Of a stretch of 64,000 nucleotides of DNA, positions 1 to 64,000 are shown one piece after another. The DNA comes from Candidatus Omnitrophota bacterium. Lineage in GTDB: Bacteria > Omnitrophota > Omnitrophia > Omnitrophales > Aquincolibacteriaceae. The stretch is taken from the NCBI GenBank assembly GCA_022709525.1, contig JAKLIQ010000001.1, positions 338,679-402,678 on the forward strand, written 5' to 3'. How positions within the stretch are numbered: the stretch's first letter is position 1; each line of letters opens with the position of its first letter. The position numbers and the translations under genes were made by a program. The notes under the pieces were generated by a model, which did not search any database, was not told the origin of the DNA, and saw nothing but the letters and a program-made list of their open reading frames with translations.

Positions 1-230
1 CGATGATCGGCCATCTGATCGGCGCCGCAGGGAGCGTTGAGCTCATCGCGACGCTTTTAGCCATGGAAAACCACCTGATCCCGCCCACCATCAACTACAC
101 GTCCAAGGACCCTGATTGCGATCTGGATTATGTTCCGAATGAGGCCCGCAAAGCCGATATCCGGATCGCGATGAAAAATTCCTTCGGGTTCGGCGGCAAA
201 AATTCGATCCTCATCTTAAAACGGGTGTAA
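1..230 (+). CDS. fabF: 3' end of beta-ketoacyl-ACP synthase II (partial; start lies upstream of the window)
   Basis: Translation ...[29 protein letters not shown]...[17 protein letters not shown] is the conserved C-terminus of KAS II (FabF). Frame is open from base 1, stop at 228-230. Confidence 0.8.
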
Positions 231-243
231 CCCATTTTAAGAT

Positions 244-404
244 AAAGGGACTCGTCGCTCGGGACTAGGGACTTGTTTGGGTTCCTGGTTTTTGCGAGTC
301 CCGCACTTGATCTCTTTAAAAATTTGAAAGATTATCAAGTGCTGCACTGGTTTCTGTCAAAAATTCAATGAAAACCAGGCGAGGAACTAGTCCCGAGTCC
401 CCTT
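244..404. repeat. Palindromic repeat element of the GGGACTCG/CGAGTCCC family, composite copy. Left module 247-302, right module 378-403, AT-rich core between them.
   Basis: aaaGGGACTCGtcgctCGGGACTAGggact...gCGAGTCCC at the left and gaggaaCTAGTCCCGAGTCCCc at the right are reverse complements. The element fills the convergent fabF/lpxA intergenic region. The same modules recur at 3008, 3424, 19032, 23002, 44557 and 46181. Confidence 0.75.
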
Positions 405-409
405 TAAAA

Positions 410-1261
410 TCAGGCGAGTTCTTCTTCGATCTCGGTATCGCTGGTTGCTGTCGTGCGGTTCTTGCGGTGGGAAAGTGTTTCTACTGCGGAGCCGTCGAGA
501 ATACCGCGCTTGGACGCTTCGATGAATTCCACCATGTGTGCGACTTCCGGGCTTTTGAGGGTTTTTTTGATCTCAAGCACCGCCTGGCTTACGTTCATCC
601 CCGAACGGTAAAGCAGCTTGTAAGCTTCCTTGATCTCGCCCCGCACCTGAGGCCCGATGCCGGCGCGGCGCATTCCCACCACGTTGATCCCCTGAGCGAC
701 GGCCGGCCGGCCGCCGCAGATCACATACGGGGGGATGTCTTTATTGATCGCCGATAAAGCGCTGACCATGGCGAGCGTGCCGATGCGCGTAAATTGATGA
801 AAACCGGTCATGCCGGAAAGAAAAGCCCTGTCCTCAACAACGCAGTGGCCGGTTAAAGAAGCCTGGTTGACCATGATGATGTGATTACCGAGATGACAGT
901 TGTGGGCGATGTGGCAATAAGCCATCAGGAAATTCGAGTCGCCGATCACGGTGGAAGTCCCTTCTTTGGTACCCCGATGGATCGTAACGAATTCGCGGAT
1001 CACGTTCTTGTTGCCGATCTTGGTAAAGGTCGGCTGTCCCTGGTAGGCGAGGTCCTGAGGGGCATGTCCGATGACGGCCTGCATATGGATCTCATTATAA
1101 TTTCCGATATCGGTTCCTTGGGCAAGATAGGCTCCCGCCATGATCTTGTTGTGGGAACCGATCTTGACCCCGTCTTCAATGATCACGTTCGGGCCGATCG
1201 TATTGCCAACCCCGATCCCGACGTTTTTCCCGATAATAGCGCTGGAATGGATTTCAGACAT
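410..1261 (-). CDS. lpxA: Acyl-ACP--UDP-N-acetylglucosamine O-acyltransferase (LpxA)
   Basis: Hexapeptide-repeat left-handed beta-helix sequence throughout (MSEIHSSAIIGKNVGIGVGNTIGPNVIIEDGVKIGSHNKIMAGAYL...). Length (about 284 aa) and the C-terminal helical domain are typical of LpxA. Start set at the MSEIH Met (1261) rather than the ORF-track start at 1405. Confidence 0.8.
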   Translation of the reverse strand: MSEIHSSAIIGKNVGIGVGNTIGPNVIIEDGVKIGSHNKIMAGAYLAQGTDIGNYNEIHMQAVIGHAPQDLAYQGQPTFTKIGNKNVIREFVTIHRGTKEGTSTVIGDSNFLMAYCHIAHNCHLGNHIIMVNQASLTGHCVVEDRAFLSGMTGFHQFTRIGTLAMVSALSAINKDIPPYVICGGRPAVAQGINVVGMRRAGIGPQVRGEIKEAYKLLYRSGMNVSQAVLEIKKTLKSPEVAHMVEFIEASKRGILDGSAVETLSHRKNRTTATSDTEIEEELA

Positions 1262-1394
1262 AGGGCGGATTATATCACAACCCAGACTAGAGACTGAAGA
1301 CCAAAGACTATTTGGCAATTCCCGCATTTTTCTATAGAACAAGTCGCAGAATTTCTCCCGACTTCTTCGTCGCCGTTCAAATTTTCCCAGCGAG

Positions 1395-1605
1395 AAAATT
1401 TTCACTCGCGCGCTCGACTTCGCTCGGCCCGTGAGATAGGTTCTGAGGGCACGTCTCGGAGCCGCTTAAAGCTTGGTTCCTGCTATAGGCAGGATTTAAG
1501 CGGCGAGAGCCGAGGCGTCATGGCGCCGCTGGAGTGCCGAAAGCGCCGTTGACCGAAGAGCTTATCTCACGGGCCACCGTGCCCGCTTCGCTTCGCGAGC
1601 GCGCC
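1395..1605. other. Long imperfect inverted repeat (about 210 bp) with nested sub-hairpins. Candidate structured RNA or regulatory palindrome; strand unknown.
   Basis: gcgcgctcgacttcgctcggcccgtgagata (1398-1431) pairs with tatctcacgggcc...gcttcgcttcgcgagcgcgc (1564-1604). Inner pair gccgcttaaa (1462-1471) with tttaagcggc (1495-1504). Lies in the divergent lpxA / giant-gene intergenic region. Confidence 0.4.
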
Positions 1606-1879
1606 TCTGAAGTCTGGAGAAATTTTTCTTTACTGCCTCTACAAATACCCGGGAATTGTCAGTAAAGACCAGAACAGAAGCAGGAAATGATTCCTGTTTT
1701 GTCGCCTTATGTCGTTTGTCTCACACTCTCAGACGATCCCTATGCTATATATTGCTAAAAATCGCTATATGTCTTAATGGTTAGTTTCATTTTCACTAAG
1801 GATGACAAAAATCAGAAGTTTGAGAAGAAAATACCCCTATGAAAAAATTGGAAAAAATGGACTTTTTTTCGAACCTCTC

Positions 1880-1908
1880 TTGCTTTACCCCCATGCATCA
1901 GTTATATT
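1880..1908 (+). promoter_or_regulatory. Candidate sigma70-type promoter for the giant ORF (TTGCTT-N17-TATATT)
   Basis: ttgctt at 1880-1885, 17-nt spacer, tatatt at 1903-1908, in an AT-rich region about 90 nt upstream of the 1999 ATG. Confidence 0.3.
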
Positions 1909-1998
1909 TTCGGCGACTTTTTTAAGACTAAGGAAAATGGGATAAAATCTCTTTCGAAATCAAGCGAAAAACCGGTCGAAAAAGGACGAAACAGCCGA

Positions 1999-4900
1999 AT
2001 GAATCAACGTAATCCATTCAAGACATATATTGCGGCGCTTACTGTTTTCGCTTTCTTTTTTACAAACCTCGGGATCACTCCGGACGCGTTAGCGGCGGCT
2101 TCGATGCCTACGCCTCGCAACATCTCCGGCAATCAAGCCGAAGTTTTGTTGCCCTACCAAGCCCGGCTTGATTCAAGCATCGGCTTTTCGATTCCCTCCG
2201 AACTTGGCTCCATCGAATATTTCAGGCCCGGAAAAGGCCCGGCGCTTATTCATATCCAGACCGCGCACGGGCATTACCAGGCCCAGAAACAGATCCAGCA
2301 GATCCTCCATCACCTTGATAAAAATTACGGTGTCAAAACCCTTTTCTTGGAAGGAAGCGGGTTTGAGCTGAATCCGGAGCTCATCCGTTTTTTCCCGGAC
2401 GATCATGCGCTTACTATGAAGGCCGCCGACGAGCTCACCAAACGCGCGCTTCTGAAAGGCCCTGAGCTCTTTTTGCTTGATAAGCTGTTCGAAAGCTCAC
2501 AAACAATCAAGCAAAAGACCACAGACCACAGACCGCAGACGACAGCTAAAGATTTTGGGCTCCAGTCTCCAGTCTCCAGTCTCCAGTCTTCCGAAGGCGT
2601 TCGCGCCTTCGGAATTGAGGAGCTTAAATCTTACCGCGAGAACGGCGTCGATTTTGTCAATGTCCTCGAAGCCAAACAAAAAACGCAGAATTTTCTCGCC
2701 GATATGGACATGGGGATCGAGCGTCTTTCCAGCCATTATCTTAATAAAGACCTCCGCGGTTTTCTCAAGCGCCTTGAGGCTTTTGAAAAAAATCAGATCC
2801 CGTTCGAGGATTGGCTTACCTATTTAAAAGGGGAGGCCGCCAAGCGCCTTGAGATGGACCTTTCGCAGGCCCAATATCAGATCGATTGGCCGATGATGGT
2901 CCGAATTTTCAAGATCCGCGAACTTACTTCTAAGCTGGACCGCCAGAAATTTTCAAAGGAGCGTGATGAGTTTTTAAAAACTATCAGGAAATATCTCTCC
3001 AAAAATTGGGACTCGCACCTCGGGACTCGTTCCTCGACGAGAAACCAAAACGAGTCCCTAGTCCCTAGTCCCGAGTCCCTTTATGGAGAAATCGAACGAT
3101 TACTTCGATCGGAGCAGGCAAGCGTCCAGCTTCCGGACCCTGAAACGAGTTTGCTGTTCGAAGACATGGTCCGCCAGCTTCCGGAAGATTTTGATTATGA
3201 AAAGTATCCCAACGTGCGTTATTTCATCGGCATGCTTCTTTTGCAAAGCGAACTAAAGGCGCAGATGCTCATGGAAGAAATGGATCGGTTGGTCGAAAAG
3301 ATCTCCGTCAAATTGGCCGACGCCCCGGAAGAGCAAAAACTTCTTGTCCTCTTAAAAGATTACCGCCTTCTCCAAAAACTTTTCGCGCTGGAACTTTTAC
3401 CGAAGGATTATGAAGCTATTATCGGGACTCGGGACTTGCACCTCGGGACTCGACTGAAACCCTCCAATATATGTGCTCGATTCAATGAAATCGGAAAGTG
3501 GCAAGCCGGAAACGAAAAAACGAGGAACTCAAACGAGCCCCTAGTCCCGAGTGACGAGTCCCGCGTGCGCCGGGTTGAATTTAAACATGTTGAAGATTTG
3601 GATGTATTATTCAATAAGGCGCTCGCATTCTACGCCGGCGTGAAGGAACGCGACCTCAAGATGGAGCAGCGGATCGAAGAGCGGCTCAAGGAAACGGGCG
3701 CTCAAAAAGCCGTGGTCATCACCGGCGGCTTTCATTCCCAGCCCTTTCGCGATCATTTTACGAACAAGGATTTTTCCTACGCTCTCATTTCTCCCAAATT
3801 GACCACGACTGACACAAAAGGCCGCGAAGAATATATCCAGAATACTTTACGTTTTACGCTTAAGTCGACAAAAGAGTCCGTTTATCCGGCAGATCCGGAG
3901 GTGCTCAGGCCTGAAAACCGCTATGGCTTGGATCAGGCCGCCATGCGTGCCGAGATCCGCCAAATCATCTCAGAAGTAGCCGGCCAACCTCAAACCAAAG
4001 ACCTGGAAGCCGCGCGAAAGCTTGTCGATAAAGCTTTTCAACAGGCGGCAAAAGAGGCAGGACTTCTTTACGATCCCCAAGTCGATGAAGCCGAGGCTCG
4101 TGACTTGGCCCAATGGCTTACCGTGACACCTAAAAATATTCCCTTCAGCCAGATCCTTCAGGACGTCCGCGATTGGTTTGCCGGCGCCGAAAGAAAACAA
4201 AAGTTAGAAAGCATTTCTGTTCCTACCCTTGATGTTCTTGCCACAGCCATTCCACAGGATGCCGGAAAAGGATCTGAAGCGGTTTCCCAATCGCGTGCGA
4301 CAGATCTTCAAAAAGAGCCGGAAGGGATGACCGCGCTCGACATCCTCAAAGGGATCGGCTTTGTTTTAGGCGTCAATGTCGCTTATCTAGGCGTCATTCT
4401 GATCATCGCGGCGATCCCCACCGTCATTGTGCTTACTTCAGCGGTGGCGCTTGGGGGTTATTTGGCCTACCAGGCCTTTCTTTGGGCCCAAGAAACATAC
4501 CAGAAGATCAGCGAAGGTATCCGTTCGCTTCCCCAAAATATAGCGGATAAAAAACAATCCCTGTCCCTAATGCTCAAAACGTGGAGTCAAATTTTCAAAC
4601 ATTTTTCCGCCGAGACGTCCGGCAAGTTCAATTACGACGAATTTGCGGAGCAGGTCCATAAAGAAAAGATCCGGATCGGACAACGGATCACGGTCTATCC
4701 CAAAAAAGGCGATCTGATCTCCGGCCGTTTCCATTATCTCAATAACGCGACCGGTTACTTATCCGTCTCGTCCGTTTCGACCGCGTCAGAACAGATTATC
4801 TCCCAGATCCACAAGGATGATATCGCGTTTATTGATGTCCCTCGCGATGTTACTCGCTCGGAAGCGAGAGTAGCCATAATGGTCATTAATGATGCTGTCT

Positions 4901-7900
4901 GGTTTGGGATGGATGCTGCATCGAAAGCGATTTCAATCGACGATTTAAAAGCCGCATTGCGTGAGTCTGATAGAGACTACATATCGGTGCAGCGTGACGG
5001 AGTTTGGCATTCCGTGTCTAAGGTTTTTGTCTACAGACATCTTAGATTTTATGAAAAAGACATTCAAAAAATTTCCAAAATCAAACAAAAAACGTTTGAA
5101 CCGGGAAAAAAGAAATTAATCCCTAAAAAAATTGCAGAAATTTTTCATCAGGCCCTTGCCGAACAATCAGATTTGACCGCTAAATTGATCGCAGCTATGG
5201 GAAGCGCTTATTCGCCCAAAACAGATGTCTTGAAGTCCAGGCGAGTTTCTTTGACAGAAATTTATAAAAATGCGATCGCAAAGCTCGAAAGGGAGCTCGC
5301 AAAGCTTGAGTCATCACTAACCTCTGAAGAGCGCTCTGCGGTTATAGATCGCATTGATGTTCATGTAAAAGTCGCAGGTTATGATGGCAAGCCTCGGGGA
5401 AATCCGCCTCATCGCACAGATTATAAAGTTGCTTTTGCGCTTCGTGACAAAAAAGAACCGCGCAAAACAAGTTCGATGGACGTCATCAATGAATTGTTCG
5501 CAGGTATAGATAATCATCATTATCCGGATCGTGATTTTTTATGGACGTTTTCTCAGGGTGGGCGATTGGGCGATGTTTATCGGCATGTGCGGGGGGAGCT
5601 TGCCTCGCGTCTTGAGTGGTTTGGACTGCTCCCCAACTCACTGTTCGGTTCCGATGAACGTTCTGTATATGTAAACAATGTTATCAATAACATTGAAGTA
5701 GATTTTACGATCCATGGTTTCGCATGGCCTAGCAACTACGCTTTGAATTATGAGGTATTTTTTGCACCTCGTTCCGAGGCGAGGGAATTTTCTGATGTGA
5801 AAACAACGCAAGAGCTCGGCGAATTCATGGCCCCCGTTATCGCGCAAGTCACGGAAAGGATTAAAACCTCCGAACCCTTTCAGGCGTCCAATATTTCAAA
5901 AAACTTGATCGAAGCAGGCCTCTACGACCCTTTGCCCGGCGACAAACAACACGCCTTTGAAGAATTAGGCAAGCAGGACACGCTTGATAAGACCGCTTAT
6001 TTCATGGGTCTCCAGATGTATTGGGCTATCGCCCGCGCTCCTGACCTTGAAAAAGCCAAAGAGCTTGCCGGGACTGTTGATGCCTATGCTCAATCCCGCT
6101 CCGAGGCGAGGAGTGCCGTGAATGAAGGGGCCATGCATGAAGCGGCTCGTAATATGGGTTATCAAGATTTAAAAGAGATCGCTGTTTCTCATGGCGAAAA
6201 TACCATTCCCAATATCGATGAATTTCTGGCCTATTTGAATACCTTTGAGACCGATCAAACGCAGGCGAGGGAAGAATGGTTTGTCAAATGGATTATGGAG
6301 TTCCGCATTATTGAAAAGCTAAAACAGTTCATTGGCGAACATGTCGCCAAGGGAGATGCAAAAGCTTTTGCTAAGGCGGAAGCAGCCTTTCAGGCATTGC
6401 AAAAAATCAATGCTACCGGACAAAGAATCCTGGCAAAGGCCAACCAAACGGCCCAAACGATCAGAACGCTCCAAGATCTGCATGCGATGCTTTCTGAGGC
6501 AAAAACCGCTATCTCAGAAGTTAAAGCCAGTTACCATTTGGAAGAAGAAGCTGGCCGCCAGGAATCCCGCTCGGAGATGAGGGTGAAGCGGACCGAGATG
6601 ATCCGGGACGTTTTATTTCGCGTGGGCATCGCCGTTCCTGTGGTCGCGATCGCCGGCGGTTTTGTCTATCTAGCTATTACTCACACCGCGCCCGTTTTTC
6701 TTTTTCAAGCTTCGTTGACGCTTCTGATCACCATGGGCTTTATCGCATTAGCAACGACATGGCTTAATCATCTTTTTGATCTGGTTCATCAAAAATTCCC
6801 GACTGAAAATCGAAGATTGTCAACGCCCGAAGTTTGGCTTATGGAAACGTTCGGCATCAAACTTAATTTCGGCCGTTTAAGCGGCCTTATAGGCCTGATG
6901 CTCCGGCCTTTAACTCCGTCTGTTTCGGCTCAAGATCAGAAACTTAAAAAACTGCCCGATCAAACCATGGGCGTCTGGCCATCGAATGAGGGAAAACCCC
7001 GTTTTGAAAATCACGATTTTTCCAAAAGAGCGCTACCAATCATTTTGGCAGGAGCGTTTGGCGCGACAGCTGCTTCTGCGCAACAAATCCAAATAACCTA
7101 TCCGCCAATGGACCCGCCTTATGGCGCCAACATGACACTGACTCATACCAATAAAGTCGCGCCGCAGGACGTTTGGGTCACCGCGTTCGCGTATTGGAAA
7201 ACCTCTCTTGTGGAAAGCACCGCCATTGTGACCACTAAGGTATATGATGCGCTTTTCAAGACGAACGATCCTTCTACGACAGTCTATTCAATCAAGCCGG
7301 CAATTTTTTCGAATGCTTCCCCAGTTTTTTTCTACGGCGATAAGTCAGAAACGCCCGTTGTTTCAGGTGGCAGCCTGCCTTCTACGGAAACAAATGTTCT
7401 TCCCAAAAACCCTTCCGCGGCAGACCTTTTAAAACTCCGAACAGACTTTGAACGTGAGCAAAAAGTTAAAGCGAAGGCGCTTGAAAAAAATCGTTCTGAA
7501 CTGAGGGGGAAATTTGCAAAATCGATAATCCTTGGCATTATCGCGTTAGCCGCTGGCTGCGCTACTGCTCCTGCGCCTTATGGTTATCGTCCCGCCGTTC
7601 CTTATGGCTATCCTTATAGTATCACTCCGAGCTGGAAACCGCCGGTTCCTAAAAGGATCAATATTCCAAAAGCGCCGCCCATGCCGCCGGCCGGGATCAA
7701 TATCCGGCCTCGGTCGGAGATCAGGACAACGGTCCGCATTGAAGTGCCGGAAGATGTTCCGCCGGAAAAGACCATCGCGCGATTTGTCCTCGATCAGTTG
7801 GGGAAACCGCTCAACGAGTCCGGAGACCAGGTTACTTTGGTCGATATCCTTCAAGGAAAAGCCATCCTTACCATTTTTACCAACACGGGAGAGTTTATTT

Positions 7901-10900
7901 TCGATCCCCGGGCACAGAGTCTCTCTGCGTTCAATCAGCCCGCCGGCGAGGCCTTGGCGATCGAATTCCAATTCCGTTCCGAGCTAAGAAATTTTCATGT
8001 TCAGGAAGTGAGACTCGATGTAGGCGATCTGAACAAACTTTCTGTCGAGGAAAGAGAAGAAGCTATTGCCAAAAAAATCAAAGATGGTAAGACCAGGATC
8101 TACCTTGGCACATCGATTGAGAACGATCGGTTGCAGTGGGATATGGATCGTGATATTTCCGCCGCGCATGGCCTTGTCAGGGACGCGCGAGTTTTAGCGG
8201 TCTCATTGCAGAAAATAGGAATTCCGGTCCATATGGAATTCCTTAAATTGCCCCTCGAGGTGCGGAACGATGGGACCTGGAGCTTCATCGAATATGACTA
8301 TTATTTTGCCGTTGGGGAAGATCACGCGGAAATATTAAAAAGATTTATTTTGCGTTTGCGGGCGTTGGCCAACGCTTCTACTCTGGGCGATCAAGGATAT
8401 GTAAGACTTCCCGAGGGCATTCTTACGGACGAAATAGAACGGTTTACCGAAGAATACATCGGCCGTTCGGAGACGAGAGCTCTTCCTTCCGTTGAAAAAT
8501 TGATCGGGAAAATAGAAGCGGCCTTGAAAGCCTTCGCGATTCTTTCTAAAACGATCGATAAAGGCGTGATTAATATGTGGGCTAAGGGCTTATATAAGAA
8601 CATGGAGCCTTGGGTGAGAGAGGCGTATGACGATTTGGTTAAATTGATTGGGGAAAAGGCCCAAAAAAGCGATGAACAAGGCGTTCGAGACGCCATCAAT
8701 CAGGTTGAAAAAATCTTTCTCGCCGAAAGGCGGTTCTTGAAGGCAATATTTGATTCAGTGCCAGAGGAGGAAGTATGGCTGTTCACTGAATTTATCGCAT
8801 TGATATGGGACGAACATTCCGACATAAGCAATGCTCTTGCGGACGCTTCGATGAAATTTGAGAAAAACAATTCCGCATTTTCCCTCGAGCTGTCGAACAA
8901 GGCTGATGATACCCGCCCCTCGCTTTCAGACGCGCAGGATCCGGATGATGGCCCGGCCCCGGCCAGCGCCGAACCCTCAACCGCCCCACGTTCCGAAATG
9001 AGGAGTTTACTTGTTGTACAAATGCCTACCACCATGCATCCGGAATTCGCCCTCTCAACTTTTATCATGAACGCTATGAAGGAACATAATTTAAAAAGGC
9101 AGGACGAACGGGGCAATATTTTATTTGAAATTTATGTCAATATGAGGGATGGTCAAAGAATGCTTTACACCGACTTCATTAAAAGCAAGCTTCATAGTTC
9201 CGATGAATTATCTGCGATCTATAATATTCAAAATATTGAATTTGTTTCGACTCCTTCCTTTCAGATCAACACTCCTAAAGATTTGCCGGAAGTGATTATT
9301 GCGCTCGAAAAAGACGCAGAAAAATTGAACAATTTACCGATGGCCGCCTGGAAATCATTGAAGGATGAAGTCTTAAGCCACGCTGAAATTTTCTTAAATA
9401 TCGCTGAAAATTTAGCTGGAACCGATCTTGAGCGTAAAGAGCGGCAAGTAGTTTTTTTACAGATCTTAAAAGGCATTCAAACAATGATCGCATTACCTTT
9501 TCTTGCGGATCAAGAAGACACAAAAGCCAAAAAGATGGCTCAGCGGATTACAAATCTTTGGTTCTTAATTGGCGATGAACTTGAACAAGCGCGTTTGGAC
9601 GGGATAAAGAAGGCCGCCGAAAAACGATACGGCCGGCCAATTGATGTTAAAAAATTAAAAAATGAAATGGGTTCCGCCCATGTTGCATTTGACAAAACCT
9701 CCAACACGCTAGAAGTCGAAGATCTGCCTACTGATATTTGGAGCCCTTATCCGGCGGACCGTATGGTCTCCACTTATCTTAGCCCCGCCATTCTCAGGCA
9801 TCTGCTCGAAGGCTTATCTTTATCCGTGGATGTTGCTGGCGACATGGTACTTCCTTCGAAAGTGGGTTCCATCTCCATTCAGAAATTAGAAGTTCTTATT
9901 AAAGAAGCGATTGATAAAACGGTAGAAGATAAGGCGAAAAAGGATGGAATCGGTGACCCCTCAAAAATTGAGAAGCTCAAAGCTGATCCAGTTGCTAGAT
10001 TTAACGCGCTAGTCAAATTAGAAAATGATGTTCGAAAAAGTCCGGACGAAGCCATTCGAGTCATGCACAGCCAGGGTGTTACAACGATCACCGAAGCTGT
10101 CTTTGTGGAATTTATGGGGGATTTTCTCGCGGCCATGCTGCTGTTAAAGACAGCTCAAAATTGGCAGTTTAAAAAAGAAGGGTTTGAGGCAAATCACGTA
10201 CTTCTTGAAAATATCCAGAAAACCTTGAGTCTTTCTCAGATTGGGCTCGAGGACATCGCTCTTCGGCTTGTTTCCCTTAATATTCCCCTAAATATCATCG
10301 AGCAGGTCATTCAAGGAAAGATGAACAACCTCGAAAAATTTGAGGCTCAAGGAAATGTGATCGTTATGAAGGGCGGGGTCGTAGAGGTTTTAGCTGCAGG
10401 CGGAAAAGCTGCTCGGTGGCGTTCTTCACTAGTGCCATTATTAAAAAATAAAATCATCGAGGATGACGTGGCGGCTAACCGCAATGATCTTCCGCGAGCC
10501 CTTGCGGCTTATTGGTACGGGGATTTTAGTTCCGGAGGCGGCACAGGGATATCACTCGCGATGGATAATCTTACTCATTTAGCGCAACGAGGTTACCCCG
10601 TTCGACTTGCGTATATTTTAAGCCCGCATACATGGCGTACCTTTATGGAAGCAACATACGGGCTTCTGAAAAGATATAACCAGAAAAAAGCAGTTAAAGT
10701 TCCTGTGGAAGCCATCGCCCAAAATACCAGCAGAGCTTGGGTGATCGCAGGAGACGAGATCAAGGAAGAAGATAGAAATGTGCTGGGACATGGGGATGTC
10801 ATGGGAGTGGTTTTTGCCGCCATCCAGGGATTAAAAAATGGGCAGGTTTATGCTATTCCTCGTTCAGCGGACGGACCGACAGCCCAGCTTGGACAGAAGC

Positions 10901-13900
10901 AATTTGAGAGGATTTTGGGATTTATGGCAACCAATACCGTGGCCCATGTTGGTATTGGGAATTGGAGAAATCTTGGTCAGGCAGGGGGAGGATTTGTCAC
11001 CGTCCAAGGACAGCCTGATATTGTTGATACAGCCATTCCAAAAAAAGAAAATGAAAAAAACGGATTTTTAGCTGATCGAGATATTAATCTGTTTTCAACT
11101 TTTATTAATGTTCTGAATTATGCAACCCTTCTTTACGCGATCTCCGACAATATTACAATTGAAGACCAACCGCTTATCTCATGGGATGAGGTGCAGTCTG
11201 TTTCAAGGATGGAAGAAAGTTCAATGACGATTTTGAAACAGCGTTTGGCAAAACTCAGCATTGAACAAGAGCAGGAGATCGTTCGTAATTTTATGAATCT
11301 TTTGCCTTCGGAATATGTTTTAAAGTCGGAAGATGTTCCGAAAGAGGAAGGTTCGAAAGAGTTTGTAAAGAAAGAATTTATACAATGGGAACAAATTAGC
11401 GGAATGTGGCATGGCGCAATTGAAAAAAGAATAAAGGAACGACATGCTCAAGAGAGAGTCCCCGTGCAATGGTCTAAGCCTCTAAGCTATGCAAATGCAG
11501 ATATAAGCTTAAGAGAATTTTCCATTCTTACTCAGCGAGGCGTTCAGGAGTCCGTTCCGTTATTTGCAGAGGTAAAGTCTGTTGTGGATTTATATGCTTT
11601 TCAGCCGCTTGTGCAGAAAGGAATAAAAATTTTAGCGGATAAAGATGTTTTAAGTTCAGAAGTCGGGCAGGATGCCGTGCGGCCTTCCAAGGGTATGGTT
11701 TTAAGAATCAATTCCGAGACTGCCGCGCGACAGCAACTTGCTTCTTTTGCCGCTAAGGGGGCACAGGTCTATTTGGGAAAAAATTTGGTATTTGAAAAAG
11801 GAGCTGAGCTCATTATTACCATCAAGGATTTTCATCGAGGCGTTAGCCTTAAAATAGGCGATAACGCGACATTTTATGGTGACGTTTTATTGCATCTTAA
11901 AGGAGGAGCAGTTGTTGATATTGATAGCGGCGCACAGGTTGGCAGCCCCCTTCTTTCCAGATTAAGATTAACGCTCGAAGATGGCTATTGGCTTCACATT
12001 GAAAGAGAAGCCATGCAAAAAATACTAGAAATGCTGGAACAGAAAGACAAAAAGATTGGAACTGAAAAAGTTGTTGAGCAATACAAAGATTTTGTAACCA
12101 CTAATTTTTTAAGCAAGGCTCGATTTGTTCGACTTCTCGTTGATGCTCTTGCAAATAGTAAAGAGATTAATGAGAATCTGAGAAAAAATGCTGAAGAGGC
12201 AGCTAGGGGAATTGATGTATTTGAAAAAAGGTCGGAACCAAATGCTCGCGCGGAAATGCGGACGCAGCAGGAAGAAGTGCCGGCGGAAGTGGCGCGCCTG
12301 ATCGATGGCGAGATCGTGCCGAAACTGGAGAGGCAGGCGGGCATTATCGAAAGTTTCAAGTCCGGAGAAACCAGTATTGCGAACCTGGCGGTAACCTTTG
12401 ATAAATCGCGTTTACGCGGGATAGCGGGTGAAGTCTATCAAAAGATCTCCAATGCCATTCCGCAGGGGAGCAGCGTTTCAGCCCAAAGTCTTTTTAGTTT
12501 CTTCTATTCGGCCCGTTCAGAAGACGAACATCATCTCGCGGCGCTTTATGCGGCCAATTTAGCCGAAGATAACGACCGTTTGGAGGTCCTTAATTCCGAA
12601 AGGCGGATCCTCTCCCAGGAGCCCATCAATTCAACGATCCTTGCGAGAAAAGAATTCGCCGAAGCTTACGCCAAAAAACTTTTCCTTCTCTTCTCCCACA
12701 ACGCCAAGGGGGAAAGCATTGCGTCAGCCATATACCGCGTTCTTCAGCGCTACGAAATGATAACCCCCGTGAACGTAAGCGCTCGGGACGTTGAGATCGT
12801 CGTTTTAGCTAACCTTCTTCGAAATATGCTTACACCCCAGCAGCTTGAAAAGGTAGCCTGGGACACCCTTATGGAAGAAGCGAGCGCTCTTTTCAACGAG
12901 ATCCAGCGGGTCACTTTCAATTGGAGCGATCTTTCGGCCGAAGCCAAACGCTCGGAAGTCCGGGATACGATTTATGAAGAGGTAAATGACCGGGCGAAAG
13001 AGATCGTAAATATTATTCGTGGGATCGAACAAAATGGGGAACTTAAATCTGTTGAACCCATCCAGCAACACGTGATGGCGCTGCAATCACTTTTTTTAAA
13101 CGGCAACCGGGGTGAGGATATAGCCCGGCAGTTGAGGTCGAAAGCCCCAGCCCTTTCCATCGGCGGTCTTGAACAGATCGCAGGTTATATGACCGCAGCC
13201 TGGCTTTTAGCCAGTTTTTTTGATGAACAGCTTAGAGTATGGCAAGGAAATGAGGACGTAAGACGTGATTGGCATTCCGTTTCCACTCGCGAAGTTCCCG
13301 ATCTTATAAAAGGCATCAACTACGCGTTTGTTCACGGGAAGGTTTTTAAGACTTTTGATTGGATGTCCTCCTTAAATGCAGATAGTTATGACCATGATAA
13401 AGCCATGAAATTTTTCTATAACGCGTTAGTGGAATGGGGGATCGTTGCGCCTTTTTCTTTCCAAAACGCGAAAGGCATTGTCAGGCCTGAATCCATTGTT
13501 TTTTCTCTTTTAAGTTCGGATCATATTTCCACTTTTTCTCAGAAAAAGTTCTTTGAAGAATTAAACGGGCGCTTGGCCAGTCCGTACTTTCCGTTAAAGG
13601 ATTCTGTCAAATTGTGGGTACGCACGCCTCGACCGGAAGCGCCTTACGCTTTTGAAGTGTTGACTCTAAAGACGTCATCTTTTGTTGATTCTGGAACCGA
13701 AATATCGCCGGTGAAATTTTTTGAACAAGCTATCAGTCAGTTGAAGACCAAGCAAATTAATGATATTAAAGACCTCAATGAATTGCTTGCTCGCGTGATG
13801 CGTGTTGGGATTGTCTATGCCGGCCGGTCGGAATTGAGGGAATCAGCAATTTCAAAACAGACCACAGATCAAAAATCACAGACTGTAGCTCAACTTTCAA

Positions 13901-14721
13901 GATTTGGCTCTCAATCCTCGGAATGGGTGGGAGGAGAAGCGGCTTCGATGCTTCCTAAAATCCAGAATTCCCTTTATCCAAGTTATAGTGAAGTTCAAAC
14001 GGACGTTATGGTGATCCGTCAGCTTTATCAGGAAGAATATCTTTATAAAAAAATTGTCAGATATTTTCGCTCCGGCATCATTCCGTTAAAACTTTGGAGC
14101 GCCCTCCGGAAGGCGGGCGCGCTTGGCAGGACCGTGATCGAACGCATCGCCGGTATTTCTTTCGCGGATGCAGCGAAAACCGGATCGGCCGTTCACGAAG
14201 CTACTTTGGCCGATCTGCCAAAGTCGTTCAAAGAATATCATAGGTTCAACCTGGCTCAAGGCGTCTTGCTTTCGATGGATAAGGGAAAGATCGCCGATGG
14301 CTTGATTTTCAGCCGGAAGTTCGCTTTTAGTCGCGGCGCAATCGCGGCAGCTCGTACGGTCTTAGGCGATGTCCCCTTGGCGATGGTGAAGGCCGGTATG
14401 AGCGCGAGGGAAATCCAATTTGTCGAAAATCTTAACCTTCAGTTTAAAAAAGCCGGGCGCAAACAGGCCGAAATTTTTCTCGCTGAGACACCCGAACAAG
14501 CATTGCAGTATCTGCGGGCGAACAAAGCAACCCGTCTGAGGGCGCTTTTTGACGAGAGCGAGGAGAACGATTCTCTGGCTATAGCCCTTAAAAACCAGCT
14601 GCCGGATATCCAATTCGTCAGTAATGCCGAGTTCCAGAGCTTCCTCGGCTACGCCGGCACCGAGATCCAGAAACTGGTCGCCAATGTCCAAGGCCAGTTC
14701 GCCATCCGTAGAGCTGCGTAA
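1999..14721 (+). CDS. Giant secreted/membrane-associated protein of unknown function (4240 aa)
   Basis: One stop-free reading frame of 12,723 nt. N-terminal signal-peptide-like segment (KTYIAALTVFAFFFTNLGITPDALAAA). Hydrophobic helix clusters near aa 800-850 and 1535-1600. Pro/Tyr-rich segment with an internal lipobox-like LAAGC near aa 1840-1890. Recurrent RSExR motif. Coiled-coil-like stretches. No recognisable catalytic motif. In-frame palindromic repeat insertions at 2521-2612, 3008-3079 and 3424-3562. Confidence 0.85.
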   Translation: MNQRNPFKTYIAALTVFAFFFTNLGITPDALAAASMPTPRNISGNQAEVLLPYQARLDSSIGFSIPSELGSIEYFRPGKGPALIHIQTAHGHYQAQKQIQQILHHLDKNYGVKTLFLEGSGFELNPELIRFFPDDHALTMKAADELTKRALLKGPELFLLDKLFESSQTIKQKTTDHRPQTTAKDFGLQSPVSSLQSSEGVRAFGIEELKSYRENGVDFVNVLEAKQKTQNFLADMDMGIERLSSHYLNKDLRGFLKRLEAFEKNQIPFEDWLTYLKGEAAKRLEMDLSQAQYQIDWPMMVRIFKIRELTSKLDRQKFSKERDEFLKTIRKYLSKNWDSHLGTRSSTRNQNESLVPSPESLYGEIERLLRSEQASVQLPDPETSLLFEDMVRQLPEDFDYEKYPNVRYFIGMLLLQSELKAQMLMEEMDRLVEKISVKLADAPEEQKLLVLLKDYRLLQKLFALELLPKDYEAIIGTRDLHLGTRLKPSNICARFNEIGKWQAGNEKTRNSNEPLVPSDESRVRRVEFKHVEDLDVLFNKALAFYAGVKERDLKMEQRIEERLKETGAQKAVVITGGFHSQPFRDHFTNKDFSYALISPKLTTTDTKGREEYIQNTLRFTLKSTKESVYPADPEVLRPENRYGLDQAAMRAEIRQIISEVAGQPQTKDLEAARKLVDKAFQQAAKEAGLLYDPQVDEAEARDLAQWLTVTPKNIPFSQILQDVRDWFAGAERKQKLESISVPTLDVLATAIPQDAGKGSEAVSQSRATDLQKEPEGMTALDILKGIGFVLGVNVAYLGVILIIAAIPTVIVLTSAVALGGYLAYQAFLWAQETYQKISEGIRSLPQNIADKKQSLSLMLKTWSQIFKHFSAETSGKFNYDEFAEQVHKEKIRIGQRITVYPKKGDLISGRFHYLNNATGYLSVSSVSTASEQIISQIHKDDIAFIDVPRDVTRSEARVAIMVINDAVWFGMDAASKAISIDDLKAALRESDRDYISVQRDGVWHSVSKVFVYRHLRFYEKDIQKISKIKQKTFEPGKKKLIPKKIAEIFHQALAEQSDLTAKLIAAMGSAYSPKTDVLKSRRVSLTEIYKNAIAKLERELAKLESSLTSEERSAVIDRIDVHVKVAGYDGKPRGNPPHRTDYKVAFALRDKKEPRKTSSMDVINELFAGIDNHHYPDRDFLWTFSQGGRLGDVYRHVRGELASRLEWFGLLPNSLFGSDERSVYVNNVINNIEVDFTIHGFAWPSNYALNYEVFFAPRSEAREFSDVKTTQELGEFMAPVIAQVTERIKTSEPFQASNISKNLIEAGLYDPLPGDKQHAFEELGKQDTLDKTAYFMGLQMYWAIARAPDLEKAKELAGTVDAYAQSRSEARSAVNEGAMHEAARNMGYQDLKEIAVSHGENTIPNIDEFLAYLNTFETDQTQAREEWFVKWIMEFRIIEKLKQFIGEHVAKGDAKAFAKAEAAFQALQKINATGQRILAKANQTAQTIRTLQDLHAMLSEAKTAISEVKASYHLEEEAGRQESRSEMRVKRTEMIRDVLFRVGIAVPVVAIAGGFVYLAITHTAPVFLFQASLTLLITMGFIALATTWLNHLFDLVHQKFPTENRRLSTPEVWLMETFGIKLNFGRLSGLIGLMLRPLTPSVSAQDQKLKKLPDQTMGVWPSNEGKPRFENHDFSKRALPIILAGAFGATAASAQQIQITYPPMDPPYGANMTLTHTNKVAPQDVWVTAFAYWKTSLVESTAIVTTKVYDALFKTNDPSTTVYSIKPAIFSNASPVFFYGDKSETPVVSGGSLPSTETNVLPKNPSAADLLKLRTDFEREQKVKAKALEKNRSELRGKFAKSIILGIIALAAGCATAPAPYGYRPAVPYGYPYSITPSWKPPVPKRINIPKAPPMPPAGINIRPRSEIRTTVRIEVPEDVPPEKTIARFVLDQLGKPLNESGDQVTLVDILQGKAILTIFTNTGEFIFDPRAQSLSAFNQPAGEALAIEFQFRSELRNFHVQEVRLDVGDLNKLSVEEREEAIAKKIKDGKTRIYLGTSIENDRLQWDMDRDISAAHGLVRDARVLAVSLQKIGIPVHMEFLKLPLEVRNDGTWSFIEYDYYFAVGEDHAEILKRFILRLRALANASTLGDQGYVRLPEGILTDEIERFTEEYIGRSETRALPSVEKLIGKIEAALKAFAILSKTIDKGVINMWAKGLYKNMEPWVREAYDDLVKLIGEKAQKSDEQGVRDAINQVEKIFLAERRFLKAIFDSVPEEEVWLFTEFIALIWDEHSDISNALADASMKFEKNNSAFSLELSNKADDTRPSLSDAQDPDDGPAPASAEPSTAPRSEMRSLLVVQMPTTMHPEFALSTFIMNAMKEHNLKRQDERGNILFEIYVNMRDGQRMLYTDFIKSKLHSSDELSAIYNIQNIEFVSTPSFQINTPKDLPEVIIALEKDAEKLNNLPMAAWKSLKDEVLSHAEIFLNIAENLAGTDLERKERQVVFLQILKGIQTMIALPFLADQEDTKAKKMAQRITNLWFLIGDELEQARLDGIKKAAEKRYGRPIDVKKLKNEMGSAHVAFDKTSNTLEVEDLPTDIWSPYPADRMVSTYLSPAILRHLLEGLSLSVDVAGDMVLPSKVGSISIQKLEVLIKEAIDKTVEDKAKKDGIGDPSKIEKLKADPVARFNALVKLENDVRKSPDEAIRVMHSQGVTTITEAVFVEFMGDFLAAMLLLKTAQNWQFKKEGFEANHVLLENIQKTLSLSQIGLEDIALRLVSLNIPLNIIEQVIQGKMNNLEKFEAQGNVIVMKGGVVEVLAAGGKAARWRSSLVPLLKNKIIEDDVAANRNDLPRALAAYWYGDFSSGGGTGISLAMDNLTHLAQRGYPVRLAYILSPHTWRTFMEATYGLLKRYNQKKAVKVPVEAIAQNTSRAWVIAGDEIKEEDRNVLGHGDVMGVVFAAIQGLKNGQVYAIPRSADGPTAQLGQKQFERILGFMATNTVAHVGIGNWRNLGQAGGGFVTVQGQPDIVDTAIPKKENEKNGFLADRDINLFSTFINVLNYATLLYAISDNITIEDQPLISWDEVQSVSRMEESSMTILKQRLAKLSIEQEQEIVRNFMNLLPSEYVLKSEDVPKEEGSKEFVKKEFIQWEQISGMWHGAIEKRIKERHAQERVPVQWSKPLSYANADISLREFSILTQRGVQESVPLFAEVKSVVDLYAFQPLVQKGIKILADKDVLSSEVGQDAVRPSKGMVLRINSETAARQQLASFAAKGAQVYLGKNLVFEKGAELIITIKDFHRGVSLKIGDNATFYGDVLLHLKGGAVVDIDSGAQVGSPLLSRLRLTLEDGYWLHIEREAMQKILEMLEQKDKKIGTEKVVEQYKDFVTTNFLSKARFVRLLVDALANSKEINENLRKNAEEAARGIDVFEKRSEPNARAEMRTQQEEVPAEVARLIDGEIVPKLERQAGIIESFKSGETSIANLAVTFDKSRLRGIAGEVYQKISNAIPQGSSVSAQSLFSFFYSARSEDEHHLAALYAANLAEDNDRLEVLNSERRILSQEPINSTILARKEFAEAYAKKLFLLFSHNAKGESIASAIYRVLQRYEMITPVNVSARDVEIVVLANLLRNMLTPQQLEKVAWDTLMEEASALFNEIQRVTFNWSDLSAEAKRSEVRDTIYEEVNDRAKEIVNIIRGIEQNGELKSVEPIQQHVMALQSLFLNGNRGEDIARQLRSKAPALSIGGLEQIAGYMTAAWLLASFFDEQLRVWQGNEDVRRDWHSVSTREVPDLIKGINYAFVHGKVFKTFDWMSSLNADSYDHDKAMKFFYNALVEWGIVAPFSFQNAKGIVRPESIVFSLLSSDHISTFSQKKFFEELNGRLASPYFPLKDSVKLWVRTPRPEAPYAFEVLTLKTSSFVDSGTEISPVKFFEQAISQLKTKQINDIKDLNELLARVMRVGIVYAGRSELRESAISKQTTDQKSQTVAQLSRFGSQSSEWVGGEAASMLPKIQNSLYPSYSEVQTDVMVIRQLYQEEYLYKKIVRYFRSGIIPLKLWSALRKAGALGRTVIERIAGISFADAAKTGSAVHEATLADLPKSFKEYHRFNLAQGVLLSMDKGKIADGLIFSRKFAFSRGAIAAARTVLGDVPLAMVKAGMSAREIQFVENLNLQFKKAGRKQAEIFLAETPEQALQYLRANKATRLRALFDESEENDSLAIALKNQLPDIQFVSNAEFQSFLGYAGTEIQKLVANVQGQFAIRRAA
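2521..2612. repeat. Heptamer tandem repeats (CAGACCA-type, then CCAGTCT x4) followed by a perfect 9-bp-arm palindrome, in frame inside the giant ORF
   Basis: ccacagaccacagaccgcagacgacagc ... ccagtctccagtctccagtctccagtct ... ccgaaggcg-ttc-gcgccttcgg. Encodes QTTDHRPQTTAKDFGLQSPVSSLQSSEGVRAFG. Homologous peptides and DNA occur at 13855-13925 and 18975-19058. Confidence 0.7.
3008..3079. repeat. GGGACTCG/CGAGTCCC nested-palindrome element inserted in frame in the giant ORF
   Basis: GGGACTCGcacctcGGGACTCGttcctcgacgagaaaccaaaaCGAGTCCCTAGTCCCTAGTCCCGAGTCCC. Same architecture as the intergenic copy at 23002-23075. Translated as GTRSSTRNQNESLVPSPES with no stop. Confidence 0.8.
3424..3562. repeat. 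GGGACTCG/CGAGTCCC element, larger copy with a 65-nt core, in frame in the giant ORF
   Basis: GGGACTCGGGACTtgcacctcGGGACTCG ... 65 nt ... cgaggaactcaaacgagcccCTAGTCCCGAGtgaCGAGTCCC. Translated as GTRDLHLGTRLKPSN...NSNEPLVPSDESRV. Confidence 0.8.
13855..13925. repeat. CAGACCA-family heptamer repeat copy, in frame near the C-terminal third of the giant ORF
   Basis: cagaccacagatcaaaaatcacagactgtagctcaactttcaagatttggctctcaatcctcg encodes QTTDQKSQTVAQLSRFGSQSS, parallel to the copies at 2521 and 18975. Confidence 0.55.
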
Positions 14722-14732
14722 CGATAAAGCAG

Positions 14733-14850
14733 TAGGTAGTAAGTAGTAGATGGTAGGTGGCAGACGGTGTGGCAAAGTCCGTTTTGCGCTTTGTTCACCA
14801 CATACTGCTTACCACATACTACCTACCAGTTTTTACTTCTCTCTTTCGAC
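14733..14850 (+). terminator. Long imperfect hairpin made of GTAG/CTAC repeats followed by a T-rich tract. Candidate terminator of the giant gene.
   Basis: gtaggtagtaagtagtagatggtaggtgg (14733-14760) is complementary to ccacatactgcttaccacatactacctac (14798-14827). Perfect 10-bp outer stem gtaggtagta/tactacctac. Downstream agtttttacttctctctttcg. Confidence 0.4.
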
Positions 14851-14908
14851 TTTCCTAGCTAGAATACCCCCAAATCTTCTAACCCTTTTCCAACTTGGGA
14901 CTTAGAGA

Positions 14909-16126
14909 ATGTTTCCATCCGTCAGCGAACAGCTAGGGGTCTTTAAGGAGAATCTGGTCGAGCTCATTTCGGAAAAAGAGCTTGTCACGAAACTCGAAGC
15001 TTCCTGTAAGAAAAATAAACCCCTTCGCATCAAATACGGGGCCGATCCCTCGGCGCCGGATCTCCATCTCGGGCATACCGTGCCGCTCCGTAAGCTTCGT
15101 CAATTGCAGGACCTCGGGCATACGGTCGTTTTCATCATTGGTGATTTTACGGCGCGGATCGGCGATCCCTCAGGGAAATCCGAAACCCGGCCCATGCTTA
15201 CCGAAGAACAGGTCCAAGCGAACGCTAAAACCTACCAGGAACAGGTATTCCGCATCCTCGATAAGAAAAAAACCGAAGTTCGCTATAATTCCGAATGGCT
15301 CGGCGCGATGCGGCCGGAGGATTTCTTAAAGCTTACCGCCCAATACACAGTGGCCCGGATCCTCGAGCGGGATGATTTCAGCAAACGTTACAAGGCCGGT
15401 CATCCGATAGCGCTCGTCGAATTTCTTTACCCGCTGCTTCAAGGTCATGATTCCGTGGAGATCGAATCAGATGTCGAGCTCGGGGGGACGGACCAGATGT
15501 TCAACCTTTTGGTGGGGCGCGAACTCCAAAAAGCGGATGGTCAGGAGTCGCAGGTTGTTATGACGCTTCCTTTGATCGAAGGGCTGGATGGCGTTCAAAA
15601 AATGTCCAAAAGCCTCGGCAATCATATCAGCCTGAAAGATACGCCGCGCGAAATGTTCGGCAAGGTCATGTCGATCCCGGATATCATGATGGAGCGCTAT
15701 TACCGCTATACGGCGGCGCTTCCGGTTAAAGAAGTCGAGTCGATCCTTGCGGGTCTGAAAAAAGGCGAGTTTCATCCGCGGGAAATGAAAGCCAAACTTG
15801 CCGAGCGTATCGTCTCGCTTTTCCATTCCGAAAAAGAGGGAAAAGAAGCGCGCGAAGAATTCGACGAGATCTTCAAGAACAAAGGCCTGCCGGATGAAGT
15901 CCCTACCGTCAAGATCAAGGAAAAGACGATCGATATCGTGAGTCTGCTTGTCGCCGCGCAGCTTGTGACAAGCAAATCCGAAGCCCGGCGCCTCATGGAA
16001 CAGGGCGGTGTCAAGATCGGCCACGAGAAGATCACGGACCCGAAATCGGTCATTACGATCGGCGATCCTTTCGTCCTGCAATGCGGTAAGCGCAAGTTTG
16101 CCCGCATTGAAAGTTATAGTGCTTAA
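14909..16126 (+). CDS. tyrS: Tyrosine--tRNA ligase
   Basis: Class I HIGH motif ([11 protein letters not shown]) and KMSKS motif (KMSKSLGN). 405 aa with a C-terminal S4-like region. Confidence 0.9.
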
Positions 16127-16163
16127 TTCATGATATTTACGCTAAGCGCCCTTTGAGCGGTCC

Positions 16164-17147
16164 ATGAGCGATCATCATTCCGAAGTTCTAATCGATTTTC
16201 AAAATGTTTCCAAAAGGTATGGCGCGTTCCGGGCTCTTCGCGACGTTTCTTTTCAGGTCCGGGAAGGGGAGATCGTCGGATTTCTGGGCCCCAACGGCGC
16301 CGGCAAAACGACCGCTATGCGGATCCTTTCGGGATTTTTTCCTCCCACAAGCGGTCACGTCTCGATCCGAGGCGTCGATATGTCCAAGCATCCTCACAAA
16401 GCCAAGCAAGCCATTGGGTATCTTCCGGAGACGGTGAGTCTTTATCCGGACATGCGCGTGATCGAATATCTTCGATTTGTCGCAAAAGTCAAAGGCGTGC
16501 CGCCTCATGAACGATGGGGGCATATCAGGGCCAAGATGTCTTTTTGCGGGCTTCTGGAGGTCAGCCACCGCTTGATCGGAAAGCTTTCAAAAGGGTACCG
16601 CCAGCGCGTGGGGCTTGCCCAGGCGCTCATGGGCGATCCTTCCGTGTTGATCCTCGATGAGCCCACCACGGGGCTCGACCCGACCCAGATCAAAGAGATC
16701 CGCGAACTGATCCGCGCCCTGGGTCAAAACCGCGCCGTGATCCTCTCAACGCATATCCTTCCCGAAGCTTCCATGTTATGTAATCGCGTTTTAATGATCA
16801 ACCAAGGGGAGATCCTGGCGAGCGGTACGGTCCAGGAGCTTGCTTCTTGTTTGAAGAACCGGGAAGTCATTCATATCCGGATCAAGCACCGGGAAGACCG
16901 GCAACACGCGGTGGAGGCGTTGGGATCGATCCAAGGGGTCAGAGGATTGAGATCGGGAGAAGAAGCCAACGGAGAAACCTTCTTCGCTTTTGAATCCTTG
17001 CCTGACGAAGACCTGCGCCCCAAGATCACGAAACTTTTCGTGGAGCAGGGTATTTCGCTCGCCGAGATCCGGCGCGAACCTATGAACCTGGAAGAAGTTT
17101 TTCTAGGGCTTCTTGAGGAAGGGAAGCTCGGGAGGCGATTCTCGTGA
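16164..17147 (+). CDS. ABC transporter ATP-binding protein (GldA-like, ABC-2 type)
   Basis: Walker A GPNGAGKTT, signature LSKGYRQRVGLAQAL, Walker B LILDEPTTGLD. Followed by a translationally coupled permease. Confidence 0.85.
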   Translation: MSDHHSEVLIDFQNVSKRYGAFRALRDVSFQVREGEIVGFLGPNGAGKTTAMRILSGFFPPTSGHVSIRGVDMSKHPHKAKQAIGYLPETVSLYPDMRVIEYLRFVAKVKGVPPHERWGHIRAKMSFCGLLEVSHRLIGKLSKGYRQRVGLAQALMGDPSVLILDEPTTGLDPTQIKEIRELIRALGQNRAVILSTHILPEASMLCNRVLMINQGEILASGTVQELASCLKNREVIHIRIKHREDRQHAVEALGSIQGVRGLRSGEEANGETFFAFESLPDEDLRPKITKLFVEQGISLAEIRREPMNLEEVFLGLLEEGKLGRRFS

Positions 17148-17920
17148 GAAAGATATTTGCGCTCGCCCGGAAGGAATTCAGCGGCTGTTTCCACTCCTGG
17201 CTCGGCGTGCTGATGGCCGTGCTCTTTTTTCTCGTCTCCGGCATCTTTTTTGTGATCCTGGTGCTCAATTACGTCAAGATGTCGATGCATCCCGAGCAGT
17301 ACGGGCTCTCCCATTTTACGGGGATCAATCAAACGCATTTTATCTTCGGGTCTTTTTTCACCAATTTGAGCATTTTGCTGCTTTTTCTTGTGCCGATCCT
17401 CACGATGCGTTCTTTCGCCGAAGAAAAGAGGCAGGAGACGCTTGAGCTTCTTTTTACTTATCCCGTTTCGGACTTTGAGATCGTTGCCGGAAAACAGTTG
17501 GGGATCATGATCTTCTTCGGAGCGCTTCTTGCGCCGCTTTTGGGGTATTTGGCGGTGTTCCGCGGGATCGGCGGCGAATTTGACTGGGGGCCGGCATTGC
17601 TCGGTTTCGGCGGCTTTTGGCTGATCGGGACGGCTTATCTTGCGGCGGGGGTCTTTATCTCCAGTCTTACCCGGAGCCCGATCGTAAGCGCTCTCGGCAC
17701 TTTTAGCGTGCTTCTTGTTTTCTGGATCTTTGACTGGGTCAAGGATATCGCCGGCGGGCCTTGGGGGCGCGTTTTTTCGGAACTTTCGCCGCTTGCGCAT
17801 TACCGGAATTTCACGATCGGTATTCTGGATGTGCAGGACGCGGTCTATTTCGGGTTCTTTTTCTTTTACTTCGTCTTCTTAACGCTCCGCTCGATCGAAA
17901 CCAGGAACTGGAAAAGTTAA
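17144..17920 (+). CDS. ABC-2 family transporter permease (GldF-like)
   Basis: Six hydrophobic helices, 258 aa. Overlaps the ATPase stop by 4 nt and the next gene start by 1 nt (TAATG). Confidence 0.7.
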   Translation: MRKIFALARKEFSGCFHSWLGVLMAVLFFLVSGIFFVILVLNYVKMSMHPEQYGLSHFTGINQTHFIFGSFFTNLSILLLFLVPILTMRSFAEEKRQETLELLFTYPVSDFEIVAGKQLGIMIFFGALLAPLLGYLAVFRGIGGEFDWGPALLGFGGFWLIGTAYLAAGVFISSLTRSPIVSALGTFSVLLVFWIFDWVKDIAGGPWGRVFSELSPLAHYRNFTIGILDVQDAVYFGFFFFYFVFLTLRSIETRNWKS

Positions 17921-19335
17921 TGAAACAATTTTTCCTGAAATTCCAACTGCTCTTCGAGGCGGTGATCCTTTTGGCGACCCTCACGCTCGTTTACATGGTG
18001 ATCCAGCCGTTCCATGAGCGCTGGGATCTGACGCGCGAAAAGGTCTACTCGCTTCCACGGGCGACGACCGGCGTATTGCGGGACTTGAAGGACCGCAGGA
18101 TCGATCTCCTTCTTTTTTATCAGCAGGATGATCTTTCCAAGAAAGGCCTTGAGGTCTTTTTGAAAGAATGCCAGCGCCATCACCCGGAATTCCACTACGA
18201 TTTTTATGACCCGAACCGGCGGCCCCAGCTCGCCCGCAAATTCAATGTGACCGATGTCAAAACAGTGATCTTCCGCTCGGGCGGCCACGAAGAGCGCCTC
18301 GTTGCGCCAACCGAAGAGGACTTTACGAACGCTTTTCTGCGCCTTCTCCATCCCAAGGACCTCGATGTTTGTTTCGTGACGGGACACGGCGAAGTGCCGC
18401 TTGCCGAAGAAGGCACCGGAGGATATTCCCGTTTTCAGAAAACGCTTCAGGGTTATAACGCAAAGATCCATTCGATCGTGCTCACGCGGGACCACGTGCC
18501 CGATGTTTGCCAGGTGGTCGTGGTGGGCGGGCCGCGTTGGGACCTGACCGCCGAGGAATTCTCTGACCTCGACAAGGCGTTCCAGAAGGGGAAAGGCGTT
18601 TTTCTTTTGGTCGATCCTATGGACCCGGGCGCCGGCGCGGCTTTTGTCGAATTTGCCAGGCGGTACGGTGTTGCGCTGGGGCAGAACGTCATCGTCGACA
18701 AAATGAGCCGCATGGTCGGCGGTGATTTTTTAATGCCGCTTGTCAGCCAGTACCTGGAAACCCACCCGACCGGGAAAAACATGAAACAGGCGACTTTTTT
18801 TCCGCTCGTGCGTACGGTCCAACCTTCCGTGGATACAGTGGAGGGCCTTGAAGTCGCTCCTCTCGCTTTGACCGGGGACGGAAGTTGGGCCGAAACGGAT
18901 CTTCAGGCGCTCGAAGACGGCAATTCCACTTTTGATATCAAGACCGATATCGCCGGCCCTTTGCCTGTGGCGGTCGCCATACAACAGACAACAGACATCA
19001 GACCACAGACCACAGACAAAACCAGAACACAAGTCCCGAGTCCCGAGGAACGAGTCCCGCCGCAAGGAAGAATGATCATCGTCGGTGACGGTGATTTTTT
19101 AACGAACGGCTATCTGGACATTTCAGGAAATAAGGAATTCGGTTTGAACATGATCCGTTGGCTCGCCAATGACGACCGGTTTATGGACGTCAGGCGCCCG
19201 GAACTCCGCTTCAAGCCACTCCTGCTCGATGTGCCGCGCCGCACGCAGCTTATCGTGATCCTCCTGGGCGTTTACCCGCTCACTTTTTTCATTTTGGGCG
19301 GGATTTATCTTATTGTGCGGATCAGGACTTCATGA
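17920..19335 (+). CDS. GldG-family ABC-transporter auxiliary component (N- and C-terminal membrane anchors), carrying an in-frame repeat insertion
   Basis: Start MKQFFLKF is coupled to the permease stop. N-terminal helix AVILLATLTLVYMVI and C-terminal helix LIVILLGVYPLTFFILGGIYLIV. This architecture and the operon context are typical of GldG. The ORF-track start at 17761 overlaps the permease and is rejected. Confidence 0.65.
   Translation: MKQFFLKFQLLFEAVILLATLTLVYMVIQPFHERWDLTREKVYSLPRATTGVLRDLKDRRIDLLLFYQQDDLSKKGLEVFLKECQRHHPEFHYDFYDPNRRPQLARKFNVTDVKTVIFRSGGHEERLVAPTEEDFTNAFLRLLHPKDLDVCFVTGHGEVPLAEEGTGGYSRFQKTLQGYNAKIHSIVLTRDHVPDVCQVVVVGGPRWDLTAEEFSDLDKAFQKGKGVFLLVDPMDPGAGAAFVEFARRYGVALGQNVIVDKMSRMVGGDFLMPLVSQYLETHPTGKNMKQATFFPLVRTVQPSVDTVEGLEVAPLALTGDGSWAETDLQALEDGNSTFDIKTDIAGPLPVAVAIQQTTDIRPQTTDKTRTQVPSPEERVPPQGRMIIVGDGDFLTNGYLDISGNKEFGLNMIRWLANDDRFMDVRRPELRFKPLLLDVPRRTQLIVILLGVYPLTFFILGGIYLIVRIRTS
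18975..19058. repeat. CAGACMA heptamer run plus half of the GGGACTCG/CGAGTCCC element, inserted in frame in the gldG-like gene
   Basis: caacagacaacagacatcagaccacagaccacagac...caAGTCCCGAGTCCCGAGgaaCGAGTCCCg. Translated QQTTDIRPQTTDKTRTQVPSPEERVPP. Confidence 0.8.
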
Positions 19336-20327
19336 AGCTCATTCGGACTTTTGTTTTCATCCTTCTTTTCGCCGCTGTCGCCGCGATCTACGTTTATCAG
19401 GCGCGCCTCGCAAAGCAAATTTTAACGAACGCTCCCGATGAAGTGAACCGTGACGTGGTACTGACGCCGGAGGATTCCGTTGAGGGGATCGAACTCAAGG
19501 ACCATTCCCAGAAGACGCAGGTCACGCTTCGGAAAAACAAAGGGGGATGGGAACTCGAAAGACCCGTTCGTTATCCCGCCGAGAACGGGATCGTCGAAGG
19601 GTTCGCGATCGCCGCAAAGATGGCTTCCAAGCAGCCCCGCCTTCAGGCCGAAAAGGATTGGGAGGAATATGGCCTCGCGGATCCGGAGTTTGAGGTCATC
19701 TTCAGCGTTCAGGGGAAAAAGGACGCCACGCTTTTGGTCGGGACCCAGGCGCCGGTGGGCAAGGCGGTCTTTGCCAGGTGGAAGGAAGAGCGCGGGTATT
19801 TTCTCTTGCCGCCGGAAATGAAAGCCATGTTCCGCCAAAGCGTTTACGGTCTTCGGGAGAAACGCGTTTTCCGCCTTCCGCCCGAGACCCTCCGTAAAGT
19901 TTACATTGAAATGGGAGAGCGCGCCTATCAGTGGAAGGAAGACGCGGGCGAATGGCATTGGTTCGAGCCAGTCTCAGAATTCGGCCAGAAAATGCCGCTC
20001 GAGAAAATGAACCGGGTCCTGGCCGCCCTTCAAAATCTCCATATCAGAGAATTCCGGGACAATAACAAACAGTCCAAGGCCGAGCTCGGTTTTTTCATGA
20101 TCCATGACCGCATCGAACTGGACGCTGAAGGCGGCGAAAAGGAGCGATTCTATTTTGGCAACGAGATTCCGGATGAGAACGCTTATTACGGGCTCCGGGA
20201 GGGCGAAGAAACCGTCTTTTTAGTCGACCGTCAGAAAGTGATCGAAATTTTCGATCTTTTGCGAGCTCTTCAAAGAGATCAGGGCATTCCTTTAGCTGAA
20301 AAACAGCCGCCTTCCGAAACGCCCTGA
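19332..20327 (+). CDS. DUF4340-like periplasmic protein, commonly encoded downstream of GldG-family proteins
   Basis: N-terminal anchor MKLIRTFVFILLFAAVAAIYVY. 331 aa. Translationally coupled to the gldG-like gene. No catalytic motif. Confidence 0.45.
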   Translation: MKLIRTFVFILLFAAVAAIYVYQARLAKQILTNAPDEVNRDVVLTPEDSVEGIELKDHSQKTQVTLRKNKGGWELERPVRYPAENGIVEGFAIAAKMASKQPRLQAEKDWEEYGLADPEFEVIFSVQGKKDATLLVGTQAPVGKAVFARWKEERGYFLLPPEMKAMFRQSVYGLREKRVFRLPPETLRKVYIEMGERAYQWKEDAGEWHWFEPVSEFGQKMPLEKMNRVLAALQNLHIREFRDNNKQSKAELGFFMIHDRIELDAEGGEKERFYFGNEIPDENAYYGLREGEETVFLVDRQKVIEIFDLLRALQRDQGIPLAEKQPPSETP

Positions 20328-20335
20328 ACTGCTCC

Positions 20336-21037
20336 ATGACCGTTATTCCCCGCCTTAGAGATCTAAAAGATTCCATCCGCAGAGCTTCCGTTGAAAACGG
20401 ACGCGATCCCGGGAAGATCCGCCTTGTGCTTGTGACGAAAACCACGCCGCCCGAAAAGATCGAGGAGGCTTATGAAACGGGAGAAAGGGATTTCGGGGAG
20501 AACCGGGTCCAGGAGTGGCTCGAAAAAAAAGAGCGCCTTCCGCGGGATATCCGTTGGCACTTGATCGGTCATCTCCAGACAAATAAGGTGAAACAAGTGG
20601 TCGGGGAGATCTTTCTGATCCATTCGCTTGACCGTTTAGAGCTCGCTGACGCCATTGAAAGAACGGCCAAAAGTAAGGGGATCAATGAGGTTCCATGCTT
20701 GGTCCAGGTGAATATGTCGGGAGAAGAAAGTAAATTCGGTTTGGCCCCGGAGGCGGTTGAGGGTTTTATCGAACAAATGTCGTTAAGGCCTTCGATCAAG
20801 CTCCTCGGGCTCATGACCATCGGTCCTTTGACCGAAGACCAGGGCCGTATCCGGGAATGCTTCCGTAAGAGCCGTGAGCTCCTTGAGCGATTGAAGCAAG
20901 AATTCCCTCAGTATGGGTGGGACATCCTTTCCATGGGTATGTCGGGCGATTATAGAATAGCTATTGAAGAAGGGGCAAATATGCTTAGAATTGGCTCTTT
21001 AGTCTTTCCGAGAGGCGGAAAAAATGAACCTGCTTAG
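20336..21037 (+). CDS. yggS: YggS-family pyridoxal-phosphate homeostasis protein
   Basis: RLVLVTKTTPPEKIEEAYETGERDFGENRVQE...HLIGHLQTNKVK. 233 aa; alanine-racemase-N-like fold. Confidence 0.8.
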   Translation: MTVIPRLRDLKDSIRRASVENGRDPGKIRLVLVTKTTPPEKIEEAYETGERDFGENRVQEWLEKKERLPRDIRWHLIGHLQTNKVKQVVGEIFLIHSLDRLELADAIERTAKSKGINEVPCLVQVNMSGEESKFGLAPEAVEGFIEQMSLRPSIKLLGLMTIGPLTEDQGRIRECFRKSRELLERLKQEFPQYGWDILSMGMSGDYRIAIEEGANMLRIGSLVFPRGGKNEPA

Positions 21038-21839
21038 GAATAAAAAGATCGGACTCATCGGGGTCGGGAACATGGGCGCTTCTATACTCAGGGGGGTTTT
21101 GAAACGCAAGATCGCAACTCCTTCCTCCGTATGGGTTTATGATAAGATCAAAAGCAAAGCCGGGCATTTTGCCCGCTCTTATCGTGTCAGATGGGCGGCT
21201 TCCGCCCGGGAACTGCTTCAAAAAACGGATATTGTCATAGTGGCCGTGAAGCCGCAGGACTTCCCGGTTTTTGCCGCTGAAAACAGTTCTTATGTTCATC
21301 CCGGCCACCAAGTGATCTCGATCCTTGCGGGCATGACGACCGAAAAGATCGGGAAGATGCTCCGGGGTAATAAAAATGTTGTGAGAGCCATGCCCAATCT
21401 CGGCGCGAAAGCGGGCCAGTCCATGACCGCGATCTGCGGCAAAAGTAAAAAAGCGCTTTCGCTCGCTTCGGCGCTTTTTTCCGGATGCGGCGAGGTCGTG
21501 ATATTGCCGGAAAAAAGGATGGATCTCGTGACGGCCGTAAGCGGCAGTGGTCCCGCCTATTTTTTTCATCTGATGGAGCTTTTAGCGGACTTTGGCGTCC
21601 GGCAAGGCTTGTCGCCGAAAACCGCGCAAACGCTCGCGGTCCAAACGGCCTTGGGCGCCGCTTTGGTGGCAAAACATTCCAAAGCTTCCTGCGGCGAGTT
21701 GAGACAAATGGTTACCTCCAAGAAAGGGACCACGGACGCCGCCCTAAAGGCGCTCCGCCGCGGAAAATTCAAAAAAACTTTTTGCCGCGCGCTAGCCGCC
21801 GCTGTCGCAAGAAGCCGTGAACTTCGGAGGAACGCCTGA
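21024..21839 (+). CDS. proC: Pyrroline-5-carboxylate reductase
   Basis: N-terminal Rossmann motif KIGLIGVGNMGASIL and the ProC dimerisation region (SGSGPAYFFHLMELLADFGV). Confidence 0.85.
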   Translation: MNLLRNKKIGLIGVGNMGASILRGVLKRKIATPSSVWVYDKIKSKAGHFARSYRVRWAASARELLQKTDIVIVAVKPQDFPVFAAENSSYVHPGHQVISILAGMTTEKIGKMLRGNKNVVRAMPNLGAKAGQSMTAICGKSKKALSLASALFSGCGEVVILPEKRMDLVTAVSGSGPAYFFHLMELLADFGVRQGLSPKTAQTLAVQTALGAALVAKHSKASCGELRQMVTSKKGTTDAALKALRRGKFKKTFCRALAAAVARSRELRRNA

Positions 21840-22135
21840 TGTTTGTTTTTGGGGTTATCTTTAAAGGTTTGGCGATGCTCGTGAACGGAATTTGCACCAT
21901 CCTTTATTGGCTGCTTTTTGCCCGGATCATTGTTTCGTGGTTTCCGGTCGACCCTTTTTCCGGGCCGATGCGATTCCTGACACAGGTCACGGACCCGATC
22001 CTGGAGCCCTTGCGCCGGCTGCCGCTGCGGATCGGTATGTTGGATTTTTCGCCGCTCGTGGCTTTTTTCATGATCTATGTTACCAATCAAGTGCTTGTGA
22101 CGGTCCTTCTAAGGATCGCTTATCAATTTCAATAG
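21839..22135 (+). CDS. yggT: YggT-family membrane protein
   Basis: 98 aa, two helices, motif ARIIVSWFPVDPFSGPMRFLTQVTDPIL. Canonical yggS-proC-yggT neighbourhood. Confidence 0.75.
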   Translation: MFVFGVIFKGLAMLVNGICTILYWLLFARIIVSWFPVDPFSGPMRFLTQVTDPILEPLRRLPLRIGMLDFSPLVAFFMIYVTNQVLVTVLLRIAYQFQ

Positions 22136-22147
22136 GAGATTTTTAGT

Positions 22148-22996
22148 ATGCCGATGAAATTTTTCTTTAAAAAGAAGACCTCGATCATGAAAGACATGGG
22201 GAAGTGCCGGTCCTACATCCATCGAAAAACTTCCTTTAAGCCCGACATCGCATTGATCCTCGGGACCGGTCTCGGGGGCCTTTCAAAACGGATCAAAGCC
22301 GAAAAAATCTTTGATTATGCAGAGCTACCCTTTTTCCCGCAGACGACCGTCCAGTCGCATACCGGCAAACTCATTTTGGGAGAATTGGGCGGCAAGAAAG
22401 TCGCCGCTATGGAAGGGAGGTTCCACTTCTATGAAGGTTATTCGCTTGAGGAAGTAACGTTCCCGGTACGAGTGCTCCGGCATTTGGGAGCTAAAATGCT
22501 TGTCGTTTCAAATGCCGCGGGAGGGTTGAATCTGGATTATAAAAAAGGCGAGATCGTGGCCATTACCGATCACATTAATTTTATGGGCGTGAACCCGCTT
22601 ATCGGGGCCAACGAAGACAGGCTGGGGTCCCGTTTTCCCGATATGTGCGAACCATATTCAAAAAGACTTATGGAGCTAACAGAGCTTGCCGCCCGCGAAA
22701 CACACATCCCCATTCGGAAGGGCGTTTATATCGGGGTGACGGGGCCTTGCCTCGAGACCCGCGCGGAATACCGAATGATGCGCAATTTCGGCGCGGACCT
22801 GGTCGGCATGTCCACCGTGCCGGAAGTGATCGTTGGCGTGCATATGGGCATGGAGATCCTGGGGTTGAGCATCGTGACGGACACCTGCGACCCGGACCAT
22901 TTGGAACCATGCAACATCCAGGAGATCATCAAGACGGCGAACGAGGCCGGGCCGAAGCTGGATAAGCTGATCACTGCTGCTATTTCAAAATTCTAA
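22148..22996 (+). CDS. Purine nucleoside phosphorylase (PNP/MTAP family, trimeric type)
   Basis: PDIALILGTGLGGL...GKLILGELGGKKVAAMEGRFHFYEGYS...MLVVSNAAGGLN. Exact start uncertain; alternative Mets exist at aa 14 and 17. Confidence 0.8.
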   Translation: MPMKFFFKKKTSIMKDMGKCRSYIHRKTSFKPDIALILGTGLGGLSKRIKAEKIFDYAELPFFPQTTVQSHTGKLILGELGGKKVAAMEGRFHFYEGYSLEEVTFPVRVLRHLGAKMLVVSNAAGGLNLDYKKGEIVAITDHINFMGVNPLIGANEDRLGSRFPDMCEPYSKRLMELTELAARETHIPIRKGVYIGVTGPCLETRAEYRMMRNFGADLVGMSTVPEVIVGVHMGMEILGLSIVTDTCDPDHLEPCNIQEIIKTANEAGPKLDKLITAAISKF

Positions 22997-23001
22997 CAAA
23001 A

Positions 23002-23082
23002 GGGACTCGGGACTAGTTCCTCGGGACTCGAAAACGAGGAACCAAACGAGTCCCTAGTCCCGAGGGGCGAGTCCCGGTTTTT
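23002..23082. repeat. GGGACTCG/CGAGTCCC nested-palindrome element, compact intergenic copy with a trailing T-run. Likely acts as terminator after the PNP gene.
   Basis: GGGACTCGGGACTAGttcctcGGGACTCGaaaacgaggaaccaaaCGAGTCCCTAGTCCCGAGgggCGAGTCCCggttttt. Confidence 0.8.
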
Positions 23083-23088
23083 AAAATT

Positions 23089-25890
23089 ATGAGCGAAACG
23101 AAGAATTACAAAGACACTTTAAATCTACCGCAAACGTCTTTTCCGATGAAGGCAAATCTGGCTCAGCGTGAGCCGGAAATGCTCAAGCGTTGGGAAGCGG
23201 CAGGCGTCTATACGGCCATCCGGAAAAGGTCTGCCGGCAAACGTTCCTACATCCTTCACGATGGCCCTCCTTACGCGAATGGGCACATCCACATCGGCCA
23301 CGCGCTCAACAAAGTCCTCAAAGACCTCATCGTCAAGTATCAGACCATGCGCGGCCATGACGCGCTTTATGTCCCGGGCTGGGACTGCCACGGCCTTCCG
23401 ATCGAGCACGCCTGCCTTAAGGAAATGGGCAAACGCAAGGAGGAGGTGGACCGCGTCGAATTCCGGAAACAGGCGCGCAAGTACGCCGAAAAATTCGTCG
23501 GGATCCAGCGCGAAGAATTCAAACGACTCGGCATCTTCGGAGAATGGGAGAAGCCGTATCTGACGATGAATTACGACTACCAGGCTTCGATCGCAGCATC
23601 GTTCCTGAAGCTTCATGAGGACGGTTTTATCGAGCAACGTCTCAAGCCCGTGCCGTGGTGTTATGACTGCGACACCGCTCTCGCCGAAGCGGAATTGGAA
23701 TACGAAGATAAAGTTTCGAAATCGGTTTATGTTATGTTCCCGTCGCAAGAACTGGAAAATACGTATTATCTGGTGTGGACGACGACGCCTTGGACGCTTC
23801 CCGCCAACGTCGGCCTCGCGCTTCATCCGGACCTGGATTATGTGATCGCCGAGACAGGGAAGGGAAAGCTCATCTTTGCGCGTGAGCTATCCCAAAAACT
23901 TCAGGAAAAACTCGGTATCAGGATTACGAAAGAAATAGGAGTGAAGCGGGGGAAAGAATTCGCCGGAGCGAACGCCCAACATCCGTTTATCGCCCGAACT
24001 TCCAAAGTCATTGTTGCCGATTATGTCTCTGCCGAGGACGGCACCGGGATCGTTCATATCGCGCCGGGGCACGGCGAAGAGGATTATCAGTTCGGCCATC
24101 TTGAGAACGGGCTTCCGATCCTGTCGCCGGTCGATCACCGGGGAGGATTTACCGAAGAATTTCCTCTTTTTAAAGGCGAGCATGTTTTCAAGGCGAATCC
24201 GAAGATCACGGCGCTTCTGGCTGAAAAAGGGCTTCTTCTAAAAGAGGAGGACCACGCGCACAGTTACCCGCATTGCTGGCGCTGTAAAAAACCGATCATT
24301 TTTCGCGCAACGACGCAATGGTTCATGAAGATCGACCACAAAGACCTTCGCAAGCGCATGGAGGGAGCGATCGAGAAACATATCCAGTTCATTCCGGATT
24401 GGGGCAAGAACCGGATCGGCGCTATGGTCGAGACGCGGCCGGAGTGGTGTCTTTCGCGCCAGCGCTACTGGGGCGTGCCGATCCCGGTGATCCGCTGCAA
24501 GCATTGCGCGGGCGTTCATTTCGTCAAAGAATCCAAACAAAAGATCCTCGAACTTTTCGCACGAGAGGGTGCGGACGCCTGGTTTGCTCACCCGGCCGAA
24601 ACGTTTCTGCCCGCGGGAACAAAATGCCCTAAATGCAAAAAAAGCGAATTTGAAAAAGAGACCGATATTATCGATGTCTGGTTCGACTCCGGCGTCAGCC
24701 ATCAGGCCGTTTTGCGGCAATATCCGGGCTTGCATTATCCGGCGGACCTTTATTTGGAGGGTTCCGACCAGCACCGCGGCTGGTTCCAAAGCGCGCTGAC
24801 GACGGCGATGGCGTTGGAGAATAAAAGTTCTTTCAAAAGCGTTTTGACGCATGGTTTTGTGATGGACGGGCAGGGGAAGAAGATGTCAAAGTCCGCGGGC
24901 AATGTCGTGACGCCGCAGGATGTGATGAAAGAGTTCGGCGCCGATGTGCTGCGGCTTTGGGTCACTTCCTGCGATTACCAGTTCGATGTGCGGCTGTCGC
25001 ACGAGATCTTAAAACAACTCGTGGATACCTATCGTAAGATCCGAAACACTTTCCGCTATCTTCTATCCAATCTTTATGACTTCGATCCCGCGCAACATCA
25101 AGTCGCTCACGAAAAAATGCATCCGCTTGACCGCTGGGCCATGACGAGGACCGATCATCTGGTCGGGACGGTGACCGATCTTTACGAAAAATTTGAATTT
25201 CATCAGATCTACCGCGAGGTTTATGATTTTTGCGTGACGGACCTGAGCGCCTATTATCTGGACGCGCTCAAAGACACGCTTTACACGGCCGCGCCTAATG
25301 CGTGGCTTCGGCGTTCGGCCCAGACCGCTCTTTTCGATATCCTGACGCGCCTTGTGAAGATCATGGCGCCCATCCTTCCTTTTACGGCCGACGAGGTTTG
25401 GGGGTCCTGCAAGCTCGAAGAGGGGGTCGCGACCGTTCACGCGAGCGCCTGGCCGTCCTTTCGCGACGGCAAAGCGGAAAAAGAGTTCCAGGAATGGGAG
25501 CATTTGCGCGAGGTCCGCAACACAGTGACGCTTTTCCTTGAAAAAAAGCGCGAAGCCAAAGAGATCGGCGCGGGCCTGGAAGCGAAGGTGATCCTCACTG
25601 CAGAAGATCCGAAATCGGCCGAAATATTACATAGATATGAAAAAGAACTCGCTCGCGTCTTTGTCGTGTCCCAGGTTATTTTGGCGACGCAGGCTGTGGA
25701 GGGTATGGAGGCCGCAGAAGGTTTTTCCGCGGTGTTCCAGAAGAAGTTCGGACTGAAGGCCCTGGTGACCCAAGCGGACGGGGCCAAATGCGTCCGTTGC
25801 TGGAATTATTCTTCCTCCCTTAGCGGCGACCCGGAGTACGTGTCTCTTTGTCCCAAATGTGTGGAGGCGGTCAAAGGCGCACGGCCCTAA
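23089..25890 (+). CDS. ileS: Isoleucine--tRNA ligase
   Basis: HIGH motif (PPYANGHIHIGHALN) and KMSKS. 933 aa. C-terminal Zn-finger CVRCWNYS...CPKC. Confidence 0.92.
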   Translation: MSETKNYKDTLNLPQTSFPMKANLAQREPEMLKRWEAAGVYTAIRKRSAGKRSYILHDGPPYANGHIHIGHALNKVLKDLIVKYQTMRGHDALYVPGWDCHGLPIEHACLKEMGKRKEEVDRVEFRKQARKYAEKFVGIQREEFKRLGIFGEWEKPYLTMNYDYQASIAASFLKLHEDGFIEQRLKPVPWCYDCDTALAEAELEYEDKVSKSVYVMFPSQELENTYYLVWTTTPWTLPANVGLALHPDLDYVIAETGKGKLIFARELSQKLQEKLGIRITKEIGVKRGKEFAGANAQHPFIARTSKVIVADYVSAEDGTGIVHIAPGHGEEDYQFGHLENGLPILSPVDHRGGFTEEFPLFKGEHVFKANPKITALLAEKGLLLKEEDHAHSYPHCWRCKKPIIFRATTQWFMKIDHKDLRKRMEGAIEKHIQFIPDWGKNRIGAMVETRPEWCLSRQRYWGVPIPVIRCKHCAGVHFVKESKQKILELFAREGADAWFAHPAETFLPAGTKCPKCKKSEFEKETDIIDVWFDSGVSHQAVLRQYPGLHYPADLYLEGSDQHRGWFQSALTTAMALENKSSFKSVLTHGFVMDGQGKKMSKSAGNVVTPQDVMKEFGADVLRLWVTSCDYQFDVRLSHEILKQLVDTYRKIRNTFRYLLSNLYDFDPAQHQVAHEKMHPLDRWAMTRTDHLVGTVTDLYEKFEFHQIYREVYDFCVTDLSAYYLDALKDTLYTAAPNAWLRRSAQTALFDILTRLVKIMAPILPFTADEVWGSCKLEEGVATVHASAWPSFRDGKAEKEFQEWEHLREVRNTVTLFLEKKREAKEIGAGLEAKVILTAEDPKSAEILHRYEKELARVFVVSQVILATQAVEGMEAAEGFSAVFQKKFGLKALVTQADGAKCVRCWNYSSSLSGDPEYVSLCPKCVEAVKGARP

Positions 25891-27451
25891 CATCGAAGGA
25901 GTTTTTATTTTCAAAAGAGACGTGTCTTTTCATATAAAGACCCCGAAGACGATCCTCAAAAAGGTGCTGGTAGGACTCGTTCTTTTTTTTCTGGGTTCTC
26001 TCGCGGCTTATCTGCTGCCCTTTCTTATTCCTTCCGCGCGTTTGCGCCACCCCTTTTTCCCCATTCTGATCATGACCGTCATCTTTGTCGTCGCCTACAA
26101 GCCCATTGAGCGATGGGTTAAAAAATTCCTCGAAAAATATTTTTTCCATAAAAAAACATTCGCCCAGATGGCCTTGATGGACCTCGCTTCGGACCTGGCC
26201 GTGAATCTTGATCTCCAGGAGATCGCGAATCTGGTCGTGAATACCTTCGGCGAAGTGTTGCATCTGAAGACCGCGGCGCTTCTAGTGCCGGACCCACTCC
26301 AAAATAATTTTGAGGTCGCCTCGGCTCATGGCTGGACCCTCGCGGCCTCCAAGAAGACCCATCTTGCGGCCGATACACCGCTTCTAAAACTCGTCCATCA
26401 GACCGGACCGCACGTGCTGGTCCGCGGACCGATCCTCCAAAGCCTTACCTGGCAGGAGGCGAACGCCTTGGCTCGGGATTTTGACGCCCTGCAGGCCGGT
26501 TGGGTCATCCCGCTTTTTGTTAAAGGGGAGCTTGTAGGACTGGTTGCGTTCGGGGCCCTGTCGCCCGACACCGTGTTCGATCAAGCGGATTTTCATTTTT
26601 TCCGGGAATTTGCCTCGGCGATCGCACCCTGCGTTCATAACGCTCTTATCGTTAAGCGCCTGAAGCAGTTCAATAACGAGCTCCAGGATTCGCAGTCCCA
26701 ATGGGTCCAGAAAACCAAACTAAACGCGATCGAAAAGCTCGCCGCGGGCATCGCTCATGAGATCCATAATCCTCTGGCGATCATTTCGGGCAAAGCCCAG
26801 GTGCTTCTTATGCAGAAGGGGGCCAAACAGCTCGAACCGAACGTTCAGGAATCCTTGAACGCGATAGTGAAGCAAACGCGACGGGCTGCCGATATAACAA
26901 GGAAGCTTCTCATGTACTCGCAGGGTTCCCGCGGGCCGCAGGAGTGGGTCTCGCTGGAAAAGGTCCTCGATGAGACGCTGGCCCTGCTCGCGTACCAGGC
27001 ATCGCTGGATAAGATCGAGATCATCCGCGACATCGATCCGGAACTGCCGCGTTATTACGCGAACGTGCAGGAGATCCGGGAGATCTTCCTGAACCTGCTT
27101 CTCAATGCTGTTGAAGCCGTAGGGACGGAGGGGAAGATCTCGGTCGAATTGAAATATCATCGCGACGAAGAGCTCGTGGAGATCGTTTGTTCGGACACGG
27201 GGAAGGGGATCCCGGCCGAACACCTGGACAAGGTCTTTAACCCGTTCTACACCACGCGCCACGAGGCGGTGGGGCTCGGGCTTTTCGTGACGAAGCAGGT
27301 CACGCACCGCTACGGCGGTTCGATCCGCGTGGAAAGCCAGGAAGGGGTTGGCAGCATGTTCATTTTACAACTGCCGTGCGCCGCCGCGCAGAAAGCCGGC
27401 GGGGAAAAAGAAGAAGCTTCGATTTTAAGCAATCAAAGAACAGCAAGATAA
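25859..27451 (+). CDS. Sensor histidine kinase (membrane segment, GAF-like region, HisKA, HATPase_c)
   Basis: H-box IAHEIHNPLAIISG, N-box LNLLLNAVEA, G-boxes DTGKGIP and GLGLFV. The start is uncertain: the 25859 ATG overlaps ileS by 32 nt; an in-frame GTG lies at 25922. Confidence 0.8.
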   Translation: MWRRSKAHGPNIEGVFIFKRDVSFHIKTPKTILKKVLVGLVLFFLGSLAAYLLPFLIPSARLRHPFFPILIMTVIFVVAYKPIERWVKKFLEKYFFHKKTFAQMALMDLASDLAVNLDLQEIANLVVNTFGEVLHLKTAALLVPDPLQNNFEVASAHGWTLAASKKTHLAADTPLLKLVHQTGPHVLVRGPILQSLTWQEANALARDFDALQAGWVIPLFVKGELVGLVAFGALSPDTVFDQADFHFFREFASAIAPCVHNALIVKRLKQFNNELQDSQSQWVQKTKLNAIEKLAAGIAHEIHNPLAIISGKAQVLLMQKGAKQLEPNVQESLNAIVKQTRRAADITRKLLMYSQGSRGPQEWVSLEKVLDETLALLAYQASLDKIEIIRDIDPELPRYYANVQEIREIFLNLLLNAVEAVGTEGKISVELKYHRDEELVEIVCSDTGKGIPAEHLDKVFNPFYTTRHEAVGLGLFVTKQVTHRYGGSIRVESQEGVGSMFILQLPCAAAQKAGGEKEEASILSNQRTAR

Positions 27452-27507
27452 ACAGGATCCGGCGTTATTTTCGCGACGCCGGGCCATTACCGGGTGAGGA
27501 ACGCGTT

Positions 27508-27885
27508 ATGATGAAAAAATTATTGATCGTTGATGATGAGGTCGAGATCTGCGAATTCCTGAAATCTTTCTTTGAAGACCGGGACTACAGGGTCGCGGTC
27601 GCCCATGACGGTGTCATGGCCTTTGAGCAGGTCGGTATTTTTAAACCCGACGTTGTGCTTCTGGACATTCAAATGCCGGGCCTCGATGGGCTGCAGGCCT
27701 TGAAGAAGATCAAAGAAAAATATCCGAAGATGAAAGTGATCATGGTGACCGCCGTTGAGACGCAGGAGAAGATCGAAGAGGCCATGCGGCTTGGCGCGGA
27801 TAATTACATCACCAAGCCTTTAAGTCTCGAATATCTCGAAAAAGATGTTCAGGACAAGATCGAGCTTCTTGCCAAAGGAGTCTAG
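27508..27885 (+). CDS. Single-domain response regulator (CheY-like receiver)
   Basis: KKLLIVDDEVEICEFL...VLLDIQMPGLDG...MVTA...K. RBS ggtgagga lies 8 nt upstream of the ATG at 27508. The ORF-track start at 27376 is rejected. Confidence 0.8.
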   Translation: MMKKLLIVDDEVEICEFLKSFFEDRDYRVAVAHDGVMAFEQVGIFKPDVVLLDIQMPGLDGLQALKKIKEKYPKMKVIMVTAVETQEKIEEAMRLGADNYITKPLSLEYLEKDVQDKIELLAKGV

Positions 27886-27954
27886 TGACGGGTCTTTCGC
27901 TGCGAACGCGGGAAAAACCCAGAAAGATGCCCCGGACACCGGGGAACGTTCTTC

Positions 27955-29229
27955 ATGCCGACCGAAACAGACCGCTTGAACGCCAATAAGCTGGATTATC
28001 AGGAAGTGTTGCGGGATGTCGCCCGGATGATGGTCCGCCTCAAACGGCCTGACCGGCTCCTCAAGATCATCACGCGCTTCATTGACCGCCAGTTCGGCCT
28101 GACCCACACCTCGCTTTTGGTGCTTGATCCCCGGAAAAAGCGCTATGTCTTTGTGAACTCCAAAGGCTCGAAACGTCTTCCGGTCAGCCTTGTTAAATTT
28201 GATGTCGACCACCCGATGGTGCAATGGTTCTCGGGCTTCAAACAGAAGCAGCCTTTCCAGAAAGAATTTCTTTTTCTCTCCGATGTGAAAAAAATGCTCT
28301 CTCGCGCCGAATACCGGCTCGCTTCCAATTCCAAGGCGGATCAGCTGGCGGGCATCCAGAAAGCCATGCAGACCCTGAAAGCGGAATTGATCGTTCCCGG
28401 CTATTTCAAGGACACGCTTGTCGGCGTTCTGATGTTGGGGCGCCGGGTGAACGGGCGTTGTTTTACCAAGCAGGAGGTCACTTTTTTCCAGACGCTCGCG
28501 CATGATTGTTCTATGGCGGTCAAAACGGCCGAATACAACCAAAGCCTTGTGGAGCAAAACCAGGAACTTGCCCGGCGCCTTGAAGAGATCGAGCGGATGC
28601 GGAGCAAGGAGCAAAAAACCTACTATGAGATCATGCGTTCTCTCGCCGAGGAAGTTCACGCCAAAGAGCCCAACATCTTCGGCCATGTTTCAGAGGTGGA
28701 ACGGCTCGGCCTTATGACGGCCCGCGAGATGGGGATCGATCTTTCGGGAAAGACCAAAGACCTTCTTTCCGCGGCGTTGATCCTTCATGATGTAGGTAAG
28801 ATCGGGATTCCCGACAGCGTCCTCTCCAAACCCGGCCGGCTGACCCCCGAAGAATGGAAGATCATGAAGACCCACGTGGAAAAGGGTGCGAGGATCCTGG
28901 AACCGCTCACCGATTTTAAAAAAGTCCGCGAGATCATCCTTTCCCATCATGAACGCTTTGACGGGAGCGGTTATCCGCGGGGCCTCAAAGGAGACCAAAT
29001 ATCGATCGAGGCCAGGATCATCAGCGTGGTGGATAGTTTTCATGCGATCGTTTCATCGCGTTGTTACCGGGAAGGGCGGTCGCTTGATTTTGCCATCCAC
29101 GAGATCCGCAATTGCGCGGGCACGCAGTTCGATCCTGTCGTGGTCGACGCGTTCTTGAGGGCTCTCAAAAAAGAACTTCAAAAAAAGGGCGAGATCCCCC
29201 GTTCTCTTCTCGAATACGCCGCCGGTTAG
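27955..29229 (+). CDS. GAF-domain / HD-GYP-domain protein (likely c-di-GMP phosphodiesterase)
   Basis: HD motif LILHDVGKIGIP and GYP motif HHERFDGSGYPRGL. N-terminal half is GAF-like. Confidence 0.8.
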   Translation: MPTETDRLNANKLDYQEVLRDVARMMVRLKRPDRLLKIITRFIDRQFGLTHTSLLVLDPRKKRYVFVNSKGSKRLPVSLVKFDVDHPMVQWFSGFKQKQPFQKEFLFLSDVKKMLSRAEYRLASNSKADQLAGIQKAMQTLKAELIVPGYFKDTLVGVLMLGRRVNGRCFTKQEVTFFQTLAHDCSMAVKTAEYNQSLVEQNQELARRLEEIERMRSKEQKTYYEIMRSLAEEVHAKEPNIFGHVSEVERLGLMTAREMGIDLSGKTKDLLSAALILHDVGKIGIPDSVLSKPGRLTPEEWKIMKTHVEKGARILEPLTDFKKVREIILSHHERFDGSGYPRGLKGDQISIEARIISVVDSFHAIVSSRCYREGRSLDFAIHEIRNCAGTQFDPVVVDAFLRALKKELQKKGEIPRSLLEYAAG

Positions 29230-29257
29230 AGGCAGCTCTTTTTTTCCGACATATCGC

Positions 29258-29286
29258 TTGCGTCTCTAGGGGGGCATCAGTATAAT
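29258..29286 (+). promoter_or_regulatory. Candidate sigma70 promoter (TTGCGT-N17-TATAAT) upstream of the dksA-like gene
   Basis: ttgcgt at 29258-29263, 17-nt spacer, perfect tataat at 29281-29286. A small hairpin ggcgag-tct-cgcct sits in the leader. Confidence 0.4.
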
Positions 29287-29355
29287 GCCGCCTCAAGTTT
29301 ATAGGTTTTGGAAGGCGAGTCTCGCCTCAATTTCAAGGAAAGCAGGGTCTTATTT

Positions 29356-29820
29356 ATGAAAAAAGCGAAAAAATCCTCCAAAAAGAAAGCCAAAAAGCCG
29401 GCCAAAAAGTCTTCTTCACGACCGGTCAAAAACCCCAAGGCCAAGAAGCTCCCCAAAAGCGAACTTGAGATCTATAAAAAATTGCTTCTCCATTTACGCG
29501 GCAAGATCGCCGGCGATCTCCAGAAGATCGAGGGAGATACCCTGAGTAGCGAGCAACCGGTCAATACCGCGGAGCTTTCGGATGTAGCGGACCTTGCCAC
29601 CGACAATTACGATCGGGAACTCAATATCGGCCTCGCGTCCAATGAGCAGCAGCTCTTGAATGATATTGATATGGCCCTCAAGAAGATCGAGGACGGGACC
29701 TACGGCATCTGCGAGATCTACGGAACCCCGATCCCCAAAAAACGCCTTCTGGCGATGCCCTATACCCGCCTTTCGGTGAGGGCGCAGGAAGAAGAGGAGA
29801 AGAACAAACGTCGTCCGTGA
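29356..29820 (+). CDS. DksA/TraR-family protein with a Lys-rich N-terminal tail and a degenerate zinc finger
   Basis: Coiled-coil region ending ...ALKKIEDGTYGICEIYGTPIPKKRLLAMPYTRLSVRAQ matches the DksA C-terminal pattern, but only one of the four Cys is present. N-terminus KKAKKSSKKKAKKPAKK. Start at the MKKAKK Met. Confidence 0.55.
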   Translation: MKKAKKSSKKKAKKPAKKSSSRPVKNPKAKKLPKSELEIYKKLLLHLRGKIAGDLQKIEGDTLSSEQPVNTAELSDVADLATDNYDRELNIGLASNEQQLLNDIDMALKKIEDGTYGICEIYGTPIPKKRLLAMPYTRLSVRAQEEEEKNKRRP

Positions 29821-30275
29821 TCTTCTTCTACGGTCTTGTCGGATCTTTAGTTCTCATTGATCAGCTCTCGAAATTTCTCGCGCTTCATTATCTTTCTCCG
29901 CAAACGTCGGTTCCCGTCATTCCCGGCATTCTGGACCTGACCCTCGTGAAAAACTCCGGGGTGGCCTTTGGGCTCTTCAGCGGTTACGCGCCCGTCCTTT
30001 TTACAGTGATCACGGTCAGCCTCATTTTTCTTTTTTTTATCGCGAACCGTTCCCATCAAGTCCCGGGCAAAAACGGTTCGGACCTGGAGCGATGGGCGCT
30101 CAGTCTGATCCTCGGCGGCGCCGTCGGCAACTGGATCGACCGGCTCCGGTTCGAAGCCGTGATCGATTTTATTGATTTCCGGATCTGGCCCGTTTTTAAT
30201 ATCGCCGATATCGCCATTACCGCGGGCGTTTGTCTTTATTGCATCCGCATCCTGCGGCCCGGAAAAAGATCATGA
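29817..30275 (+). CDS. lspA: Lipoprotein signal peptidase II
   Basis: LVKNSGVAFGLFSG and NWIDRLRFEAVIDFIDF...FNIADIAIT motifs. 152 aa. Confidence 0.85.
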   Translation: MIFFYGLVGSLVLIDQLSKFLALHYLSPQTSVPVIPGILDLTLVKNSGVAFGLFSGYAPVLFTVITVSLIFLFFIANRSHQVPGKNGSDLERWALSLILGGAVGNWIDRLRFEAVIDFIDFRIWPVFNIADIAITAGVCLYCIRILRPGKRS

Positions 30276-31018
30276 AGCCAATCCTTTTTTCATTCGGGGA
30301 TATCCACCTCTATTCCTACGGGTTAAGCATTGTCATTGGGGTCCTCCTTTCCGTTTTTCTCATGAGGCGCCGCGCCCTGAAAGAAGGATTTCCCAAGCCC
30401 GATGACGTTTCGGACATGGCCTTTACGGTCTTGGTATGGGGATTTTTGGGGGCTAGGCTTTTTTATGTCGTTCAAAACTTTCCGTATTATCTCGCCCACC
30501 CGTTTAAGATCCTTGCGCTCTGGGAGGGCGGACTGATCTTCTACGGGGGCGCGATCTCGGCTTTCCTGGGTTTGATCCTGATGACCCGGAAGCGGAAATG
30601 GTCATTCTGGAAGGCCCTGGATTTCCTGACTCCTTACACAGCTTTGACGCACGCTTTCGGGAGGATCGGATGTTTTTTAAACGGGTGCTGTTACGGAAAA
30701 ACGTGCGATCTTCCGTGGGCTGTTCAATTTCCCGAGCTTTCGAGCCCCGTGCATCCGGCCCAGCTCTATGAAGCTTTCTACGATCTTCTGCTTTTCGCGT
30801 TCCTTCTTGCCCGCAGGAAAAGAGCTCGTTTTGACGGCGAGATCGGCCTCCTTTACTTTCTTCTTTACGGGATCGGCCGCTACACGATCGAATTTCTGCG
30901 AGAGCCCAGTTTTTCATGGTTCGGACTGAGTTCGAATCAGTGGCTGAGTTTCGGGATCATTACCGTTGCGTTCATTCTCTTCCAGCTGCGTCGGCGGCAA
31001 AGTTCGCATCATGACTAG
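30272..31018 (+). CDS. lgt: Prolipoprotein diacylglyceryl transferase
   Basis: Lgt signature LTHAFGRIGCFLNGCCYGK. ATGA overlap with the lspA stop. 248 aa. Confidence 0.85.
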   Translation: MKPILFSFGDIHLYSYGLSIVIGVLLSVFLMRRRALKEGFPKPDDVSDMAFTVLVWGFLGARLFYVVQNFPYYLAHPFKILALWEGGLIFYGGAISAFLGLILMTRKRKWSFWKALDFLTPYTALTHAFGRIGCFLNGCCYGKTCDLPWAVQFPELSSPVHPAQLYEAFYDLLLFAFLLARRKRARFDGEIGLLYFLLYGIGRYTIEFLREPSFSWFGLSSNQWLSFGIITVAFILFQLRRRQSSHHD

Positions 31019-31934
31019 GAACCGTTTCACGGAGTTTGTCGTCGAAGACAGGGAAGCGGGCCAGCGCCTCGATGTATTCCTCGCCGAGAAAATGTCCAGC
31101 CAACATTCGCGGGCACAGCTTCAAAAACTCATTAAAAACGAAGGCGTGCTCGTCAACGGGCGATGCGCGGCGCCGCATTATCCGGTCAAGGCAGGCGAGA
31201 AGATCCATGTTGAAAAACTCAATACGCCCGTCGAAGAACTTCCCGCCGAACCGATCCCGCTGGATATCGTTTATGAGGACGAGGATTGTCTTGTTGTGAA
31301 CAAGCCGGCCGGCATGGTCGTCCATCCCGCGCACGGGAATCCGAACCACACGCTCGTGAATGCGCTTCTTTTTCATGTCCAGAGTCTCGGGAACGCCGAG
31401 GATAAAGTCCGGCCCGGCATCGTACATCGCCTCGACAAAGACACATCCGGCCTTCTTGTGGTCGCCAAGAACGATCATGCTCACGCGAAACTCGCGCGCC
31501 AATTCAAGGAACACACGATCGACCGGGTCTATAACGCGATCGTTCGCGGCGTCGTACAGCATGACGAGGGGGTTTGCGAGGAGCCCGTGGGCCGCGCATT
31601 CCTCAACCGGAAAAAAGTGGTCGTCCGGCCCTCCGGAGGCAAGGATGCGGTCACCTTTTTCCGCGTCCTCAAGCGCTTTGAAAACGCCACGCTCGTGGAG
31701 ATCCGTCCTCAAACGGGCCGTACACATCAGATCCGCGTGCATTTCGCCCATATGGGACATCCCGTGCTGGGGGATACCCTTTATGGCGTTCCGTGTCCTG
31801 GTATCAAACGACAGGCGCTTCACGCCCTGACGCTCGGCTTCGAACAGCCCCGGACCAAAAAGAAGATCCATCTGACGAGCCAGCTCCCCGAGGACATGCA
31901 GGGCCTCCTGCGCTTTCTTGAATCACACCCTTAG
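31011..31934 (+). CDS. rluD: 23S rRNA pseudouridine synthase, RluA family (RluD-like, S4 domain plus catalytic domain)
   Basis: S4-like N-terminus (RLDVFLAEKM...), catalytic motif HRLDKDTSGLLVVAKN, VHPAHGNPNHTLVNALL. Confidence 0.8.
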   Translation: MTRNRFTEFVVEDREAGQRLDVFLAEKMSSQHSRAQLQKLIKNEGVLVNGRCAAPHYPVKAGEKIHVEKLNTPVEELPAEPIPLDIVYEDEDCLVVNKPAGMVVHPAHGNPNHTLVNALLFHVQSLGNAEDKVRPGIVHRLDKDTSGLLVVAKNDHAHAKLARQFKEHTIDRVYNAIVRGVVQHDEGVCEEPVGRAFLNRKKVVVRPSGGKDAVTFFRVLKRFENATLVEIRPQTGRTHQIRVHFAHMGHPVLGDTLYGVPCPGIKRQALHALTLGFEQPRTKKKIHLTSQLPEDMQGLLRFLESHP

Positions 31935-32070
31935 TTGGCTTATAATCAGGGGCTGTGAACCCCGTTAGATCTTTAAATCAAAATAACGTGGGAAACTTCC
32001 AAGGAAAGTAAGTCCATGAAATTTCCTTCCGAATTCAAAAATTCAGAAAAACAGGAGATCTAACGGGGTG
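31918..32070 (+). promoter_or_regulatory. Candidate promoter (TTGAAT-N17-TATAAT) plus a structured leader. A 13-bp long-range helix encloses two sub-hairpins; the 3' arm sits between the RBS and the GTG start.
   Basis: ttgaat at 31918-31923 and tataat at 31941-31946. ccccgttagatct (31960-31972) is the perfect reverse complement of agatctaacgggg (32051-32063). Inner hairpins ggaaacttcc and ggaaagtaagtccatgaaatttcc. aggag lies at 32044-32048 and GTG at 32068. Confidence 0.4.
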
Positions 32071-32739
32071 AATCCTGCTCACTGGGTTTTCTTCATCGGG
32101 ACCGTGGTTGTCTCCCTGGTTTTCGCGTTCTATGGGCAATGGGTGCTCTGGAAATATAAGACGCCTTCCTACCGGACGATCGTCACAGGCTGCGAGATCG
32201 CGCGCTTTGTCCTGGACCAGGCCGGGCTCCACCATATTGCCGTAACCCCTATCCGGCCTTCGGAGGAGTATGCTTCCGACGACGGCCTTTTCTTGGAGCC
32301 CAAGGTTTACGAGGGCCATGATTTTCTTTCGGTGTTGCAGGCCGCGCGCCAGGCGTATTTGAAGAGCCAGCTTTCCAACATGACTTTCTGGATACGCCTC
32401 AAAAAGCGCATGACTTTCGTGATCCGTTTCACGGTGCTGGCGGGCTGGATCCTTTTCGTCCCGGGCGTTTTCTTTCCGCCTTTTCGTTTTTTGATCAATG
32501 TGGGGCTCGGCTGTTTCAGTGTTGTGATGGCCCTTGTGATCTTCGATATGCCCTTTGAGCTCGAAGTCGAGGAAAAAACTTCCCATCTTCTTAAGCATTC
32601 GGGCCATTTCCAGCTGAATGAGTGGATCCGTTTGAAAAAACTGAACCAGGCCATTGCCCTTTGGGGGCTTTCGGCGATCGTGCGGGCTCCTTTCGACAAA
32701 TGCCTATGTCTTTTCGGAAAAAAGAGGAACGAGTTATGA
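32068..32739 (+). CDS. YugP-family (Zn-peptidase_2-like) membrane protein with a degenerate HExxH motif
   Basis: The pattern ...YKTPSYRTIVTGCEIARFVLDQAGL... followed by C-terminal transmembrane helices matches YugP-type putative zinc metallopeptidases. The position of the metal-binding HExxH reads AARQAYL. GTG start. Confidence 0.5.
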   Translation: MNPAHWVFFIGTVVVSLVFAFYGQWVLWKYKTPSYRTIVTGCEIARFVLDQAGLHHIAVTPIRPSEEYASDDGLFLEPKVYEGHDFLSVLQAARQAYLKSQLSNMTFWIRLKKRMTFVIRFTVLAGWILFVPGVFFPPFRFLINVGLGCFSVVMALVIFDMPFELEVEEKTSHLLKHSGHFQLNEWIRLKKLNQAIALWGLSAIVRAPFDKCLCLFGKKRNEL

Positions 32740-34205
32740 GCTTTAAGAATCTTGGGGAGTTCCTAAAGGCGCTCCGCGAGGCGGGAGAGCTTGCGGAGAT
32801 CAAGGCGCAGGTCGATCCGGCGCTCGAGGTGACAGAAATTTATGACCGCGTCGTAAAAAAAGAAGGGCCTGCTCTTCTTTTTGCGGATGTCCGCGGCTCA
32901 ACCATGCCGCTTGCGATCAATCTTTTCGGGTCTTCCAAGCGTATGGCAATGGCGCTTGGAGTTAAAGAAATTTCCGAGATCGCTGAACGCATCCGTTCTT
33001 TTCTTGATCTAAAGCCCCCGCAGGGGCTTTTTGAAAAGCTCGCGATGATCCCGAAACTTTCGGAGCTTCATGCGGTGCTTCCCAAATTCGTCAAACACGC
33101 CCCCTGTCAGGAAAAAATCATCCTCGCAGGCGAAGGGAAGATGCTAGACCGGCTTCCTGCGATCCAATGCTGGCCCAAAGACGGCGGCAAGTTCATCACA
33201 TTTCCTCTGGTCATTACCAAGGACCCCGAGACGAACAAACGGAATCTCGGGCTTTACCGGATGCATCTCTATGACGACCGGACGACCGGGATGCACTGGC
33301 AGATCCATAAAGACGGCGCCGAGCATTTCCGCAAACTCCGCAAAGGCGGCAAAGGACGGCTTCCCGTCGCCTGCGTGATCGGGGCCGACCCGGCAACCAT
33401 GTTTTCCGCGGCATGCCCGCTCCCGAGCGGCATGGATGAGCTGATGCTGGCGGGATTTCTGCGCAAGCATTCCGTCGAACTTGTTAAATGCAAGACGATC
33501 GATCTGGAGGTTCCGGCGGAAGCCGAGATCGTTCTGGAAGGTTATGTCGAAGAAGGGGAGATGCGCCTCGAGGGGCCTTTCGGCGATCACACAGGTTTTT
33601 ATTCGCGCGCGAAGGATTTTCCCGTATTCCATGTAACCTGCATGACCCATCGTAAAGACCCGGTCTATGTGACGACTGTGGTCGGCCGCGCGCCGATGGA
33701 AGATTGTTATATGGGAAAAGCCATCGAACGGATCTTTCTGCCGATGATTCAGAAACAATTTTCCGAGATCACGGACATCCATCTTCCTTGGGAGGGCGCG
33801 TTCCATAACTGTCTTATCCTTTCGATCAAGAAAAGTTATCCGGACCAGGGAAAGAAGATCATCCACGCGATCTGGGGCCTCGGGCAGATGATGTTCTCGA
33901 AAATGATCGTCGTGCTCGATCATGATACGAACATCCAGGACGTCAAAGAAGTCGCGTGGCGCGTCTTGAATAACATGGACCCGAAGCGCGATATCGTGTT
34001 CGGAGAAGGGCCTCTTGATGAGCTGGACCATGCGGCGGCCAAGGACTTTTCGGGCTCTAAGATCGGGATCGACGCCACCCGCAAAAGCGAAGCCGAAGGC
34101 ATGCAGCGTCCGTGGCCGGAAGATATCGTCATGACCGAGGAGATCAAGCGGCGGGTCGAAGAGCGCTGGCGTGAATATGGATTGGATGAAAAATATCTTC
34201 GCTAA
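32736..34205 (+). CDS. ubiD: UbiD-family prenylated-FMN-dependent decarboxylase
   Basis: 489 aa. UbiD-family features (DGGKFITFPLVITKDPETNKRNLGLYRM; ...EGPFGDHTGFY). Good RBS aagagga upstream of the ATG at 32736. Confidence 0.85.
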   Translation: MSFKNLGEFLKALREAGELAEIKAQVDPALEVTEIYDRVVKKEGPALLFADVRGSTMPLAINLFGSSKRMAMALGVKEISEIAERIRSFLDLKPPQGLFEKLAMIPKLSELHAVLPKFVKHAPCQEKIILAGEGKMLDRLPAIQCWPKDGGKFITFPLVITKDPETNKRNLGLYRMHLYDDRTTGMHWQIHKDGAEHFRKLRKGGKGRLPVACVIGADPATMFSAACPLPSGMDELMLAGFLRKHSVELVKCKTIDLEVPAEAEIVLEGYVEEGEMRLEGPFGDHTGFYSRAKDFPVFHVTCMTHRKDPVYVTTVVGRAPMEDCYMGKAIERIFLPMIQKQFSEITDIHLPWEGAFHNCLILSIKKSYPDQGKKIIHAIWGLGQMMFSKMIVVLDHDTNIQDVKEVAWRVLNNMDPKRDIVFGEGPLDELDHAAAKDFSGSKIGIDATRKSEAEGMQRPWPEDIVMTEEIKRRVEERWREYGLDEKYLR

Positions 34206-35046
34206 GGCCGCGGTTTTTCTCGAAATGATCAAATTCGAGCATTCGGTATTTGCCCTGCCGTTCGCTTATCTGGGGCTTTTTTTCGGGGTCGGCGGGGTTC
34301 CGGATTTTTTTCTTTTTTTCTGGGTCACGGTCGCCATGGTGAGCTTCCGGACGATGGCGATGGCGATGAACCGTTTGCTCGACCGGGCGCTCGACGCGGA
34401 AAACCCGAGGACGCAAGGCCGCGCGCTTCCGCAAAAAAAGATCCGGGTCCGTTCCGTCTGGATCGCGACAGCTGTATCGCTTTTGGTCTTTGAAATAAGC
34501 GCTTATTTGCTTGGGCCGCTTTGTTTCGCGCTTTCGCCCGTCCCCGTATTTTTGGCCGGGGTCTATCCTTTCACCAAACGATTTACTTGGCTTTCTCATT
34601 TTGTCTTGGGGTTGATCCTCGGGATCGCCCCTTACGGCGCCTGGATCGCGGCGACGGGGAAGTTCGGCTGGGCTCCCATGTTCCTTACGATCGGTGTTAT
34701 GTGCTGGGTCGCGGGTTTTGATATGATCTATGCGCTGCAGGATATCGATTTTGATATGAAAAAAGGACTTTTTTCTTTTCCGTCAAGATTCGGCATTGCC
34801 GCAACGCTTAAATTCACGCGTTTACTTCATGCCGCAAGCGTTTTTTGCTGGTTTGCGGCGGGATTTTTAGCGGGCATGGGGATCTGTTATTGGGTTGGCC
34901 TCATTGTTGTTACCGGATTTCTTATCCGGGAAAACCAGCTTGTCCGGAGTTTTGGCGTTTCGAAGATCAATGAGGCCTTTTTTCTTACGAATGCCGTCGT
35001 AAGCATCGTTTTATTCGTATCGGTTGTATTAGACAAGATTCTATAG
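34171..35046 (+). CDS. ubiA: UbiA-family aromatic prenyltransferase (menaquinone/ubiquinone branch)
   Basis: Nine predicted transmembrane helices and the Asp-rich motif NRLLDRALDAENPRT. Start ambiguous (ATGs at 34171, 34186, 34225). Confidence 0.8.
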   Translation: MNMDWMKNIFAKAAVFLEMIKFEHSVFALPFAYLGLFFGVGGVPDFFLFFWVTVAMVSFRTMAMAMNRLLDRALDAENPRTQGRALPQKKIRVRSVWIATAVSLLVFEISAYLLGPLCFALSPVPVFLAGVYPFTKRFTWLSHFVLGLILGIAPYGAWIAATGKFGWAPMFLTIGVMCWVAGFDMIYALQDIDFDMKKGLFSFPSRFGIAATLKFTRLLHAASVFCWFAAGFLAGMGICYWVGLIVVTGFLIRENQLVRSFGVSKINEAFFLTNAVVSIVLFVSVVLDKIL

Positions 35047-35056
35047 GAGTTAATTC

Positions 35057-35620
35057 ATGAAGCCTTATGTAGTGGCGATCACGGGAGCAAGCGGGGTGAT
35101 CTATGGGGTGCGACTGGTAGAAGTGCTGGCCGAACAAAGGATCCCCGTGGAGCTTGTAGTGTCGGATACGGCGAAGATCGTCATGAAAGAGGAGTTGGGA
35201 AGCGAAGCTGATTTTAAGAAGCAAAGCGTTTCCATTCACGATCTCCACGATTTCACCGCGCCGATCGCAAGCGGGTCGTATCCGACGGCGGGGATGGTTA
35301 TTATCCCTTGCAGCATGGGAACGCTCGGGGCGATCGCATCGGGTCTTAGCCAGAACCTTATTCACCGCGCCGCGGATTGTACGATCAAAGAAGGCCGCAA
35401 GCTTATTCTTGTGCCGCGTGAGACGCCGCTTTCAGCCATTCATCTCGAAAACATGCTCAAGCTTGCGCGTCTTGGCGTCAAGATCGTGCCGCCCATGCCG
35501 GCTTTTTACTCCGCTCAAGAAAAGATCTCCGACCTTGTCGATTTTGTGGTGGGTAAAGTGCTCGATCAGATGGGCGTCCCGCATGCGCTCTATCCCCGTT
35601 GGGTGGGAAAGGCGGCATGA
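35057..35620 (+). CDS. ubiX: Flavin prenyltransferase UbiX (partner of UbiD)
   Basis: MKPYVVAITGASGVIYGVRLVEVL...IIPCSMGTLGAIASG. 187 aa. Confidence 0.88.
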   Translation: MKPYVVAITGASGVIYGVRLVEVLAEQRIPVELVVSDTAKIVMKEELGSEADFKKQSVSIHDLHDFTAPIASGSYPTAGMVIIPCSMGTLGAIASGLSQNLIHRAADCTIKEGRKLILVPRETPLSAIHLENMLKLARLGVKIVPPMPAFYSAQEKISDLVDFVVGKVLDQMGVPHALYPRWVGKAA

Positions 35621-36465
35621 GATCCCAAGTAAGCCTTCGCGTCGGCAGAATTTGTTATTTGAACTGCCTTCCGTTCTTTTTCCGTCTTCCGGAACTTTTT
35701 TCATCGAACGGTGCGGAGACCAGAGTGGATTTTTTTCAGTCACATCCCGCGGCTATCAACGAGGCGATGCAAAAGGGGGAGATCGATGCGGCGCCCGTTT
35801 CAGCTTTGGAATATTTCCAACGTCAAAACGATTATCTTCTGCTCTCGGAGCTCGCGATCGGGACGCGGCTTTTTGCCAGAAGCGTTCTTCTGCTTTCCCA
35901 TAAAAAGATCGAAGAGCTTGACGGCGCGAAGGTCGCTCTTTCCCGGGAGAGTCTTAGTTCTGCGGGCCTGCTGAGGATCCTCCTCAAAAAAAGATACGGC
36001 CACAACAACACGTTTGAGGTAGCGGACCAGGATCCGGAGGTTATGCTCCGGAATTATCCCGCCGCGCTCGTGATCGGCGATCAGGCGCTTTTTTGCCAGC
36101 CCAAGGAATTGATCTACAAGTACGATCTCGGGGAATCTTGGTATACTTGGACCGGAAAACCGTTCGTGTTCGCTCTTTGGGCCGTGCGTAAAGATTTTGC
36201 GGCCAAACACCCCGGCCCCATTCGTTCCTTCTGCGCGCTTTTAAAAGAAACTCTTCTGGATAATTTGGCGAATCTTGAAAATATCCTCGAACATTCCTTC
36301 GGGATCACGCCCTCGGACAAGCGTTTCTGCCAAACTATCGGGTATCTTGTGAATCTTCAATACCAGCTGGACAAGACCATGAAAGAAGGCGTGGAGCATT
36401 TTTTTGAGCTCGCCCATGCCGAAGGTCTGACGCCGGCGCCTCAGCCTTTACGGTTCTTCGAATGA
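35617..36465 (+). CDS. mqnA: MqnA/MqnD-family protein (futalosine-pathway menaquinone biosynthesis; MqnA-like chorismate dehydratase)
   Basis: N-terminal RVGRICYLNCLPFF matches the MqnA G-x-I-x-YLN-x-xP motif. Periplasmic-binding-protein-like fold, length 282 aa. ATGA overlap with ubiX. Confidence 0.65.
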   Translation: MRSQVSLRVGRICYLNCLPFFFRLPELFSSNGAETRVDFFQSHPAAINEAMQKGEIDAAPVSALEYFQRQNDYLLLSELAIGTRLFARSVLLLSHKKIEELDGAKVALSRESLSSAGLLRILLKKRYGHNNTFEVADQDPEVMLRNYPAALVIGDQALFCQPKELIYKYDLGESWYTWTGKPFVFALWAVRKDFAAKHPGPIRSFCALLKETLLDNLANLENILEHSFGITPSDKRFCQTIGYLVNLQYQLDKTMKEGVEHFFELAHAEGLTPAPQPLRFFE

Positions 36466-37562
36466 CGGATGTTTTCCAGAAGATCCTTCAAAAACGCCTG
36501 GACGGCGGCCGTCTATCGCCCGAAGAAGGGCTGCAGCTTTACGCGTGCGATCTTATTTCATTGGGGAAAGCCGCGCAAAGATTAACACCGCGTCTTATCC
36601 CGAACGGCGTCACCTTCGTCGTGGACCGTAATATCAGCTACACAAATATTTGCACCGTCGGCTGCGATTTTTGCGCGTTCCACCGCCGGTCCGGGCATCC
36701 GGACGCTTTTGTCCTGACATTGGAGCAGATTCTCAAGAAAGTTGAGGAACTGGTCGCTCTTGGCGGGACTCAGATCCTTATCCAGGGGGGGATCCATCCG
36801 GATCTTCCATTGGATTATTATCTCGGCATGGTCCGGGCCATTCATGAAAAATACCCCCAGGTCCATATCCACTCCTTTTCAGCCGTCGAAATGGATGAAC
36901 TTTCCAAGAAAAGCAAAATGCCGCTTCCGGAACTTTTCAAGTTATTCAAAGAAGCAGGTCTTAATTCACTTCCGGGGGGCGGCGCGGAGATCCTTGCGGA
37001 GCGTGTTCGCAAAAAGATCAGCCCGAGGAAAATATCATCCGATCGTTGGCTTAAGATCATGCGGACGGCGCATGAGGCGGGTCTTAAGACCACCGCGACG
37101 ATGGTTTTTGGTCATATCGAAACTCTTGAAGAAAGGGTCTTGCACCTTGTCCGGTTAAGGGAGCTTCAGGATCAGACGCGCGGTTTCCGGTCGTTCATTC
37201 CGTGGAGTTTTGTACCTTATGGGACGCCGAAGATGGATCACATCAATTCGGCGGGCGGAGACGATTATCTTAGAACGGTCGCCATCTCGCGCCTTATGCT
37301 CGATAATTTCCAGCATATCCAAAGCGGTTGGCTGACGGAAGGACAAAGGATGGGGCAGATCGCGCTCGCGTTCGGCTGCGACGATATGGGCGGTACGCTG
37401 ATCGAAGATAAAGTCCTTGAGCCGACGGGGATCAAGGCGGATACGCGCCGCGAAGACCTTATCCGTCTCATCCGGGACGCCGGTTTTATCCCCGTTCAGC
37501 GGAATACAAATTATGAGATCGTAAAAGTCTTCGAAGAGGCCGGAAGCGCCTGCCATGGATAA
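36462..37562 (+). CDS. Radical SAM enzyme of the MqnC/MqnE family (futalosine pathway)
   Basis: CxxxCxxC cluster motif CTVGCDFCAF near the N-terminus. 366 aa. ATGA overlap with mqnA. Cannot be assigned to MqnC or MqnE from sequence alone. Confidence 0.7.
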   Translation: MTDVFQKILQKRLDGGRLSPEEGLQLYACDLISLGKAAQRLTPRLIPNGVTFVVDRNISYTNICTVGCDFCAFHRRSGHPDAFVLTLEQILKKVEELVALGGTQILIQGGIHPDLPLDYYLGMVRAIHEKYPQVHIHSFSAVEMDELSKKSKMPLPELFKLFKEAGLNSLPGGGAEILAERVRKKISPRKISSDRWLKIMRTAHEAGLKTTATMVFGHIETLEERVLHLVRLRELQDQTRGFRSFIPWSFVPYGTPKMDHINSAGGDDYLRTVAISRLMLDNFQHIQSGWLTEGQRMGQIALAFGCDDMGGTLIEDKVLEPTGIKADTRREDLIRLIRDAGFIPVQRNTNYEIVKVFEEAGSACHG

Positions 37563-38241
37563 AGAGAGCATTCGCAAGATCTTCGATTCGATCAGCGGCC
37601 GGTATGATCTTTTAAATCAGATCCTTAGTTTCGGCATGTCGGAATCCTGGCGCCGCCGGTCAACGGAGGTCATTTTAGGCGATAAAGATTTCTTACCGAA
37701 ATCCATTCTGGATATCGGTTGCGGTACCGGGAAATTTTTAGAATGCTTTCTGCAAAGAAGGTCCTGGGAGCGCGCTGCCGGGATCGATTTTTCTCAGGCC
37801 ATGCTAGAAAAAGCCCGCCGCACCGTTCGGGGGAACGTTGTTTGGCTTCAAGAGGATTTTGAAAACATGCCGTTCCTGGATTCGAGTTTCGATCTTGTGA
37901 TCTCGGGATTTACGCTGCGAAGCGTCCGAAAATTTCCTGAATTCTTAAGCCGCGTTCATCATGTCCTGAATCCCGGCGGAAAAGCCGCATTCCTTGATCT
38001 CACACGGCCCCGGAGTTTATGGGCGCGGATATTATTCTTTCCGTATTTAAAATTCATTCTTCCGCTTCTCGGATGGGTTATTTCGGGGAACCGCAAGGCT
38101 TATGATTTTCTTTCCGGTTCGGTCCGAAGTTTCCAGGAACCGGAGGAAACCATTCGATTGATGCAATCCTTTGGATTTCGCGACTGTACGACGAAAAGCT
38201 TTGCTTTTGGCGCGGCTACGCTTATCATAGGCAGGAAATAA
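37555..38241 (+). CDS. ubiE: Demethylmenaquinone/ubiquinone C-methyltransferase (UbiE/MenG family)
   Basis: N-terminal IFDSISGRYDLLNQILSFG and SAM motif ILDIGCGTGKF. 228 aa. Confidence 0.8.
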   Translation: MDKESIRKIFDSISGRYDLLNQILSFGMSESWRRRSTEVILGDKDFLPKSILDIGCGTGKFLECFLQRRSWERAAGIDFSQAMLEKARRTVRGNVVWLQEDFENMPFLDSSFDLVISGFTLRSVRKFPEFLSRVHHVLNPGGKAAFLDLTRPRSLWARILFFPYLKFILPLLGWVISGNRKAYDFLSGSVRSFQEPEETIRLMQSFGFRDCTTKSFAFGAATLIIGRK

Positions 38242-38247
38242 ATCCCT

Positions 38248-38706
38248 ATGACGACCCCTGAAGAAAAAATCGCACAATTAGGGCTTTTGTTGCCGCCGAC
38301 GCCGAAACCCGCGGGGCTTTATCAGCCCTTTGTCGTTTCGGGGAAACTCGCTTTTTTAAGCGGCCAGATCTCGAAAGATGCGGAAGGAAAAGTTTTGGCG
38401 GGAAAGGTCGGGAAGGACCTTTCGTTCGAGCAAGGCCGGGCGGCGGCGCGTCTCGCGGCGCTTAATATTTTGAGCATCATGAAGCATTTGATCGGTTTTG
38501 AAAAGATCAACCGCATCGTTAAGATGACGGGTTTTGTCCAAACCGCTCCGGATTTTTATGAGATCCCCGCAGTAGTGAACGGCGCTTCCGAAATCCTGGG
38601 AGAAGTCCTGGGGGAGCGCGGTACGCATGCCCGTTCCGCTGTGGGAATGAGCAGTTTGCCGCTTAATGCCGCCGTCGAGATCGAAATCATCCTCGAATTA
38701 AAATAA
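38248..38706 (+). CDS. ridA: RidA/YjgF-family protein
   Basis: 152 aa with the YjgF/UK114 pattern (...SGQISKDAEGKV...TGFVQTAPDF...ARSAVGMSSLPLNAAVEIE). Confidence 0.7.
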   Translation: MTTPEEKIAQLGLLLPPTPKPAGLYQPFVVSGKLAFLSGQISKDAEGKVLAGKVGKDLSFEQGRAAARLAALNILSIMKHLIGFEKINRIVKMTGFVQTAPDFYEIPAVVNGASEILGEVLGERGTHARSAVGMSSLPLNAAVEIEIILELK

Positions 38707-38724
38707 CGGAAAGTTCCCAAAGGT

Positions 38725-39603
38725 ATGAAAAATTTCCTGAAATTCGTTTGTGTTTTCGGAGGGATTCTTCTTTTGAGCGCTTTTTTGGCGCCGATCCTCT
38801 ACGATTTTTTTGAAACGTTCCATCATTATAAATTCGAGCGTATTTTTAACCGTCTGGTCATGATCGGCGCGATCGCCGCAGCCGTATTTTTTGTCCGCAT
38901 CAAAAAAGAATCGCTCGTTAAATTCGGTCTGATCTGGGGGTCTTCCAGTTTCAGGCTTTTGATCCTTGGTTTTTTGACGGGGATCGGGATGTTGGGCATA
39001 GTCGCAACCATCGAGGTTCTTTCCGGCCGAGCGGCATTCAGCGTCCAGGACATGAATTGGGCGCAATGGACGGGGAAGATCGCAGCGGCCTTAGGCACCG
39101 GTCTTCTGATAGGGGTTATGGAAGAATTTTTCTTCCGGGGTTTTGTGTTTAGGTCCCTCCAGGGTTTGTTTAAGAATAAAATCCTCTTGGCTGTTCTTGT
39201 GGCGACCGTTTTTTATTCAAGCGTTCATTTTGTCGGCATGAAAAAGATCTTTGTCGGCTCGGATCCGAACTTTATTGACGGGCTCCGGTTGATCGGGGCG
39301 CCTTTTGTTTCGCTTGCGGCATGGCCGAAATTCTGGCCTCAAGCCGTCGGGCTTTTCTTTTTCGGGCTCGCCTTGAACGGAGCGGTTTGCCGGAGCGGTT
39401 CGCTTTATCCCGCGATCGGCCTGCATGCGGGATGCGTCTTTTTTATCCGCCTCGACGATCTTTTTATGGAATTCCAGGGAGGCAAATCGCTTTTTTGGGG
39501 ATCCAAGATCCTTTATGACGGAGTCGCTGGATGGTTTATTCTCATCCTTGCGGGATTATTTTTATGGTTTATCTTGAAACCAGCCGCGGCGAATCGTCCG
39601 TAA
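38725..39603 (+). CDS. CPBP-family intramembrane metalloprotease (CAAX protease-like)
   Basis: Multi-helix membrane protein carrying the CPBP motif EEFFFRGFVFRSL and downstream conserved His residues (SVHFVGM; GLHAGC). Confidence 0.7.
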   Translation: MKNFLKFVCVFGGILLLSAFLAPILYDFFETFHHYKFERIFNRLVMIGAIAAAVFFVRIKKESLVKFGLIWGSSSFRLLILGFLTGIGMLGIVATIEVLSGRAAFSVQDMNWAQWTGKIAAALGTGLLIGVMEEFFFRGFVFRSLQGLFKNKILLAVLVATVFYSSVHFVGMKKIFVGSDPNFIDGLRLIGAPFVSLAAWPKFWPQAVGLFFFGLALNGAVCRSGSLYPAIGLHAGCVFFIRLDDLFMEFQGGKSLFWGSKILYDGVAGWFILILAGLFLWFILKPAAANRP

Positions 39604-39616
39604 CAGGCATGATCTC

Positions 39617-40639
39617 ATGACGACATTCAACAAAATCACCCGGGAGAAGGTCCTTGATTGTCTCAAACAGATCCGGGAACCCTTGGTAGGCGAGGATATT
39701 GTTTCGCTCGGGCTCGTGCGCGAGATCGAGGTCGACAAAAACCGCGTGTTCCTTCATCTGGAATCTTCGGTCGAGGACCCGCGTCTTCGGGACCAATTCC
39801 GGGAAACGATCATCCAATCGGTGTTGGCGATCGGCGCTTCGGGCTGCGACGTGCATTTTTCGGAAAAACCGAAATGTGGCGTGAACCCTTCGGCGATCCA
39901 GCCGATCCCCGGCGTCAAGCATGTGGTCGCCGTCGCAAGCGGCAAAGGCGGAGTGGGAAAATCCACCGTGGCCGTAAATTTGGCGCTGGCTCTTAAAAAG
40001 CTTGGCGCCCGCGTGGGCCTGATGGATGCTGATATCTACGGCCCCAACATTCCCATCATGCTCGGGATCCCGGCGGATAAAAAGCCGGAAACCGCCGGCC
40101 AGAGCGAGAAGATCGCTCCGATCGACGCGCATGGTATTCGGGCGATCTCGATCGGTTTTTTTGCAGATCCCGAACAGCCCGTGATCTGGCGCGGCCCGCT
40201 CCTTCATAAAACTATCGAACAATTTTTGCATCGCGTGGAGTGGGGCGAACTTGATTTTCTTGTCGTAGATTTGCCCCCCGGCACGGGTGATGTGCAGCTT
40301 TCCTTATCGCAGTGGGTGCATTTATCAGGCGCGGTCGTGGTGACCACCCCGCAGGAAGTGGCGCTTGGCGATGTGCGTAAAGCCGTGAACATGTTCCGGC
40401 AGCTGGAAGTCACTGTTCTCGGCGTGATCGAGAACATGACAGGCCCTGTTTTTGGAAAAGGCGGGGGAGAAAAAATGGCCGAAGTTTTTCAAGTCCCGTT
40501 CTTGGGGGATATTCCTCTTGAGGCGCAGATCCGGGAGTGCGGGGATTCAGGGCTCCCGGTCGTCATGGGATACCCTAAAAGCACGATCAGCGAACGGTTC
40601 ATGAAGATCGCGGAAGCGATCCGCCGCGCGCTCAAATAA
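39617..40639 (+). CDS. mrp: Fe-S cluster carrier ATPase Mrp/ApbC/NBP35 with an N-terminal MIP18/DUF59 domain
   Basis: Deviant Walker A VVAVASGKGGVGKSTVAVNLA. 340 aa. Confidence 0.85.
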   Translation: MTTFNKITREKVLDCLKQIREPLVGEDIVSLGLVREIEVDKNRVFLHLESSVEDPRLRDQFRETIIQSVLAIGASGCDVHFSEKPKCGVNPSAIQPIPGVKHVVAVASGKGGVGKSTVAVNLALALKKLGARVGLMDADIYGPNIPIMLGIPADKKPETAGQSEKIAPIDAHGIRAISIGFFADPEQPVIWRGPLLHKTIEQFLHRVEWGELDFLVVDLPPGTGDVQLSLSQWVHLSGAVVVTTPQEVALGDVRKAVNMFRQLEVTVLGVIENMTGPVFGKGGGEKMAEVFQVPFLGDIPLEAQIRECGDSGLPVVMGYPKSTISERFMKIAEAIRRALK

Positions 40640-40658
40640 AGATTGAAGGAGAATAATT

Positions 40659-41249
40659 ATGGCAAGATCAAAAAAAACGCAGGATGAGGCGCGATTCCCG
40701 AAGTTAGTGACCGAAATGCTGGCTTTATTGGGAGAAAATCCCGGCCGCGAAGGCCTTCGACGCACGCCCGAACGCGTTGTGACGTCCCTGAAGTATCTAA
40801 CCCAGGGCTATAAGCTCGATCCGAAAGAGATCCTTAAAAACGCCGTCTTCAAAGAGCCTTATGATGAAATGGTGATCGTGAAGGATATTGAGCTTTTTTC
40901 GCTTTGCGAGCACCATCTTCTGCCCTTCTACGGCAAAGCCCATATCGCCTATATCCCGAACGGCAAGATCATCGGTCTTTCCAAGATCCCGCGCGTTGTC
41001 GAGGTTTTTTCAAGACGCCTCCAGGTCCAGGAACGGCTTACGACCCAGATCGCGGAGTGCCTGATGAACGCCCTCAATCCCAAAGGCGTTGCCGTGGTAA
41101 TCGAAGCGCTCCATCTCTGCATGTCCATGCGCGGCGTCAGGAAAGCCGATTCCTACACGATCACAAGTTCCATGCTCGGAGCTTTCCGCAAGGACGCGCG
41201 CTCCCGCAGTGAATTTCTGAGCTTGATCCGGCTAAAAAGGGAAGAGTAA
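40659..41249 (+). CDS. folE: GTP cyclohydrolase I
   Basis: [21 protein letters not shown]...[24 protein letters not shown]. Confidence 0.9.
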
Positions 41250-41280
41250 TAAAAATTCCTAAAGTAAAGGATCGCGGGAT

Positions 41281-42339
41281 TTATTTGGGGGAAGGTATTC
41301 CGAGCTTCTTTTCCAGTTCCGCGACCTTTTTCCTGAGTACGCGGACATCATCCAAAGTTTCCGCGGCGCGAAGCTGGGCGCCGAACTGTTTTCTCATTTC
41401 CTGATACGGCCGGGCGGGCTGGCCGAAATAGATCTGTTTGCCAGGAACTTTCTTATTGGAAGGGAACCCCGCGCCGGCGCCGATCATCGCCCAATCGCCG
41501 ATCTCCACATGGTCGCCTAAACCGACGCTTCCGCCCATCGTGACATGAGAACCGATCTTACAGCTTCCGGAGATACCGGTTTGCGCGGAGATGACCGTGT
41601 GCGGCCCGATCACGACGTTGTGGGCGATCTGGACAAGATTATCGATCTTGCAGCCTTTGCCGATCCGCGTGGAGCCGATCGCCGCACGGTCGATCGTCGA
41701 ACAGGCGCCGATCTCCACATCATCTTCGATCACGACATTCCCGATCTGCGGCAGTTTCTCATGGGCTGCGGGTGTCGCGACATAGCCGAAGCCGTCCGCC
41801 CCGATCACGGTCCCCGCATGGACGACTACATTGGTTCCAAGTTCGGAGTTCTCGTAGATCGTTACGTTCGGGTGGATCACGCAATGGGAGCCGATTTTCA
41901 CGTTTTCTCCTACGAACGCGTGCGCGCGAAGAACCGATCGGTCACCGATCACGGCATGATCACAAACCGTCACGAAAGATTCGATCGTCACGTCCTTTCC
42001 GATCTTGGCCGTTTTAGCGATCGAAGCATTTGAGGCGATCGTGCCAGGGAATTTCTTGGCGGGGAAGAGCTCGCGGAGGATCTGCGCCCAAGCCCGTTTG
42101 GGATATTCGACCTGGATCAGGACCTTGGAGGATTGTTTGATTTGTTTTGGGACGATGATACAGGCGATCTCGGAAGTTTCAAGCGACCGGAAACCTTTTT
42201 CGTCCTGAACAAAAGAAATATGGCCCTTCAGCGGATTTTCAAAATTTGTGATCCCTTCGATCACAGTCGAAGCATCGCCTACCACCGTACCGCCGATCAT
42301 TTTTGCGAACTCTTCAACGGTTTTACGCATAGGGATCAT
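41281..42339 (-). CDS. lpxD: UDP-3-O-(3-hydroxyacyl)glucosamine N-acyltransferase
   Basis: N-terminal LpxD domain ([22 protein letters not shown]...) followed by extended hexapeptide repeats. 352 aa. Confidence 0.85.
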
Positions 42340-43037
42340 TTCTCGGCCGGGGTCTTTTCAGATGTGGCGGGAGCGGGCTCAGGCGCTGGCGCCTCTTCTT
42401 CGAGCCCTTCCGTGGTTTCCTCCGCCGGTTTTGGCAGGGCGAGGTAGTCTTTCAGGTTGGCCCGTTTATTGACGTCGGCGGTCCAGACCATGAAATCCGT
42501 TTTTTGCTTTTCGATGATCTTTTCTTTTTCTTTCGGGTCCGTGACCTTATCAGCGTCGACCGGAGTAAAGCTCGCGATCTTGACGCGCAAAAGTTTTTGA
42601 ATGCGCATGAACTCCCGGAGCCCTTCCTCAAAATCGCGCGGCGACATATGGAGCGCGCGGGTCAGCCAGATCTTGTATTGTTCCTGCGTCGGATTCACAA
42701 GCCCCTGTTGCTTGAGGAGGTTCGCGATCTCATTACGGACGTCCTCATCCGAGATCTTGACGCCCTCGCGCTTCGCTTCACGGGCGTAGATAATATTCTG
42801 CCAGGTATAGCTGCGGAGCGCTTCCGGGTCTTCCAGAGGTTTTTCCGTCGGCATGAAAAGCTGGGTCGCGCTATAGAATTGATTGTATTCCTGAAAAGAA
42901 ACGGTCTTACCGAATATTTCGCCCGCAAAACGCCCTTCTTTCTTGAGAGCGCTTACGGAGTAGCCGCCCCAGAGAATAAAAGAACCGACCACGACCCAGA
43001 TGATAAGTTTGGTGTATTTTCGCAAGAACTTCAACAT
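42336..43037 (-). CDS. Membrane-anchored periplasmic chaperone-like protein (SurA-N / PpiD-N-like, no PPIase domain), upstream of lpxD
   Basis: N-terminal transmembrane anchor [16 protein letters not shown], then a helical domain, then an acidic Pro/Ala/Glu-rich tail. Its position where skp/ompH usually precedes lpxD suggests a chaperone role. Confidence 0.4.
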
Positions 43038-43092
43038 AGGACGGATAATGTAACATAGCGTCTTTAAAATAACAATCGAAGAAGCTGTGCGG

Positions 43093-43121
43093 TTGACAAG
43101 GATAGAAGGCTTTTGTATGAT
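43093..43121 (+). promoter_or_regulatory. Near-consensus sigma70 promoter TTGACA-N17-TATGAT
   Basis: ttgaca at 43093-43098, 17-nt spacer aggatagaaggcttttg, tatgat at 43116-43121. Confidence 0.5.
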
Positions 43122-43128
43122 ACCGCAA

Positions 43129-43214
43129 ATGGGACACGAAACAACCGCACTTCAACGCATTTTTAGGCACAAGAAAGCGCTTCAAGCGCCTGTTCTTGTG
43201 CCTTTTTTATTTTT
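43129..43214 (+). ncRNA. Candidate small transcript of about 85 nt defined by the upstream consensus promoter and an intrinsic terminator. Could be an sRNA or a 5' attenuator of the guaB3-like operon.
   Basis: Predicted TSS about 7 nt after the -10. GC-rich hairpin aggcacaagaaagcgc-ttcaa-gcgcctgttcttgtgcct (43166-43202) is followed by ttttttattttt. Confidence 0.35.
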
Positions 43215-43220
43215 AGTAAG

Positions 43221-43390
43221 GTCGTGACTTATGAAGCAAAGCGAATATAAGTCACATGACCGAACTAAACCCCGCACCCAGTTGCAGCCGGGTTATCTCC
43301 CGGAATATCTGGGTGCGGGGTTAAATTCCAGCCTATCATTTACGTCTCTTTGTTCCGTAAATGATGCTGTCATTTAAGGAGGAGACCGCC
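43221..43390 (+). promoter_or_regulatory. Structured leader upstream of the guaB3-like/guaA operon. Three hairpins, two of them mutually exclusive next to the RBS. Candidate riboswitch or attenuator.
   Basis: Hairpin 1: gtcgtgacttat ... ataagtcacatgac. Hairpin 2: 14-bp stem aaccccgcacccag / ctgggtgcggggtt enclosing ccggg-ttatct-cccgg. Helix 3: catttacg ... cgtaaatg, which competes with aaatga-tgctg-tcattt that abuts aaggagg. Confidence 0.4.
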
Positions 43391-44551
43391 ATGTCGGTTT
43401 TTATCGGAAAAGATCGTAAAGCACGCAGGGCTTATGGTTTTGATGAGATCGCATTAGTGCCGGGGGATATCACCATCAATCCCGAAGAGGTTGATATTAA
43501 AATGCCTTTGGGGGATATGACGCTCCCGATCCCGTTCCTGGCTTCGGCGATGGACGGTGTCGTGGATCCCAAGTTCGCGATCGCGATGGGGAAGCTGGGC
43601 GGTCTGGCCGTCCTGAACCTCGAGGGGATCTATACCCGCTACGATGATTATGAAACGATCCTTGAGGAGATCTCCAAGGCGACGCCGGAAAAGGCGACGC
43701 AGCTTGTCCAGAAGCTTTACGTCAAGCCCATCAATGAAAAACTGATCGCTAAACGCGTACGGGAGATCAAGAAAGCAAAAGTCCTTTGCGCCGTGAGCGC
43801 GATCCCGCAGCGCGCCGAACGATTCGGAAAGATCGTCGAAGAAGCGGGCGCGGATATCTTTGTGGTGCAATCCACCGTCACCACCGTGCGTCATATCGCA
43901 AAAGCCTACCAGGTCGTTGATTTCAAGAAACTCTGCAGGAAGATGAAGATCCCTGTGATCCTCGGCAATTGTGTGACTTATAAAGTCGCGCTCGAACTCG
44001 CTGAAACGGGTTGCGCGGGGCTTCTTGTCGGCATCGGACCAGGCTCCGCCTGCACGACACGCGGCGTGCTCGGGATCGGCGTTCCGCAGGTGACCGCGAT
44101 CGCGGATTGCGCCGCGGCGCGCGAGTTCTATTACAAAAAGACCGGTAAATATGTTTCTATCATTGCCGACGGCGGCATGTCCACGGGCGGGGATATCTGC
44201 AAATCCATCGCAAGCGGCGCGGACGGCGTCATGGTCGGTTCGGCGTTCGCCAGGACGAAAGAAGCCCCCGGCCGCGGATTCCATTGGGGGATGGCGACGC
44301 CGCACGCAAACTTGCCGCGCGGCACAAGAATTCACGTTGGAACCACCGGGACGCTGGAGGAGATCCTCTACGGGCCCGCGCGTCTTGACGACGGGACGCA
44401 GAACCTTGTCGGCGCGCTTCGTACTTCGATGGGAAATGTCGGTGCCAAGAATATCCGGGAGATGCAGCTGACCGAGATCGTGATCGCGCCGGCCATCAAG
44501 ACGGAAGGAAAACTCTTCCAATCCGCGCAAAAGCTCGGAATGTGTAAATAA
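43391..44551 (+). CDS. IMP dehydrogenase/GMP reductase-family protein lacking CBS domains (GuaB3-like)
   Basis: About 387 aa TIM-barrel, IMPDH-like (PIPFLASAMDGVVDPKFAIAMGKLGGLAVL...GIGPGSACTTRGVLGIGVPQVTAIADC...ADGGMSTGGDICKSIASGADGVMVGS), with no CBS pair. RBS aaggagga precedes the ATG at 43391. Genomic context with guaA. Confidence 0.75.
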   Translation: MSVFIGKDRKARRAYGFDEIALVPGDITINPEEVDIKMPLGDMTLPIPFLASAMDGVVDPKFAIAMGKLGGLAVLNLEGIYTRYDDYETILEEISKATPEKATQLVQKLYVKPINEKLIAKRVREIKKAKVLCAVSAIPQRAERFGKIVEEAGADIFVVQSTVTTVRHIAKAYQVVDFKKLCRKMKIPVILGNCVTYKVALELAETGCAGLLVGIGPGSACTTRGVLGIGVPQVTAIADCAAAREFYYKKTGKYVSIIADGGMSTGGDICKSIASGADGVMVGSAFARTKEAPGRGFHWGMATPHANLPRGTRIHVGTTGTLEEILYGPARLDDGTQNLVGALRTSMGNVGAKNIREMQLTEIVIAPAIKTEGKLFQSAQKLGMCK

Positions 44552-44556
44552 ACCGC

Positions 44557-44620
44557 GGGACTCGTTCCTCGGGACTCGTCTCTTGTTTTAACGAGTCCCC
44601 AGTCCCAAGTCCCCGTTTTT
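44557..44620. repeat. GGGACTCG/CGAGTCCC element, intergenic copy plus T-run after the guaB3-like gene
   Basis: GGGACTCGttcctcGGGACTCGtctcttgttttaaCGAGTCCCcAGTCCCaAGTCCCcgttttt. Confidence 0.75.
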
Positions 44621-44628
44621 GGAGTTTT

Positions 44629-46170
44629 ATGGATCAAACCATCATTGTTCTTGATTTCGGGTCGCAGTACACGCAGCTGATCGCGCGGCGTGTGCGCGAA
44701 AACAAAGTTTTCTCCAAGGTCTATCCTTTCAGCGTGCCTTTTGACAAAGTCATGGCCGAAAAACCGAAAGGGATCATCTTTTCGGGTTCTCCGGCAAATG
44801 TCTACGGCAAAGGCGCTCCGATCCCCGATAAACGTTTTCTTCATTGCGGCGTTCCGATCCTCGGGATCTGCTACGGGATGCAGCTTCTTTCTCACAAGCT
44901 CGGCGGCCGCGTCCACAAATCCAAAAAACGCGAATATGGGTTCGCAAAACTTCACGTTTCCAAGCGCGAAAGCCCGCTTTTCCGCGGGATCCCGAAGACG
45001 ATCACTTGCTGGATGAGCCACGGGGATAAACTCGACAGGATCCCCCAAGGGTTCGAGCGGCTGGCTTATACGGAAAACGCGCCTTTCGCGGCTATGGGCG
45101 ATCCCGCGCGCGGGATCTATGCGATCCAATTCCATGCCGAGGTCGTTCATACCGAACTAGGTTCCAGGATCCTGAAGAACTTCCTGGTCGGGGTCTGCGG
45201 CTGCCGGCAGAACTGGACGCCAAAATCCTTCATCAAGGAAACCGTTAAAAAGATCCGCCAACAGGTCGGCCATGACCGCGTGGTGCTCGGGCTTTCAGGC
45301 GGCGTCGATTCCTCGGTCGCGGCCGTTTTGATCCACAAAGCCATCGGTAAGAAACTCAACTGTATTTTTGTCGATAACGGCCTGCTGCGTCTTAAAGAGG
45401 CCGATAAGGTTGAAAAAACATTCCGCGGTCATTTTAAAATGAATCTCAAAGTCGTTGATGCCGAAAAGATCTTTTTAAGCCGCTTAAAAGGCGTGATCGA
45501 TCCGGAGAAAAAACGCAAGATCATCGGCAAGACCTTCATCGATGTGTTCCAAAAAGAGGCGAACCGCTTGGGCAAGGTGCCGTTCCTCGCGCAGGGGACG
45601 CTTTATCCGGACGTGATCGAATCGGTTTCTTATTTCGGCGGCCCGACCAGCACGATCAAAAGCCATCACAACGTCGGCGGGCTCCCGAAGGATATGAAAT
45701 TCAAACTCGTCGAACCGCTTAAAGAGCTTTTTAAAGATGAGGTTCGCGCGGTAGGTTACGCGCTCGGGATCGACAAAGACATCGTGGGCCGGCAGCCGTT
45801 CCCGGGACCCGGCCTCGCGGTCCGTATTTTAGGCGAGGTCCGCAAGGACCGCTGCGATCTTCTACGCAAAGCCGACTGGATCGTGATCGATGAGATCAAA
45901 AAGGCGGGTTATTACGACAAGGTTTGGCAATCCTTCGCGGTCCTGCTTCCGATCCAAAGCGTCGGCGTGATGGGCGATGAGCGCACTTATGAGAACGCCG
46001 TCGCGGTGCGCGCCGTGACGTCTTTAGACGGCATGACCGCCGACTGGGCCAAATTGCCGCCGGAACTTTTGGGCCGCATCTCGAATCGCATCATCAACGA
46101 AGTGCGCGGCATCAACCGCGTCTGTTACGATATTTCCAGCAAACCCCCGGCTACCATTGAGTGGGAGTAA
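44629..46170 (+). CDS. guaA: GMP synthase (glutamine-hydrolysing)
   Basis: GATase1 domain (ILGICYGMQLL, catalytic Cys) plus the ATP-pyrophosphatase domain SGGVDSSVAAVL and the C-terminal dimerisation region. 513 aa. Confidence 0.92.
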   Translation: MDQTIIVLDFGSQYTQLIARRVRENKVFSKVYPFSVPFDKVMAEKPKGIIFSGSPANVYGKGAPIPDKRFLHCGVPILGICYGMQLLSHKLGGRVHKSKKREYGFAKLHVSKRESPLFRGIPKTITCWMSHGDKLDRIPQGFERLAYTENAPFAAMGDPARGIYAIQFHAEVVHTELGSRILKNFLVGVCGCRQNWTPKSFIKETVKKIRQQVGHDRVVLGLSGGVDSSVAAVLIHKAIGKKLNCIFVDNGLLRLKEADKVEKTFRGHFKMNLKVVDAEKIFLSRLKGVIDPEKKRKIIGKTFIDVFQKEANRLGKVPFLAQGTLYPDVIESVSYFGGPTSTIKSHHNVGGLPKDMKFKLVEPLKELFKDEVRAVGYALGIDKDIVGRQPFPGPGLAVRILGEVRKDRCDLLRKADWIVIDEIKKAGYYDKVWQSFAVLLPIQSVGVMGDERTYENAVAVRAVTSLDGMTADWAKLPPELLGRISNRIINEVRGINRVCYDISSKPPATIEWE

Positions 46171-46180
46171 AACCAAAAAA

Positions 46181-46272
46181 CGGGACTTGGGACCAGGGAC
46201 TCGTTTCTCGTTCTTTTTTGGTTTTTTGTAATCATTTAACGAGTCCCGAGGTACGAGCTGCGAGTCCCGAGC
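46181..46272. repeat. GGGACTCG/CGAGTCCC element, intergenic copy immediately upstream of the dnaE start
   Basis: cGGGACTtGGGACcaGGGACTCGtttctcgttcttttttggttttttgtaatcatttaaCGAGTCCCGAGgtacgagctgCGAGTCCCGAGc ends 1 nt before the dnaE ATG. Confidence 0.75.
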
Positions 46273-49200
46273 ATGTCACACAGCGATTTCGTCCATCTTC
46301 ATTGCCATACCGAATACAGCCTTCTCGACGCCACCTGCAAGATCGATGAGCTCATGGCTCGCGCCAAAGAACTTCGTTTCCCGGCGCTTGCCATGACCGA
46401 CAACGGCAACCTTTTCGGCGCCATCCAGTTCTATTCCAAAGCCATGAAAGAAGGCGTTAAGCCCATCATCGGCATGGGGGCTTATGTGGCGCCTGGCTCC
46501 CGCCTTGAAAAACAGGCTCACGGCATCAAAGAAGCGTCTTTTCATCTGACGCTTTTAGCCATGAACGAGCGAGGCTATAAGAACCTCATGAAGTTGGCGA
46601 GCATCGGATACACGGAGGGTTTTTACTATCGGCCCCGCATCGACAAAGAAGTGCTTAAAGAACATTCCGAAGGCCTGATAGGGCTTTCAGGCGGGCTTAA
46701 AGGCGAGATCCCGTATTATCTTTATCACGATGAAATGCATGACGCCCGCAAGATCGCCGAGGAATACGCCGGCATTTTCGGAAAAGACCGGTTTTTTCTT
46801 GAAATCATGGATCACGGCCTTGACCCGCAGAAAAAAGTCATCCAAGGTTCACAGAAACTCGCCAAAGATCTCAAAATCGGGATTGTTGCCACCAACGATG
46901 TTCACTACATCCACCAGAACCAGGCGATGGCGCATGACGCATTGATCTGTATCGGTACGGGTTCCAAGCTCGACGAACCGAACCGCATGCGTTACCAAGG
47001 CGACCAATATTACCTCCGGTCCGCCGAGGAAATGAAGGCCCTTTTTAAGGATATCCCCGAGGCGATCCACTCCACGATCGAGATCGCAAATCGCTGCAAT
47101 CTCGAACTTGATTTCCATAAGATCTTCCTGCCGCAATTCGCGCCGCCGGAAGGGAAAACACAAGTCCAGTATCTCGAAGAGCTTTGTTTTGGTCTTCTGC
47201 GCGAGCGTTTTTCGGGATCGATCCCCGCGAATTACGAGGCGCGCCTTCGCACTGAGATCAATCTCATCAACAAAATGGGTTATATCAGCTACTTTTTGAT
47301 CGTTTGGGATTTTATCCGTTTTGCCCGCGAAAAAAATATCCCTGTGGGTCCGGGCCGCGGGTCCGCCGCGGGCAGTCTCGTGGCCTATGCGCTTCATATC
47401 ACCGATATCGATCCCATCAGGCACCAGCTCTATTTTGAACGCTTTCTCAATCCCGAACGCGTCAGCATGCCGGATATTGATATCGACTTTTGTTACGAAC
47501 GCCGCGATGAAGTGATCGATTATGTGAAACGTAAATACGGCACCCAGAGCGTCGCGCAGATCATTACCTTTGGGACCATGGCGGCGAAAGCGGCCGTGCG
47601 CGACGTGGGACGCGTCATGGGTTTTTCATACGGGGAAGTGGATCGCATCGCGAAAATGATCCCGCTGGAGCTTAAGATCACGATCAAGCAGGCCCTGGAA
47701 CGCGAGCCCGCGTTAAAAGAAATGGTTAATTCGGATGCCAGGGTCGCGCAGCTGATCGGAACCTCTCAGGCGCTTGAAGGGCTTTCACGCCACGCCTCGA
47801 TCCATGCGGCCGGCGTTGTGATCTCGGATGTTCCGCTCACGGAACATGTCCCGCTTTATAAGACCGAAGACCAGATCTGTACCCAGTACACCATGAAAGA
47901 CCTCGAAAAGATCGGCCTTCTTAAAATGGATTTTCTCGGCCTTAAAACGCTTACCGTGATCGATGAAACGGTCAAGATCGTCCAGAAAATGCGCGCCGTC
48001 AAAGTGGATATCGTAAACCTTCCGGAGGATGATCCCGAGACCTATGAAATGCTTGCCAAGGGCGACGCGCTCGGGGTGTTCCAGCTTGAAAGTTCGGGGA
48101 TGCGCGACCTTCTTAAAAAAATGAGGCCGAGCCGTTTCGAACATCTTGTGGCCTTGCTCGCGCTTTACCGCCCGGGTCCGCTTGGGAGCGGCATGGTGGA
48201 TGATTTCATCAAACGGATGCGCGATCCCAAACTCATCAAGTACGATCATCCGGCGCTTGAACCAAGCCTGAAAGAAACTTATGGCGTCATCCTTTATCAG
48301 GAGCAAGTGATGCGGATCGTGAGCGATCTCGCGGGATTTACGCTTGCGCAAGCCGATTCGCTTCGCCGCGCGATCGGAAAAAAGATCCCGGAGGTCATGG
48401 CCAAGGAGAAAAAAGCCTTTGTAGACGGCGCCATGAAGCGCGGCGTCAAAGAAAAGGTCGCCGAGAAGATCTGGGAACTTATCGATTACTTTTCCGGCTA
48501 CGGTTTCAACAAATCCCATTCGACGGCTTACGCCGCGGTTTCTTATCAAACGGCTTATCTTAAGGCGCATTATCCGGTGGAGTTCATGACAGCGCTTCTT
48601 ACCTCGGAAATGAACAACACGGATAAGGTCGTGCAATACATCGAAGCCGCCAAAAAGATGGGGATCGATGTCCTTCCGCCCGCGGTCAACGAAAGTTTTT
48701 CGGATTTTACCTGCGTCGGTAATCACATCCGCTTCGGACTCGCGGCGATCAAAAATGTCGGTTCGACCGCGATCGAATCGATCATCGGTTCGAGGATGAA
48801 AGACGGGCCCTTCCGCTCGCTCTTTGATTTTGTCCAGCGCGTGGACCTTCGCACCTGCAACCATAAAGTCCTGGAAAGTTTGATCAAATGCGGGGCCTTC
48901 GATGAATGGAAGCTCCACCGCTCCCAGCTGATGGCCATGCTTGATACGGTTGTTGATATGGGTTCGAACCTCCAAAAAGACCGCAGCCGCGGCCAGCTTT
49001 CCTTTTTTGAAAGCGGCGCCGGCCCCGAAGCGTTTCATGATCAGCAAGCCGCGGTGCCAGATATTCCGGAATGGCCGGAAAACCAAAAACTTGCTTATGA
49101 GCGCGAATTGATCGGTTTTTATGTTTCTTCCCATCCTCTTTCCAAATACAGCAAGATCCTCAAGAATTACGCGACGGCTTCCACGGCCAATCTTTCGGAA

Positions 49201-49713
49201 TTCAATCATCAGGCGGAGGTCACGATCGGCGGGATCATCGATACGATGAAAGAGATCCTGACGAAAAAAGGGGATAAGATGGCCTTCATCAGCTTGCAGG
49301 ACCTGAACGGCTCCTGTGAAACGGTTATTTTTCCAAGTGTTTTTAAGGCCGCGGGGGACTTGCTTCAAAAAGACGCGCTTATTTTTGTGCGCGGGAAAGT
49401 CGATGCCCGCGACGACGTCGCAAAGATCCTCGCCGATGAGATCGTGCCCCTTGAAGAAGTTCCGAAGCGTTTTACGCGTCTCATCGCCGTCAATATCAAG
49501 ACAGCGGGCCTAAGCCCCGATGTTTTACAGGAAGTGCGGAAAATCCTCGTGAAGCATAAGGGAAGCACGCCTGTTTATCTTACCCTCCAGGACCCCAAAG
49601 GACGCATGACCGTTCTTGATTCCGGCGATAAGCTGAAAGTTTCGACCTCGGATGTTCTTTTTGAAGAACTCGAGCGTCTTTTAGGCGAAAATTGCGTTAA
49701 GATCCGCTCTTGA
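46273..49713 (+). CDS. dnaE: DNA polymerase III alpha subunit
   Basis: N-terminal PHP domain (HLHCHTEYSLLDA), polymerase core, C-terminal OB fold. 1146 aa. Confidence 0.92.
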   Translation: MSHSDFVHLHCHTEYSLLDATCKIDELMARAKELRFPALAMTDNGNLFGAIQFYSKAMKEGVKPIIGMGAYVAPGSRLEKQAHGIKEASFHLTLLAMNERGYKNLMKLASIGYTEGFYYRPRIDKEVLKEHSEGLIGLSGGLKGEIPYYLYHDEMHDARKIAEEYAGIFGKDRFFLEIMDHGLDPQKKVIQGSQKLAKDLKIGIVATNDVHYIHQNQAMAHDALICIGTGSKLDEPNRMRYQGDQYYLRSAEEMKALFKDIPEAIHSTIEIANRCNLELDFHKIFLPQFAPPEGKTQVQYLEELCFGLLRERFSGSIPANYEARLRTEINLINKMGYISYFLIVWDFIRFAREKNIPVGPGRGSAAGSLVAYALHITDIDPIRHQLYFERFLNPERVSMPDIDIDFCYERRDEVIDYVKRKYGTQSVAQIITFGTMAAKAAVRDVGRVMGFSYGEVDRIAKMIPLELKITIKQALEREPALKEMVNSDARVAQLIGTSQALEGLSRHASIHAAGVVISDVPLTEHVPLYKTEDQICTQYTMKDLEKIGLLKMDFLGLKTLTVIDETVKIVQKMRAVKVDIVNLPEDDPETYEMLAKGDALGVFQLESSGMRDLLKKMRPSRFEHLVALLALYRPGPLGSGMVDDFIKRMRDPKLIKYDHPALEPSLKETYGVILYQEQVMRIVSDLAGFTLAQADSLRRAIGKKIPEVMAKEKKAFVDGAMKRGVKEKVAEKIWELIDYFSGYGFNKSHSTAYAAVSYQTAYLKAHYPVEFMTALLTSEMNNTDKVVQYIEAAKKMGIDVLPPAVNESFSDFTCVGNHIRFGLAAIKNVGSTAIESIIGSRMKDGPFRSLFDFVQRVDLRTCNHKVLESLIKCGAFDEWKLHRSQLMAMLDTVVDMGSNLQKDRSRGQLSFFESGAGPEAFHDQQAAVPDIPEWPENQKLAYERELIGFYVSSHPLSKYSKILKNYATASTANLSEFNHQAEVTIGGIIDTMKEILTKKGDKMAFISLQDLNGSCETVIFPSVFKAAGDLLQKDALIFVRGKVDARDDVAKILADEIVPLEEVPKRFTRLIAVNIKTAGLSPDVLQEVRKILVKHKGSTPVYLTLQDPKGRMTVLDSGDKLKVSTSDVLFEELERLLGENCVKIRS

Positions 49714-49767
49714 AGCGGATTATTTTCGTTAACCCCTGTCCGCGCCTGAAGTTACAACTTAAATCGC

Positions 49768-49796
49768 TTGACAGGGACCAGCGGATTTGCTATTTT
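49768..49796 (+). promoter_or_regulatory. Candidate sigma70 promoter TTGACA-N17-TATTTT upstream of hup
   Basis: ttgaca at 49768-49773, 17-nt spacer, tatttt at 49791-49796. Confidence 0.35.
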
Positions 49797-49866
49797 CTCG
49801 CATCTTCAAACAGGACAAGCAGTTGGGTGAAAACCCCCTTGCTTCTTCGATAAAGGAGGTGGGAAT

Positions 49867-50139
49867 TTGACTAAAAAAGATATCGTGATGAAGGTCTCGA
49901 ATGAAACGAATCTCACCCAGATCGATGTCAAGAAGATCGTCCAGAAAACCCTCGATGTTATTTCTGAAAGCCTTCAACGCGGTGAAACGGTCGAGTTGCG
50001 GAATTTCGGCGTTTTTAAAGTGAAGAACCGCCGGGGCCGTTTGGGACGCAATCCCAGGACCGGCGAGGAAGTGACCGTACCCGAAAAGAAGGTCGTGGTC
50101 TTCAAGCCCGGGCTTGTGTTGAAGATCAAAGTGAAATAG
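49867..50139 (+). CDS. hup: Histone-like DNA-binding protein HU
   Basis: 90 aa with the HU/IHF fold signature ...GETVELRNFGVFKVKNRRGRLGRNPRTGEEVTVPEKKVVVFKPG. TTG start 8 nt after AGGAGG; an in-frame ATG 21 nt downstream is an alternative. Confidence 0.85.
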   Translation: MTKKDIVMKVSNETNLTQIDVKKIVQKTLDVISESLQRGETVELRNFGVFKVKNRRGRLGRNPRTGEEVTVPEKKVVVFKPGLVLKIKVK

Positions 50140-50208
50140 AAGGGCGCAGGCCGCGTCCGGATAGTCTGTGACGCGGGTTGAATTTTGAAAGATCGTTAAG
50201 GAGGCGGT

Positions 50209-50505
50209 ATGGCAGAGAAGGGCAAAGTAAAATGGTTTTCGAACGTGAAGGGTTTCGGGTTCCTCCGCAAAGAAGGCGAGGAACGCGATATCTTCGTCCA
50301 CTATTCCGCGATCCAGGGAGAGGGCTACAAAAGGCTTAATCCCGACGAAGAAGTGGAATTCGATATCGTTCAAGGGGAAAAAGGCCCGTTAGCCCAGAAT
50401 GTTGTGCGCCACAAGAAGCCGAAAGAAGAAGCCAAGACCGAAGGCGCCCCGGCTCCCGACGTCAAAAAGGAAGCCAAAAAGAAAGAAGCGCCGGCAAAGA
50501 AGTAA
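50209..50505 (+). CDS. Cold-shock protein (CspA family) with a Lys/Ala/Pro-rich C-terminal tail
   Basis: [31 protein letters not shown] (RNP1/RNP2-like) plus a roughly 35-aa KKEAKK tail. Confidence 0.88.
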
Positions 50506-50547
50506 AACCGCCTTTTACTTCCACAAGTTCTCTTAAAACAGATCGGG

Positions 50548-50578
50548 CCCGCGGGATTCGTCCCGCGGGTCTTTTTTT
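50548..50578 (+). terminator. Rho-independent terminator after csp
   Basis: cccgcggga-ttcg-tcccgcggg followed by tcttttttt. Confidence 0.7.
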
Positions 50579-50598
50579 CCTGAAGCGGTCAAAATGTT

Positions 50599-51405
50599 AT
50601 GGCTAAAAAAACTCAGACAAGAAAATTACGCCGGTTCTTTACCCAACAAAAATTACAACATACACCGCATGATCTTTGGCTTGACCCGGCTGAGACCCAT
50701 CACCTCAAGAATATTGTCCGTTTGCGTCCGGGCGACAGCTGTCTGGTGACGGACGGGCAAGGCGGCGAGGCCGAAGCGGTGGTGGGCGAATTCGACGCCG
50801 AAGGCCGCGCTTGCCTCCAGATTCGGAAGATCCTCGTAAGGACCGGCTCGTTCGACGATGCCGTCACGCTTCGGGTTTTCCCCGTCATGTTGCGCAAAGG
50901 AAAAACAGATCTTCTTGTCGAAAAAGCCCAGGAACTTGGCGCGCACGAGTTTTGTCCGGTCACCTCCGAACATTGTGAGGTCCAGATCGCAGAGGAAAAA
51001 ACCGGCAAGATCGTTGAGCGCTGGAACCGCATCGCCCGTGAAGCGAGCAAGCAATCGGGCAATCTTAAGGTCCTCCGGATCCGGGAGCCCCAGGAATTCA
51101 AAAAAGCCCTTGCGGCTCTTCCTCCGGAAGAGCTTGTCGTGATCTTTCATCCGGGTCCCGACGCTTTGACTTTTCCGGCGTGGCTTAAACGATTCGCCGA
51201 AACGAAGGGTGCAGTCAAAGCCCTGAACATTTTCGTCGGGCCGGAAGGAGGGTTCTCCGAAGATGAGATCCGCTGGGCCCGGTGGCACCGCAAAGAAAAG
51301 AACCTGCATCTTGTCGGTTTGGGCGAGATCTTGTTTAAAGCCGATACCGCGTTCATCGGGATCCTCGCTTCGATCCGGTTCTCAAATATTCTCGTCGCGT
51401 CATGA
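50599..51405 (+). CDS. rsmE: 16S rRNA (uracil1498-N3)-methyltransferase RsmE
   Basis: PUA-like N-terminal region (RLRPGDSCLVTDGQGGE) and the SPOUT C-terminal motif FVGPEGGFSEDEI. Confidence 0.75.
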   Translation: MAKKTQTRKLRRFFTQQKLQHTPHDLWLDPAETHHLKNIVRLRPGDSCLVTDGQGGEAEAVVGEFDAEGRACLQIRKILVRTGSFDDAVTLRVFPVMLRKGKTDLLVEKAQELGAHEFCPVTSEHCEVQIAEEKTGKIVERWNRIAREASKQSGNLKVLRIREPQEFKKALAALPPEELVVIFHPGPDALTFPAWLKRFAETKGAVKALNIFVGPEGGFSEDEIRWARWHRKEKNLHLVGLGEILFKADTAFIGILASIRFSNILVAS

Positions 51406-52766
51406 CATCGCATCTTTCCTCCAAAAAGAATGTCCGTTTCTATACGGTCGGCTGCAAGGTCAATCAGTACGAAACACAGGCCATGCGCGAATCGCTCGAA
51501 CAAAAAGGTTTTCGGGATATCGAAGGGGAGCGCGGCGCGCCTTGCGATCTGGTCGTAGTCAATACTTGCACCGTGACCCAGGATGCGGACCGGACGAGCC
51601 GTTACTGGATAAGACGTCTGCGCCGCGAGCATCCCAAAGCCAAACTTGCCGTTACCGGCTGTTATGTTGAAAAAAACCGTCTCGAACTTCAAAAAATGCC
51701 TGAAATAGATTTGATCCTTTCGAATGATGAAAAACCTTCCCTTGCGGAAAAACTTTCGGTTCCCGCGCAAAGATTCGGAGAGTCTAGCAAAAGCGCTCCC
51801 TCTTCCTTTGCCGCTCTTTCGGTCAGCCGGTCGGAAGGGAAAACCCGGGCTTATGTAAAGATCCAGGACGGCTGTGATCATGCCTGCAGCTTCTGCAAGG
51901 TATCGATCGTGCGCGGCGGCTCCCGAAGCCGGCCTATGAACGCGATTCTTGATGAAGTGAAGCGGCTTTGCGAGAACGGGTACCGCGAGATTATCCTGAC
52001 AGGCATTCAGCTGGGGGCCTATGGGCGGGATCTTGGTTCTCAGACGTTTTCCAAAGAGGGGCGGCCATTTTTACGCGATGTGATCGAAGCCTGCTCTGCC
52101 ATCGAAAGGGTCGAACGCATCCGTCTAAGTTCGATCGAACTTATGGACCTGGACCGTTCCGTCCGGGAAGCGTTCCGAAGCGTCCCCAAACTTTGCCCGC
52201 ACGTCCACCTCCCGCTTCAGAGCGGGGATAACGAGGTGCTTGTCCGGATGAATCGCCGTTACACGCGGGAGGATTACCGGGAAGCGATCCTGGAACTTAA
52301 AGAAAACGTGCCCGATTTTGAATTTAGCGCCGATGTCATGGCGGGATTTCCCGGCGAAACAAAAAAACAATTTGAGAACACGCTGGAACTTTTAAAGATC
52401 TTACGCCCGCTTAAAACCCACGTATTTCCCTACAGCCCCCGGGAGGGAACGCTGGCCGCTTCGTGGAAGCCCCTTCCAGTAAAAGAGGTCCAGGGGCGCG
52501 TAAAACAGCTCATGGCGTTAAGCGAGCGTCTTTCGCGCGAGGTTCGCGAGCGGTATCTGGGTCGTTCGCTTGAAATTCTGGCTGAACATAAAAATGAGCG
52601 CACGGGAATTTCGGAAGGATTCACGCGGAATTATCTCAAAGTTTTTTTTGAGTGTTCACGGAACGTTCAAGGGTGTATCATACCCCTCAAATTAGAGAGA
52701 CTTTTTCAGGACGGTTTTCGCGGGGCCTTGGAAAGCCCCGGCCAGGAATACGGGAGGGCATTTTAA
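51402..52766 (+). CDS. MiaB/RimO-family radical-SAM methylthiotransferase (MtaB-like)
   Basis: UPF0004 N-terminal domain (RFYTVGCKVNQYETQAM...VVNTCTVT), radical SAM CDHACSFC, C-terminal TRAM-like region. Confidence 0.75.
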   Translation: MTSHLSSKKNVRFYTVGCKVNQYETQAMRESLEQKGFRDIEGERGAPCDLVVVNTCTVTQDADRTSRYWIRRLRREHPKAKLAVTGCYVEKNRLELQKMPEIDLILSNDEKPSLAEKLSVPAQRFGESSKSAPSSFAALSVSRSEGKTRAYVKIQDGCDHACSFCKVSIVRGGSRSRPMNAILDEVKRLCENGYREIILTGIQLGAYGRDLGSQTFSKEGRPFLRDVIEACSAIERVERIRLSSIELMDLDRSVREAFRSVPKLCPHVHLPLQSGDNEVLVRMNRRYTREDYREAILELKENVPDFEFSADVMAGFPGETKKQFENTLELLKILRPLKTHVFPYSPREGTLAASWKPLPVKEVQGRVKQLMALSERLSREVRERYLGRSLEILAEHKNERTGISEGFTRNYLKVFFECSRNVQGCIIPLKLERLFQDGFRGALESPGQEYGRAF

Positions 52767-53333
52767 GTGGAATGGTTTTGGCAGGCCGTCGAATATGTTC
52801 AAAGAAGCACCCTGTTCGCCGCCGTGGCTCGTTTTGCGCCGATCGATTGGATCTTCTTATTTGTTCTCTTATGGGGCCTGGCCCAGGGCAGCCGCAAAGG
52901 TTTCTGCGAAATGTTCGGGCGCTTGTTCGGGATCTTCATTGTCAGCATGGGGACCGTGAGTCTCTATAAAAAAAGCGCCGGTCTTTTGACGGATGTATTG
53001 CCGGCCCTTCCTCCTAAAGTCGCCGAACCGATCGCCTTTTTTTTGATCGCCGTCTTTCTTTGGTTTTCCGTTTCTTGGTGTCTTAACGCTCTTGGAAAAT
53101 TCTTCAGATTGGAGGCCCACGGCCTCTTGAAAACTTTGGGCGGGATGGTCCTCGGGGCGCTTTACGTGGTCATGATCCTGAGTTTTGTGGCCCAATTCCT
53201 TCTTTTTCTTCCCATCAAGCCGGTGCAGGAGTCCTTCAAGCCCGGGCACACCTATACGGGTTATACGGTATCGCGGTTCGTGCCGGATCTTCACAAGATC
53301 GTTGTCAGTCCCTTCCGCAAAGCCGTCGCATAA
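52767..53333 (+). CDS. cvpA: CvpA-family membrane protein
   Basis: 188 aa, four hydrophobic helices (IDWIFLFVLLWGLAQG...). Confidence 0.5.
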   Translation: MEWFWQAVEYVQRSTLFAAVARFAPIDWIFLFVLLWGLAQGSRKGFCEMFGRLFGIFIVSMGTVSLYKKSAGLLTDVLPALPPKVAEPIAFFLIAVFLWFSVSWCLNALGKFFRLEAHGLLKTLGGMVLGALYVVMILSFVAQFLLFLPIKPVQESFKPGHTYTGYTVSRFVPDLHKIVVSPFRKAVA

Positions 53334-53341
53334 AGACGACT

Positions 53342-55135
53342 ATGGAACCAAAGAACTCTGGAACACGTTACGAGGAAAATATCATTGAGCAGGTCGCCGC
53401 GGCCAATGATATCGTCGAGATCATCTCCCAGTATCTTCCCCTGAAGCGCGCCGGGAGGAACCTCAAGGCGTGTTGCCCCTTCCATCAGGAAAAAACACCC
53501 TCGTTCATGGTTCAGCCCGAAAAGCAGATGTTCCATTGTTTCGGTTGCGGAGCCGGAGGCGATGTTTTCAGTTTTCTTATGCGTCACGAAAATATGACCT
53601 TCCCGGAAGCGTTGAAGGCCCTTGCCGACCGGGCGCATATCACACTCCCCGAAAAACGTTCCCACCGGGACGACGGGGGGCAGAAAGAAAAACTTTACGA
53701 AGTGTGCCAGGCCGCTGCGGATTTTTATCATGGACTCCTTCTGAAAGGCGCCGCGGCGGAAGCTCGGAATTACTTGGCTCGCCGCCATATTGCCGAAGAG
53801 ACGATCCGCGAGTTCAAGCTTGGTTGGGCGCCGGCGGAATGGCGATGTCTCTTTGACCATCTGACCCAGAAAAAATATCCCGAAACGCTTCTCAAACAGG
53901 CCGCCTTGATCCAGCAATCGCCCAAAGGCAATTATTATGATACGTTCCGCGGCAGGATCATCTTCCCGATCATGAATCTCCAGAACAAGGTGATCGCCTT
54001 CGGCGGGAGGGTCATGGCTGACAAAGAAGGGCCCAAGTATCTTAATTCGCCGGAAACGCCGATCTTTTCGAAGCGGCGCGAACTCTTCGGATTAAATCTC
54101 GCCAAAAAACACATTGACCGGGAGTGGCCGAACCTGATCCTCGTGGAAGGGTATATGGATTTCCTGGCGCTTTACCAGCATGGTTTCAAGAATGCCGTTG
54201 CGACGCTGGGAACGGCTCTCGGGGAGGATCATGTGCGCCTTATGAGGCGTTTTGTGGAAGAAGTGATCGTTGTCTATGACGGCGACAAGGCGGGGGAAGC
54301 CGCGGCTCTCAGGGGCTTGGAGATCCTCTTGGAGGGCGGAATGCAGGTCAAGCTCGTGAGTTTGCCCAAAGGAGAGGATCCCGATGATTTCTTGAACAGG
54401 CGCGGCGACGAAGCATTCGCGGCGCTTCTTAAAAACGCCAAAGATTTCTTTGATTACAAATTAAAAGCGCTTCTCGCGCGCTATCCGCGTCAGGACGCGC
54501 TCGGCCTTTCAAAGATCAGCCGCGAGATGTTTGAAACCTTCCTTAAAGTCAAAGACACGGTCATGCTCGCGGAATATTTCAAGCGCCTCGCCCGCTCCCT
54601 GCAGGTAGATGAAAATTCTCTGCGCGCTGAATTTTCAAAACTCGGCAAAAAGACCATTTATTCAAAAGAACCCTCGGGGGAGACCGTTCCCGCCGAAAAA
54701 ACAGTCCCGCCCCCAACCGAAGAGCTCTTGCTGCTTGCCCTTATCGCCGAAGTGCCGCCTTTTTGCGGCAAGGCCTGCGAGGAGCTTCGGGAAGAAGACC
54801 TTAAAGCGCCCGTTTCCAGAGAGCTTTTTGCCTATCTTCATCAACTGAGCGGGCAGGGGAAGAAGTGCTCTCTCTCGGGACTTTTGGCCAGGATCCCGGA
54901 CCCCTCATACCGGGAGAAACTTATCGCTATCATGGCGTCGCTTGATGAGACGGCCGACCGTGGCCAAGTCCTGACGGATTGTATAGGGAAGATCAAGAAA
55001 AGGAACATAGAGCAGCGCAAGAAAGAATTAAGCCGTCTGATCTCTGAAGCCGAAGCGCGGGGGGATGGCCGCCAGGCCGTTACCTATGTCGAAGAGTTCC
55101 AGGAGCTTTCCAGGCGCTCCAAGAAGGCCGAATAA
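53342..55135 (+). CDS. dnaG: DNA primase
   Basis: CHC2 zinc finger [16 protein letters not shown]...[21 protein letters not shown] region (EGYMDF; VYDGDKAG). 597 aa. Confidence 0.9.
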
Positions 55136-55178
55136 TTCGCTTGGTTTCAAAGGGCCGGATAACTATAATACGCAACTT

Positions 55179-56888
55179 ATGAAAAAAACAGCCAAGAAGC
55201 CCGCCCGGGCGACCTTTAAAAAGCCCTCTGCGTCTCATTCCAAGAGCAAGTCTCCGTCCGTGAAGCCCGCAAGAACCAAAAAAGCGGAAACCGGCAAAAA
55301 GGCCGCATCCTCTCTGTCGAAAGCGCAAATTGAAATCATTCAAAAGTTGATCGCGGTCGGGAAAAAGCAGGGTTTTATCACCCTCGAGCAGATGAAAAAG
55401 CGCTTGCCTGCGGACATGAATAATCCGGAGAAGGTGGAAGAAGTCATTGCTGCCTTGAATGAGAAGGGGATCGAGGTCAATAGCGGCGGCGTGAACGATC
55501 AGGCCAAACCCGCTTCCGACGCCATTCAGGATGTTGAGGTCAAAAAAGGCAAGGATTCCGAGCTCGAAGAGGATGCGGCGGTCGAAGAATACGAGCGGGG
55601 CCGCATCGATGATCCCGTCCGGACCTACCTCCGGCAGATGGGTCAGATCTCCCTCCTTAACCGCGAGCAGGAGATCGAGATCTCCAAGAAGATTGAAGCT
55701 TGCGAAGAAGAGCTGAAGAAAGCGGTCTATCAGACCAAGGCCGCCCGTTTTGAAGTGCTGGAGCTCGCCAAAAAGATCCTCGACGGCCAGATCCAGCTCG
55801 AGTCGATCATTGAGGAGGATCAGGAAGTCAAGATCCAGACGATCAAGCGGAAGCTCCAGATGCTGATCCGTAAATTCCGCGCATCCCGGAAAAAGTCCAA
55901 CGTTGTCGAGCTATTGCTTCAATTCAATCTGAATATCGCGATCGTCGAGCAGATCATCGCGAACCTTCGCGCCAAGCTCCGCGAGCTGAAAAAGAACCGG
56001 GACGAGATTAAAAAGCTTCGCCGCAGCTCCGTGCGCGGGAAGATCGGCCAGATCGAAGAGCGGAACCGCCAGATCCTCAAAGAATTCGGCGAACCGGAGG
56101 ACAAGCTTCACGAGCATTTCAAGATGATCGTCCGCAAGGAATGGGAGCTTACGAAGGCCAAAAAAGCGCTTGTGGCCGCGAACCTCCGTCTTGTGGTAAG
56201 CATCGCTAAAAAATACACGAACCGCGGTCTTTCATTTCTGGATCTGATCCAAGAAGGCAATATCGGCCTGATGAAAGCCGTTGATAAATTTGAATACAAG
56301 CGCGGCTACAAATTCTCCACTTACGCGACTTGGTGGATCCGCCAGGCCATCACGCGTTCCATCGCTGACCAAGCGCGGACGATCCGCATCCCGGTCCATA
56401 TGATTGAAACGATCAATAAATTCTTCCGGGCCTCCCGTCATTTGGTTCAGGAAACAGAGCGTGAACCGACCCCGGAAGAAGTGGCGCAAGTCATGCGGAT
56501 GCCGGTTGAAAAAGTGAAGGGGATCCTCAAGATCGCCCAAGAGCCGATCAGTCTTCAGACGCCGATCGGGGATGAGGGGGATACGAGTTTTGGGGATTTT
56601 ATCGAAGATAAATCGGCCGTTTCTCCGGCGAATGCGACTGCCTACAGCATGCTCAAGGAACAAATGGATGACGTGCTCCTGACGCTTACGGAGCGGGAAG
56701 AAAAAGTCCTGCGCCTCCGCTTCGGGATTGGGGATGGTTATCCGAGGACCCTTGAAGAGGTCGGGCATATCTTTAACGTGACCCGCGAGCGCGTCCGTCA
56801 GATCGAAGCCAAGGCGCTCCGGAAATTGCGTCATCCGACGCGGTCGCGGAAATTGAAGAATTTTCTGGATATTAAGCTAAGCGAGTAA
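55179..56888 (+). CDS. rpoD: RNA polymerase sigma factor RpoD (sigma-70)
   Basis: Region 2 ([37 protein letters not shown]) and region 4 ([29 protein letters not shown]). Start set at the MKKTAKK Met after the dnaG stop. Confidence 0.9.
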
Positions 56889-56955
56889 TAGAATCCCTTC
56901 AGCTCGGGCTCTTTTTGGACGATAGTCTGGTTGTTAAAAACCTTATCGAGGTTGT

Positions 56956-57360
56956 ATGGCCGAAAAGAAAAAATGCGTTTTAGTCATTGATGACGAAGAC
57001 GATGTTTGCCAGATCATCAAAGAGAAGTTCGAACATTTGGGTTACCGGGTCCTGACCGCCAATGACGGCGCGGAAGGATTCCGGAAGACCGAAGAAGAAA
57101 GACCCGATTGCGTTCTTCTGGATATCCGTATCCCGAAAGGGGAAGACGGATTGACCTACCTTCGCAAAGTCCGCTCCTACCGGCATGACGATCTCCAGGA
57201 GCAGACCCGCATGCGGAAAACCCCTGTGATCATGCTGACCGGCGCTGGCGCTACCATGCAAACGCTCTTCGAGCTCGAGGGGATCAGCGGTTTTATCGAA
57301 AAACCCTTTGATCTTGCCAATCTACAGGGCAAGGTCGAAAGCGTTCTCCGGACCCGTTAA
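56956..57360 (+). CDS. Single-domain response regulator (receiver)
   Basis: KKCVLVIDDEDDV...CVLLDIRIP...VIMLTGAG...EKPFD. 134 aa. Confidence 0.75.
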   Translation: MAEKKKCVLVIDDEDDVCQIIKEKFEHLGYRVLTANDGAEGFRKTEEERPDCVLLDIRIPKGEDGLTYLRKVRSYRHDDLQEQTRMRKTPVIMLTGAGATMQTLFELEGISGFIEKPFDLANLQGKVESVLRTR

Positions 57361-57517
57361 ACGGGCTCCTCCCTCCTCATTGTTGATTGCAATTCCTTCT
57401 TTTCTTCGCTATCCTACTTTCGTTCTGCGGCAGTTCTGAGTCCGCAGTTCAGAGTCCGGAGAAAAAATAACCAGGGTCAGCTCCCGACTCTGAGCTCATA
57501 ACTCCGCGCCGTTCCTT

Positions 57518-57591
57518 GGGCCTATAGCTCAATCGGTTAGAGCAGAGGACTCATAATCCTTTGGTTGGAGGTTCGATTCCTCCTGGGCCCA
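57518..57591 (+). tRNA. tRNA with CAU anticodon (elongator tRNA-Met or tRNA-Ile2/lysidine)
   Basis: 74-nt cloverleaf GGGCCUA-UA-GCUC-AAUCGGUUA-GAGC-A-GAGGA-CUCAUAA-UCCUU-UGGUU-GGAGG-UUCGAUU-CCUCC-UGGGCCC-A. The anticodon stem lacks the three G-C pairs and the C1:A72 mismatch of initiator tRNA. CCA is not encoded. Confidence 0.85.
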
Positions 57592-57668
57592 CTCGTTTTC
57601 ATTCTTGACACTTCTTGCCGGCGAAAAGTAGACTTGTGTCGCTTAAGGTGGCCCACGGAAAGGGTTTT

Positions 57669-58022
57669 ATGAAAAAGATCGCGTTTTTAATGCTTCTTGT
57701 TTTTTCAACCACGGGTTTTTCTTCTTGCGCTTTTCGTTCCGCGCAGCGCAATTTCGGGCCTTATTCCGAAGCGGAAAGTTTTTATAAAAAAGGAAATTAT
57801 CCTGAAGCGATCGAGAAGTATCAGGAGTATCTTGCCGGACATCCGCAAGGAAACATGGCCGCTATTTCGGAATATTATATCGCCAAAAGTTACGCCGCTT
57901 CAGGCGATACGGTCAAGGCCCGCGAGGCTTATGAGCGGGTGGTACAGCTTTATCCTGAAACAAGTTGGGCGGAATTTTCTAAGGATCAGTTGGATCGTTT
58001 GCAGGGCGCCCCGCAAACTTAA
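57669..58022 (+). CDS. Small TPR-like lipoprotein
   Basis: Signal peptide with lipobox MKKIAFLMLLVFSTTGFSSC, then TPR-like helices (FYKKGNYPEAIEKYQEYL...YYIAKSY...AREAYERVVQLYPET). Candidate promoter ttgaca at 57604. Confidence 0.6.
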   Translation: MKKIAFLMLLVFSTTGFSSCAFRSAQRNFGPYSEAESFYKKGNYPEAIEKYQEYLAGHPQGNMAAISEYYIAKSYAASGDTVKAREAYERVVQLYPETSWAEFSKDQLDRLQGAPQT

Positions 58023-58054
58023 CGGGGCGATCGTTCTTTGATTTGAAGCAGGTT

Positions 58055-58456
58055 TTGAGAAGGTCTTCTTGGATGACCGCGCACAGATGATGAGAGCAGG
58101 ATACGACCTGTCCGACGCTGTGGGAGGAAAGTCCGAGCTTCACAGGGCATCGTAGTGGGTAACGCCCACCTTTCGGTTTCTTCGGATTCCGGAACGGATC
58201 AGAGCCACAGAGACGAGGCCTTGTCGTGAAAACGGCAGGGAGTGAAACGAGGCAATCTCTACGTGAAGAAAGGCTAAATAAGGTGAAGACCTGCCGTATG
58301 AGGCAGGGGGAACGGCCCGTTCCTACCGCGTTGCAAAATACGGACTTCACCGGGTCAGCCGACCGAGGCCTGCAGTAATGCAGGCCCTAGATAGATGGTC
58401 ATCTCCCGCCCTTAAAAGCGGGGACAGAACTCGGCTTATAGAGAAGGCCTTCTCAT
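58055..58456 (+). ncRNA. rnpB: RNase P RNA (bacterial type A) with a terminal hairpin and T-run
   Basis: Universal P4 region gGGAGGAAAGUCCGagcuucACAGGGCa...GGUAACGCC. 3' consensus cuagauagauGgucaucuCc...gACAGAACuCGGCUUAu. P1 pairs gagaaggucuuc (58057-58068) with gagaaggccuucuc (58441-58454), followed by uuuuuuu. Confidence 0.85.
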
Positions 58457-58591
58457 TTTTTTCTCAGTTTTTGAACGCTTGACAAAGCGGGCGGAAGCGA
58501 GTATCCTTCCCCAGCTTTGAATCCTTTTAAGACGGCGCGAGACGCCGACAAAGGTGGAAAAAATGGATCATAAATTAGAACTCTATAAAGG

Positions 58592-58618
58592 CCCTGCACA
58601 GACGTGCGGGGTTTTTTT
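58592..58618 (+). terminator. Hairpin plus U-run abutting the pyrR start codon. Candidate pyr attenuator/terminator.
   Basis: ccctgcac-agac-gtgcgggg followed by ttttttt and then the ATG. Candidate promoter ttgaca(58487)-N17-tatcct upstream. Confidence 0.4.
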
Positions 58619-59163
<545 letters not shown>

Positions 59164-59167
<4 letters not shown>

Positions 59168-60105
59168 CGAAAACCCAATGGAAAAGAAAAGATCTTCTGG
59201 GATTACGGGATCTTTCAGCCGAAGAGATCGAGCTGATCCTGGATACGGCGAAATCCTTCAGCGAAGTCTCGCAGCGCGAGGTCAAAAAAGTCCCGGCCTT
59301 ACGGGGCAAAACGGTCGTCAATCTCTTCCTTGAACCGAGCACCCGCACGCGCGTTTCCTTCGAGCTTGCCGAAAAACGCCTCAGCGCCGATACGATCGGC
59401 ATGACGAGCAGCGGTTCCAGCATGACCAAAGGGGAATCGCTTTGGGACACGATCGCCAATATCGAGGCGCTTAAAGCCGACCTGATCGTGATGCGCCACG
59501 CTTCTTCCGGCGCGCCGCACCGGATCTCAAACTATACCAAATGCGGGATCGTGAACGCGGGCGACGGCATCAATGAACATCCGACGCAGGGGCTTCTTGA
59601 CATGTTCACGCTTCGTGAACTCAAGGGCAAGATCAAAGGCCTTAAGGTGGTTTTTGTCGGCGATATCCTGCACTCGCGGGTGGCGCGGTCCAATGTCTGG
59701 GGTTTGACGAAGCTTGGGGCCGAAGTGGTGATCTGCGGTCCGAAGACCCTTGTGCCGTGGGGCATCGAGGAACTGGGTGTAAAGGTGGTTCACGATGTCA
59801 AAAAAGCGATCGACGGGGCTGACGCCGTGACACTTCTCCGCATCCAGATGGAGCGGCAGAACGAGACGCTTTTCCCGAGCATCCGCGAATATGCCAGCAC
59901 GTTCGGGCTGAATCTGGAACTCTTCAAACTGGCGAAGCCCGATGCCATCCTGATGCACCCGGGGCCGATCAACCGCGGCGTTGAGATCGAGAGCGCGCTC
60001 GCCGACAGCCCGCAGTCCTATATCCTGAAGCAAGTCACGAACGGGATCGCGGTGCGCATGGCGGTTCTCTACCTTCTGAGCGGAGGGATGAAAAATGAAG
60101 AATAA
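59164..60105 (+). CDS. pyrB: Aspartate carbamoyltransferase catalytic subunit
   Basis: Carbamoyl-phosphate-binding motif STRTRVSFE; HPGP and HxLP motifs. 313 aa. Confidence 0.9.
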
Positions 60106-61396
60106 ATTGAACGGTCAGTCGGTTCGGAACCTGATCATCCGCAACGCGCATATCATTGATCCTGCCAACGGGATCAACGAAGTCATGGATCTGCATATTA
60201 AAAGCCACAGGATCGTGAAATGGGGCAAAGACCTTGCGGCCGAAGAAGCTGAGATCCTGGACGCCAAAAAACTTCACCTTCTTCCCGGCCTTATCGACAT
60301 GCACGTCCACTTCCGCGAGCCGGGTTACGAGCATAAAGAAACGATCGAGACCGGGGCGCTTGCGGCGATCGCCGGCGGATTTGTCGGTTGCGTTTCCATG
60401 CCGAACACCAAACCGGCTTGCGATAACGCCCAGGTCGTCAAGTATCAGATCGAACGCGCGAACATCATCAACTTCAATCTCTTTCCGGCCGGAACGCTGA
60501 CGCAGGGCCGGGAAGGGAAGAAGATCTCGGAAATGGCGGAGATGAAAGCCGCCGGAGCTGTTGCCGTGACCGACGACGGGAACTGGGTCTTTGATTCCGG
60601 CGTTGCGCGCCGGACCTATGAATATGCCGCCACTTACGGGCTTCCGATATTGTCGCATGCCGAAGACCAGACGATCGCTTTAAACGGCGTCATGAACGAA
60701 GGGATCGTTTCCACCAAGCTCGGGCTTCGCGGCCGTCCGAACGCTGCCGAAGATATCGCCACGGCCCGCGATATCGAACTTGTGCGTCTTATCAAATGCC
60801 AGCTCCACTTTCAGCATGTTTCGACCCGCGGGGCGGTCGATATGATCCGCCGCGCAAAGGCGGAAGGGCTTCCCGTGACGGCGGAAGCGACGCCGCACCA
60901 CATCGCCCTGACTGACGCGGAATTCCTGCGTTACGACACTTTTTACAAAATGAACCCGCCGCTACGGACCGAAGAGGACCGGCAGGCGGTGCTTAAAGGC
61001 CTTGAGGACGGGACGATCGATGTGATCGCGACCGATCACGCGCCGCATGCCTTTGAAGAAAAAGATCTTGATATCGAACAGGCGCCTTTTGGTACGATCG
61101 GGCTTGAATCGGCTTTCGGGATCGCCATGACCGAACTTTATCACGGGCGGAAGTGGAAGCTCGAAGAGATCGTGAAAAAAATGAGCCTTGTGCCGGCCGA
61201 GATCCTGAAAAAACAGAATTTCGGAAGGCTCAAGACGGGAGAGCAGGCGAATTTTGTTCTAGTCGACGTCAACAAAGAATGGACCTTCTCGGAAGAAAAT
61301 GTCCACTCAAAATCCCTTAATTCCTGCTTCTACGGGAAAAAACTTAAAGGGAAAGTCCTCTACACGTTCGCGAAGGGCTACCAGTACGCGCTTTAA
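60095..61396 (+). CDS. pyrC: Dihydroorotase (multimeric type)
   Basis: Metal-binding motif [15 protein letters not shown]...DHAPH. 433 aa. Confidence 0.88.
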
Positions 61397-61445
61397 CCAA
61401 TTATCAGAGAAAAGACTCATAACTTAAAAACCAGGGGAGAAAAGT

Positions 61446-64000
61446 ATGCCAAAGCGAACGGATATAAAAAAGATTCTGATCATCGGTTCGGGGCCGATCA
61501 TCATCGGCCAAGCCTGTGAGTTTGATTACTCGGGAACCCAGGCATGCAAAGCATTGCGCGAAGAAGGTTATGAGATCGTGCTCGTGAATTCCAATCCCGC
61601 GACCATTATGACCGATCCTGGCGTTGCGGATAAAACTTATATCGAACCTCTTACCGTCGAAAGCTTGACCGATATCATCGAAAAAGAGCGTCCGGACGGC
61701 CTTTTATCGAATTTGGGCGGGCAGACGGGATTGAATCTTTCAAGCGAGTTATATAAGCGCGGGATCCTGAAAAAATACAATGTTGAGATCATCGGGGTTA
61801 AAGCCGACGCCATCGAACGCGGGGAGGACCGGGAGGTTTTCAAGCGGACGATGCGAAGTTTGGGGATTGAAGTGCCGCAATCTGAGACCGCTAACACGAT
61901 CGAAGAGGCCGAAGCCATTGCCAACAAACTTCAATATCCGGTGGTGGTGCGTCCGGCCTATACCATGGGCGGCACAGGAGGGGGAATCGTCTATAATCGA
62001 GAAGAACTTTATACGGTCGCGGCCCGGGGCCTGAATGCCAGTCTTATCCATCAAGTCCTTATCGAAGAAGCGGTGATCGGCTGGGAGGAGCTCGAACTTG
62101 AGGTCGTACGTGACGCCAAAGATCAGAAAATCACTGTTTGCTTCATTGAAAATATCGATCCGATGGGCGTCCACACGGGTGATAGTTTTTGCGCGGCCCC
62201 TATGTTGACGGTTTCAGAAGCCCTTCAGAAAAAAATGCAGGATTATTCCTACCGAATTGTTGACGCGATCGGCGTTGTGGGCGGAACCAATATCCAATTC
62301 GCTCACAATCCCAAAACGGGAAGGCTGGTCGTGATCGAGATCAACCCCCGGACGTCGCGTTCAAGCGCGCTAGCATCAAAGGCAACGGGCTTTCCTATCG
62401 CGCGTGTTTCCACCAAGCTTGCCGCCGGGATCACCATGGACGAGCTTCCTTACTGGCGCAAAGGGACTCTGGAAAAATATGAACCTTGGGGCGATTATGT
62501 GGTGATCAAATTCGCTCGATGGGCTTTTGAGAAATTCCCTCAAGCGCGCGATATTCTCGGGACCCAGATGAAGGCCGTCGGCGAAGCGATGTCGATCGGG
62601 AAAACTTTCAAGGAAGCGTTTCAGAAAGCCATCCGGTCCCTTGAGATCAAGCGTTATGGTCTAGGCGGAGCTAAAAATTTCAAGGAGCTTGAGCTTGAGG
62701 AATTGAAGAAACGGCTTACGGTCCCTTCAAGCGAACGGGTCTTTTTAATGTATGAGGCCTTGCGAAAAGGCGCGTCGACGGATGATCTGCACCAGTTGAC
62801 GCATATCCATCCTCATTTCATCAATGAAATGAAAGAGCTTGTGGAGTTCGAGGAAAAGATCGCCAAGGTCGGTTGGAAGAGGCTTTCGCCCGAACTTTTT
62901 CTTCAAGCCAAGGAATTCGGTTTTTCAGATCGCTATTTGGCCGGGATCTTTCAAATCGGCGAAAAAGAGGTGCGTGAAAAACGTTTAGCTCTCGGCAAAG
63001 TTGCCGCTTACTGTGCGGTGCCGGTCAGCGGCGTCGACAACGCGGCTTATTATTACTCGACTTATATCGGTAAGGACGAAGTGCCGGTTTCAAAAAGCCG
63101 GAAGGTCATGATCCTGGGAGGCGGTCCGAACCGCATCGGACAAGGGATCGAATTCGATTATTGCTGCTGCCATGCGGCTTTCGCGCTTAAGGAAGAAGGA
63201 TTCGAATCCATCATGATCAACTGCAATCCCGAAACGGTTTCGACCGACTATGATACTTCCAATAAGCTCTATTTTGAGCCTGTCACGGTTGAGGACGTGC
63301 TCGCAATCTACGAAAAAGAAAAGCCGGAAGGCGTGATCGTACAGTTCGGCGGGCAAACGCCGCTCAATGTCGCCAATGAGCTGAAAGCGAACGGCGTCAA
63401 GATTCTGGGGACGACCCCTGAAAGTATCAACTTGGCTGAGGACCGCGAACGGTTCCGGGAAGTTATGATCAAGCTGGATATCCCGCAACCGGAAAGCGGC
63501 ACCGCCCGGTCCCTTGAGGAAGCGGTCAGGATCGCTGCCGGCATCGGTTATCCGCTGATGGTGCGGCCGTCCTACGTGCTCGGCGGCCGGGGTATGGAAA
63601 TCATCTACGACGAAACCATGCTCCGCCGTTATGCCGTGGAGGCCATTCAAGTGAGTCCCGAACATCCCATGCTGATCGATCGGTTTTTGGATCAGGCGAC
63701 TGAATGCGAAGTCGACGCCTTAAGTGACGGCACAGATGTTTTTATCGGATCGGTTATGGAGCATATCGAATACGCGGGGATCCATTCCGGGGATTCGGCT
63801 TGCGCCATTCCGCCCCGCACGATCAAGCCAACCCATCTAAAAACGATCGAAGATTACACCCGGAAGATCGCCAAAGAACTCGCGGTGGTGGGGCTTATCA
63901 ATGTCCAATACGCCATCTGCAATGACAAGGTTTATATTCTGGAAGCCAATCCGAGGGCCTCGCGGACGGTCCCAATCGTTTCTAAAATGACGGGAGTCTC
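61446..64000 (+). CDS. carB: Carbamoyl-phosphate synthase large subunit (partial; continues beyond the window)
   Basis: MPKRTDIKKILIIGSGPIIIGQACEFDYSGTQACKALREEGYEIVLVNSNPATIMTD. Both ATP-grasp halves are visible. Frame is open to base 64000. RBS aggggag precedes the ATG at 61446. Confidence 0.9.
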   Translation, partial: MPKRTDIKKILIIGSGPIIIGQACEFDYSGTQACKALREEGYEIVLVNSNPATIMTDPGVADKTYIEPLTVESLTDIIEKERPDGLLSNLGGQTGLNLSSELYKRGILKKYNVEIIGVKADAIERGEDREVFKRTMRSLGIEVPQSETANTIEEAEAIANKLQYPVVVRPAYTMGGTGGGIVYNREELYTVAARGLNASLIHQVLIEEAVIGWEELELEVVRDAKDQKITVCFIENIDPMGVHTGDSFCAAPMLTVSEALQKKMQDYSYRIVDAIGVVGGTNIQFAHNPKTGRLVVIEINPRTSRSSALASKATGFPIARVSTKLAAGITMDELPYWRKGTLEKYEPWGDYVVIKFARWAFEKFPQARDILGTQMKAVGEAMSIGKTFKEAFQKAIRSLEIKRYGLGGAKNFKELELEELKKRLTVPSSERVFLMYEALRKGASTDDLHQLTHIHPHFINEMKELVEFEEKIAKVGWKRLSPELFLQAKEFGFSDRYLAGIFQIGEKEVREKRLALGKVAAYCAVPVSGVDNAAYYYSTYIGKDEVPVSKSRKVMILGGGPNRIGQGIEFDYCCCHAAFALKEEGFESIMINCNPETVSTDYDTSNKLYFEPVTVEDVLAIYEKEKPEGVIVQFGGQTPLNVANELKANGVKILGTTPESINLAEDRERFREVMIKLDIPQPESGTARSLEEAVRIAAGIGYPLMVRPSYVLGGRGMEIIYDETMLRRYAVEAIQVSPEHPMLIDRFLDQATECEVDALSDGTDVFIGSVMEHIEYAGIHSGDSACAIPPRTIKPTHLKTIEDYTRKIAKELAVVGLINVQYAICNDKVYILEANPRASRTVPIVSKMTGV

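Follow-up and report, generated by a model that had tools for sequence, protein, structure and literature searches.

A short R-[S/A]-E-x-R motif at the module borders of giant Omnitrophota proteins is a putative polyprotein cleavage site

Introduction

The MARTX toxins (multifunctional autoprocessing repeats-in-toxin) of Vibrio and relatives combine conserved termini with a strain-variable string of effectors; the modules are freed by cutting at short inter-module sites and are swapped by recombination. Cutting is performed by an internal cysteine protease domain (CPD), which is activated by inositol hexakisphosphate and cuts after Leu in loosely defined linkers. The polyproteins of positive-strand RNA viruses have their protease (3C/3CL, NIa) encoded within the same chain. 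Cyanobactin cassettes are peptides of 6–20 residues, cut by the subtilisin-like PatA/PatG.

The names "Archaeovorins" and "multi-enzyme metabolic clusters" have been given to giant proteins from Omnitrophota (West-Roberts et al., 2023, 10.1101/2023.11.21.568195; 2026 preprint, 10.64898/2026.06.07.730766). Both preprints deal with proteins above 10,000–30,000 aa; neither reports a boundary motif, and one of the two calls the cleavage points unknown. Here, we analyze a giant open reading frame (ORF) in a 64-kb stretch of Omnitrophota DNA (the window) in which a short motif recurs. No prior description was found in the searchable literature.

Results

The window ORF belongs to a family of giant modular proteins

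The giant ORF (Table 1) falls in an extensive Candidatus Omnitrophota family whose members are giant, modular, and unannotated. Pfam and NCBIfam searches with the 4,240-aa window protein returned no matches, and no protease family was recognized by them, chymotrypsin-like and papain-like included. The 92 homologs of the protein are 2,300–7,400 aa long, with those named by source coming from Omnitrophota, and a profile of the conserved N-terminal domain (N-domain) matched 9,632 representative clusters. Relatives with a source name or record title were almost all from Omnitrophota MAGs, the remainder being unclassified "uncultured bacterium" MAGs. The family plan consists of a signal peptide, the conserved N-domain of ~600 aa, variable payload modules separated by the motif, and a conserved [AS]-A C terminus. 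The window protein begins with a putative Sec signal; aa 6–25, within this segment, were modeled as a helix (AF2), and the family consensus of the segment closes with AFAA. Orthologous loci are chromosomal and syntenic (lpxA-giant-tyrS), with payloads that are unrelated between them. The family shares with the published class of giants its Omnitrophota origin, a signal peptide and transmembrane segments, and many unrelated enzyme domains, the last of these as seen in the relatives.

Table 1. Features of the giant ORF, in window coordinates
Feature	Position	Strand	Evidence
Giant ORF, 4,240 aa	1999..14721	+	ORF list and translation
N-terminal signal-peptide-like segment, MNQRNPFK-TYIAALTVFAFFFTNLGI-TPDALA/AAS	1999..2100	+	direct sequence reading
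Conserved N-domain, aa ~60–620, family-defining module	2176..3858	+	BLAST coverage map, alignment
RAEIR (aa 650), first site, directly past N-domain	3946..3960	+	in-frame scan; absent from original prediction
Hydrophobic stretch aa 782–824, probably transmembrane hairpin	4342..4470	+	hydropathy scan
RSEAR (aa 953)	4855..4869	+	in-frame motif scan
RSEAR (aa 1258)	5770..5784	+	in-frame motif scan
RSEAR (aa 1367)	6097..6111	+	in-frame motif scan
RSEMR (aa 1524), then basic stretch and two transmembrane helices	6568..6582	+	motif scan, hydropathy
Hydrophobic stretch aa 1537–1589, probably two transmembrane helices, 9 aa past RSEMR (aa 1524)	6607..6765	+	hydropathy scan
RSELR (aa 1832)	7492..7506	+	in-frame scan; absent from original prediction
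Lipoprotein-type signal peptide GKFAKSIILGIIALAAG/C, immediately past RSELR (aa 1832)	7507..7560	+	signal scan
RSEIR (aa 1905)	7711..7725	+	in-frame motif scan
RSELR (aa 1993)	7975..7989	+	in-frame scan; absent from original prediction
RSETR (aa 2156)	8464..8478	+	in-frame motif scan
RSEMR (aa 2331)	8989..9003	+	in-frame motif scan
RAEMR (aa 3417), Ser-to-Ala variant	12247..12261	+	in-frame motif scan
RSEVR (aa 3651)	12949..12963	+	in-frame scan; absent from original prediction
RSELR (aa 3943), last site, just upstream of C-terminal domain	13825..13839	+	in-frame motif scan
Conserved C-terminal module, aa ~3990–4240, Rossmann-like alpha/beta fold	13966..14718	+	homology to 13 relatives, AF2

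Conserved terminal modules

Alignment of the N-domain revealed invariant residues at H90, E118-G119, E207, R551, and G576-G-F-H579, and H90, E118-G119, and G576-G-F-H579 were unchanged across 21 diverse members. In the AF2 model (pLDDT 76.7), H90, E118, and GGFH579 form an ordered His...Glu...Gly-x-x-His signature on the ends of beta strands. In our reading, made by eye rather than by computed alignment, this signature would be equivalent to motifs of the Tiki/TraB/ChaN/EreA superfamily. Independent members gave weak Pfam matches on the GGFH region (PF04187, PF01963, PF05139, PF18950, and PF18934), all below gathering thresholds; the best whole-sequence match of the N-domain (E = 0.0016, 18.9 bits) fell short of significance, the PF04187 cut-off being 27.7. 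PDB fold and profile searches with the N-domain returned no matches. The N-domain is possibly a Tiki/ChaN/TraB/erythromycin-esterase-like hydrolase: the order of its signature and the weak profile matches resemble the Tiki/TraB/PrgY/ChaN/erythromycin-esterase superfamily, but its core is split by a helical insertion of ~350 aa, and the profile matches are sub-threshold.

At the opposite end, residues 170–340 of the AF2 model over the C-terminal region were confident, and a PDB search with the model of the C-terminal module gave no significant matches. The tail of the window protein, ...FAIRRAA-COOH, is the family-wide ending; of 201 family proteins, 150 have Ala as their last residue, in most cases within AA or SA.

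The motif is a protein-level feature of the family

The original prediction described at least nine R-S-E-x-R repeats in one frame of the giant ORF, and all nine listed copies are present, the weaker one being the RAEMR at 12247. The list was incomplete, omitting the copies at 3946, 7492, 7975, and 12949, and the in-frame totals are 11 RSExR and two RAExR. The expected number of RSExR in the window protein is 0.07, and none of 5,000 shuffles gave more than two. The remaining five frames of the entire window hold four copies altogether, and two RAEYR but no RSExR occur in its 42 further likely genes (14,969 aa), in agreement with the original prediction, which had not seen the motif in the housekeeping genes of the window. 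With the rest at chance level, a chance or compositional origin is not borne out. The 16-nt consensus proposed as a fixed DNA repeat fits, as written, only four sites, which places the regularity at the level of the protein and not of a fixed DNA word. Its partial self-complementarity (ctcg...cgag) holds only for copies with x = GCG, and no base-pair-type covariation was found among synonymous motif positions (383 sites). The two sites modeled with AF2 are both in or adjoining a low-confidence linker: RAEIR at aa 650 begins a helix after a low-confidence loop (621–644), and pLDDT is low at aa 3943, where the aligned counterpart in relatives precedes the same C-terminal domain.

In the 92 homologs, 691 motif copies were counted in 409,499 aa, and at the fetched loci the density per 1,000 aa was 2.46 in family ORFs compared with 0.12 in other ORF-like stretches. 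R1, E3, and R5 are essentially invariant, RAExR makes up about 20% of sites, and the flanks carry almost zero information. Where alignments cross a site, identity is 50–55% at motif positions versus 15–25% in the flanks; about half of the sites crossed show no conservation at the aligned position. The motif is a feature of the protein, R-[S>A]-E-[LVAMIT]-R, and is kept out of the N-domain (three sites in the first 500 aa versus 1,403 beyond, in 200 proteins), and the first site of relatives lies at aa ~560–720, always after the N-domain, also in clades with other motifs. Distant clades swap the motif for RAEVR (24 copies in P0036), R[NPK]ELR, or [AG]xSLG, as expected if the site co-evolves with its enzyme.

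Motif copies bracket whole modules and precede targeting signals

Motif copies fall between units that fold independently. TIM (1172–1432) is enclosed by sites at 1160 and 1437 in P0024, PutA (1815–2993) by sites at 1802 and 2999 in P0047, and GlgB (3162–3798) by sites at 3120 and 3814 in P0052. In P0061, a site at 2471 follows LysM, which ends at 2469, and a site at 3037 follows hexokinase, which ends at 3031. Spacers between whole enzymes of relatives and the motif are 2–16 residues long, with the natural enzyme termini retained, and no site fell inside a Pfam envelope in eight proteins, versus about 10 expected by our own arithmetic. Payload domains of relatives include PGM, GDH, TIM, and hexokinase. 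Most modules have no recognizable function.

Tat, Sec, and lipoprotein signal peptides begin right past the motif in relatives. Tat-like signals follow 10 of 1,419 sites versus 0.08% elsewhere (p = 5e-7), and lipoprotein signals follow five (p = 0.006), that at aa 1832 of the window protein among them; recognizable targeting signals follow only about 1% of sites. The aa-1832 signal stands at the start of a 73-aa Pro/Tyr-rich module, which runs up to the following motif copy, and the same arrangement of motif and lipoprotein signal occurs in P0003, P0010, P0011, and P0015. Amino acid conservation in thousands of relatives, location at module borders, and the N-terminal targeting signals that follow lend good support to the earlier suggestion that the repeats are a short linear motif of the polypeptide, used in processing or sorting. 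The family context, which the original prediction missed, makes sense of the motif.

Motif copies are junctions for cassette exchange

Low-identity HSPs contained 136 internal sites versus 407 expected, and 31% of internal HSP ends lay ≤5 aa from a site versus 5% expected. The 99.5%-identical genes P0019 and P0020 differ in a single 270-aa block with RSEMR and RAEMR at its two edges, and the indel junctions lie in an 11-nt direct repeat, CCGAAATGCGG, made by two motif copies. Motif copies act as in-frame recombination junctions for cassette gain and loss.

Codon usage within the motif is uneven. CGY encodes R1 at 86% of motif copies versus 43% in the background, TCN encodes S2 at 96% versus 69%, and x4 codons favor G as third base. 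Neither dipeptide context nor GC3 accounts for this synonymous bias, which exceeds what protein selection or a purely proteolytic role alone predicts. E3 and R5 codons are at background frequency (GAA for E3 in 66% of sites, as in the background), and Leu at x is encoded by both CTN and TTR, also at background frequency. In the [AG]xSLG clade, the architecture is the same and the codon bias is absent (Ser AGY 8 versus TCN 8). Flanking nucleotides carry ≤0.2 bit, an Rfam search found no elements at the motif, and neither inverted copies nor an associated recombinase was seen in the neighborhoods examined. Strand or frame independence, flank conservation, and palindromy, as looked for in a DNA repeat, were all absent, the R1/S2/x4 bias being a partial exception. 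The idea that a small DNA repeat had colonized the gene was rejected on the free codon choice at R5 and Leu x and on the Ala found for Ser; the unconserved flanks, the single strand and frame, and the [AG]xSLG clade also count against it, and what remains in its favor are the cassette junctions and the codon bias.

Discussion

We propose that R-[S/A]-E-[aliphatic]-R is a putative endoprotease site at which a giant Omnitrophota polyprotein would be split into independent proteins, a reading to which we assign a probability of roughly 60%. A single translated chain would run from the signal peptide and the N-domain through a varying series of cargo modules to the conserved C-terminal module, and it would be cut at every motif copy. 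Enzyme modules without signals would then remain cytoplasmic, and modules headed by a Tat, Sec, or lipoprotein signal or a membrane anchor would be exported or inserted; the Tat signals past the motif imply that the cutting would be cytoplasmic. The N-domain is a candidate for the protease because of its His...Glu...His signature and weak Tiki/ChaN/TraB-type matches, but the Sec-type signal ahead of it predicts a periplasmic location, which argues against it cutting cytoplasmic sites. The Tiki/TraB/ChaN/EreA superfamily holds esterases, haem-binding proteins, and proteases, so membership alone would be no proof of protease activity. The same short sequence flanks every module, which also lets motif copies serve as in-frame junctions for cassette gain, loss, and shuffling, and this would explain the unrelated payloads at orthologous loci. 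If the proposal is true, these giant proteins yield many separate proteins; the cleavage question is still open in the searched literature.

The chain could instead stay intact, with RSExR as a linker that is not cut, or as a docking motif to which one shared partner binds (for example a chaperone, scaffold, or secretion component, or the family's own N- or C-terminal domain), or as a structural cap between modules of a membrane-tethered multi-enzyme complex. Enrichment, border position, and lineage variants would suit any sequence-specific recognition event, the predicted helix starts at the first site, the conserved terminal modules might be partners, and the literature describes such proteins as single multi-enzyme polypeptides. 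We nevertheless consider docking unlikely: Tat and lipoprotein signals right past the motif are expected to need a free N terminus, the whole enzymes with natural termini and short spacers are as in processed polyproteins, and in seven proteins a site lies only 5–12 aa before the C terminus, leaving nothing to tether.

It is quite improbable that the motif is at heart a DNA element, with ~15 nt (CGY TCS GAR NYG MGR) acting as a cassette recombination site through microhomology or site-specific exchange and the peptide as a tolerated by-product. The junctions of the near-identical gene pair, homology blocks that stop on the motif, the syntenic loci with unrelated payloads, and the synonymous bias at R1, S2, and x4 are all in keeping with such an element, but R5, E3, and Leu x codons are unconstrained, Ser-to-Ala changes are common, and R, E, and R are selected as amino acids. 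The [AG]xSLG clade keeps the architecture without the codon constraint, conserved flanks, inverted copies, and a nearby recombinase were not seen, and repeated motifs would be expected to recombine as a side effect. Co-translational separation without a protease, by 2A/StopGo-type skipping or other recoding partly dependent on the decoding tRNAs, could make a periplasmic N-domain compatible with later modules being released in the cytoplasm and offers a possible reason for the CGY, TCS, and NNG preferences at R1, S2, and x4 with R5 and E3 free. We give it only the slimmest of chances; the motif is unlike the 2A consensus D-x-E-x-N-P-G-P, the upstream nascent-peptide segment is not conserved, a Shine-Dalgarno-plus-start is not selected (start-type NTG at x in only about 38%), and an Rfam element is absent. 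To our knowledge, no 2A/StopGo-like mechanism exists in bacteria.

Among known systems, the published Omnitrophota giants also combine a signal peptide, transmembrane helices, HEAT repeats, and sugar enzymes (PGM, hexokinase, starch synthase) in one ORF, whereas the window protein, at 4,240 aa, is smaller than the published classes, has no Pfam domain, and falls in a subfamily set by the N-domain, the motif, and the C-terminal tail. Like MARTX toxins, members of the family are giant bacterial proteins in which both ends are conserved and the module string varies. It differs in that the site is a strict pentapeptide, CPD and RTX repeats were not detected (Pfam, NCBIfam), and the cargo includes ordinary housekeeping enzymes as well as exported proteins that bring Tat, Sec, or lipoprotein signals of their own. 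With positive-strand RNA virus polyproteins it shares many proteins per ORF and a short, strict recognition sequence that co-varies with lineage, but here the locus is cellular and chromosomal (lpxA/tyrS), and cleavage is predicted from the features above. Cyanobactin and other RiPP precursors likewise place short conserved recognition sequences around hypervariable cassettes in one precursor, whereas each Omnitrophota cassette is an entire folded protein, 70 to >1,000 aa in length.

A five-residue motif recurs in frame along the giant protein

A single unbroken ORF in the window (1999-14721, + strand) encodes a 4,240-aa protein with 11 in-frame copies of RSExR (residues R1, S2, E3, x4 and R5) and two of the variant RAExR (see the table). 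Composition predicted 0.07 copies of RSExR and the maximum in 5,000 shuffles was 2; RSE.R is the commonest gapped pentamer of the protein, and its runner-up occurs three times. The remaining five frames of the 64-kb window together hold just 4 RSExR copies, compared with 11 in the frame of the ORF. The 14,969 aa encoded by 42 further likely genes contain no RSExR and two copies of RAEYR. The original prediction had listed nine sites in the giant ORF and none in the housekeeping genes: eight of the nine are exact copies and one is a variant, three exact copies and one variant had been overlooked, and the absence from housekeeping genes held. It had also proposed a 16-nt, partly self-complementary DNA consensus. 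A fixed DNA word was rejected because that consensus fits only four sites, and the ctcg...cgag complementarity exists only where x is encoded by GCG; the regularity resides in the peptide.

The window protein belongs to a large family with unrelated payloads

Giant ORFs are a hallmark of Omnitrophota. The window protein has no match in Pfam or NCBIfam, and a homology search yielded 92 relatives ranging from 2,343 to 7,406 aa; all those with a source name are from Candidatus Omnitrophota MAGs. Only the first ~650 aa are common to all homologues and the C-terminal ~250 aa to a subset, and the ~3,300 aa between these shared ends of the window protein are almost without detectable relatives. Enzyme domains vary among the relatives (phosphoglucomutase, glutamate dehydrogenase, triose-phosphate isomerase [TIM], hexokinase, PutA, glycogen synthase, branching enzyme), which also carry histidine kinases and HEAT repeats. 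A profile of the N-terminal domain (N-domain) searched against 1.84 billion representatives matched 9,632 clusters, counted at 50% identity (6,282 at E <= 1e-30), defining a very large family outside Pfam and NCBIfam coverage. The 150 matches listed were all family members, with the N-domain at residues ~1–550 and no bridge to annotated families. Scanning one genome per species gave 197 loci; classified titles were Omnitrophota, and several genomes held several loci.

The gene slot, between lpxA and tyrS and followed by an ABC transporter with auxiliary protein and DUF4340, is conserved in the window and four other loci (L001, L002, L083 and L084). Orthologues in this slot align only in the N-domain (58% identity to the relative P0001) and the C-domain (36%), and their payloads, the modules in between, are unrelated. 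Several genomes carry 3–4 family paralogues. Family genes are sometimes tandem (L026/L071 on contig JBAYGD010000013.1, L009, L040 and L073), and there the ..AA or ..SA tail of a partial upstream giant ORF immediately precedes the next N-domain. At L069:4529-16178, the family ORF seems to continue in a different frame beyond about 2,100 aa, where a second stop-free stretch from 10717 contains five motif copies; either this stretch is a separate gene, or a frameshift, programmed or due to a sequencing error, may be the cause.

The motif is family-wide and lineage specific

The motif is also enriched in other giant proteins, a check suggested with the original prediction: the 92 homologues, 409,499 aa in total, contain 691 copies of RSExR, and about 9 were expected. 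In a position-wise tally of sites, R1, E3 and R5 are essentially without substitution, position 2 has either S (702 copies) or A (197), and L, V, A, M, I and T are found at position 4. The flanks carry <=0.3 bit, with small residues mildly favored before the motif and acidic residues after it. The N-domain is nearly free of the motif (across 200 proteins, 3 copies fall within the first 500 aa and 1,403 elsewhere), and the first copy usually lies at aa 560–720, directly after it. In the fetched loci, motif density was 2.46 per 1,000 aa in family ORFs vs 0.12 in all ORF-like stretches outside them; the handful of such stretches that have multiple copies are partial neighboring family genes, and large neighboring ORFs lacking the family C-terminal tail are motif free.

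Some lineages use other peptides. P0036 contains 24 copies of RAEVR and no RSExR, the motif is R[NPK]ELR in P0046 and RxE[ML]R in P0070, P0042 and P0040, and the most distant clade (P0056, P0071, P0072, P0076, P0082 and P0085; loci L062, L073, L074 and L080) has an unrelated peptide, [AG]xSLG. The first copy always comes directly after the N-domain, and paralogues within a genome share one motif type. This is the pattern expected of a recognition site co-evolving with an enzyme, and it is compatible with either the N-domain or a trans-acting factor as that enzyme.

In relatives, a spacing of exactly 20 aa between two sites is over-represented, with 14 such pairs. They enclose recurring mini-modules, e.g., RSEQR-QVAQKLAVQDQQDSA-RSELR and RSELR-LDTHVSRQQELFGTG-RSELR, which may be released peptides or merely double sites.

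Motif copies mark module boundaries

No site lies within any Pfam domain envelope in eight scanned relatives, against about 10 expected by arithmetic from site densities. Sites closely flank entire enzymes (see the table). The TIM junctions, ...PRAA-RSEAR-SQGERELFVGGNWKM... at the start and ...LVGGASLKSDKFVSIVRSVRAA-RSEAR-M... at the end, exemplify how the module junctions read like natural protein termini. Low-identity homology blocks between family members contain 136 internal sites vs 407 expected, and 31% of internal block ends (>=50% identity) fall within 5 aa of a site vs 5% expected. Where alignments of pairs below 40% identity do cross a site, the four fixed positions are 50–55% identical and the flanks 15–25%. 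Both sites covered by AlphaFold2 (AF2) models are in or beside a low-confidence linker.

A minority of sites directly precede classic targeting signals. Scored by simple regular expressions, twin-arginine (Tat)-like signals begin after 10 of 1,419 sites compared with 0.08% of other positions (p = 5e-7), and lipoprotein signals begin after 5 of 1,419 (p = 0.006). The lipoprotein signal in the window protein starts a Pro/Tyr-rich module of 73 aa, which extends as far as the following motif copy. Tat substrates are recognized via an N-terminal signal, after folding in the cytoplasm; because this recognition is N-terminal, the modules appear to act like separate pre-proteins with their N terminus at or near the motif. 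A signal peptide after every site was rejected, as none appears in hydropathy averaged over all sites. Transmembrane topology from hydropathy and the positive-inside rule gave a contradictory outcome and was dropped. A small Pro/Tyr-rich lipoprotein module (...AAGC-ATAPAPYGYRPAVPYGYPYS...) recurs directly after the motif in several family members.

Codon bias and cassette exchange at the DNA level

Codons were tallied at 384 sites from about 75 loci (the window and L001–L082). E3 and R5 codons match background frequency. R1 is encoded by CGY in 86% and AGR in 2% of sites (background 43% and 24%), S2 by TCN in 96% (background 69%), and x4 codons mostly end in G, with GCG making up 74% of Ala codons (background 34%). 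The S2 bias can be explained by toggling between S(TCN) and A(GCN), with AGY out of single-step reach. The three biases are not accounted for by dipeptide context (non-motif Arg-Ser and Ala/Val/Thr-Arg dipeptides of the same genes show no bias), by GC content (the bias persists from GC3 0.41 to 0.65), or by base pairing, for which no covariation was found between synonymous motif positions; those at R1 and x4 remain unexplained. The [AG]xSLG clade has no codon constraint. A search of window positions 1-16000 against Rfam found no family, and this, together with the lack of pairing-type covariation, ruled out an RNA element. Internal translation starts at the motif were also rejected: no GGAG is selected, E3 codons are at background, the x codon is NTG in only about 38% of cases, and there is no downstream Met enrichment.

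The genes for P0019 and P0020 share 99.5% DNA identity apart from an in-frame block of 810 nt that only P0020 has. The block edges, CGT TCC GAA ATG CGG and CGC GCC GAA ATG CGG, share 11 nt (CCGAAATGCGG), and P0019 has a single hybrid motif copy at this position. The difference is a recent gain or loss of a cassette at the motif. Because the block is motif bounded, motif copies can act as junctions for in-frame cassette gain and loss, which fits the block-wise homology and the unrelated payloads at syntenic loci.

A dispersed palindromic repeat of GGGACT[CA]G units and their complements is also present in the window, mostly in intergenic DNA (29 copies of the 8-mer vs 3.1 expected). Two clusters are in frame within the N-domain of the giant gene, encoding HLGTR...NES.VPS.ES loops that have low confidence in the AF2 model; similar peptides are found in relatives, though at different positions. 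The repeat has the look of a REP/MITE-like element able to insert in frame, as Rickettsia palindromic elements do.

Positions of the features discussed (window coordinates in nt unless marked aa; P, family protein, in aa; L, fetched locus of a family gene)
Feature	Protein or locus	Position	Strand	Detail
RSExR, 11 in-frame copies	window	4855, 5770, 6097, 6568, 7492, 7711, 7975, 8464, 8989, 12949, 13825	+	regex scan
RAExR variant, 2 in-frame copies	window	3946, 12247	+	regex scan
Conserved slot	window	410-1405, 1999-14721, 14909-16126	-, +, +	giant gene between lpxA and tyrS
C-terminal tail	window	14704-14718 (aa 4236-4240)		...IRRAA, then stop
Lipoprotein signal	window	aa 1832		RSELR-GKFAKSIILGIIALAAG/C
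Lipoprotein signal	P0003			RSEMR-...GLVAVGLTLAVSGLVG/C
Lipoprotein signal	P0010			RSELR-VRSVIQRVTIFAAVAAMAGLVG/C
Lipoprotein signal	P0011, P0015			directly after motif
Tat signal	P0034			RSEVR-AIDRRAFLGAAAGAAALLGLG
Tat signal	P0120			RSESR-FLKRRDFISLTALAGAVAFVS
Tat signal	P0124 (two), P0163, P0033, P0117			after motif
Pro/Tyr-rich lipoprotein module	window	7507-7710 (aa 1837-1904)
Pro/Tyr-rich lipoprotein module	P0010	~1225-1270
Pro/Tyr-rich lipoprotein module	P0011	~1061-1100
TIM	P0024	1172-1432		flanking sites 1160, 1437
PutA (PutA_N to Aldedh)	P0047	1815-2993		flanking sites 1802, 2999
Hexokinase	P0061	end 3031		site 3037
LysM	P0061	end 2469		site 2471
Branching enzyme	P0052	3162-3798		flanking sites 3120, 3814
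Glycogen synthase	P0011	3324-3745		flanking sites 3272, 3845
20-aa site pairs	P0031	1521-1541, 2720-2740
20-aa site pairs	P0041	2384-2404, 2875-2895
20-aa site pairs	P0028	2229-2269
20-aa site pairs	P0036	2479-2500
Cassette indel	P0019 / P0020	L083:4400-4480, L084:4400-5290
GGGACT[CA]G repeat	window	247-401, 3008-3079, 3424-3562, 19037-19058, 23002-23075, 44557-44599, 46196-46268

The conserved ends of the family

By inspection, a Sec-type signal peptide precedes the N-domain, which has invariant residues H90, E118-G119, E207, R551 and G576-G-F-H579. Its AF2 model (pLDDT 76.7 overall) is good in the core, where a small alpha/beta fold is interrupted by a helical insertion of ~350 aa. Foldseek and profile searches of the N-domain against the PDB gave no match. 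When 31 members were scanned singly against Pfam, the only matches were sub-threshold, all on the GGFH strand and concentrated on PF04187 (ChaN, "Tiki superfamily"), PF18950, PF18934, PF05139 (erythromycin esterase) and PF01963 (TraB/PrgY/GumN). Assignment as a putative Tiki-superfamily hydrolase is a lead, not a result.

A motif copy precedes the C-terminal module where aligned; the module has a generic Rossmann-like fold, and attempts to identify it gave no significant match. Ala is the last residue in 150 of 201 proteins, the final pair being AA (68), SA (60) or MA (10), with an amphipathic helix upstream; proteins lacking an Ala-type tail look truncated at contig ends. The tail is a conserved C-terminal signal, possibly for secretion or as a degron (ssrA- or Tsp-like) or PDZ ligand. 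Cleavage just before R1 was rejected as the source of the [AS]-A terminus; the resemblance is weak, with [AS]A found ahead of only 6% of sites, a 4x enrichment.

Discussion

That the motif is under selection as a boundary signal, acting at the protein level in a family of modular proteins, is certain. We infer that proteolytic processing of a polyprotein is the best mechanistic reading, with a probability of about 0.6, because complete proteins with natural termini are separated by a strict short site in variable linkers, the site has lineage-specific variants, export signals of the N-terminal kind can follow it directly, and some sites lie a few residues from the C terminus. An uncleaved docking or linker motif would likewise be enriched at module borders and vary by lineage; set beside the Tat and lipoprotein signals that follow some sites, we consider it unlikely. 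Co-translational separation of the modules without a protease is highly improbable.

A motif that is primarily a DNA-level recombination site is improbable; the P0019/P0020 cassette and the codon biases at R1, S2 and x4 speak for it, and the background codon use at E3 and R5 against it. The recombination role is probably real yet secondary. If proteolysis is the mechanism, the N-domain is the obvious candidate protease because it is the sole universal module, although its signal peptide implies the periplasm, whereas Tat signals would imply release in the cytoplasm.

A broader and more tentative possibility is that these genes are "protein-level operons." One giant ORF would carry dozens of ordinary proteins as in-frame cassettes, among them enzymes of central metabolism and proteins exported through Tat, Sec or lipoprotein signals; these would be released by cutting at a lineage-specific pentapeptide, which would double as an in-frame recombination junction for cassette gain, loss and shuffling.

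Whether Omnitrophota giant proteins are single chains or cleaved products has been left open (10.1101/2023.11.21.568195; 10.64898/2026.06.07.730766), and in one of these studies, structure prediction was blocked by missing cleavage points. Published descriptions give no boundary motif and call the cleavage points unknown, and a full-text literature search found neither the motif nor Omnitrophota together with "polyprotein." A strict family-wide boundary motif offers a concrete, testable answer. It predicts exact termini for hundreds of products per genome, enables existing metaproteomes to be searched again for neo-termini and, because every module would have its own targeting signal, accounts for the implausible-looking localizations predicted along the chain. 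If the "protein-level operon" reading is true, the motif would be an in silico rule for splitting these proteins into their real products.

The family falls within a broad class known from earlier work, the giant modular proteins of Omnitrophota. In function, MARTX toxins and viral polyproteins come closest to it. Polyproteins that carry recognition sites are a known kind of system; what is unexpected is the setting, a free-living or predatory bacterium whose housekeeping and exported proteins would be made in this way. Cleavage, if true, would be a rare cellular use of a virus-like polyprotein strategy for housekeeping proteins, paired with a built-in route for cassette exchange whose logic would be integron-like, yet inside a reading frame.

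Follow-up and report, generated by a model that had tools for sequence, protein, structure and literature searches.

An in-frame heptamer-array segment in an Omnitrophota gldG-like gene, probably a mosaic remnant of hairpin-forming repeat elements

How does a run of seven-nucleotide repeats come to be translated within a gene for a transporter subunit, and does its presence there speak for mobile DNA, for a selected peptide or for neither? The question is raised by a gldG-like gene on a 64-kb stretch of a Candidatus Omnitrophota contig (hereafter the window, i.e., the whole of the DNA that was analysed). Its product is 100% identical to P0001, the database entry “Gldg family protein [Candidatus Omnitrophota bacterium]”, and the gene lies in an operon with those coding for an ABC ATPase (16164-17147), an ABC-2 permease (17144-17920) and a DUF4340 protein (19332-20327). 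The first-pass annotation, made from the sequence alone, had described a repeat inside this gene that is translated in frame; its sequence, coordinates and translation are all as described there.

The segment comprises two period-7 arrays (Table 1), which Tandem Repeats Finder resolves into 5.6 copies with 87% matches on the left and 4.0 copies with 71% matches on the right. The right array reads, unit by unit, GAGTCCC GAGTCCC GAGGAAC GAGTCCC, and its minus strand contains GGGACTCG twice, at 19037 and 19051. The two arrays had been thought to adjoin directly, but they are separated by the spacer AAAACCAGAACACA, which shows homology to GGGACTC-family loops. The reading frame of the gene runs through both arrays, yielding a hydrophilic peptide rich in Thr, Gln and Pro (IQQTTDIRPQTTDKTRTQVPSPEERVPPQG). 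Since the loop region that houses them measures 90 nt in the window as against 21–33 nt in “empty” orthologues, the net insert amounts to ~60-66 nt (20–22 codons). It is no assembly artefact, as an independent metagenome contig, L081, bears the same insert. In an AlphaFold2 model of GldG (mean pLDDT 75) the insert residues fall between strands 349-356 and 384-388, and residues 359-380 are coil without secondary structure and with pLDDT <50; on this model, the insert is predicted to occupy a disordered, structurally tolerant surface loop between two beta-strands.

Table 1. Repeat-bearing features of the window and the evidence by which each was delineated.
Feature	Coordinates	Strand	Basis
E1, composite GGGACTC-family element just past the 3′ end of lpxA (lpxA 410-1405, minus)	247-401		fold z -6.0 to -6.6
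Site A, in frame in giant ORF: CAGACCA array 2516-2545, loop, CCAGTCT array 2560-2589	2512-2593	+	Tandem Repeats Finder
E2, complete GGGACTC-family hairpin, in frame in giant ORF, HLGTRSSTRNQNESLVPSPES	3008-3079	+	dG -29 to -35, z -4.2 to -4.4
E3, GGGACTC-family arms 3422-3452 and 3515-3566 in giant ORF	3422-3566	+	fold z -2.9 to -3.5
Site B, in frame in giant ORF, decayed site-A type, CAGACCACAGAT...AGCTCAAC...TTTGGCTCTCAATCC	13855-13925	+	alignment to site A
Heptamer-array hairpin, GTAGGTA/TACCTAC family, directly 3′ of giant ORF stop, then TTTTT	14727-14828	+	Tandem Repeats Finder; inverted repeat I2, dG -40, z -4.7
GldG-like gene (ABC-transporter auxiliary subunit), 471 aa, insert-bearing	17920-19335	+	PF09822 ABC_transp_aux, E 6e-22
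Hypervariable loop region of gldG, 90 nt in window	18979-19068	+	alignment of 115 orthologues and DNA of 35 loci
Left array of gldG insert, CAGAC[AC][AC] x5.6; minus strand TGGTCTG	18981-19019	+	Tandem Repeats Finder
A-rich spacer AAAACCAGAACACA(A) between gldG arrays	19017-19031	+	local alignments to GGGACTC-family loops
Right array of gldG insert, AGTCCCG x4, the 3′ arm of a GGGACTC-family element	19032-19059	+	Tandem Repeats Finder
E4, GGGACTC-family hairpin, then TTTTT; fills 92-nt PNP-family gene/ileS spacer	23002-23075	+	dG -40, z -5.3
E5, GGGACTC/GGGGACT hairpin, then TTTTT; 77-nt IMPDH-like gene/guaA spacer	44557-44614	+	z -4.5 to -7.8
E6, GGGACTC-family hairpin; 102-nt guaA/dnaE spacer	46182-46268	+	z -3.0 to -3.3

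The site of the insert is hypervariable across the GldG family. Among the 115 orthologues the loop ranges from ~6 aa in the “empty” state to 10-50 aa elsewhere, its occupants being unrelated in sequence, and at the DNA level empty sites are evident in L024, L009 and L011. Comparison with orthologues, the check put forward by the first-pass annotation, finds the segment missing from many of them, namely the 449-452-aa forms of GldG and all sampled genomes without detected 7-nt arrays; nowhere among these is it conserved in genomes that lack the repeat family. The long alleles of the relatives, by comparison, are strong hairpins whose arms are inverted 7-nt repeat arrays belonging to at least five sequence families, with fold z of -4.7 in L004, -4.5 in L012, -6.9 in L085, -5.6 in L206 and -3.5 to -4.9 in L207 and L208. 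When covariation was counted on 4 sequences, 3 of 18 pairs were altered on both sides and still paired. In the sampled genomes the 7-nt arrays are restricted to a clade with at least 72% GldG identity, within which the insert types are scattered over the GldG tree and the same allele types recur in separate branches; L003 and L005, for instance, have flanks that are 88% identical and insert arms that differ. This scatter, the differing arms of that pair and an identity tract shared with L081 (below) together indicate that the history of the insert is decoupled from that of the gene.

These observations bear directly on the reading that the segment is a low-complexity linker selected at the protein level for its Thr-, Gln- and Pro-rich composition. 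Such a reading can appeal to the hydrophilic and predicted disordered nature of the peptide and to the fact that the surviving versions are all stop-free and in frame, which does imply some protein-level filtering. But the repeats have a period of 7 nt and not of 3 nt, the orthologues have unrelated peptides or none at this position, the same DNA is found in non-coding spacers, and the arms are complementary in relatives. We regard a selected linker as next to impossible, it being essentially refuted already by the 7-nt period, the variation among orthologues and the hairpins in relatives. Hence, the first-pass argument against protein-level selection holds, and it does so on the period, the unrelated fillers, the occurrence of the same DNA family in spacers and the predicted disorder of the loop.

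The two halves of the segment point to different sources. For the left array, in-register matches are found in the left arms of three other gldG inserts, those of L082 (31/36), L003 (28/36) and L083, with alignment scores of 20-26 against 5-11 for other allele types. The right half scores 26 against the gldG allele of L085, the downstream CGCCGC included, and 22-28 against the window copies E1a, E4, E3R and E2, its closest relative in the window (score 28) being the minus strand of E1a, the sub-element of E1 at 247-302. The spacer AAAACCAGAACACA likewise aligns locally to E1a (minus strand), E2, E3R, E4 and the L085 gldG allele, and together with the right arm it aligns over 42-46 nt to five other copies in the window, with E5 and E6 aligning more weakly. 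A related loop motif, AAACGAGGAACYNAAACGAG, has 3 occurrences in the window where 0.08 would be expected, and L007 and L085 contain it as well. Thus, the insert is a mosaic, with a left half that matches CAGACCA-type alleles and a spacer and right half that match the GGGACTC family. Elsewhere, GAGTCCC arrays pair with GGGACTC arrays, whereas CAGACCA arrays pair with CCAGTCT or GTGGACC arrays, on the minus strand and through G.U pairs (z -5.5 at site A and -3.1 in L082). The first-pass annotation had treated the CAGACCA runs and the GGGACTCG family as one; they are instead two families, with different partners elsewhere, that are joined in gldG. A metagenome scan for AGACCACAGACCACAGAC returned at least 120 contigs of 35-70% GC from many unrelated organisms, and complementary partner arrays are common downstream of the CAGACCA array (18 of the 120 contigs listed); given this promiscuity among metagenomes, the scan says little on the present lineage.

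Within the window, relatives of the insert reside both in a giant ORF and in intergenic spacers. The likeness to the giant ORF at two places, which had been proposed from the sequence, is borne out by local alignment: the gldG insert gives z 7.4 against 2506-2600 and 3.3 against 13846-13930, and these two sites give 7.6 against each other, in an alignment that extends into the loop. The peptides, too, had been called homologous. They are indeed alike, but this implies no homology beyond the array, since a stop-free 7-nt array automatically encodes the same 7-aa repeat in every frame (3 x 7 nt = 7 codons). Site A forms a strong hairpin on the minus strand only, via G.U pairs (dG -40.1, z -5.5, as against -20.8, z -2.7, on the plus strand). 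No hairpin was found by folding at site B (z +0.3 and -0.05), which is positioned right after the last RSELR motif and right before the conserved C-terminal domain. Of the perfect palindrome assigned to this family at 2591-2612, the 9-bp stem and the TTCG loop stand, but we rejected it as part of the element: it codes for SEGVRAFG, which is aligned with a segment conserved in all homologues, repeat-free ones included, and it is therefore ancestral coding sequence outside the element.

Like the gldG loop, the repeat-bearing sites of the giant protein show presence and absence. Sites A, E2 and E3 of its conserved N-terminal domain are empty in distant homologues, and in close homologues other repeat families are found at site A. 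At E3, the two arms flank ~62 nt coding for the segment LKPSNICARFNEIG, which is conserved in 40/40 aligned homologues; a similarly split arrangement is seen in L209 with a different repeat family.

The inverted array pairs of E1, E4, E5, E6 and 14727-14828, by contrast with these coding copies, sit in short spacers after stop codons. The spacer orthologous to that of E4 bears the same family in L005 and a GTACGGA-type hairpin in L009. Window-wide counts indicate a true excess of such sequences: GGGACTCG occurs 22 times as against 2.7 expected, CAGACCACAGAC with up to 2 mismatches 16 times as against 1.6 expected, and there are 6 period-7 arrays where shuffles give 0.2, as well as 0-1 arrays for periods 5, 6 and 8-12.

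Could the gldG copy itself act as a nucleic-acid structure, be it an attenuator or terminator, an RNase III site or an antisense-strand G-quadruplex? Its relatives make the idea attractive: they are very stable hairpins in which compensatory changes preserve pairing, the intergenic copies E4, E5 and 14727-14828 are terminator-like (a hairpin followed by TTTTT), G-rich heptamer repeats form G-quadruplexes in Xanthomonas and Nostoc (PMC4692102), and the insert shows no synonymous differences from L081. The gldG copy, however, lacks significant structure on either strand, its folds being no better than shuffles (z +0.7 and +0.6), and we accordingly rejected a hairpin there. With no hairpin and a mid-gene position it also departs from the features of an intrinsic terminator, and a consensus terminator scan of 14000-24000 gave 21 hits as against 15.2 +/- 3.4 in shuffles, i.e., no enrichment. 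Nor does a G-quadruplex fit: each GGGACTC arm of the window contains 2-3 GGG tracts, the gldG copy having three on the minus (antisense) strand, and in the absence of any arm with four such tracts a canonical G-quadruplex is impossible. An Rfam scan of the whole window at gathering thresholds recovered RNase P RNA and one tRNA only, with no family at the insert. Taken together, we consider a functional structure within gldG very improbable.

A further sign that the insert has had a life apart from its gene comes from L081. The gldG genes of the window and L081 differ at 13.1% of positions, and the longest identical run between them is exactly the insert, 91 nt (P ~5e-4), with its right end within 0-2 nt of the insert edge and with zero synonymous differences across the insert. 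Identity in the face of such divergence means that the insert moves, or is constrained, independently of the gene. Moreover, a tract that ends at the insert edge is not predicted by simple homologous replacement and better fits a chimera moving as a unit or a constraint at the nucleotide level, acting on a sequence that the favoured reading (below) takes to be functionless. One may hence envisage the 91-nt chimera as a discrete mobile unit akin to MITEs or the palindromic elements of Rickettsia, with unlike ends, inserted whole and possibly mobilised in trans, the candidate mobiliser being the protein of S23p/IVS-like cassettes with heptamer-array ends. A version with cargo does exist in relatives, where an S23p (PF05635) gene lies between inverted GGAGTTC/GAACTCC arrays. 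This cassette is found between the permease gene and gldG in L001, L003, L081 and L207 (the L207 sequence covers just the 3′ portion of the S23p gene) and is absent from the window. The conservation of the GGGACTC-family loop across loci and genomes is also in keeping with a mobile unit.

Against this, the CAGACCA+GAGTCCC combination did not recur elsewhere in the window, and it was likewise missing from 85 related loci and from the 120 metagenome contigs listed with CAGACCA arrays. At the same gldG site of other genomes, each half has in-register homologues, which speaks for recombination between alleles. The junctions of the gldG insert show no recognisable target-site duplication. The 64-kb window yielded no S23p homologue by tblastn and no RAYT (PF01797) or other transposase; indeed, Pfam scans of 39 ORFs gave housekeeping genes only and no mobilising enzyme. 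On balance, we consider whole-unit insertion of the chimera unlikely. The DNA-level mobility argued for by the first-pass annotation can accordingly be kept in part: presence and absence, the dispersal of the family and its decoupling from the flanking gene stand, but transposition does not, there being no target duplication and no mobilising enzyme in the window. A diversity-generating retroelement, prompted by a weak bAvd match of the S23p-like ORFs beside gldG in relatives, was considered and dropped: there was no sign of a reverse transcriptase or of a template/variable repeat, and the alleles differ by replacement of repeats, not by adenine mutagenesis.

At the other extreme, the arrays could have arisen in place by replication slippage, as microsatellite expansions in a tolerant loop, without any insertion or transfer. 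In many bacteria, no class of long simple-sequence repeats is more abundant than the heptanucleotides, for which slippage is a proposed cause (PMC4679880, PMC4692102). The occurrence of the CAGACCA array in very diverse metagenome contigs, with GC from 35% to 70%, can be read in the same way, as can the E3 arms, which flank conserved sequence in a manner impossible for a one-piece insertion. Yet the right half and the non-repetitive spacer align (42-46 nt) to five window copies and to alleles of other genomes, which points to a common rather than an independent origin. Chance-level sharing of spacer and loop sequences between copies is contradicted by both the alignments and the loop-motif counts. 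The same allele types occur in separate branches of the GldG tree, and the insert is identical across 13% divergence of the gene. We therefore see an origin purely in place as quite improbable.

Hence, we propose that the gldG segment is what remains of heptamer-array hairpin elements, a mosaic that is still translated but has lost the ability to fold, and for which allelic recombination is the most likely origin; we consider this probable, though well short of certain. Such an element would be 60-150 bp long and consist of two inverted 7-nt tandem arrays around an A-rich loop. In this Omnitrophota clade the elements fill short spacers between genes of the same direction, often with a T-run after them in a terminator-like arrangement, and also persist in frame in a few protein loops that tolerate them, of which the GldG loop, with its many alternative alleles, would be one. 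In-frame survival would be possible because the coding strand of the repeat units has no stops and the total length is a multiple of three. The window allele would then owe its left arm to the CAGACCA type, whose natural partner is GTGGACC or CCAGTCT, and its loop and right arm to the GGGACTC type, most likely through recombination between alleles within the A-rich loop that they share; both “parents” are known from other genomes only, and no breakpoint can be proven. Since its arms come from two allele types, they are non-complementary. More generally, we infer that the arrays grow and change by replication slippage, that arm complementarity may be kept by selection or by hairpin-templated (template-switch) correction, and that alleles could spread between lineages via short-patch recombination or as an element moving as a unit. 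The gldG copy itself is probably without a role at the nucleic-acid level and in the protein probably amounts only to a hydrophilic, disordered extension of the loop.

The arrangement at E3 sits uneasily with a passive remnant: arms on both sides of a conserved coding segment, an arrangement seen with two or more families, may mean that stems are maintained or rewritten in place, which the passive-remnant model does not explain. It is conceivable, if distinctly unlikely, that heptamer stems constitute a maintained, rewritable structural layer, in which positions, both in spacers and within coding regions, are fixed while the repeat family is swapped and complementarity kept, with the S23p/IVS-like cassettes as the autonomous form. 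If this were true, stem-bearing mRNAs may be processed by RNase III, as are rRNA intervening sequences, or be bound by a repeat-reading factor, and the exact conservation of the 91-nt gldG chimera would reflect function or targeted movement.

The closest known parallels to the mosaic remnant and its parent elements are the Rickettsia palindromic elements (RPEs), the heptameric repeat pairs of Xanthomonas and the intervening sequences (IVSs) of 23S rRNA. RPEs were reportedly described by Ogata et al. in 2000 as in-frame, translated palindromic insertions in unrelated genes. The Omnitrophota elements, too, form a dispersed family with several related copies, lie in unrelated protein genes and show presence and absence among orthologues; palindromy is a property of the family (z -4.2 to -7.8 for E2, E4 and E5, and -6.9 for L085) and not of the gldG copy in the window. 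Unlike the 60-150-bp Omnitrophota elements, RPEs are ~100-150 bp long and have family-specific unique sequence rather than 7-nt tandem units, and the Omnitrophota sites bear many alternative families, with arms that may stand on either side of conserved coding sequence. The organism that carries them is a free-living or epibiotic member of the Omnitrophota as opposed to an obligate intracellular alphaproteobacterium; therefore, strict membership among the RPEs is not claimed, the likeness being one of architecture. As a class, RPEs are small palindromic multicopy families found in frame in unrelated housekeeping genes, translated, at tolerated positions and without a transposase (PMC10969869).

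The heptameric repeats of Xanthomonas (GGGAATC) and Nostoc (GGGGA(C/T)T, the cyanobacterial STRRs) are likewise 7-nt tandem units in genome-wide excess, and both the period-7 excess and the convergent inverted pairs by ORF ends recur in the window, where the unit GGGACT[CAT], or GGGGACT in E5, is nearly that of Nostoc. STRR arrays are said to occur even inside a functional RNase P RNA gene (Vioque 1997). The published Xanthomonas and Nostoc heptamers are described as under-represented in coding regions, prefer four units and form G-quadruplexes; the Omnitrophota arms differ in having 2-3 G-tracts, in the coexistence of several unrelated heptamers and in being translated in frame. In Xanthomonas, 70-75 cases of GGGAATC repeats in convergent inverted pairs, capable of forming stem-loops, lie right after stop codons (PMC4692102). 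The IVSs of Coxiella and Leptospira with an S23p ORF have been described as a “selfish element” bordered by a 28-bp stem (PMC4990558). Comparably, the S23p (PF05635) gene of L001, L003, L081 and L207 lies between complementary ends of ~30-40 nt (duplex energies -39 to -43 kcal/mol); these cassettes differ in standing between two protein-coding genes, as opposed to a 23S rRNA helix, and in having heptamer arrays for ends. Their link to the cargo-less hairpins is a hypothesis.

Short dispersed hairpins of spacers, often at the 3′ ends of genes, are also provided by REP/BIME elements with RAYT transposases and by terminator-like MITEs (e.g., SPRITE). REPs, however, are characteristically extragenic, neither a RAYT (PF01797) nor another transposase is encoded in the window, and no conserved REP-type head motif was identified; as for MITEs, the arms of the Omnitrophota elements are inverted repeats, and no terminal inverted repeats were found beyond them. 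No description of heptamer hairpins in Omnitrophota was found in the literature searched, a 2026 preprint on Omnitrophota genomes covering protein-domain repeats only.

Thus, in a little-studied phylum known almost exclusively from metagenomes, small hairpin repeats built of 7-nt units are written into coding genes as well as spacers, and they give otherwise conserved proteins loops whose alleles vary strongly and independently of lineage. As length variation and low-complexity loops of Omnitrophota proteins, the conserved N-terminal domain of their giant proteins included, can be repeat insertions, such regions are best masked when these proteins are aligned, placed in phylogenies or modelled structurally; trouble in assembly and gene calling is another likely effect of the arrays. 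The empty, hairpin and mosaic states of the GldG loop offer a natural allele series for asking how palindromic repeats maintain the pairing of their arms and whether recombination or an enzyme spreads these repeats, and the system may connect hairpin repeats without cargo to the S23p intervening-sequence elements, a long-standing puzzle.

The heptamer-repeat segment that the first-pass annotation reported within the gldG-like gene is present exactly as described: two arrays of 7-nt units, held apart by a 14-nt A-rich spacer (Table), lie in frame and are translated as IQQTTDIRPQTTDKTRTQVPSPEERVPPQG. These repeats and their relatives in the window far exceed chance: there are 22 copies of GGGACTCG where 2.7 are expected and 16 of CAGACCACAGAC (with at most two mismatches) where 1.6 are expected, and period-7 arrays number 6 versus 0.2 in shuffled sequence, with only 0-1 for periods 5, 6 and 8-12. 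The 471-aa host protein is 100% identical to the database 'Gldg family protein [Candidatus Omnitrophota bacterium]', matches PF09822 (E 6e-22) and is encoded in an ABC-transporter operon; its 44 closest genomic loci are all from Omnitrophota MAGs.

Alignment of 115 GldG orthologues shows the insert site to be a hypervariable loop, bounded by a strand ending in PVAVA[IV]E and by GRM[IV]VVGDGD. Many orthologues, namely the 449-452-aa forms, have about 6 residues here (e.g., P0012, KKQAGTGA), and others have 10-50 residues of unrelated sequence. At the DNA level, across 35 Omnitrophota loci, empty sites measure 21-33 nt (e.g., L024, L009 and L011) and filled sites hold 60-150 nt. An AlphaFold2 model (25 orthologues, mean pLDDT 75) places residues 359-380 as coil with pLDDT <50 between strands 349-356 and 384-388; the predicted setting is thus a hairpin loop that is exposed and tolerant.

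The filled sites of relatives form strong hairpins with heptamer-periodic arms that belong to at least five families (z, fold energy relative to shuffles, is negative where more stable): AGCGGTA (L001, L004, L006, L206; z -3.5 to -5.6); CCACGGA/GTGGACC (L012; z -4.5); GGGACTC (L085, z -6.9, and L007 and L010, with a nested palindrome); GGCGGAT (L207, L208; z -3.5 to -4.9); and CAGACCA/GTGGACC (L082, L083), whose best fold is on the minus strand via G.U pairs. In the AGCGGTA-type hairpins 3 of 18 pairs are altered on both sides with pairing kept, among four sequences only. The palindrome GGACGGATCCGTCC(TTYGG) is nested in heptamer hairpins of different genes and genomes; the window has no copy of it that reaches significance. 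Where GldG identity falls below ~72% (L013-L044), the sampled flanks yielded no 7-nt arrays, and most of these genomes have the short loop. Conservation of the insert in genomes without the repeat family, which the first-pass annotation had named as what would refute its reading, is therefore not seen. In L153, an unrelated metagenome contig of 62% GC, CAGACCA-type and GTACCGA runs on the minus strand (~3690-3870) apparently lie in frame in a long ORF, so in-frame heptamer arrays may not be limited to Omnitrophota.

Unlike the inserts of its relatives, the window's gldG insert folds on neither strand (z +0.7, +0.6). From the first insert codon, its left 36 nt are in register with the left arms of L082 (31/36), L003 (28/36) and L083, scoring 20-26 against these alleles and 5-11 (no alignment) against other types. 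The spacer and right arm instead match the complete GGGACTC hairpin of L085 in its loop, its right arm and the CGCCGC that follows (score 26), and align over 42-46 nt with the window's own GGGACTC-family elements E1a (247-302, minus strand), E4, E3R (the right arm of E3) and E2 (scores 22-28). The gldG segment thus joins halves of two allele types, most simply through recombination within their common A-rich loop, and this copy is probably inert. The CAGACCA array has different partners elsewhere, such as CCAGTCT at site A of the giant ORF, where a strong hairpin forms on the minus strand only (TGGTCTG/AGACTGG through G.U wobbles; dG -40, z -5.5; plus strand z -2.7). Nor is mosaicism unique to the window's copy: L003 and L005, with flanks 88% identical, have the loop core GAAAAGCGA in common and differ in their arms. 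The DNA-level interpretation in the first-pass annotation was right in substance, but its linking of CAGACCA runs and GGGACTCG into one family gives way to a mosaic of two.

The history of the insert is decoupled from that of the gene: allele types are scattered over a loop-masked neighbour-joining GldG tree, and nearest neighbours by flank identity often bear different insert types. The window and L081 (P0002) gldG genes differ at 186 of 1416 positions (13.1%), and the longest stretch of gldG free of differences coincides exactly with the insert (18980-19070, 91 nt; L081 2197-2284; approximate P 5e-4); in other same-type pairs the insert diverges about as much as its flanks or more. This 91-nt identity therefore reflects either recent exchange between lineages or nucleotide-level constraint. 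The right end of the tract lies within 0-2 nt of the insert, which is not what ordinary homologous replacement predicts and keeps alive the alternative that the chimera moves as one unit.

Inverted pairing holds for most GGGACTCG copies in the window, which form strong hairpins with arms of 7-nt units and an A-rich loop (E1-E6, z -2.9 to -7.8). Only ~9.5% of the window is non-coding, yet 6 of 11 elements are found there; the intergenic heptamer hairpins nearly fill short same-direction spacers, and TTTTT follows three of them. A G-quadruplex reading misfits because no arm here has four G-tracts. Separately, the window's RNase P RNA (class A, 184.8 bits) differs in length from the Rfam model in unusual ways (21 nt more in the first hairpin, a 42-nt insertion at a 5-nt model stretch, and 43 model positions reduced to 1 nt), none obviously heptamer-built.

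Since three 7-nt units make seven codons, a heptamer array yields one 7-residue repeat whichever frame is read, differing only by circular permutation: CAGACCA encodes QTTDHRP and GAGTCCC encodes ESRVPSP, and the units within coding regions contain no stop when read on the coding strand. The likeness between the GldG peptide and those of the giant ORF at 2521-2612 and 13855-13925, which had been read as arising without protein-level selection, thus follows from the DNA arrays, and is no evidence for protein homology or for selection on the peptide. Because their loops also align (z 7.6), beyond the array itself, sites A and B are copies of one element type, B being a decayed copy. The palindrome that had been included in the site-A repeat does exist, as a perfect stem of 9 bp capped by TTCG (CCGAAGGCG TTCG CGCCTTCGG) immediately after it; however, it encodes SEGVRAFG, conserved in all homologues, and so lies outside the element.

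Conservation across 78 Omnitrophota giant proteins covers the first ~650 and last ~250 residues of the giant ORF. Distant homologues are insert-free at the N-terminal-domain sites A, E2 and E3, and close homologues carry inserts of several families there (GGRKAEG.../...SSILHP; YGVRST.../...RTPY; GTRDS.../...ESRVPSP; QTTD...). The two complementary arms of E3 surround ~62 nt coding for LKPSxIxxRF, kept in all homologues, and in L209 (P0131 aa 457-518) arms of another family stand at both positions, pairing with each other over the segment between them (dG -70, z -2.8). Such split arms cannot result from a single one-piece insertion. The giant ORF also has 13 copies of the motif R[SA]ExR (0.14 expected in shuffles), with 6-25 in each homologous Omnitrophota giant protein; the conserved N-terminal domain ends at the first copy, and the conserved C-terminal domain comes after the last. 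The motif resembles one that marks module boundaries or processing sites in these multi-enzyme giant proteins. Relatives likewise have a giant ORF upstream of tyrS, but its length differs greatly, with 10,496 aa in L083 (1-6451) versus 4,240 aa in the window; in L209 (13232-13356) a first giant gene is followed by a second of 5,358 aa.

Features and their positions
Feature	Locus	Position	Context
ATPase gene	window	16164-17147	ABC-transporter operon
ABC-2 permease gene	window	17144-17920	ABC-transporter operon
gldG	window	17920-19335	ABC-transporter operon
DUF4340 protein gene	window	19332-20327	ABC-transporter operon
Left array	window	18981-19019	gldG; 5.6 copies CAGAC[AC][AC]
Right array	window	19032-19059	gldG; 4 copies AGTCCCG
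Giant ORF	window	1999-14721	4240 aa
Site A	window	2512-2593	giant ORF
Palindrome	window	2591-2612	giant ORF
Site B	window	13855-13925	giant ORF
E1	window	247-401	intergenic
E2	window	3008-3079	in frame, giant ORF
E3	window	3422-3566	in frame, giant ORF
E4	window	23002-23075	intergenic
E5	window	44557-44614	intergenic
E6	window	46182-46268	intergenic
GTAGGTA/TACCTAC hairpin (different heptamer)	window	14727-14828	after giant ORF stop codon
AGACTNN heptamer run	window	1283-1310	near lpxA 5' end
2.1 copies of 14-nt unit GCAGTTCAGAGTCC	window	57430-57458	between rpoD and tRNA gene
RNase P RNA	window	58061-58454	
R[SA]ExR	window	aa 650, 953, 1258, 1367, 1524, 1832, 1905, 1993, 2156, 2331, 3417, 3651, 3943	giant ORF
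GGACGGATCCGTCC(TTYGG)	L007	3155-3304	heptamer hairpin
GGACGGATCCGTCC(TTYGG)	L010	4365-4514	heptamer hairpin
GGACGGATCCGTCC(TTYGG)	L209		E3 region
S23p gene	L001	9566-10000	between ABC-2 permease gene and gldG
S23p gene	L003	9556-10000	between ABC-2 permease gene and gldG
S23p gene	L081	628-1136	between ABC-2 permease gene and gldG
S23p gene (3' part only captured)	L207	1-165	between ABC-2 permease gene and gldG
TCAATTTCAACAAAGTTGAAATTGG repeat	L081	~775-860	interrupts S23p gene
TCAATTTCAACAAAGTTGAAATTGG repeat	L006	11474-11557	beside gldG
TCAATTTCAACAAAGTTGAAATTGG repeat	L008	11480-11545	beside gldG
TCAATTTCAACAAAGTTGAAATTGG repeat	L047	640-705	beside gldG
TCAATTTCAACAAAGTTGAAATTGG repeat	L009	20209-20265	beside gldG

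In four relatives the permease gene and gldG are separated by a gene for S23p (PF05635), the protein that 23S rRNA intervening sequences encode. GGAGTTC/GAACTCC heptamer arrays in inverted orientation flank this gene in L001, L003 and L081 (-39 to -43 kcal/mol for the duplex), and in L001 the permease reading frame continues into the left arm. The window lacks this cassette, the permease stop codon overlapping the gldG start (17917-17923), and no S23p, transposase or RAYT gene was found within the 64 kb. The cassettes match the architecture of the Coxiella/Leptospira intervening sequence, a selfish element in which S23p is enclosed by a terminal stem (PMC4990558), but, unlike such sequences of 23S rRNA, are located outside rRNA. 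The cassette is possibly a cargo-bearing relative of the heptamer hairpins. Another repeat of ~80 nt, containing TCAATTTCAACAAAGTTGAAATTGG, interrupts the L081 S23p gene and recurs beside gldG in other relatives.

Three known kinds of element share part of this picture: the Rickettsia palindromic elements, palindromic repeats found in frame in unrelated genes (PMC10969869); the heptameric repeats of Xanthomonas and Nostoc, with GGGAATC or GGGGA(C/T)T units and, at ORF ends, 70-75 inverted pairs in convergent orientation (PMC4692102); and the S23p intervening sequences (PMC4990558). Among long simple-sequence repeats, heptanucleotide ones are also the most frequent class in many bacteria (PMC4679880). 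Neither these four papers nor the searchable Omnitrophota literature describes in-frame translation of heptamer-array hairpins, several coexisting heptamer-unit families, family turnover at fixed protein loops, or split arms and mosaic alleles. The main interest of the gldG copy and its relatives lies in the turnover at hotspots, the stems with split arms, the chimera's exact conservation and the S23p-type cassette, whose ends are of the same kind.

Follow-up and report, generated by a model that had tools for sequence, protein, structure and literature searches.

Does the short promoter-to-terminator unit in front of guaB3-guaA in a Candidatus Omnitrophota genome belong to an RNA of its own or to the operon that follows, and, if it belongs to the operon, what would carry RNA polymerase past the terminator? 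A sequence-only reading of the 64-kb stretch of DNA analysed here (the window) had offered either an independent sRNA or a constitutively terminating leader of the downstream operon, with a leaderless micro-ORF as a further possibility. Ribosome-mediated attenuation is textbook knowledge for amino-acid operons and for pyrBI. Our literature search found no described leader-peptide or leaderless-uORF control of guaB or guaA.

Genomic setting and comparative set

The unit lies in a divergent intergenic region of 354 nt (43038-43390) with the following surroundings:

42336-43037, minus strand, gene for a SurA_N-domain protein, left flank of the intergenic region
43391-44551, plus strand, guaB3-like gene of the IMP dehydrogenase family, 386 aa, with an IMPDH domain and without a CBS domain
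44629-46170, plus strand, guaA (GMP synthase), 513 aa

The next plus-strand gene after guaA is dnaE. Close homologues of the 386-aa protein, which are without exception from Candidatus Omnitrophota MAGs, bear the NCBI name 'GuaB3 family IMP dehydrogenase-related protein'; homologue names and gene order agree with the position upstream of a guaB3-like/guaA operon that had been read from the letters. Because the left-hand gene is on the minus strand and the region is divergent, the terminator ends no upstream gene. Transcription from the promoter at 43093-43121 heads into guaB3-guaA, and a promoter scan of the interval between the terminator and guaB3 gave no other match of at least 9/12. The whole 354-nt sequence recurs without change in four other assemblies from different samples and is thus not an assembly artefact. 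JGI 3300025706, SRR4244739 and ERZ795054 are examples of samples in which this population occurs.

The comparison rests on 22 distinct leaders, the window's included, taken from guaB3 loci in genome and metagenome collections and from exact-protein look-ups. Every fetched relative with a GuaB3 at least about 81% identical and with enough upstream DNA was kept, which gave 21 leaders besides that of the window. Leader length ranges from 79 to 273 nt, and the sequences are largely unalignable. The upstream neighbour differs among relatives (SurA_N-like, ComP_DUS, adh_short or a giant protein), and the promoter and the ATG described below accompany guaB3 whichever gene is upstream. All 22 leaders carry a Shine-Dalgarno (SD) sequence for guaB3; its predicted unpaired probability varies from 0.01 to 0.60, with no consistent SD-sequestering duplex.

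An invariant promoter placed directly before an ATG

The 5' end of the predicted transcript is defined by four elements:

43093-43098, plus strand, -35 hexamer TTGACA, kept as TTGACA, TTGACT or TCGACA in 22/22 leaders
43116-43121, plus strand, -10 hexamer TATGAT, found as TATGAT in 21/22 leaders and as TAATAT in L005
43122-43128, plus strand, discriminator ACCGCAA, directly 3' of the -10 hexamer
43129-43131, plus strand, ATG at the predicted transcription start, putative leaderless start codon, in 22/22 leaders

With TTGACA, a 17-nt spacer and TATGAT (43093-43121), the promoter matches the sigma-70 consensus at 11/12 positions. When both strands were scanned this was the top score in the 64 kb, tied with one minus-strand site (360-331), so that its earlier ranking among the best promoters of the window was justified. 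A single match of this kind is by itself no evidence, since promoter-like matches are no commoner in the window than in shuffles (3 observed, 2.9 expected). The evidence for the predicted promoter is its invariance in relatives. Allowing for the -35 and -10 variants, all 22 leaders share the design TTGACA-N16-18-TATGAT-N6-7-ATGG, in which N6-7 begins with AC; the distance from the -10 box to the ATG is thus 6-7 nt in 22/22, and the G at +4 is likewise found in 22/22. L002, L003 and L004 have the 21-nt stretch TATGATACCGCAAATGGGACA unchanged but diverge in the promoter spacer and past about +40.

The usual start site of sigma-70 promoters falls where these ATGs stand, 6-7 nt past the -10 box, and the mRNA is therefore predicted to begin at or near the AUG, that is, to be leaderless. 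Judged from the -10 distance, the predicted start of the window's mRNA is at AUG 43129 or within 1-2 nt of it. An SD for this ATG is impossible because the bases upstream are those of the promoter. With a start at 43128/9 and an end at about 43210-43214, the predicted transcript has a length of 82-87 nt.

Outside the set, the loose promoter-ATG pattern occurred in only one of about 150 fetched loci of less than 80% identity (L129), in unrelated sequence. For the stricter -10-to-ATGG motif, the window and the 1.04 Mb of fetched sequence contain no other match on the guaB3 strand.

Two candidate features of this 5' end were rejected. The discriminator, as ACGCAAA, resembles one half of the E. 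coli PUR box; a PurR box was discarded, as the other half-site is missing and the discriminator is not constant among leaders. A regulon sharing the promoter/ATGG motif was discarded as well, the single further match in the 1.04 Mb of fetched loci being on the opposite strand in L006.

A reading frame kept open towards guaB3

The ATG at the predicted start opens a frame that in the window reads:

43129-43227, plus strand, uORF1, MGHETTALQRIFRHKKALQAPVLVPFLFLVRS, 32 codons and TGA, spanning the whole terminator

In 17/22 leaders the frame set by this ATG meets no stop earlier than 16 nt before the guaB3 start; shuffling predicts 3.96 such leaders. The excess is significant against per-leader shuffles (Poisson-binomial P about 9e-11) and against the other two frames of the same leaders, 13/44 of which are open (P about 5e-6); after near-duplicates are collapsed into a conservative lineage count, P is about 1e-4. 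The position of the stop points the same way. In 18/22 leaders it ends between -16 and +29 nt relative to the guaB3 ATG, with TAA-GGAGG, TGA-GGAG, TAG-AGGAG, TAA-CCGGAGG or the start overlap TGATG as frequent contexts; as read from these contexts, about half of the relatives have it directly next to the guaB3 SD or overlapping with it. Such an arrangement of stop and SD is, as far as sequence can tell, the geometry of translationally coupled cistrons. The uORF stops well short of the SD in L005, L170 and L177, and that of the window is interrupted by an in-frame TGA.

The peptide is another matter. Lengths vary from 17 to 85 residues and nothing can be aligned past about residue 13; up to there, a loose N-terminal pattern (MG[HQ]x[ST]xx[LIV][QT][RH][LI]F or ME[THQ]PSxxK) is seen. 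The pN/pS of the uORF frame is 0.94 overall, 0.85 in the MG clade and 0.78 in the ME clade; within the MG clade, the shifted frames give 0.76 and 0.88. A conserved peptide, suggested by a visual impression of wobble-position variation, was therefore rejected, the uORF-frame pN/pS being no lower than that of the shifted frames. Since pN/pS does not single out the uORF frame, the coding evidence consists of the ATG and of stop avoidance only. A search of eight uORF peptides against Pfam and NCBIfam returned no match. In L171/L172, a gene caller predicted the uORF frame as an 84-aa gene. No tract of regulatory amino-acid codons was found in the uORFs, which show only an excess of Phe and Lys arising from T- and A-runs; attenuator codon tracts (His, Gln, others) were rejected, His (z = 2.6) and Gln (z = 3.8) forming no runs and having no consistent position.

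The reading frame is thus apparently under selection, and the peptide sequence is not measurably constrained. From this pattern we infer that the uORF is translated and that what counts is the travel of ribosomes along the leader, not the peptide made. The leaderless micro-ORF without a ribosome-binding site, a side remark in the sequence-only reading, is by this comparison the best-conserved feature of the region: its ATG stands at the predicted +1 in 22/22 leaders and its frame is open towards the guaB3 SD.

A terminator inside the reading frame

Two further elements lie within uORF1:

43160-43164, plus strand, T-run, putative RNA polymerase pause site, uORF nt 32-36, directly 5' of the hairpin
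43165-43214, plus strand, intrinsic terminator, hairpin 43165-43203 (-23.4 kcal/mol) and T-run to 43214

The hairpin begins 44 nt past the -10 box. Its lower stem has 11 bp (AGGCACAAGAA/TTCTTGTGCCT, 43165-43175 / 43193-43203) and its upper stem 5 bp, and it is followed by TTTTT-A-TTTTT up to 43214; a simple terminator scan detected the inner 5-bp stem only. These features bear out the canonical terminator placed about 45 nt downstream on the same strand. Folding of the 87-nt transcript yields -25.4 kcal/mol (z = -3.6), a stability that no shuffle out of 200 reached; its length agrees with the unit of about 85 nt that had been proposed. Hairpin and T-run occupy uORF nt 37-86 (codons 13-29), and the uORF1 stop, TGA 43225-43227 (uORF nt 97-99), follows 11 nt past the T-run.

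A strong terminator is present in 9-10/22 leaders (the window, L002, L004, L005, L082, L083, L166 with two, and L173; L085 by eye) and missing from about 12/22. Of the two elements whose conservation was to be checked, the promoter is thus kept in 22/22 leaders and the terminator is not. Every strong terminator found sits within the uORF; in L005 the stop codon lies in the hairpin loop. The window's subclade (the window, L002, L082, L166) has the terminator at the same position, uORF nt 37-76, with compensatory changes altering both sides in 5/12 pairs. Other lineages have terminators of unrelated sequence at uORF nt 25-59, 54-96, 90-119, 114-146 and 119-159. Terminators of unrelated sequence at such varied positions suggest repeated acquisition. 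Where no terminator is present (L161, L167 and L175 are examples), the leader has less structure than its own shuffles and is G-poor, with a C/G ratio of up to 2.2, a rut-like composition that would suit Rho loading.

The first 36 nt of the transcript are unstructured in 22/22 leaders (mean MFE -2.4 kcal/mol, mean z +0.24) and loosely conserved beyond ATGG. In an ungapped alignment read by eye, uORF nt 31-36 are T-rich in about 18/22 leaders. Neither the MFE nor the centroid structures contain an alternative pairing with the terminator arms. An RNA antiterminator was considered, given a 9/11 similarity by eye between the 5' end GGGACACGAAA and the left arm GGCACAAGAAA; the similarity, again judged by eye, is absent in L002, L082 and L166 and was set aside as coincidence. 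With 36 unstructured nucleotides before the hairpin and no alternative pairing, the leader therefore contains neither an aptamer nor an RNA antiterminator.

The window's own leader past the terminator

Between the terminator and guaB3 the window contains:

43220-43261, plus strand, hairpin 2, -17.6 kcal/mol, z = -5.8, its stem holding the uORF1 stop and the uORF2 start
43231-43377, plus strand, uORF2, 48 codons, its ATG 3 nt past the uORF1 stop, in the frame of uORF1
43268-43322, plus strand, hairpin 3, a perfect GC-rich stem of 14 bp enclosing an inner hairpin, -41.1 kcal/mol, z = -7.7, without a T-run
43322-43376, plus strand, hairpin 4, -18.5 kcal/mol
43376-43382, plus strand, SD of guaB3, AAGGAGG

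The in-frame TGA of uORF1 is genuine, the sequence being identical in other assemblies. From the sequence, the window nevertheless follows the rule of its family, by way of two putative tandem cistrons, uORF1 and uORF2. The stop of the latter (TAA 43375-43377) overlaps the guaB3 SD, so that translation of the leader would be coupled to initiation at guaB3.

The 160 nt between terminator and SD hold three very stable hairpins, which give the leader as a whole much more structure than expected by chance (z about -9). Hairpins 2-4 are specific to the population: hairpin 3 is found only in L178-L181, which belong to the same population, and hairpins 2-4 are missing from L002, which has a GuaB3 of 96% identity and a leader of only 115 nt. 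A repeated or mobile element was rejected as their origin, since the same population excepted, no further copy exists in the window or in the 181 loci. As modelled, hairpin 2 would make initiation at uORF2 depend on a ribosome arriving from uORF1. A predicted alternative pairing of 43354-43364 with 43370-43380 would cover part of the guaB3 SD.

Proposed mechanism

We consider it rather probable that the 5' leader of guaB3-guaA is an attenuator and coupling device built on a leaderless uORF, in which a translating ribosome would suppress premature termination in the manner of pyrBI and then couple into guaB3. Termination would be the default state, because polymerase coming from the only evident promoter meets a strong terminator, which has no RNA competitor, before it reaches guaB3-guaA. 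Ribosomes would load on the 5'-terminal AUG 43129 without an SD and translate down the leader; the unstructured first 36 nt suit, on the predicted folding, such 5'-terminal loading. A polymerase not closely followed by a ribosome would let the hairpin form and release a transcript of approximately 85 nt, leaving the operon off by default. If a ribosome did follow closely, it would occlude the hairpin's 5' arm and prevent termination, and guaB3-guaA would be transcribed. The footprint would extend over the 5' arm (uORF nt 37-52) once the P site has passed about codon 8.

Where a terminator lies within the first 100 nt of an ORF, the first ribosome normally comes too late unless the polymerase pauses (PMC4824070). 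The T-run at 43160-43164 is a candidate for a pause that would let the ribosome catch up. Suppression of intrinsic terminators by ribosomes close to the polymerase is described in two papers (PMC4824070; PMC5021804, citing Roland et al. 1988). In this leader, a translating ribosome is, on the comparison made here, the sole conserved element able to oppose the terminator, and it is from this that we infer suppression by translation. Ribosome traffic would then reach the guaB3 ribosome-binding site, in the window through uORF2. Candidate inputs are the rate of leaderless initiation, as a measure of translational capacity, and nucleotide-dependent pausing of the polymerase.

Suppression of a terminator cannot be the universal function of the uORF, since the terminator is absent from about 12/22 leaders. 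In these, the uORF may act on Rho, or through translational coupling only.

Initiation at a 5'-terminal AUG is strongly IF2-GTP dependent and is inhibited by (p)ppGpp. In a more speculative extension, to which we attach little probability, the uORF with its embedded terminator would be a guanine-nucleotide sensor operating through translation initiation, with no aptamer or repressor. The chance that a ribosome arrives in time would report the GTP/(p)ppGpp state, or the translational demand for GTP, and set the transcription of guaB3-guaA; in the hairpin-less relatives, the uORF would gate Rho-dependent termination on an unstructured, G-poor leader.

Alternative explanations

On another view the uORF would answer no signal and do nothing but deliver ribosomes, for translational coupling and for protection of a long leader from Rho and RNases, and the terminator would act as a constant, leaky brake on a very strong promoter. 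In favour of this, about half of the leaders have their stop directly at the SD. The under-structured, G-poor and rut-like composition of the terminator-less leaders (C/G up to 2.2) agrees with this, as does the lack of any sensing element among the features found. Coupling would however be unneeded for initiation, all guaB3 genes having a good SD of their own, and unrelated strong terminators have appeared at several positions across lineages, a repeated gain that suggests selection for conditional termination. We regard this explanation as unlikely.

An independent sRNA of about 85 nt that acts in trans, is transcribed from a promoter of its own up to its own terminator and lies upstream of guaB3 by chance would account for the complete unit of the window and for its recurrence at the same position in L002, L082 and L166. 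A variant is a dual-function RNA derived from the attenuator, similar to rnTrpL, and terminated attenuator RNAs are able to act in trans (PMC6614838). Yet the unit is not conserved as a whole, about 12/22 relatives having the promoter and the 5' region without the terminator, and its 5' 36 nt are unstructured and loosely conserved past ATGG. Rfam gave no match at the gathering threshold in the whole window; a search at E up to 10 over 42950-43450 returned noise, the best being Srn266 with 22.8 bits where the gathering score is 63, and the Rfam check that had been suggested thus brought no family to light. A tRNA/tmRNA scan found nothing in the region. Such an RNA would not account for frame-specific stop avoidance far beyond the terminator, up to the guaB3 SD, and would leave guaB3-guaA without a promoter. 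The independent sRNA of the sequence-only reading is thus disfavoured, and we hold it improbable in either form. A constitutively terminating leader is unlikely as the whole story, guaB3-guaA having no other evident promoter; that the unit is a leader of the downstream operon is supported, the promoter travelling with guaB3 and no other good promoter lying between terminator and guaB3.

The uORF could also be the first cistron of the operon, encoding a small protein that acts in trans, for instance on GuaB3 or GuaA, with a terminator that is incidental or that tunes operon stoichiometry. The conserved ATG and open frame, the weak N-terminal motif and the 84-aa gene call in L171/L172 are what such a protein would leave. 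Its products would nevertheless range from 17 to 85 residues with no alignment past about residue 13, at a pN/pS of about 0.8-1.0 that is no lower than in other frames, without a Pfam or NCBIfam match and with a composition set by T- and A-runs (Phe and Lys excess). We find this improbable too.

Nucleotides might also be sensed at the promoter itself, through reiterative transcription or sensing of the initiating NTP at AUGGGA, as at pyrG, pyrBI, upp and the B. subtilis +1A/+1G promoters. The invariance of +1 to +4 (ATGG), nearly extended to +5 to +7, and an operon whose product is GMP would fit. The details do not: GGG is confined to the MG clade, the other clade having GGA or GGT; the A-run before the ATG varies (CAAATG, CAATG, CAGATG); the initially transcribed sequence has no conserved homopolymer of 3 or more; and the maintenance of an ORF over 80-270 nt would be left unexplained. 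This is very unlikely.

The terminator might, lastly, be the expression platform of a metabolite riboswitch (purine, PRPP, ppGpp or an unknown class). A place before a purine-nucleotide operon, with a terminator behind, is typical of riboswitches, but one is barely conceivable here with no Rfam match even at E up to 10, only 36 nt between start and terminator, unstructured in 22/22, and no predicted alternative pairing with the terminator arms.

Relation to known leaders

The attenuator proposed here has its closest counterpart in E. coli pyrBI, whose terminator lies within a 135-bp leader ORF, whereas in classic amino-acid attenuators it lies more than 20 nt past the leader stop (PMC4824070). 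UTP-sensitive pausing sets the tight ribosome-polymerase coupling that prevents the pyrBI hairpin, according to PMC4824070 and PMC5021804. As in pyrL, the intrinsic terminator is inside the leader ORF and the ORF starts near the transcription start; a U-rich tract before the hairpin and a nucleotide-biosynthesis operon are also shared (PMC4824070, PMC5021804). In pyrBI, termination is the default and a close ribosome blocks the hairpin, and by analogy the same logic is proposed for guaB3-guaA. The differences are equally clear: pyrL is preceded by an SD and a 5' UTR, but the AUG of the present leader is at the predicted +1; pyrBI senses UTP, whereas here the pathway is that of guanine nucleotides; and here the ORF runs on as far as the structural gene's SD, a terminator occurs in about 45% of relatives, and there is no sequence similarity.

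The predicted 5' end resembles that of the mycobacterial polycysteine LL-sORFs, in which a 5'-terminal AUG without SD opens an unannotated first cistron of a biosynthetic operon that acts in cis via ribosome position (Canestrari et al., bioRxiv 10.1101/834739); the sequence geometry is alike in 22/22 of the leaders studied here. In the LL-sORFs, consecutive Cys codons sense Cys-tRNA and unmask a sequestered SD, whereas here there is no enriched codon tract, the terminator is embedded in the ORF, and both phylum (Omnitrophota) and pathway differ.

In Deinococcus deserti, amino-acid operons with otherwise leadered mRNAs have leader peptides whose translation starts at the 5'-terminal AUG, with a predicted role in transcription attenuation (PMC4007540); leader peptides are also described for trpE, leuA, ilvB and aroF of C. 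glutamicum (PMC3890552). The leaders of both organisms are of the trp type, with regulatory codons, a terminator past the peptide stop and alternative hairpins, and none of these three features is found here. A trp/his-type attenuator was accordingly rejected for guaB3-guaA, there being no regulatory codon tract and no alternative fold, and the terminator lying inside the ORF.

In Sinorhizobium meliloti, the terminated leader rnTrpL forms a discrete small RNA and at the same time encodes the peptide peTrpL (PMC6614838, PMC7298713). By this example, 'leader' and 'sRNA' are not mutually exclusive; in contrast to rnTrpL, the terminator of the present locus, and hence the discrete RNA, is not conserved across the clade.

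Implications

Logic of the pyrBI kind is known. By comparison with the systems above, a leaderless start before guanine-nucleotide genes in Omnitrophota would be new. The small ORF is of a kind that gene callers usually miss, and the terminator should not be read as an operon boundary.

Should the proposed attenuation be true, an uncultivated phylum would possess a compact, protein-free regulatory module for GMP synthesis, and leaderless translation would be used for cis-regulation outside Actinobacteria and Deinococcus. The 22 leaders would then form a natural series of variants, with or without terminator and with differing uORF ends, for reporter tests of ribosome-polymerase coupling. Were the sensor extension also true, these bacteria would have a purine counterpart of pyrBI attenuation, in which the ribosome itself is the sensor.

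Organization of the leader downstream of the terminator

In the window, the sequence TGA CTT ATG (43225-43233) maintains one frame throughout, such that an in-frame TGA separates uORF1, the leaderless frame that begins at the predicted transcription start, from uORF2, which reaches the Shine-Dalgarno (SD) sequence of guaB3. Together, the two frames are the counterpart of one long uORF in relatives. Four other assemblies carry exactly this sequence, so the TGA is real, and the junction could act as a site of termination and reinitiation.

Three highly stable hairpins take up the region that separates the terminator from the guaB3 SD:

43220-43261, plus strand, hairpin 2, -17.6 kcal/mol
43268-43322, plus strand, hairpin 3, -41.1 kcal/mol
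43322-43376, plus strand, hairpin 4, -18.5 kcal/mol

The stem of hairpin 3 is a perfect, GC-rich 14-bp helix with a second hairpin nested within. The three hairpins (43220-43376) were seen only in the window's own population (L178-L181), are missing in the relative L002, whose GuaB3 is 96% identical, and have no further copy elsewhere within the window; they may have originated by insertion. Hairpin 2 also contains a weak promoter-like sequence, GTGACT-16-TATAAG (43223-43250), which falls below the scan criteria because the critical T at -7 is missing, and is a possible, though poor, internal promoter of guaB3.

Leaders and repeats of relatives

Six leaders devoid of a hairpin terminator (L161, L167, L175, L081, L086, and L094) show less structure than shuffled sequences (z +0.7 to +3.0) and are G-poor (C/G 1.4-2.2), a composition that is reminiscent of Rho-utilization sites. 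Five other loci (L006, L007, L087, L088, and L089; GuaB3 identity 78-80%) have no leaderless ATG, apparently start with GTG, and share a conserved block that differs from the leaderless-ATG leaders:

about 60-130 nt upstream of guaB3, TTTCGTTTGACTTTT..GATAATCCG..ACTTAACCTTCC

These loci represent a second, distinct leader type of the same gene, guaB3.

At L084, a tandem duplication of ~58 nt, located about 250-420 nt upstream of guaB3, carries a TTGACA motif, with CGCCGGAGGCCCAACGTCTCCGGCAGGCTTTCGGGATTTTGACAATCCCGTATTCGCA present in two copies. In the groEL-guaB3 interval of two more distant relatives (L008 and L090), the groEL terminator lies between long imperfect palindromes assembled from short AGCT-rich elements.

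Structural RNAs and annotation

Two structural RNAs lie elsewhere in the window, about 470 nt apart:

57518-57592, plus strand, tRNA-Met(CAT)
58061-58454, plus strand, bacterial RNase P RNA class A (184.8 bits)

Finally, an 84-aa ORF called by the gene caller at L171/L172 (475-729) corresponds to the leaderless uORF frame lengthened 5' across the promoter, thereby exemplifying how leaderless uORFs can be mis-annotated.
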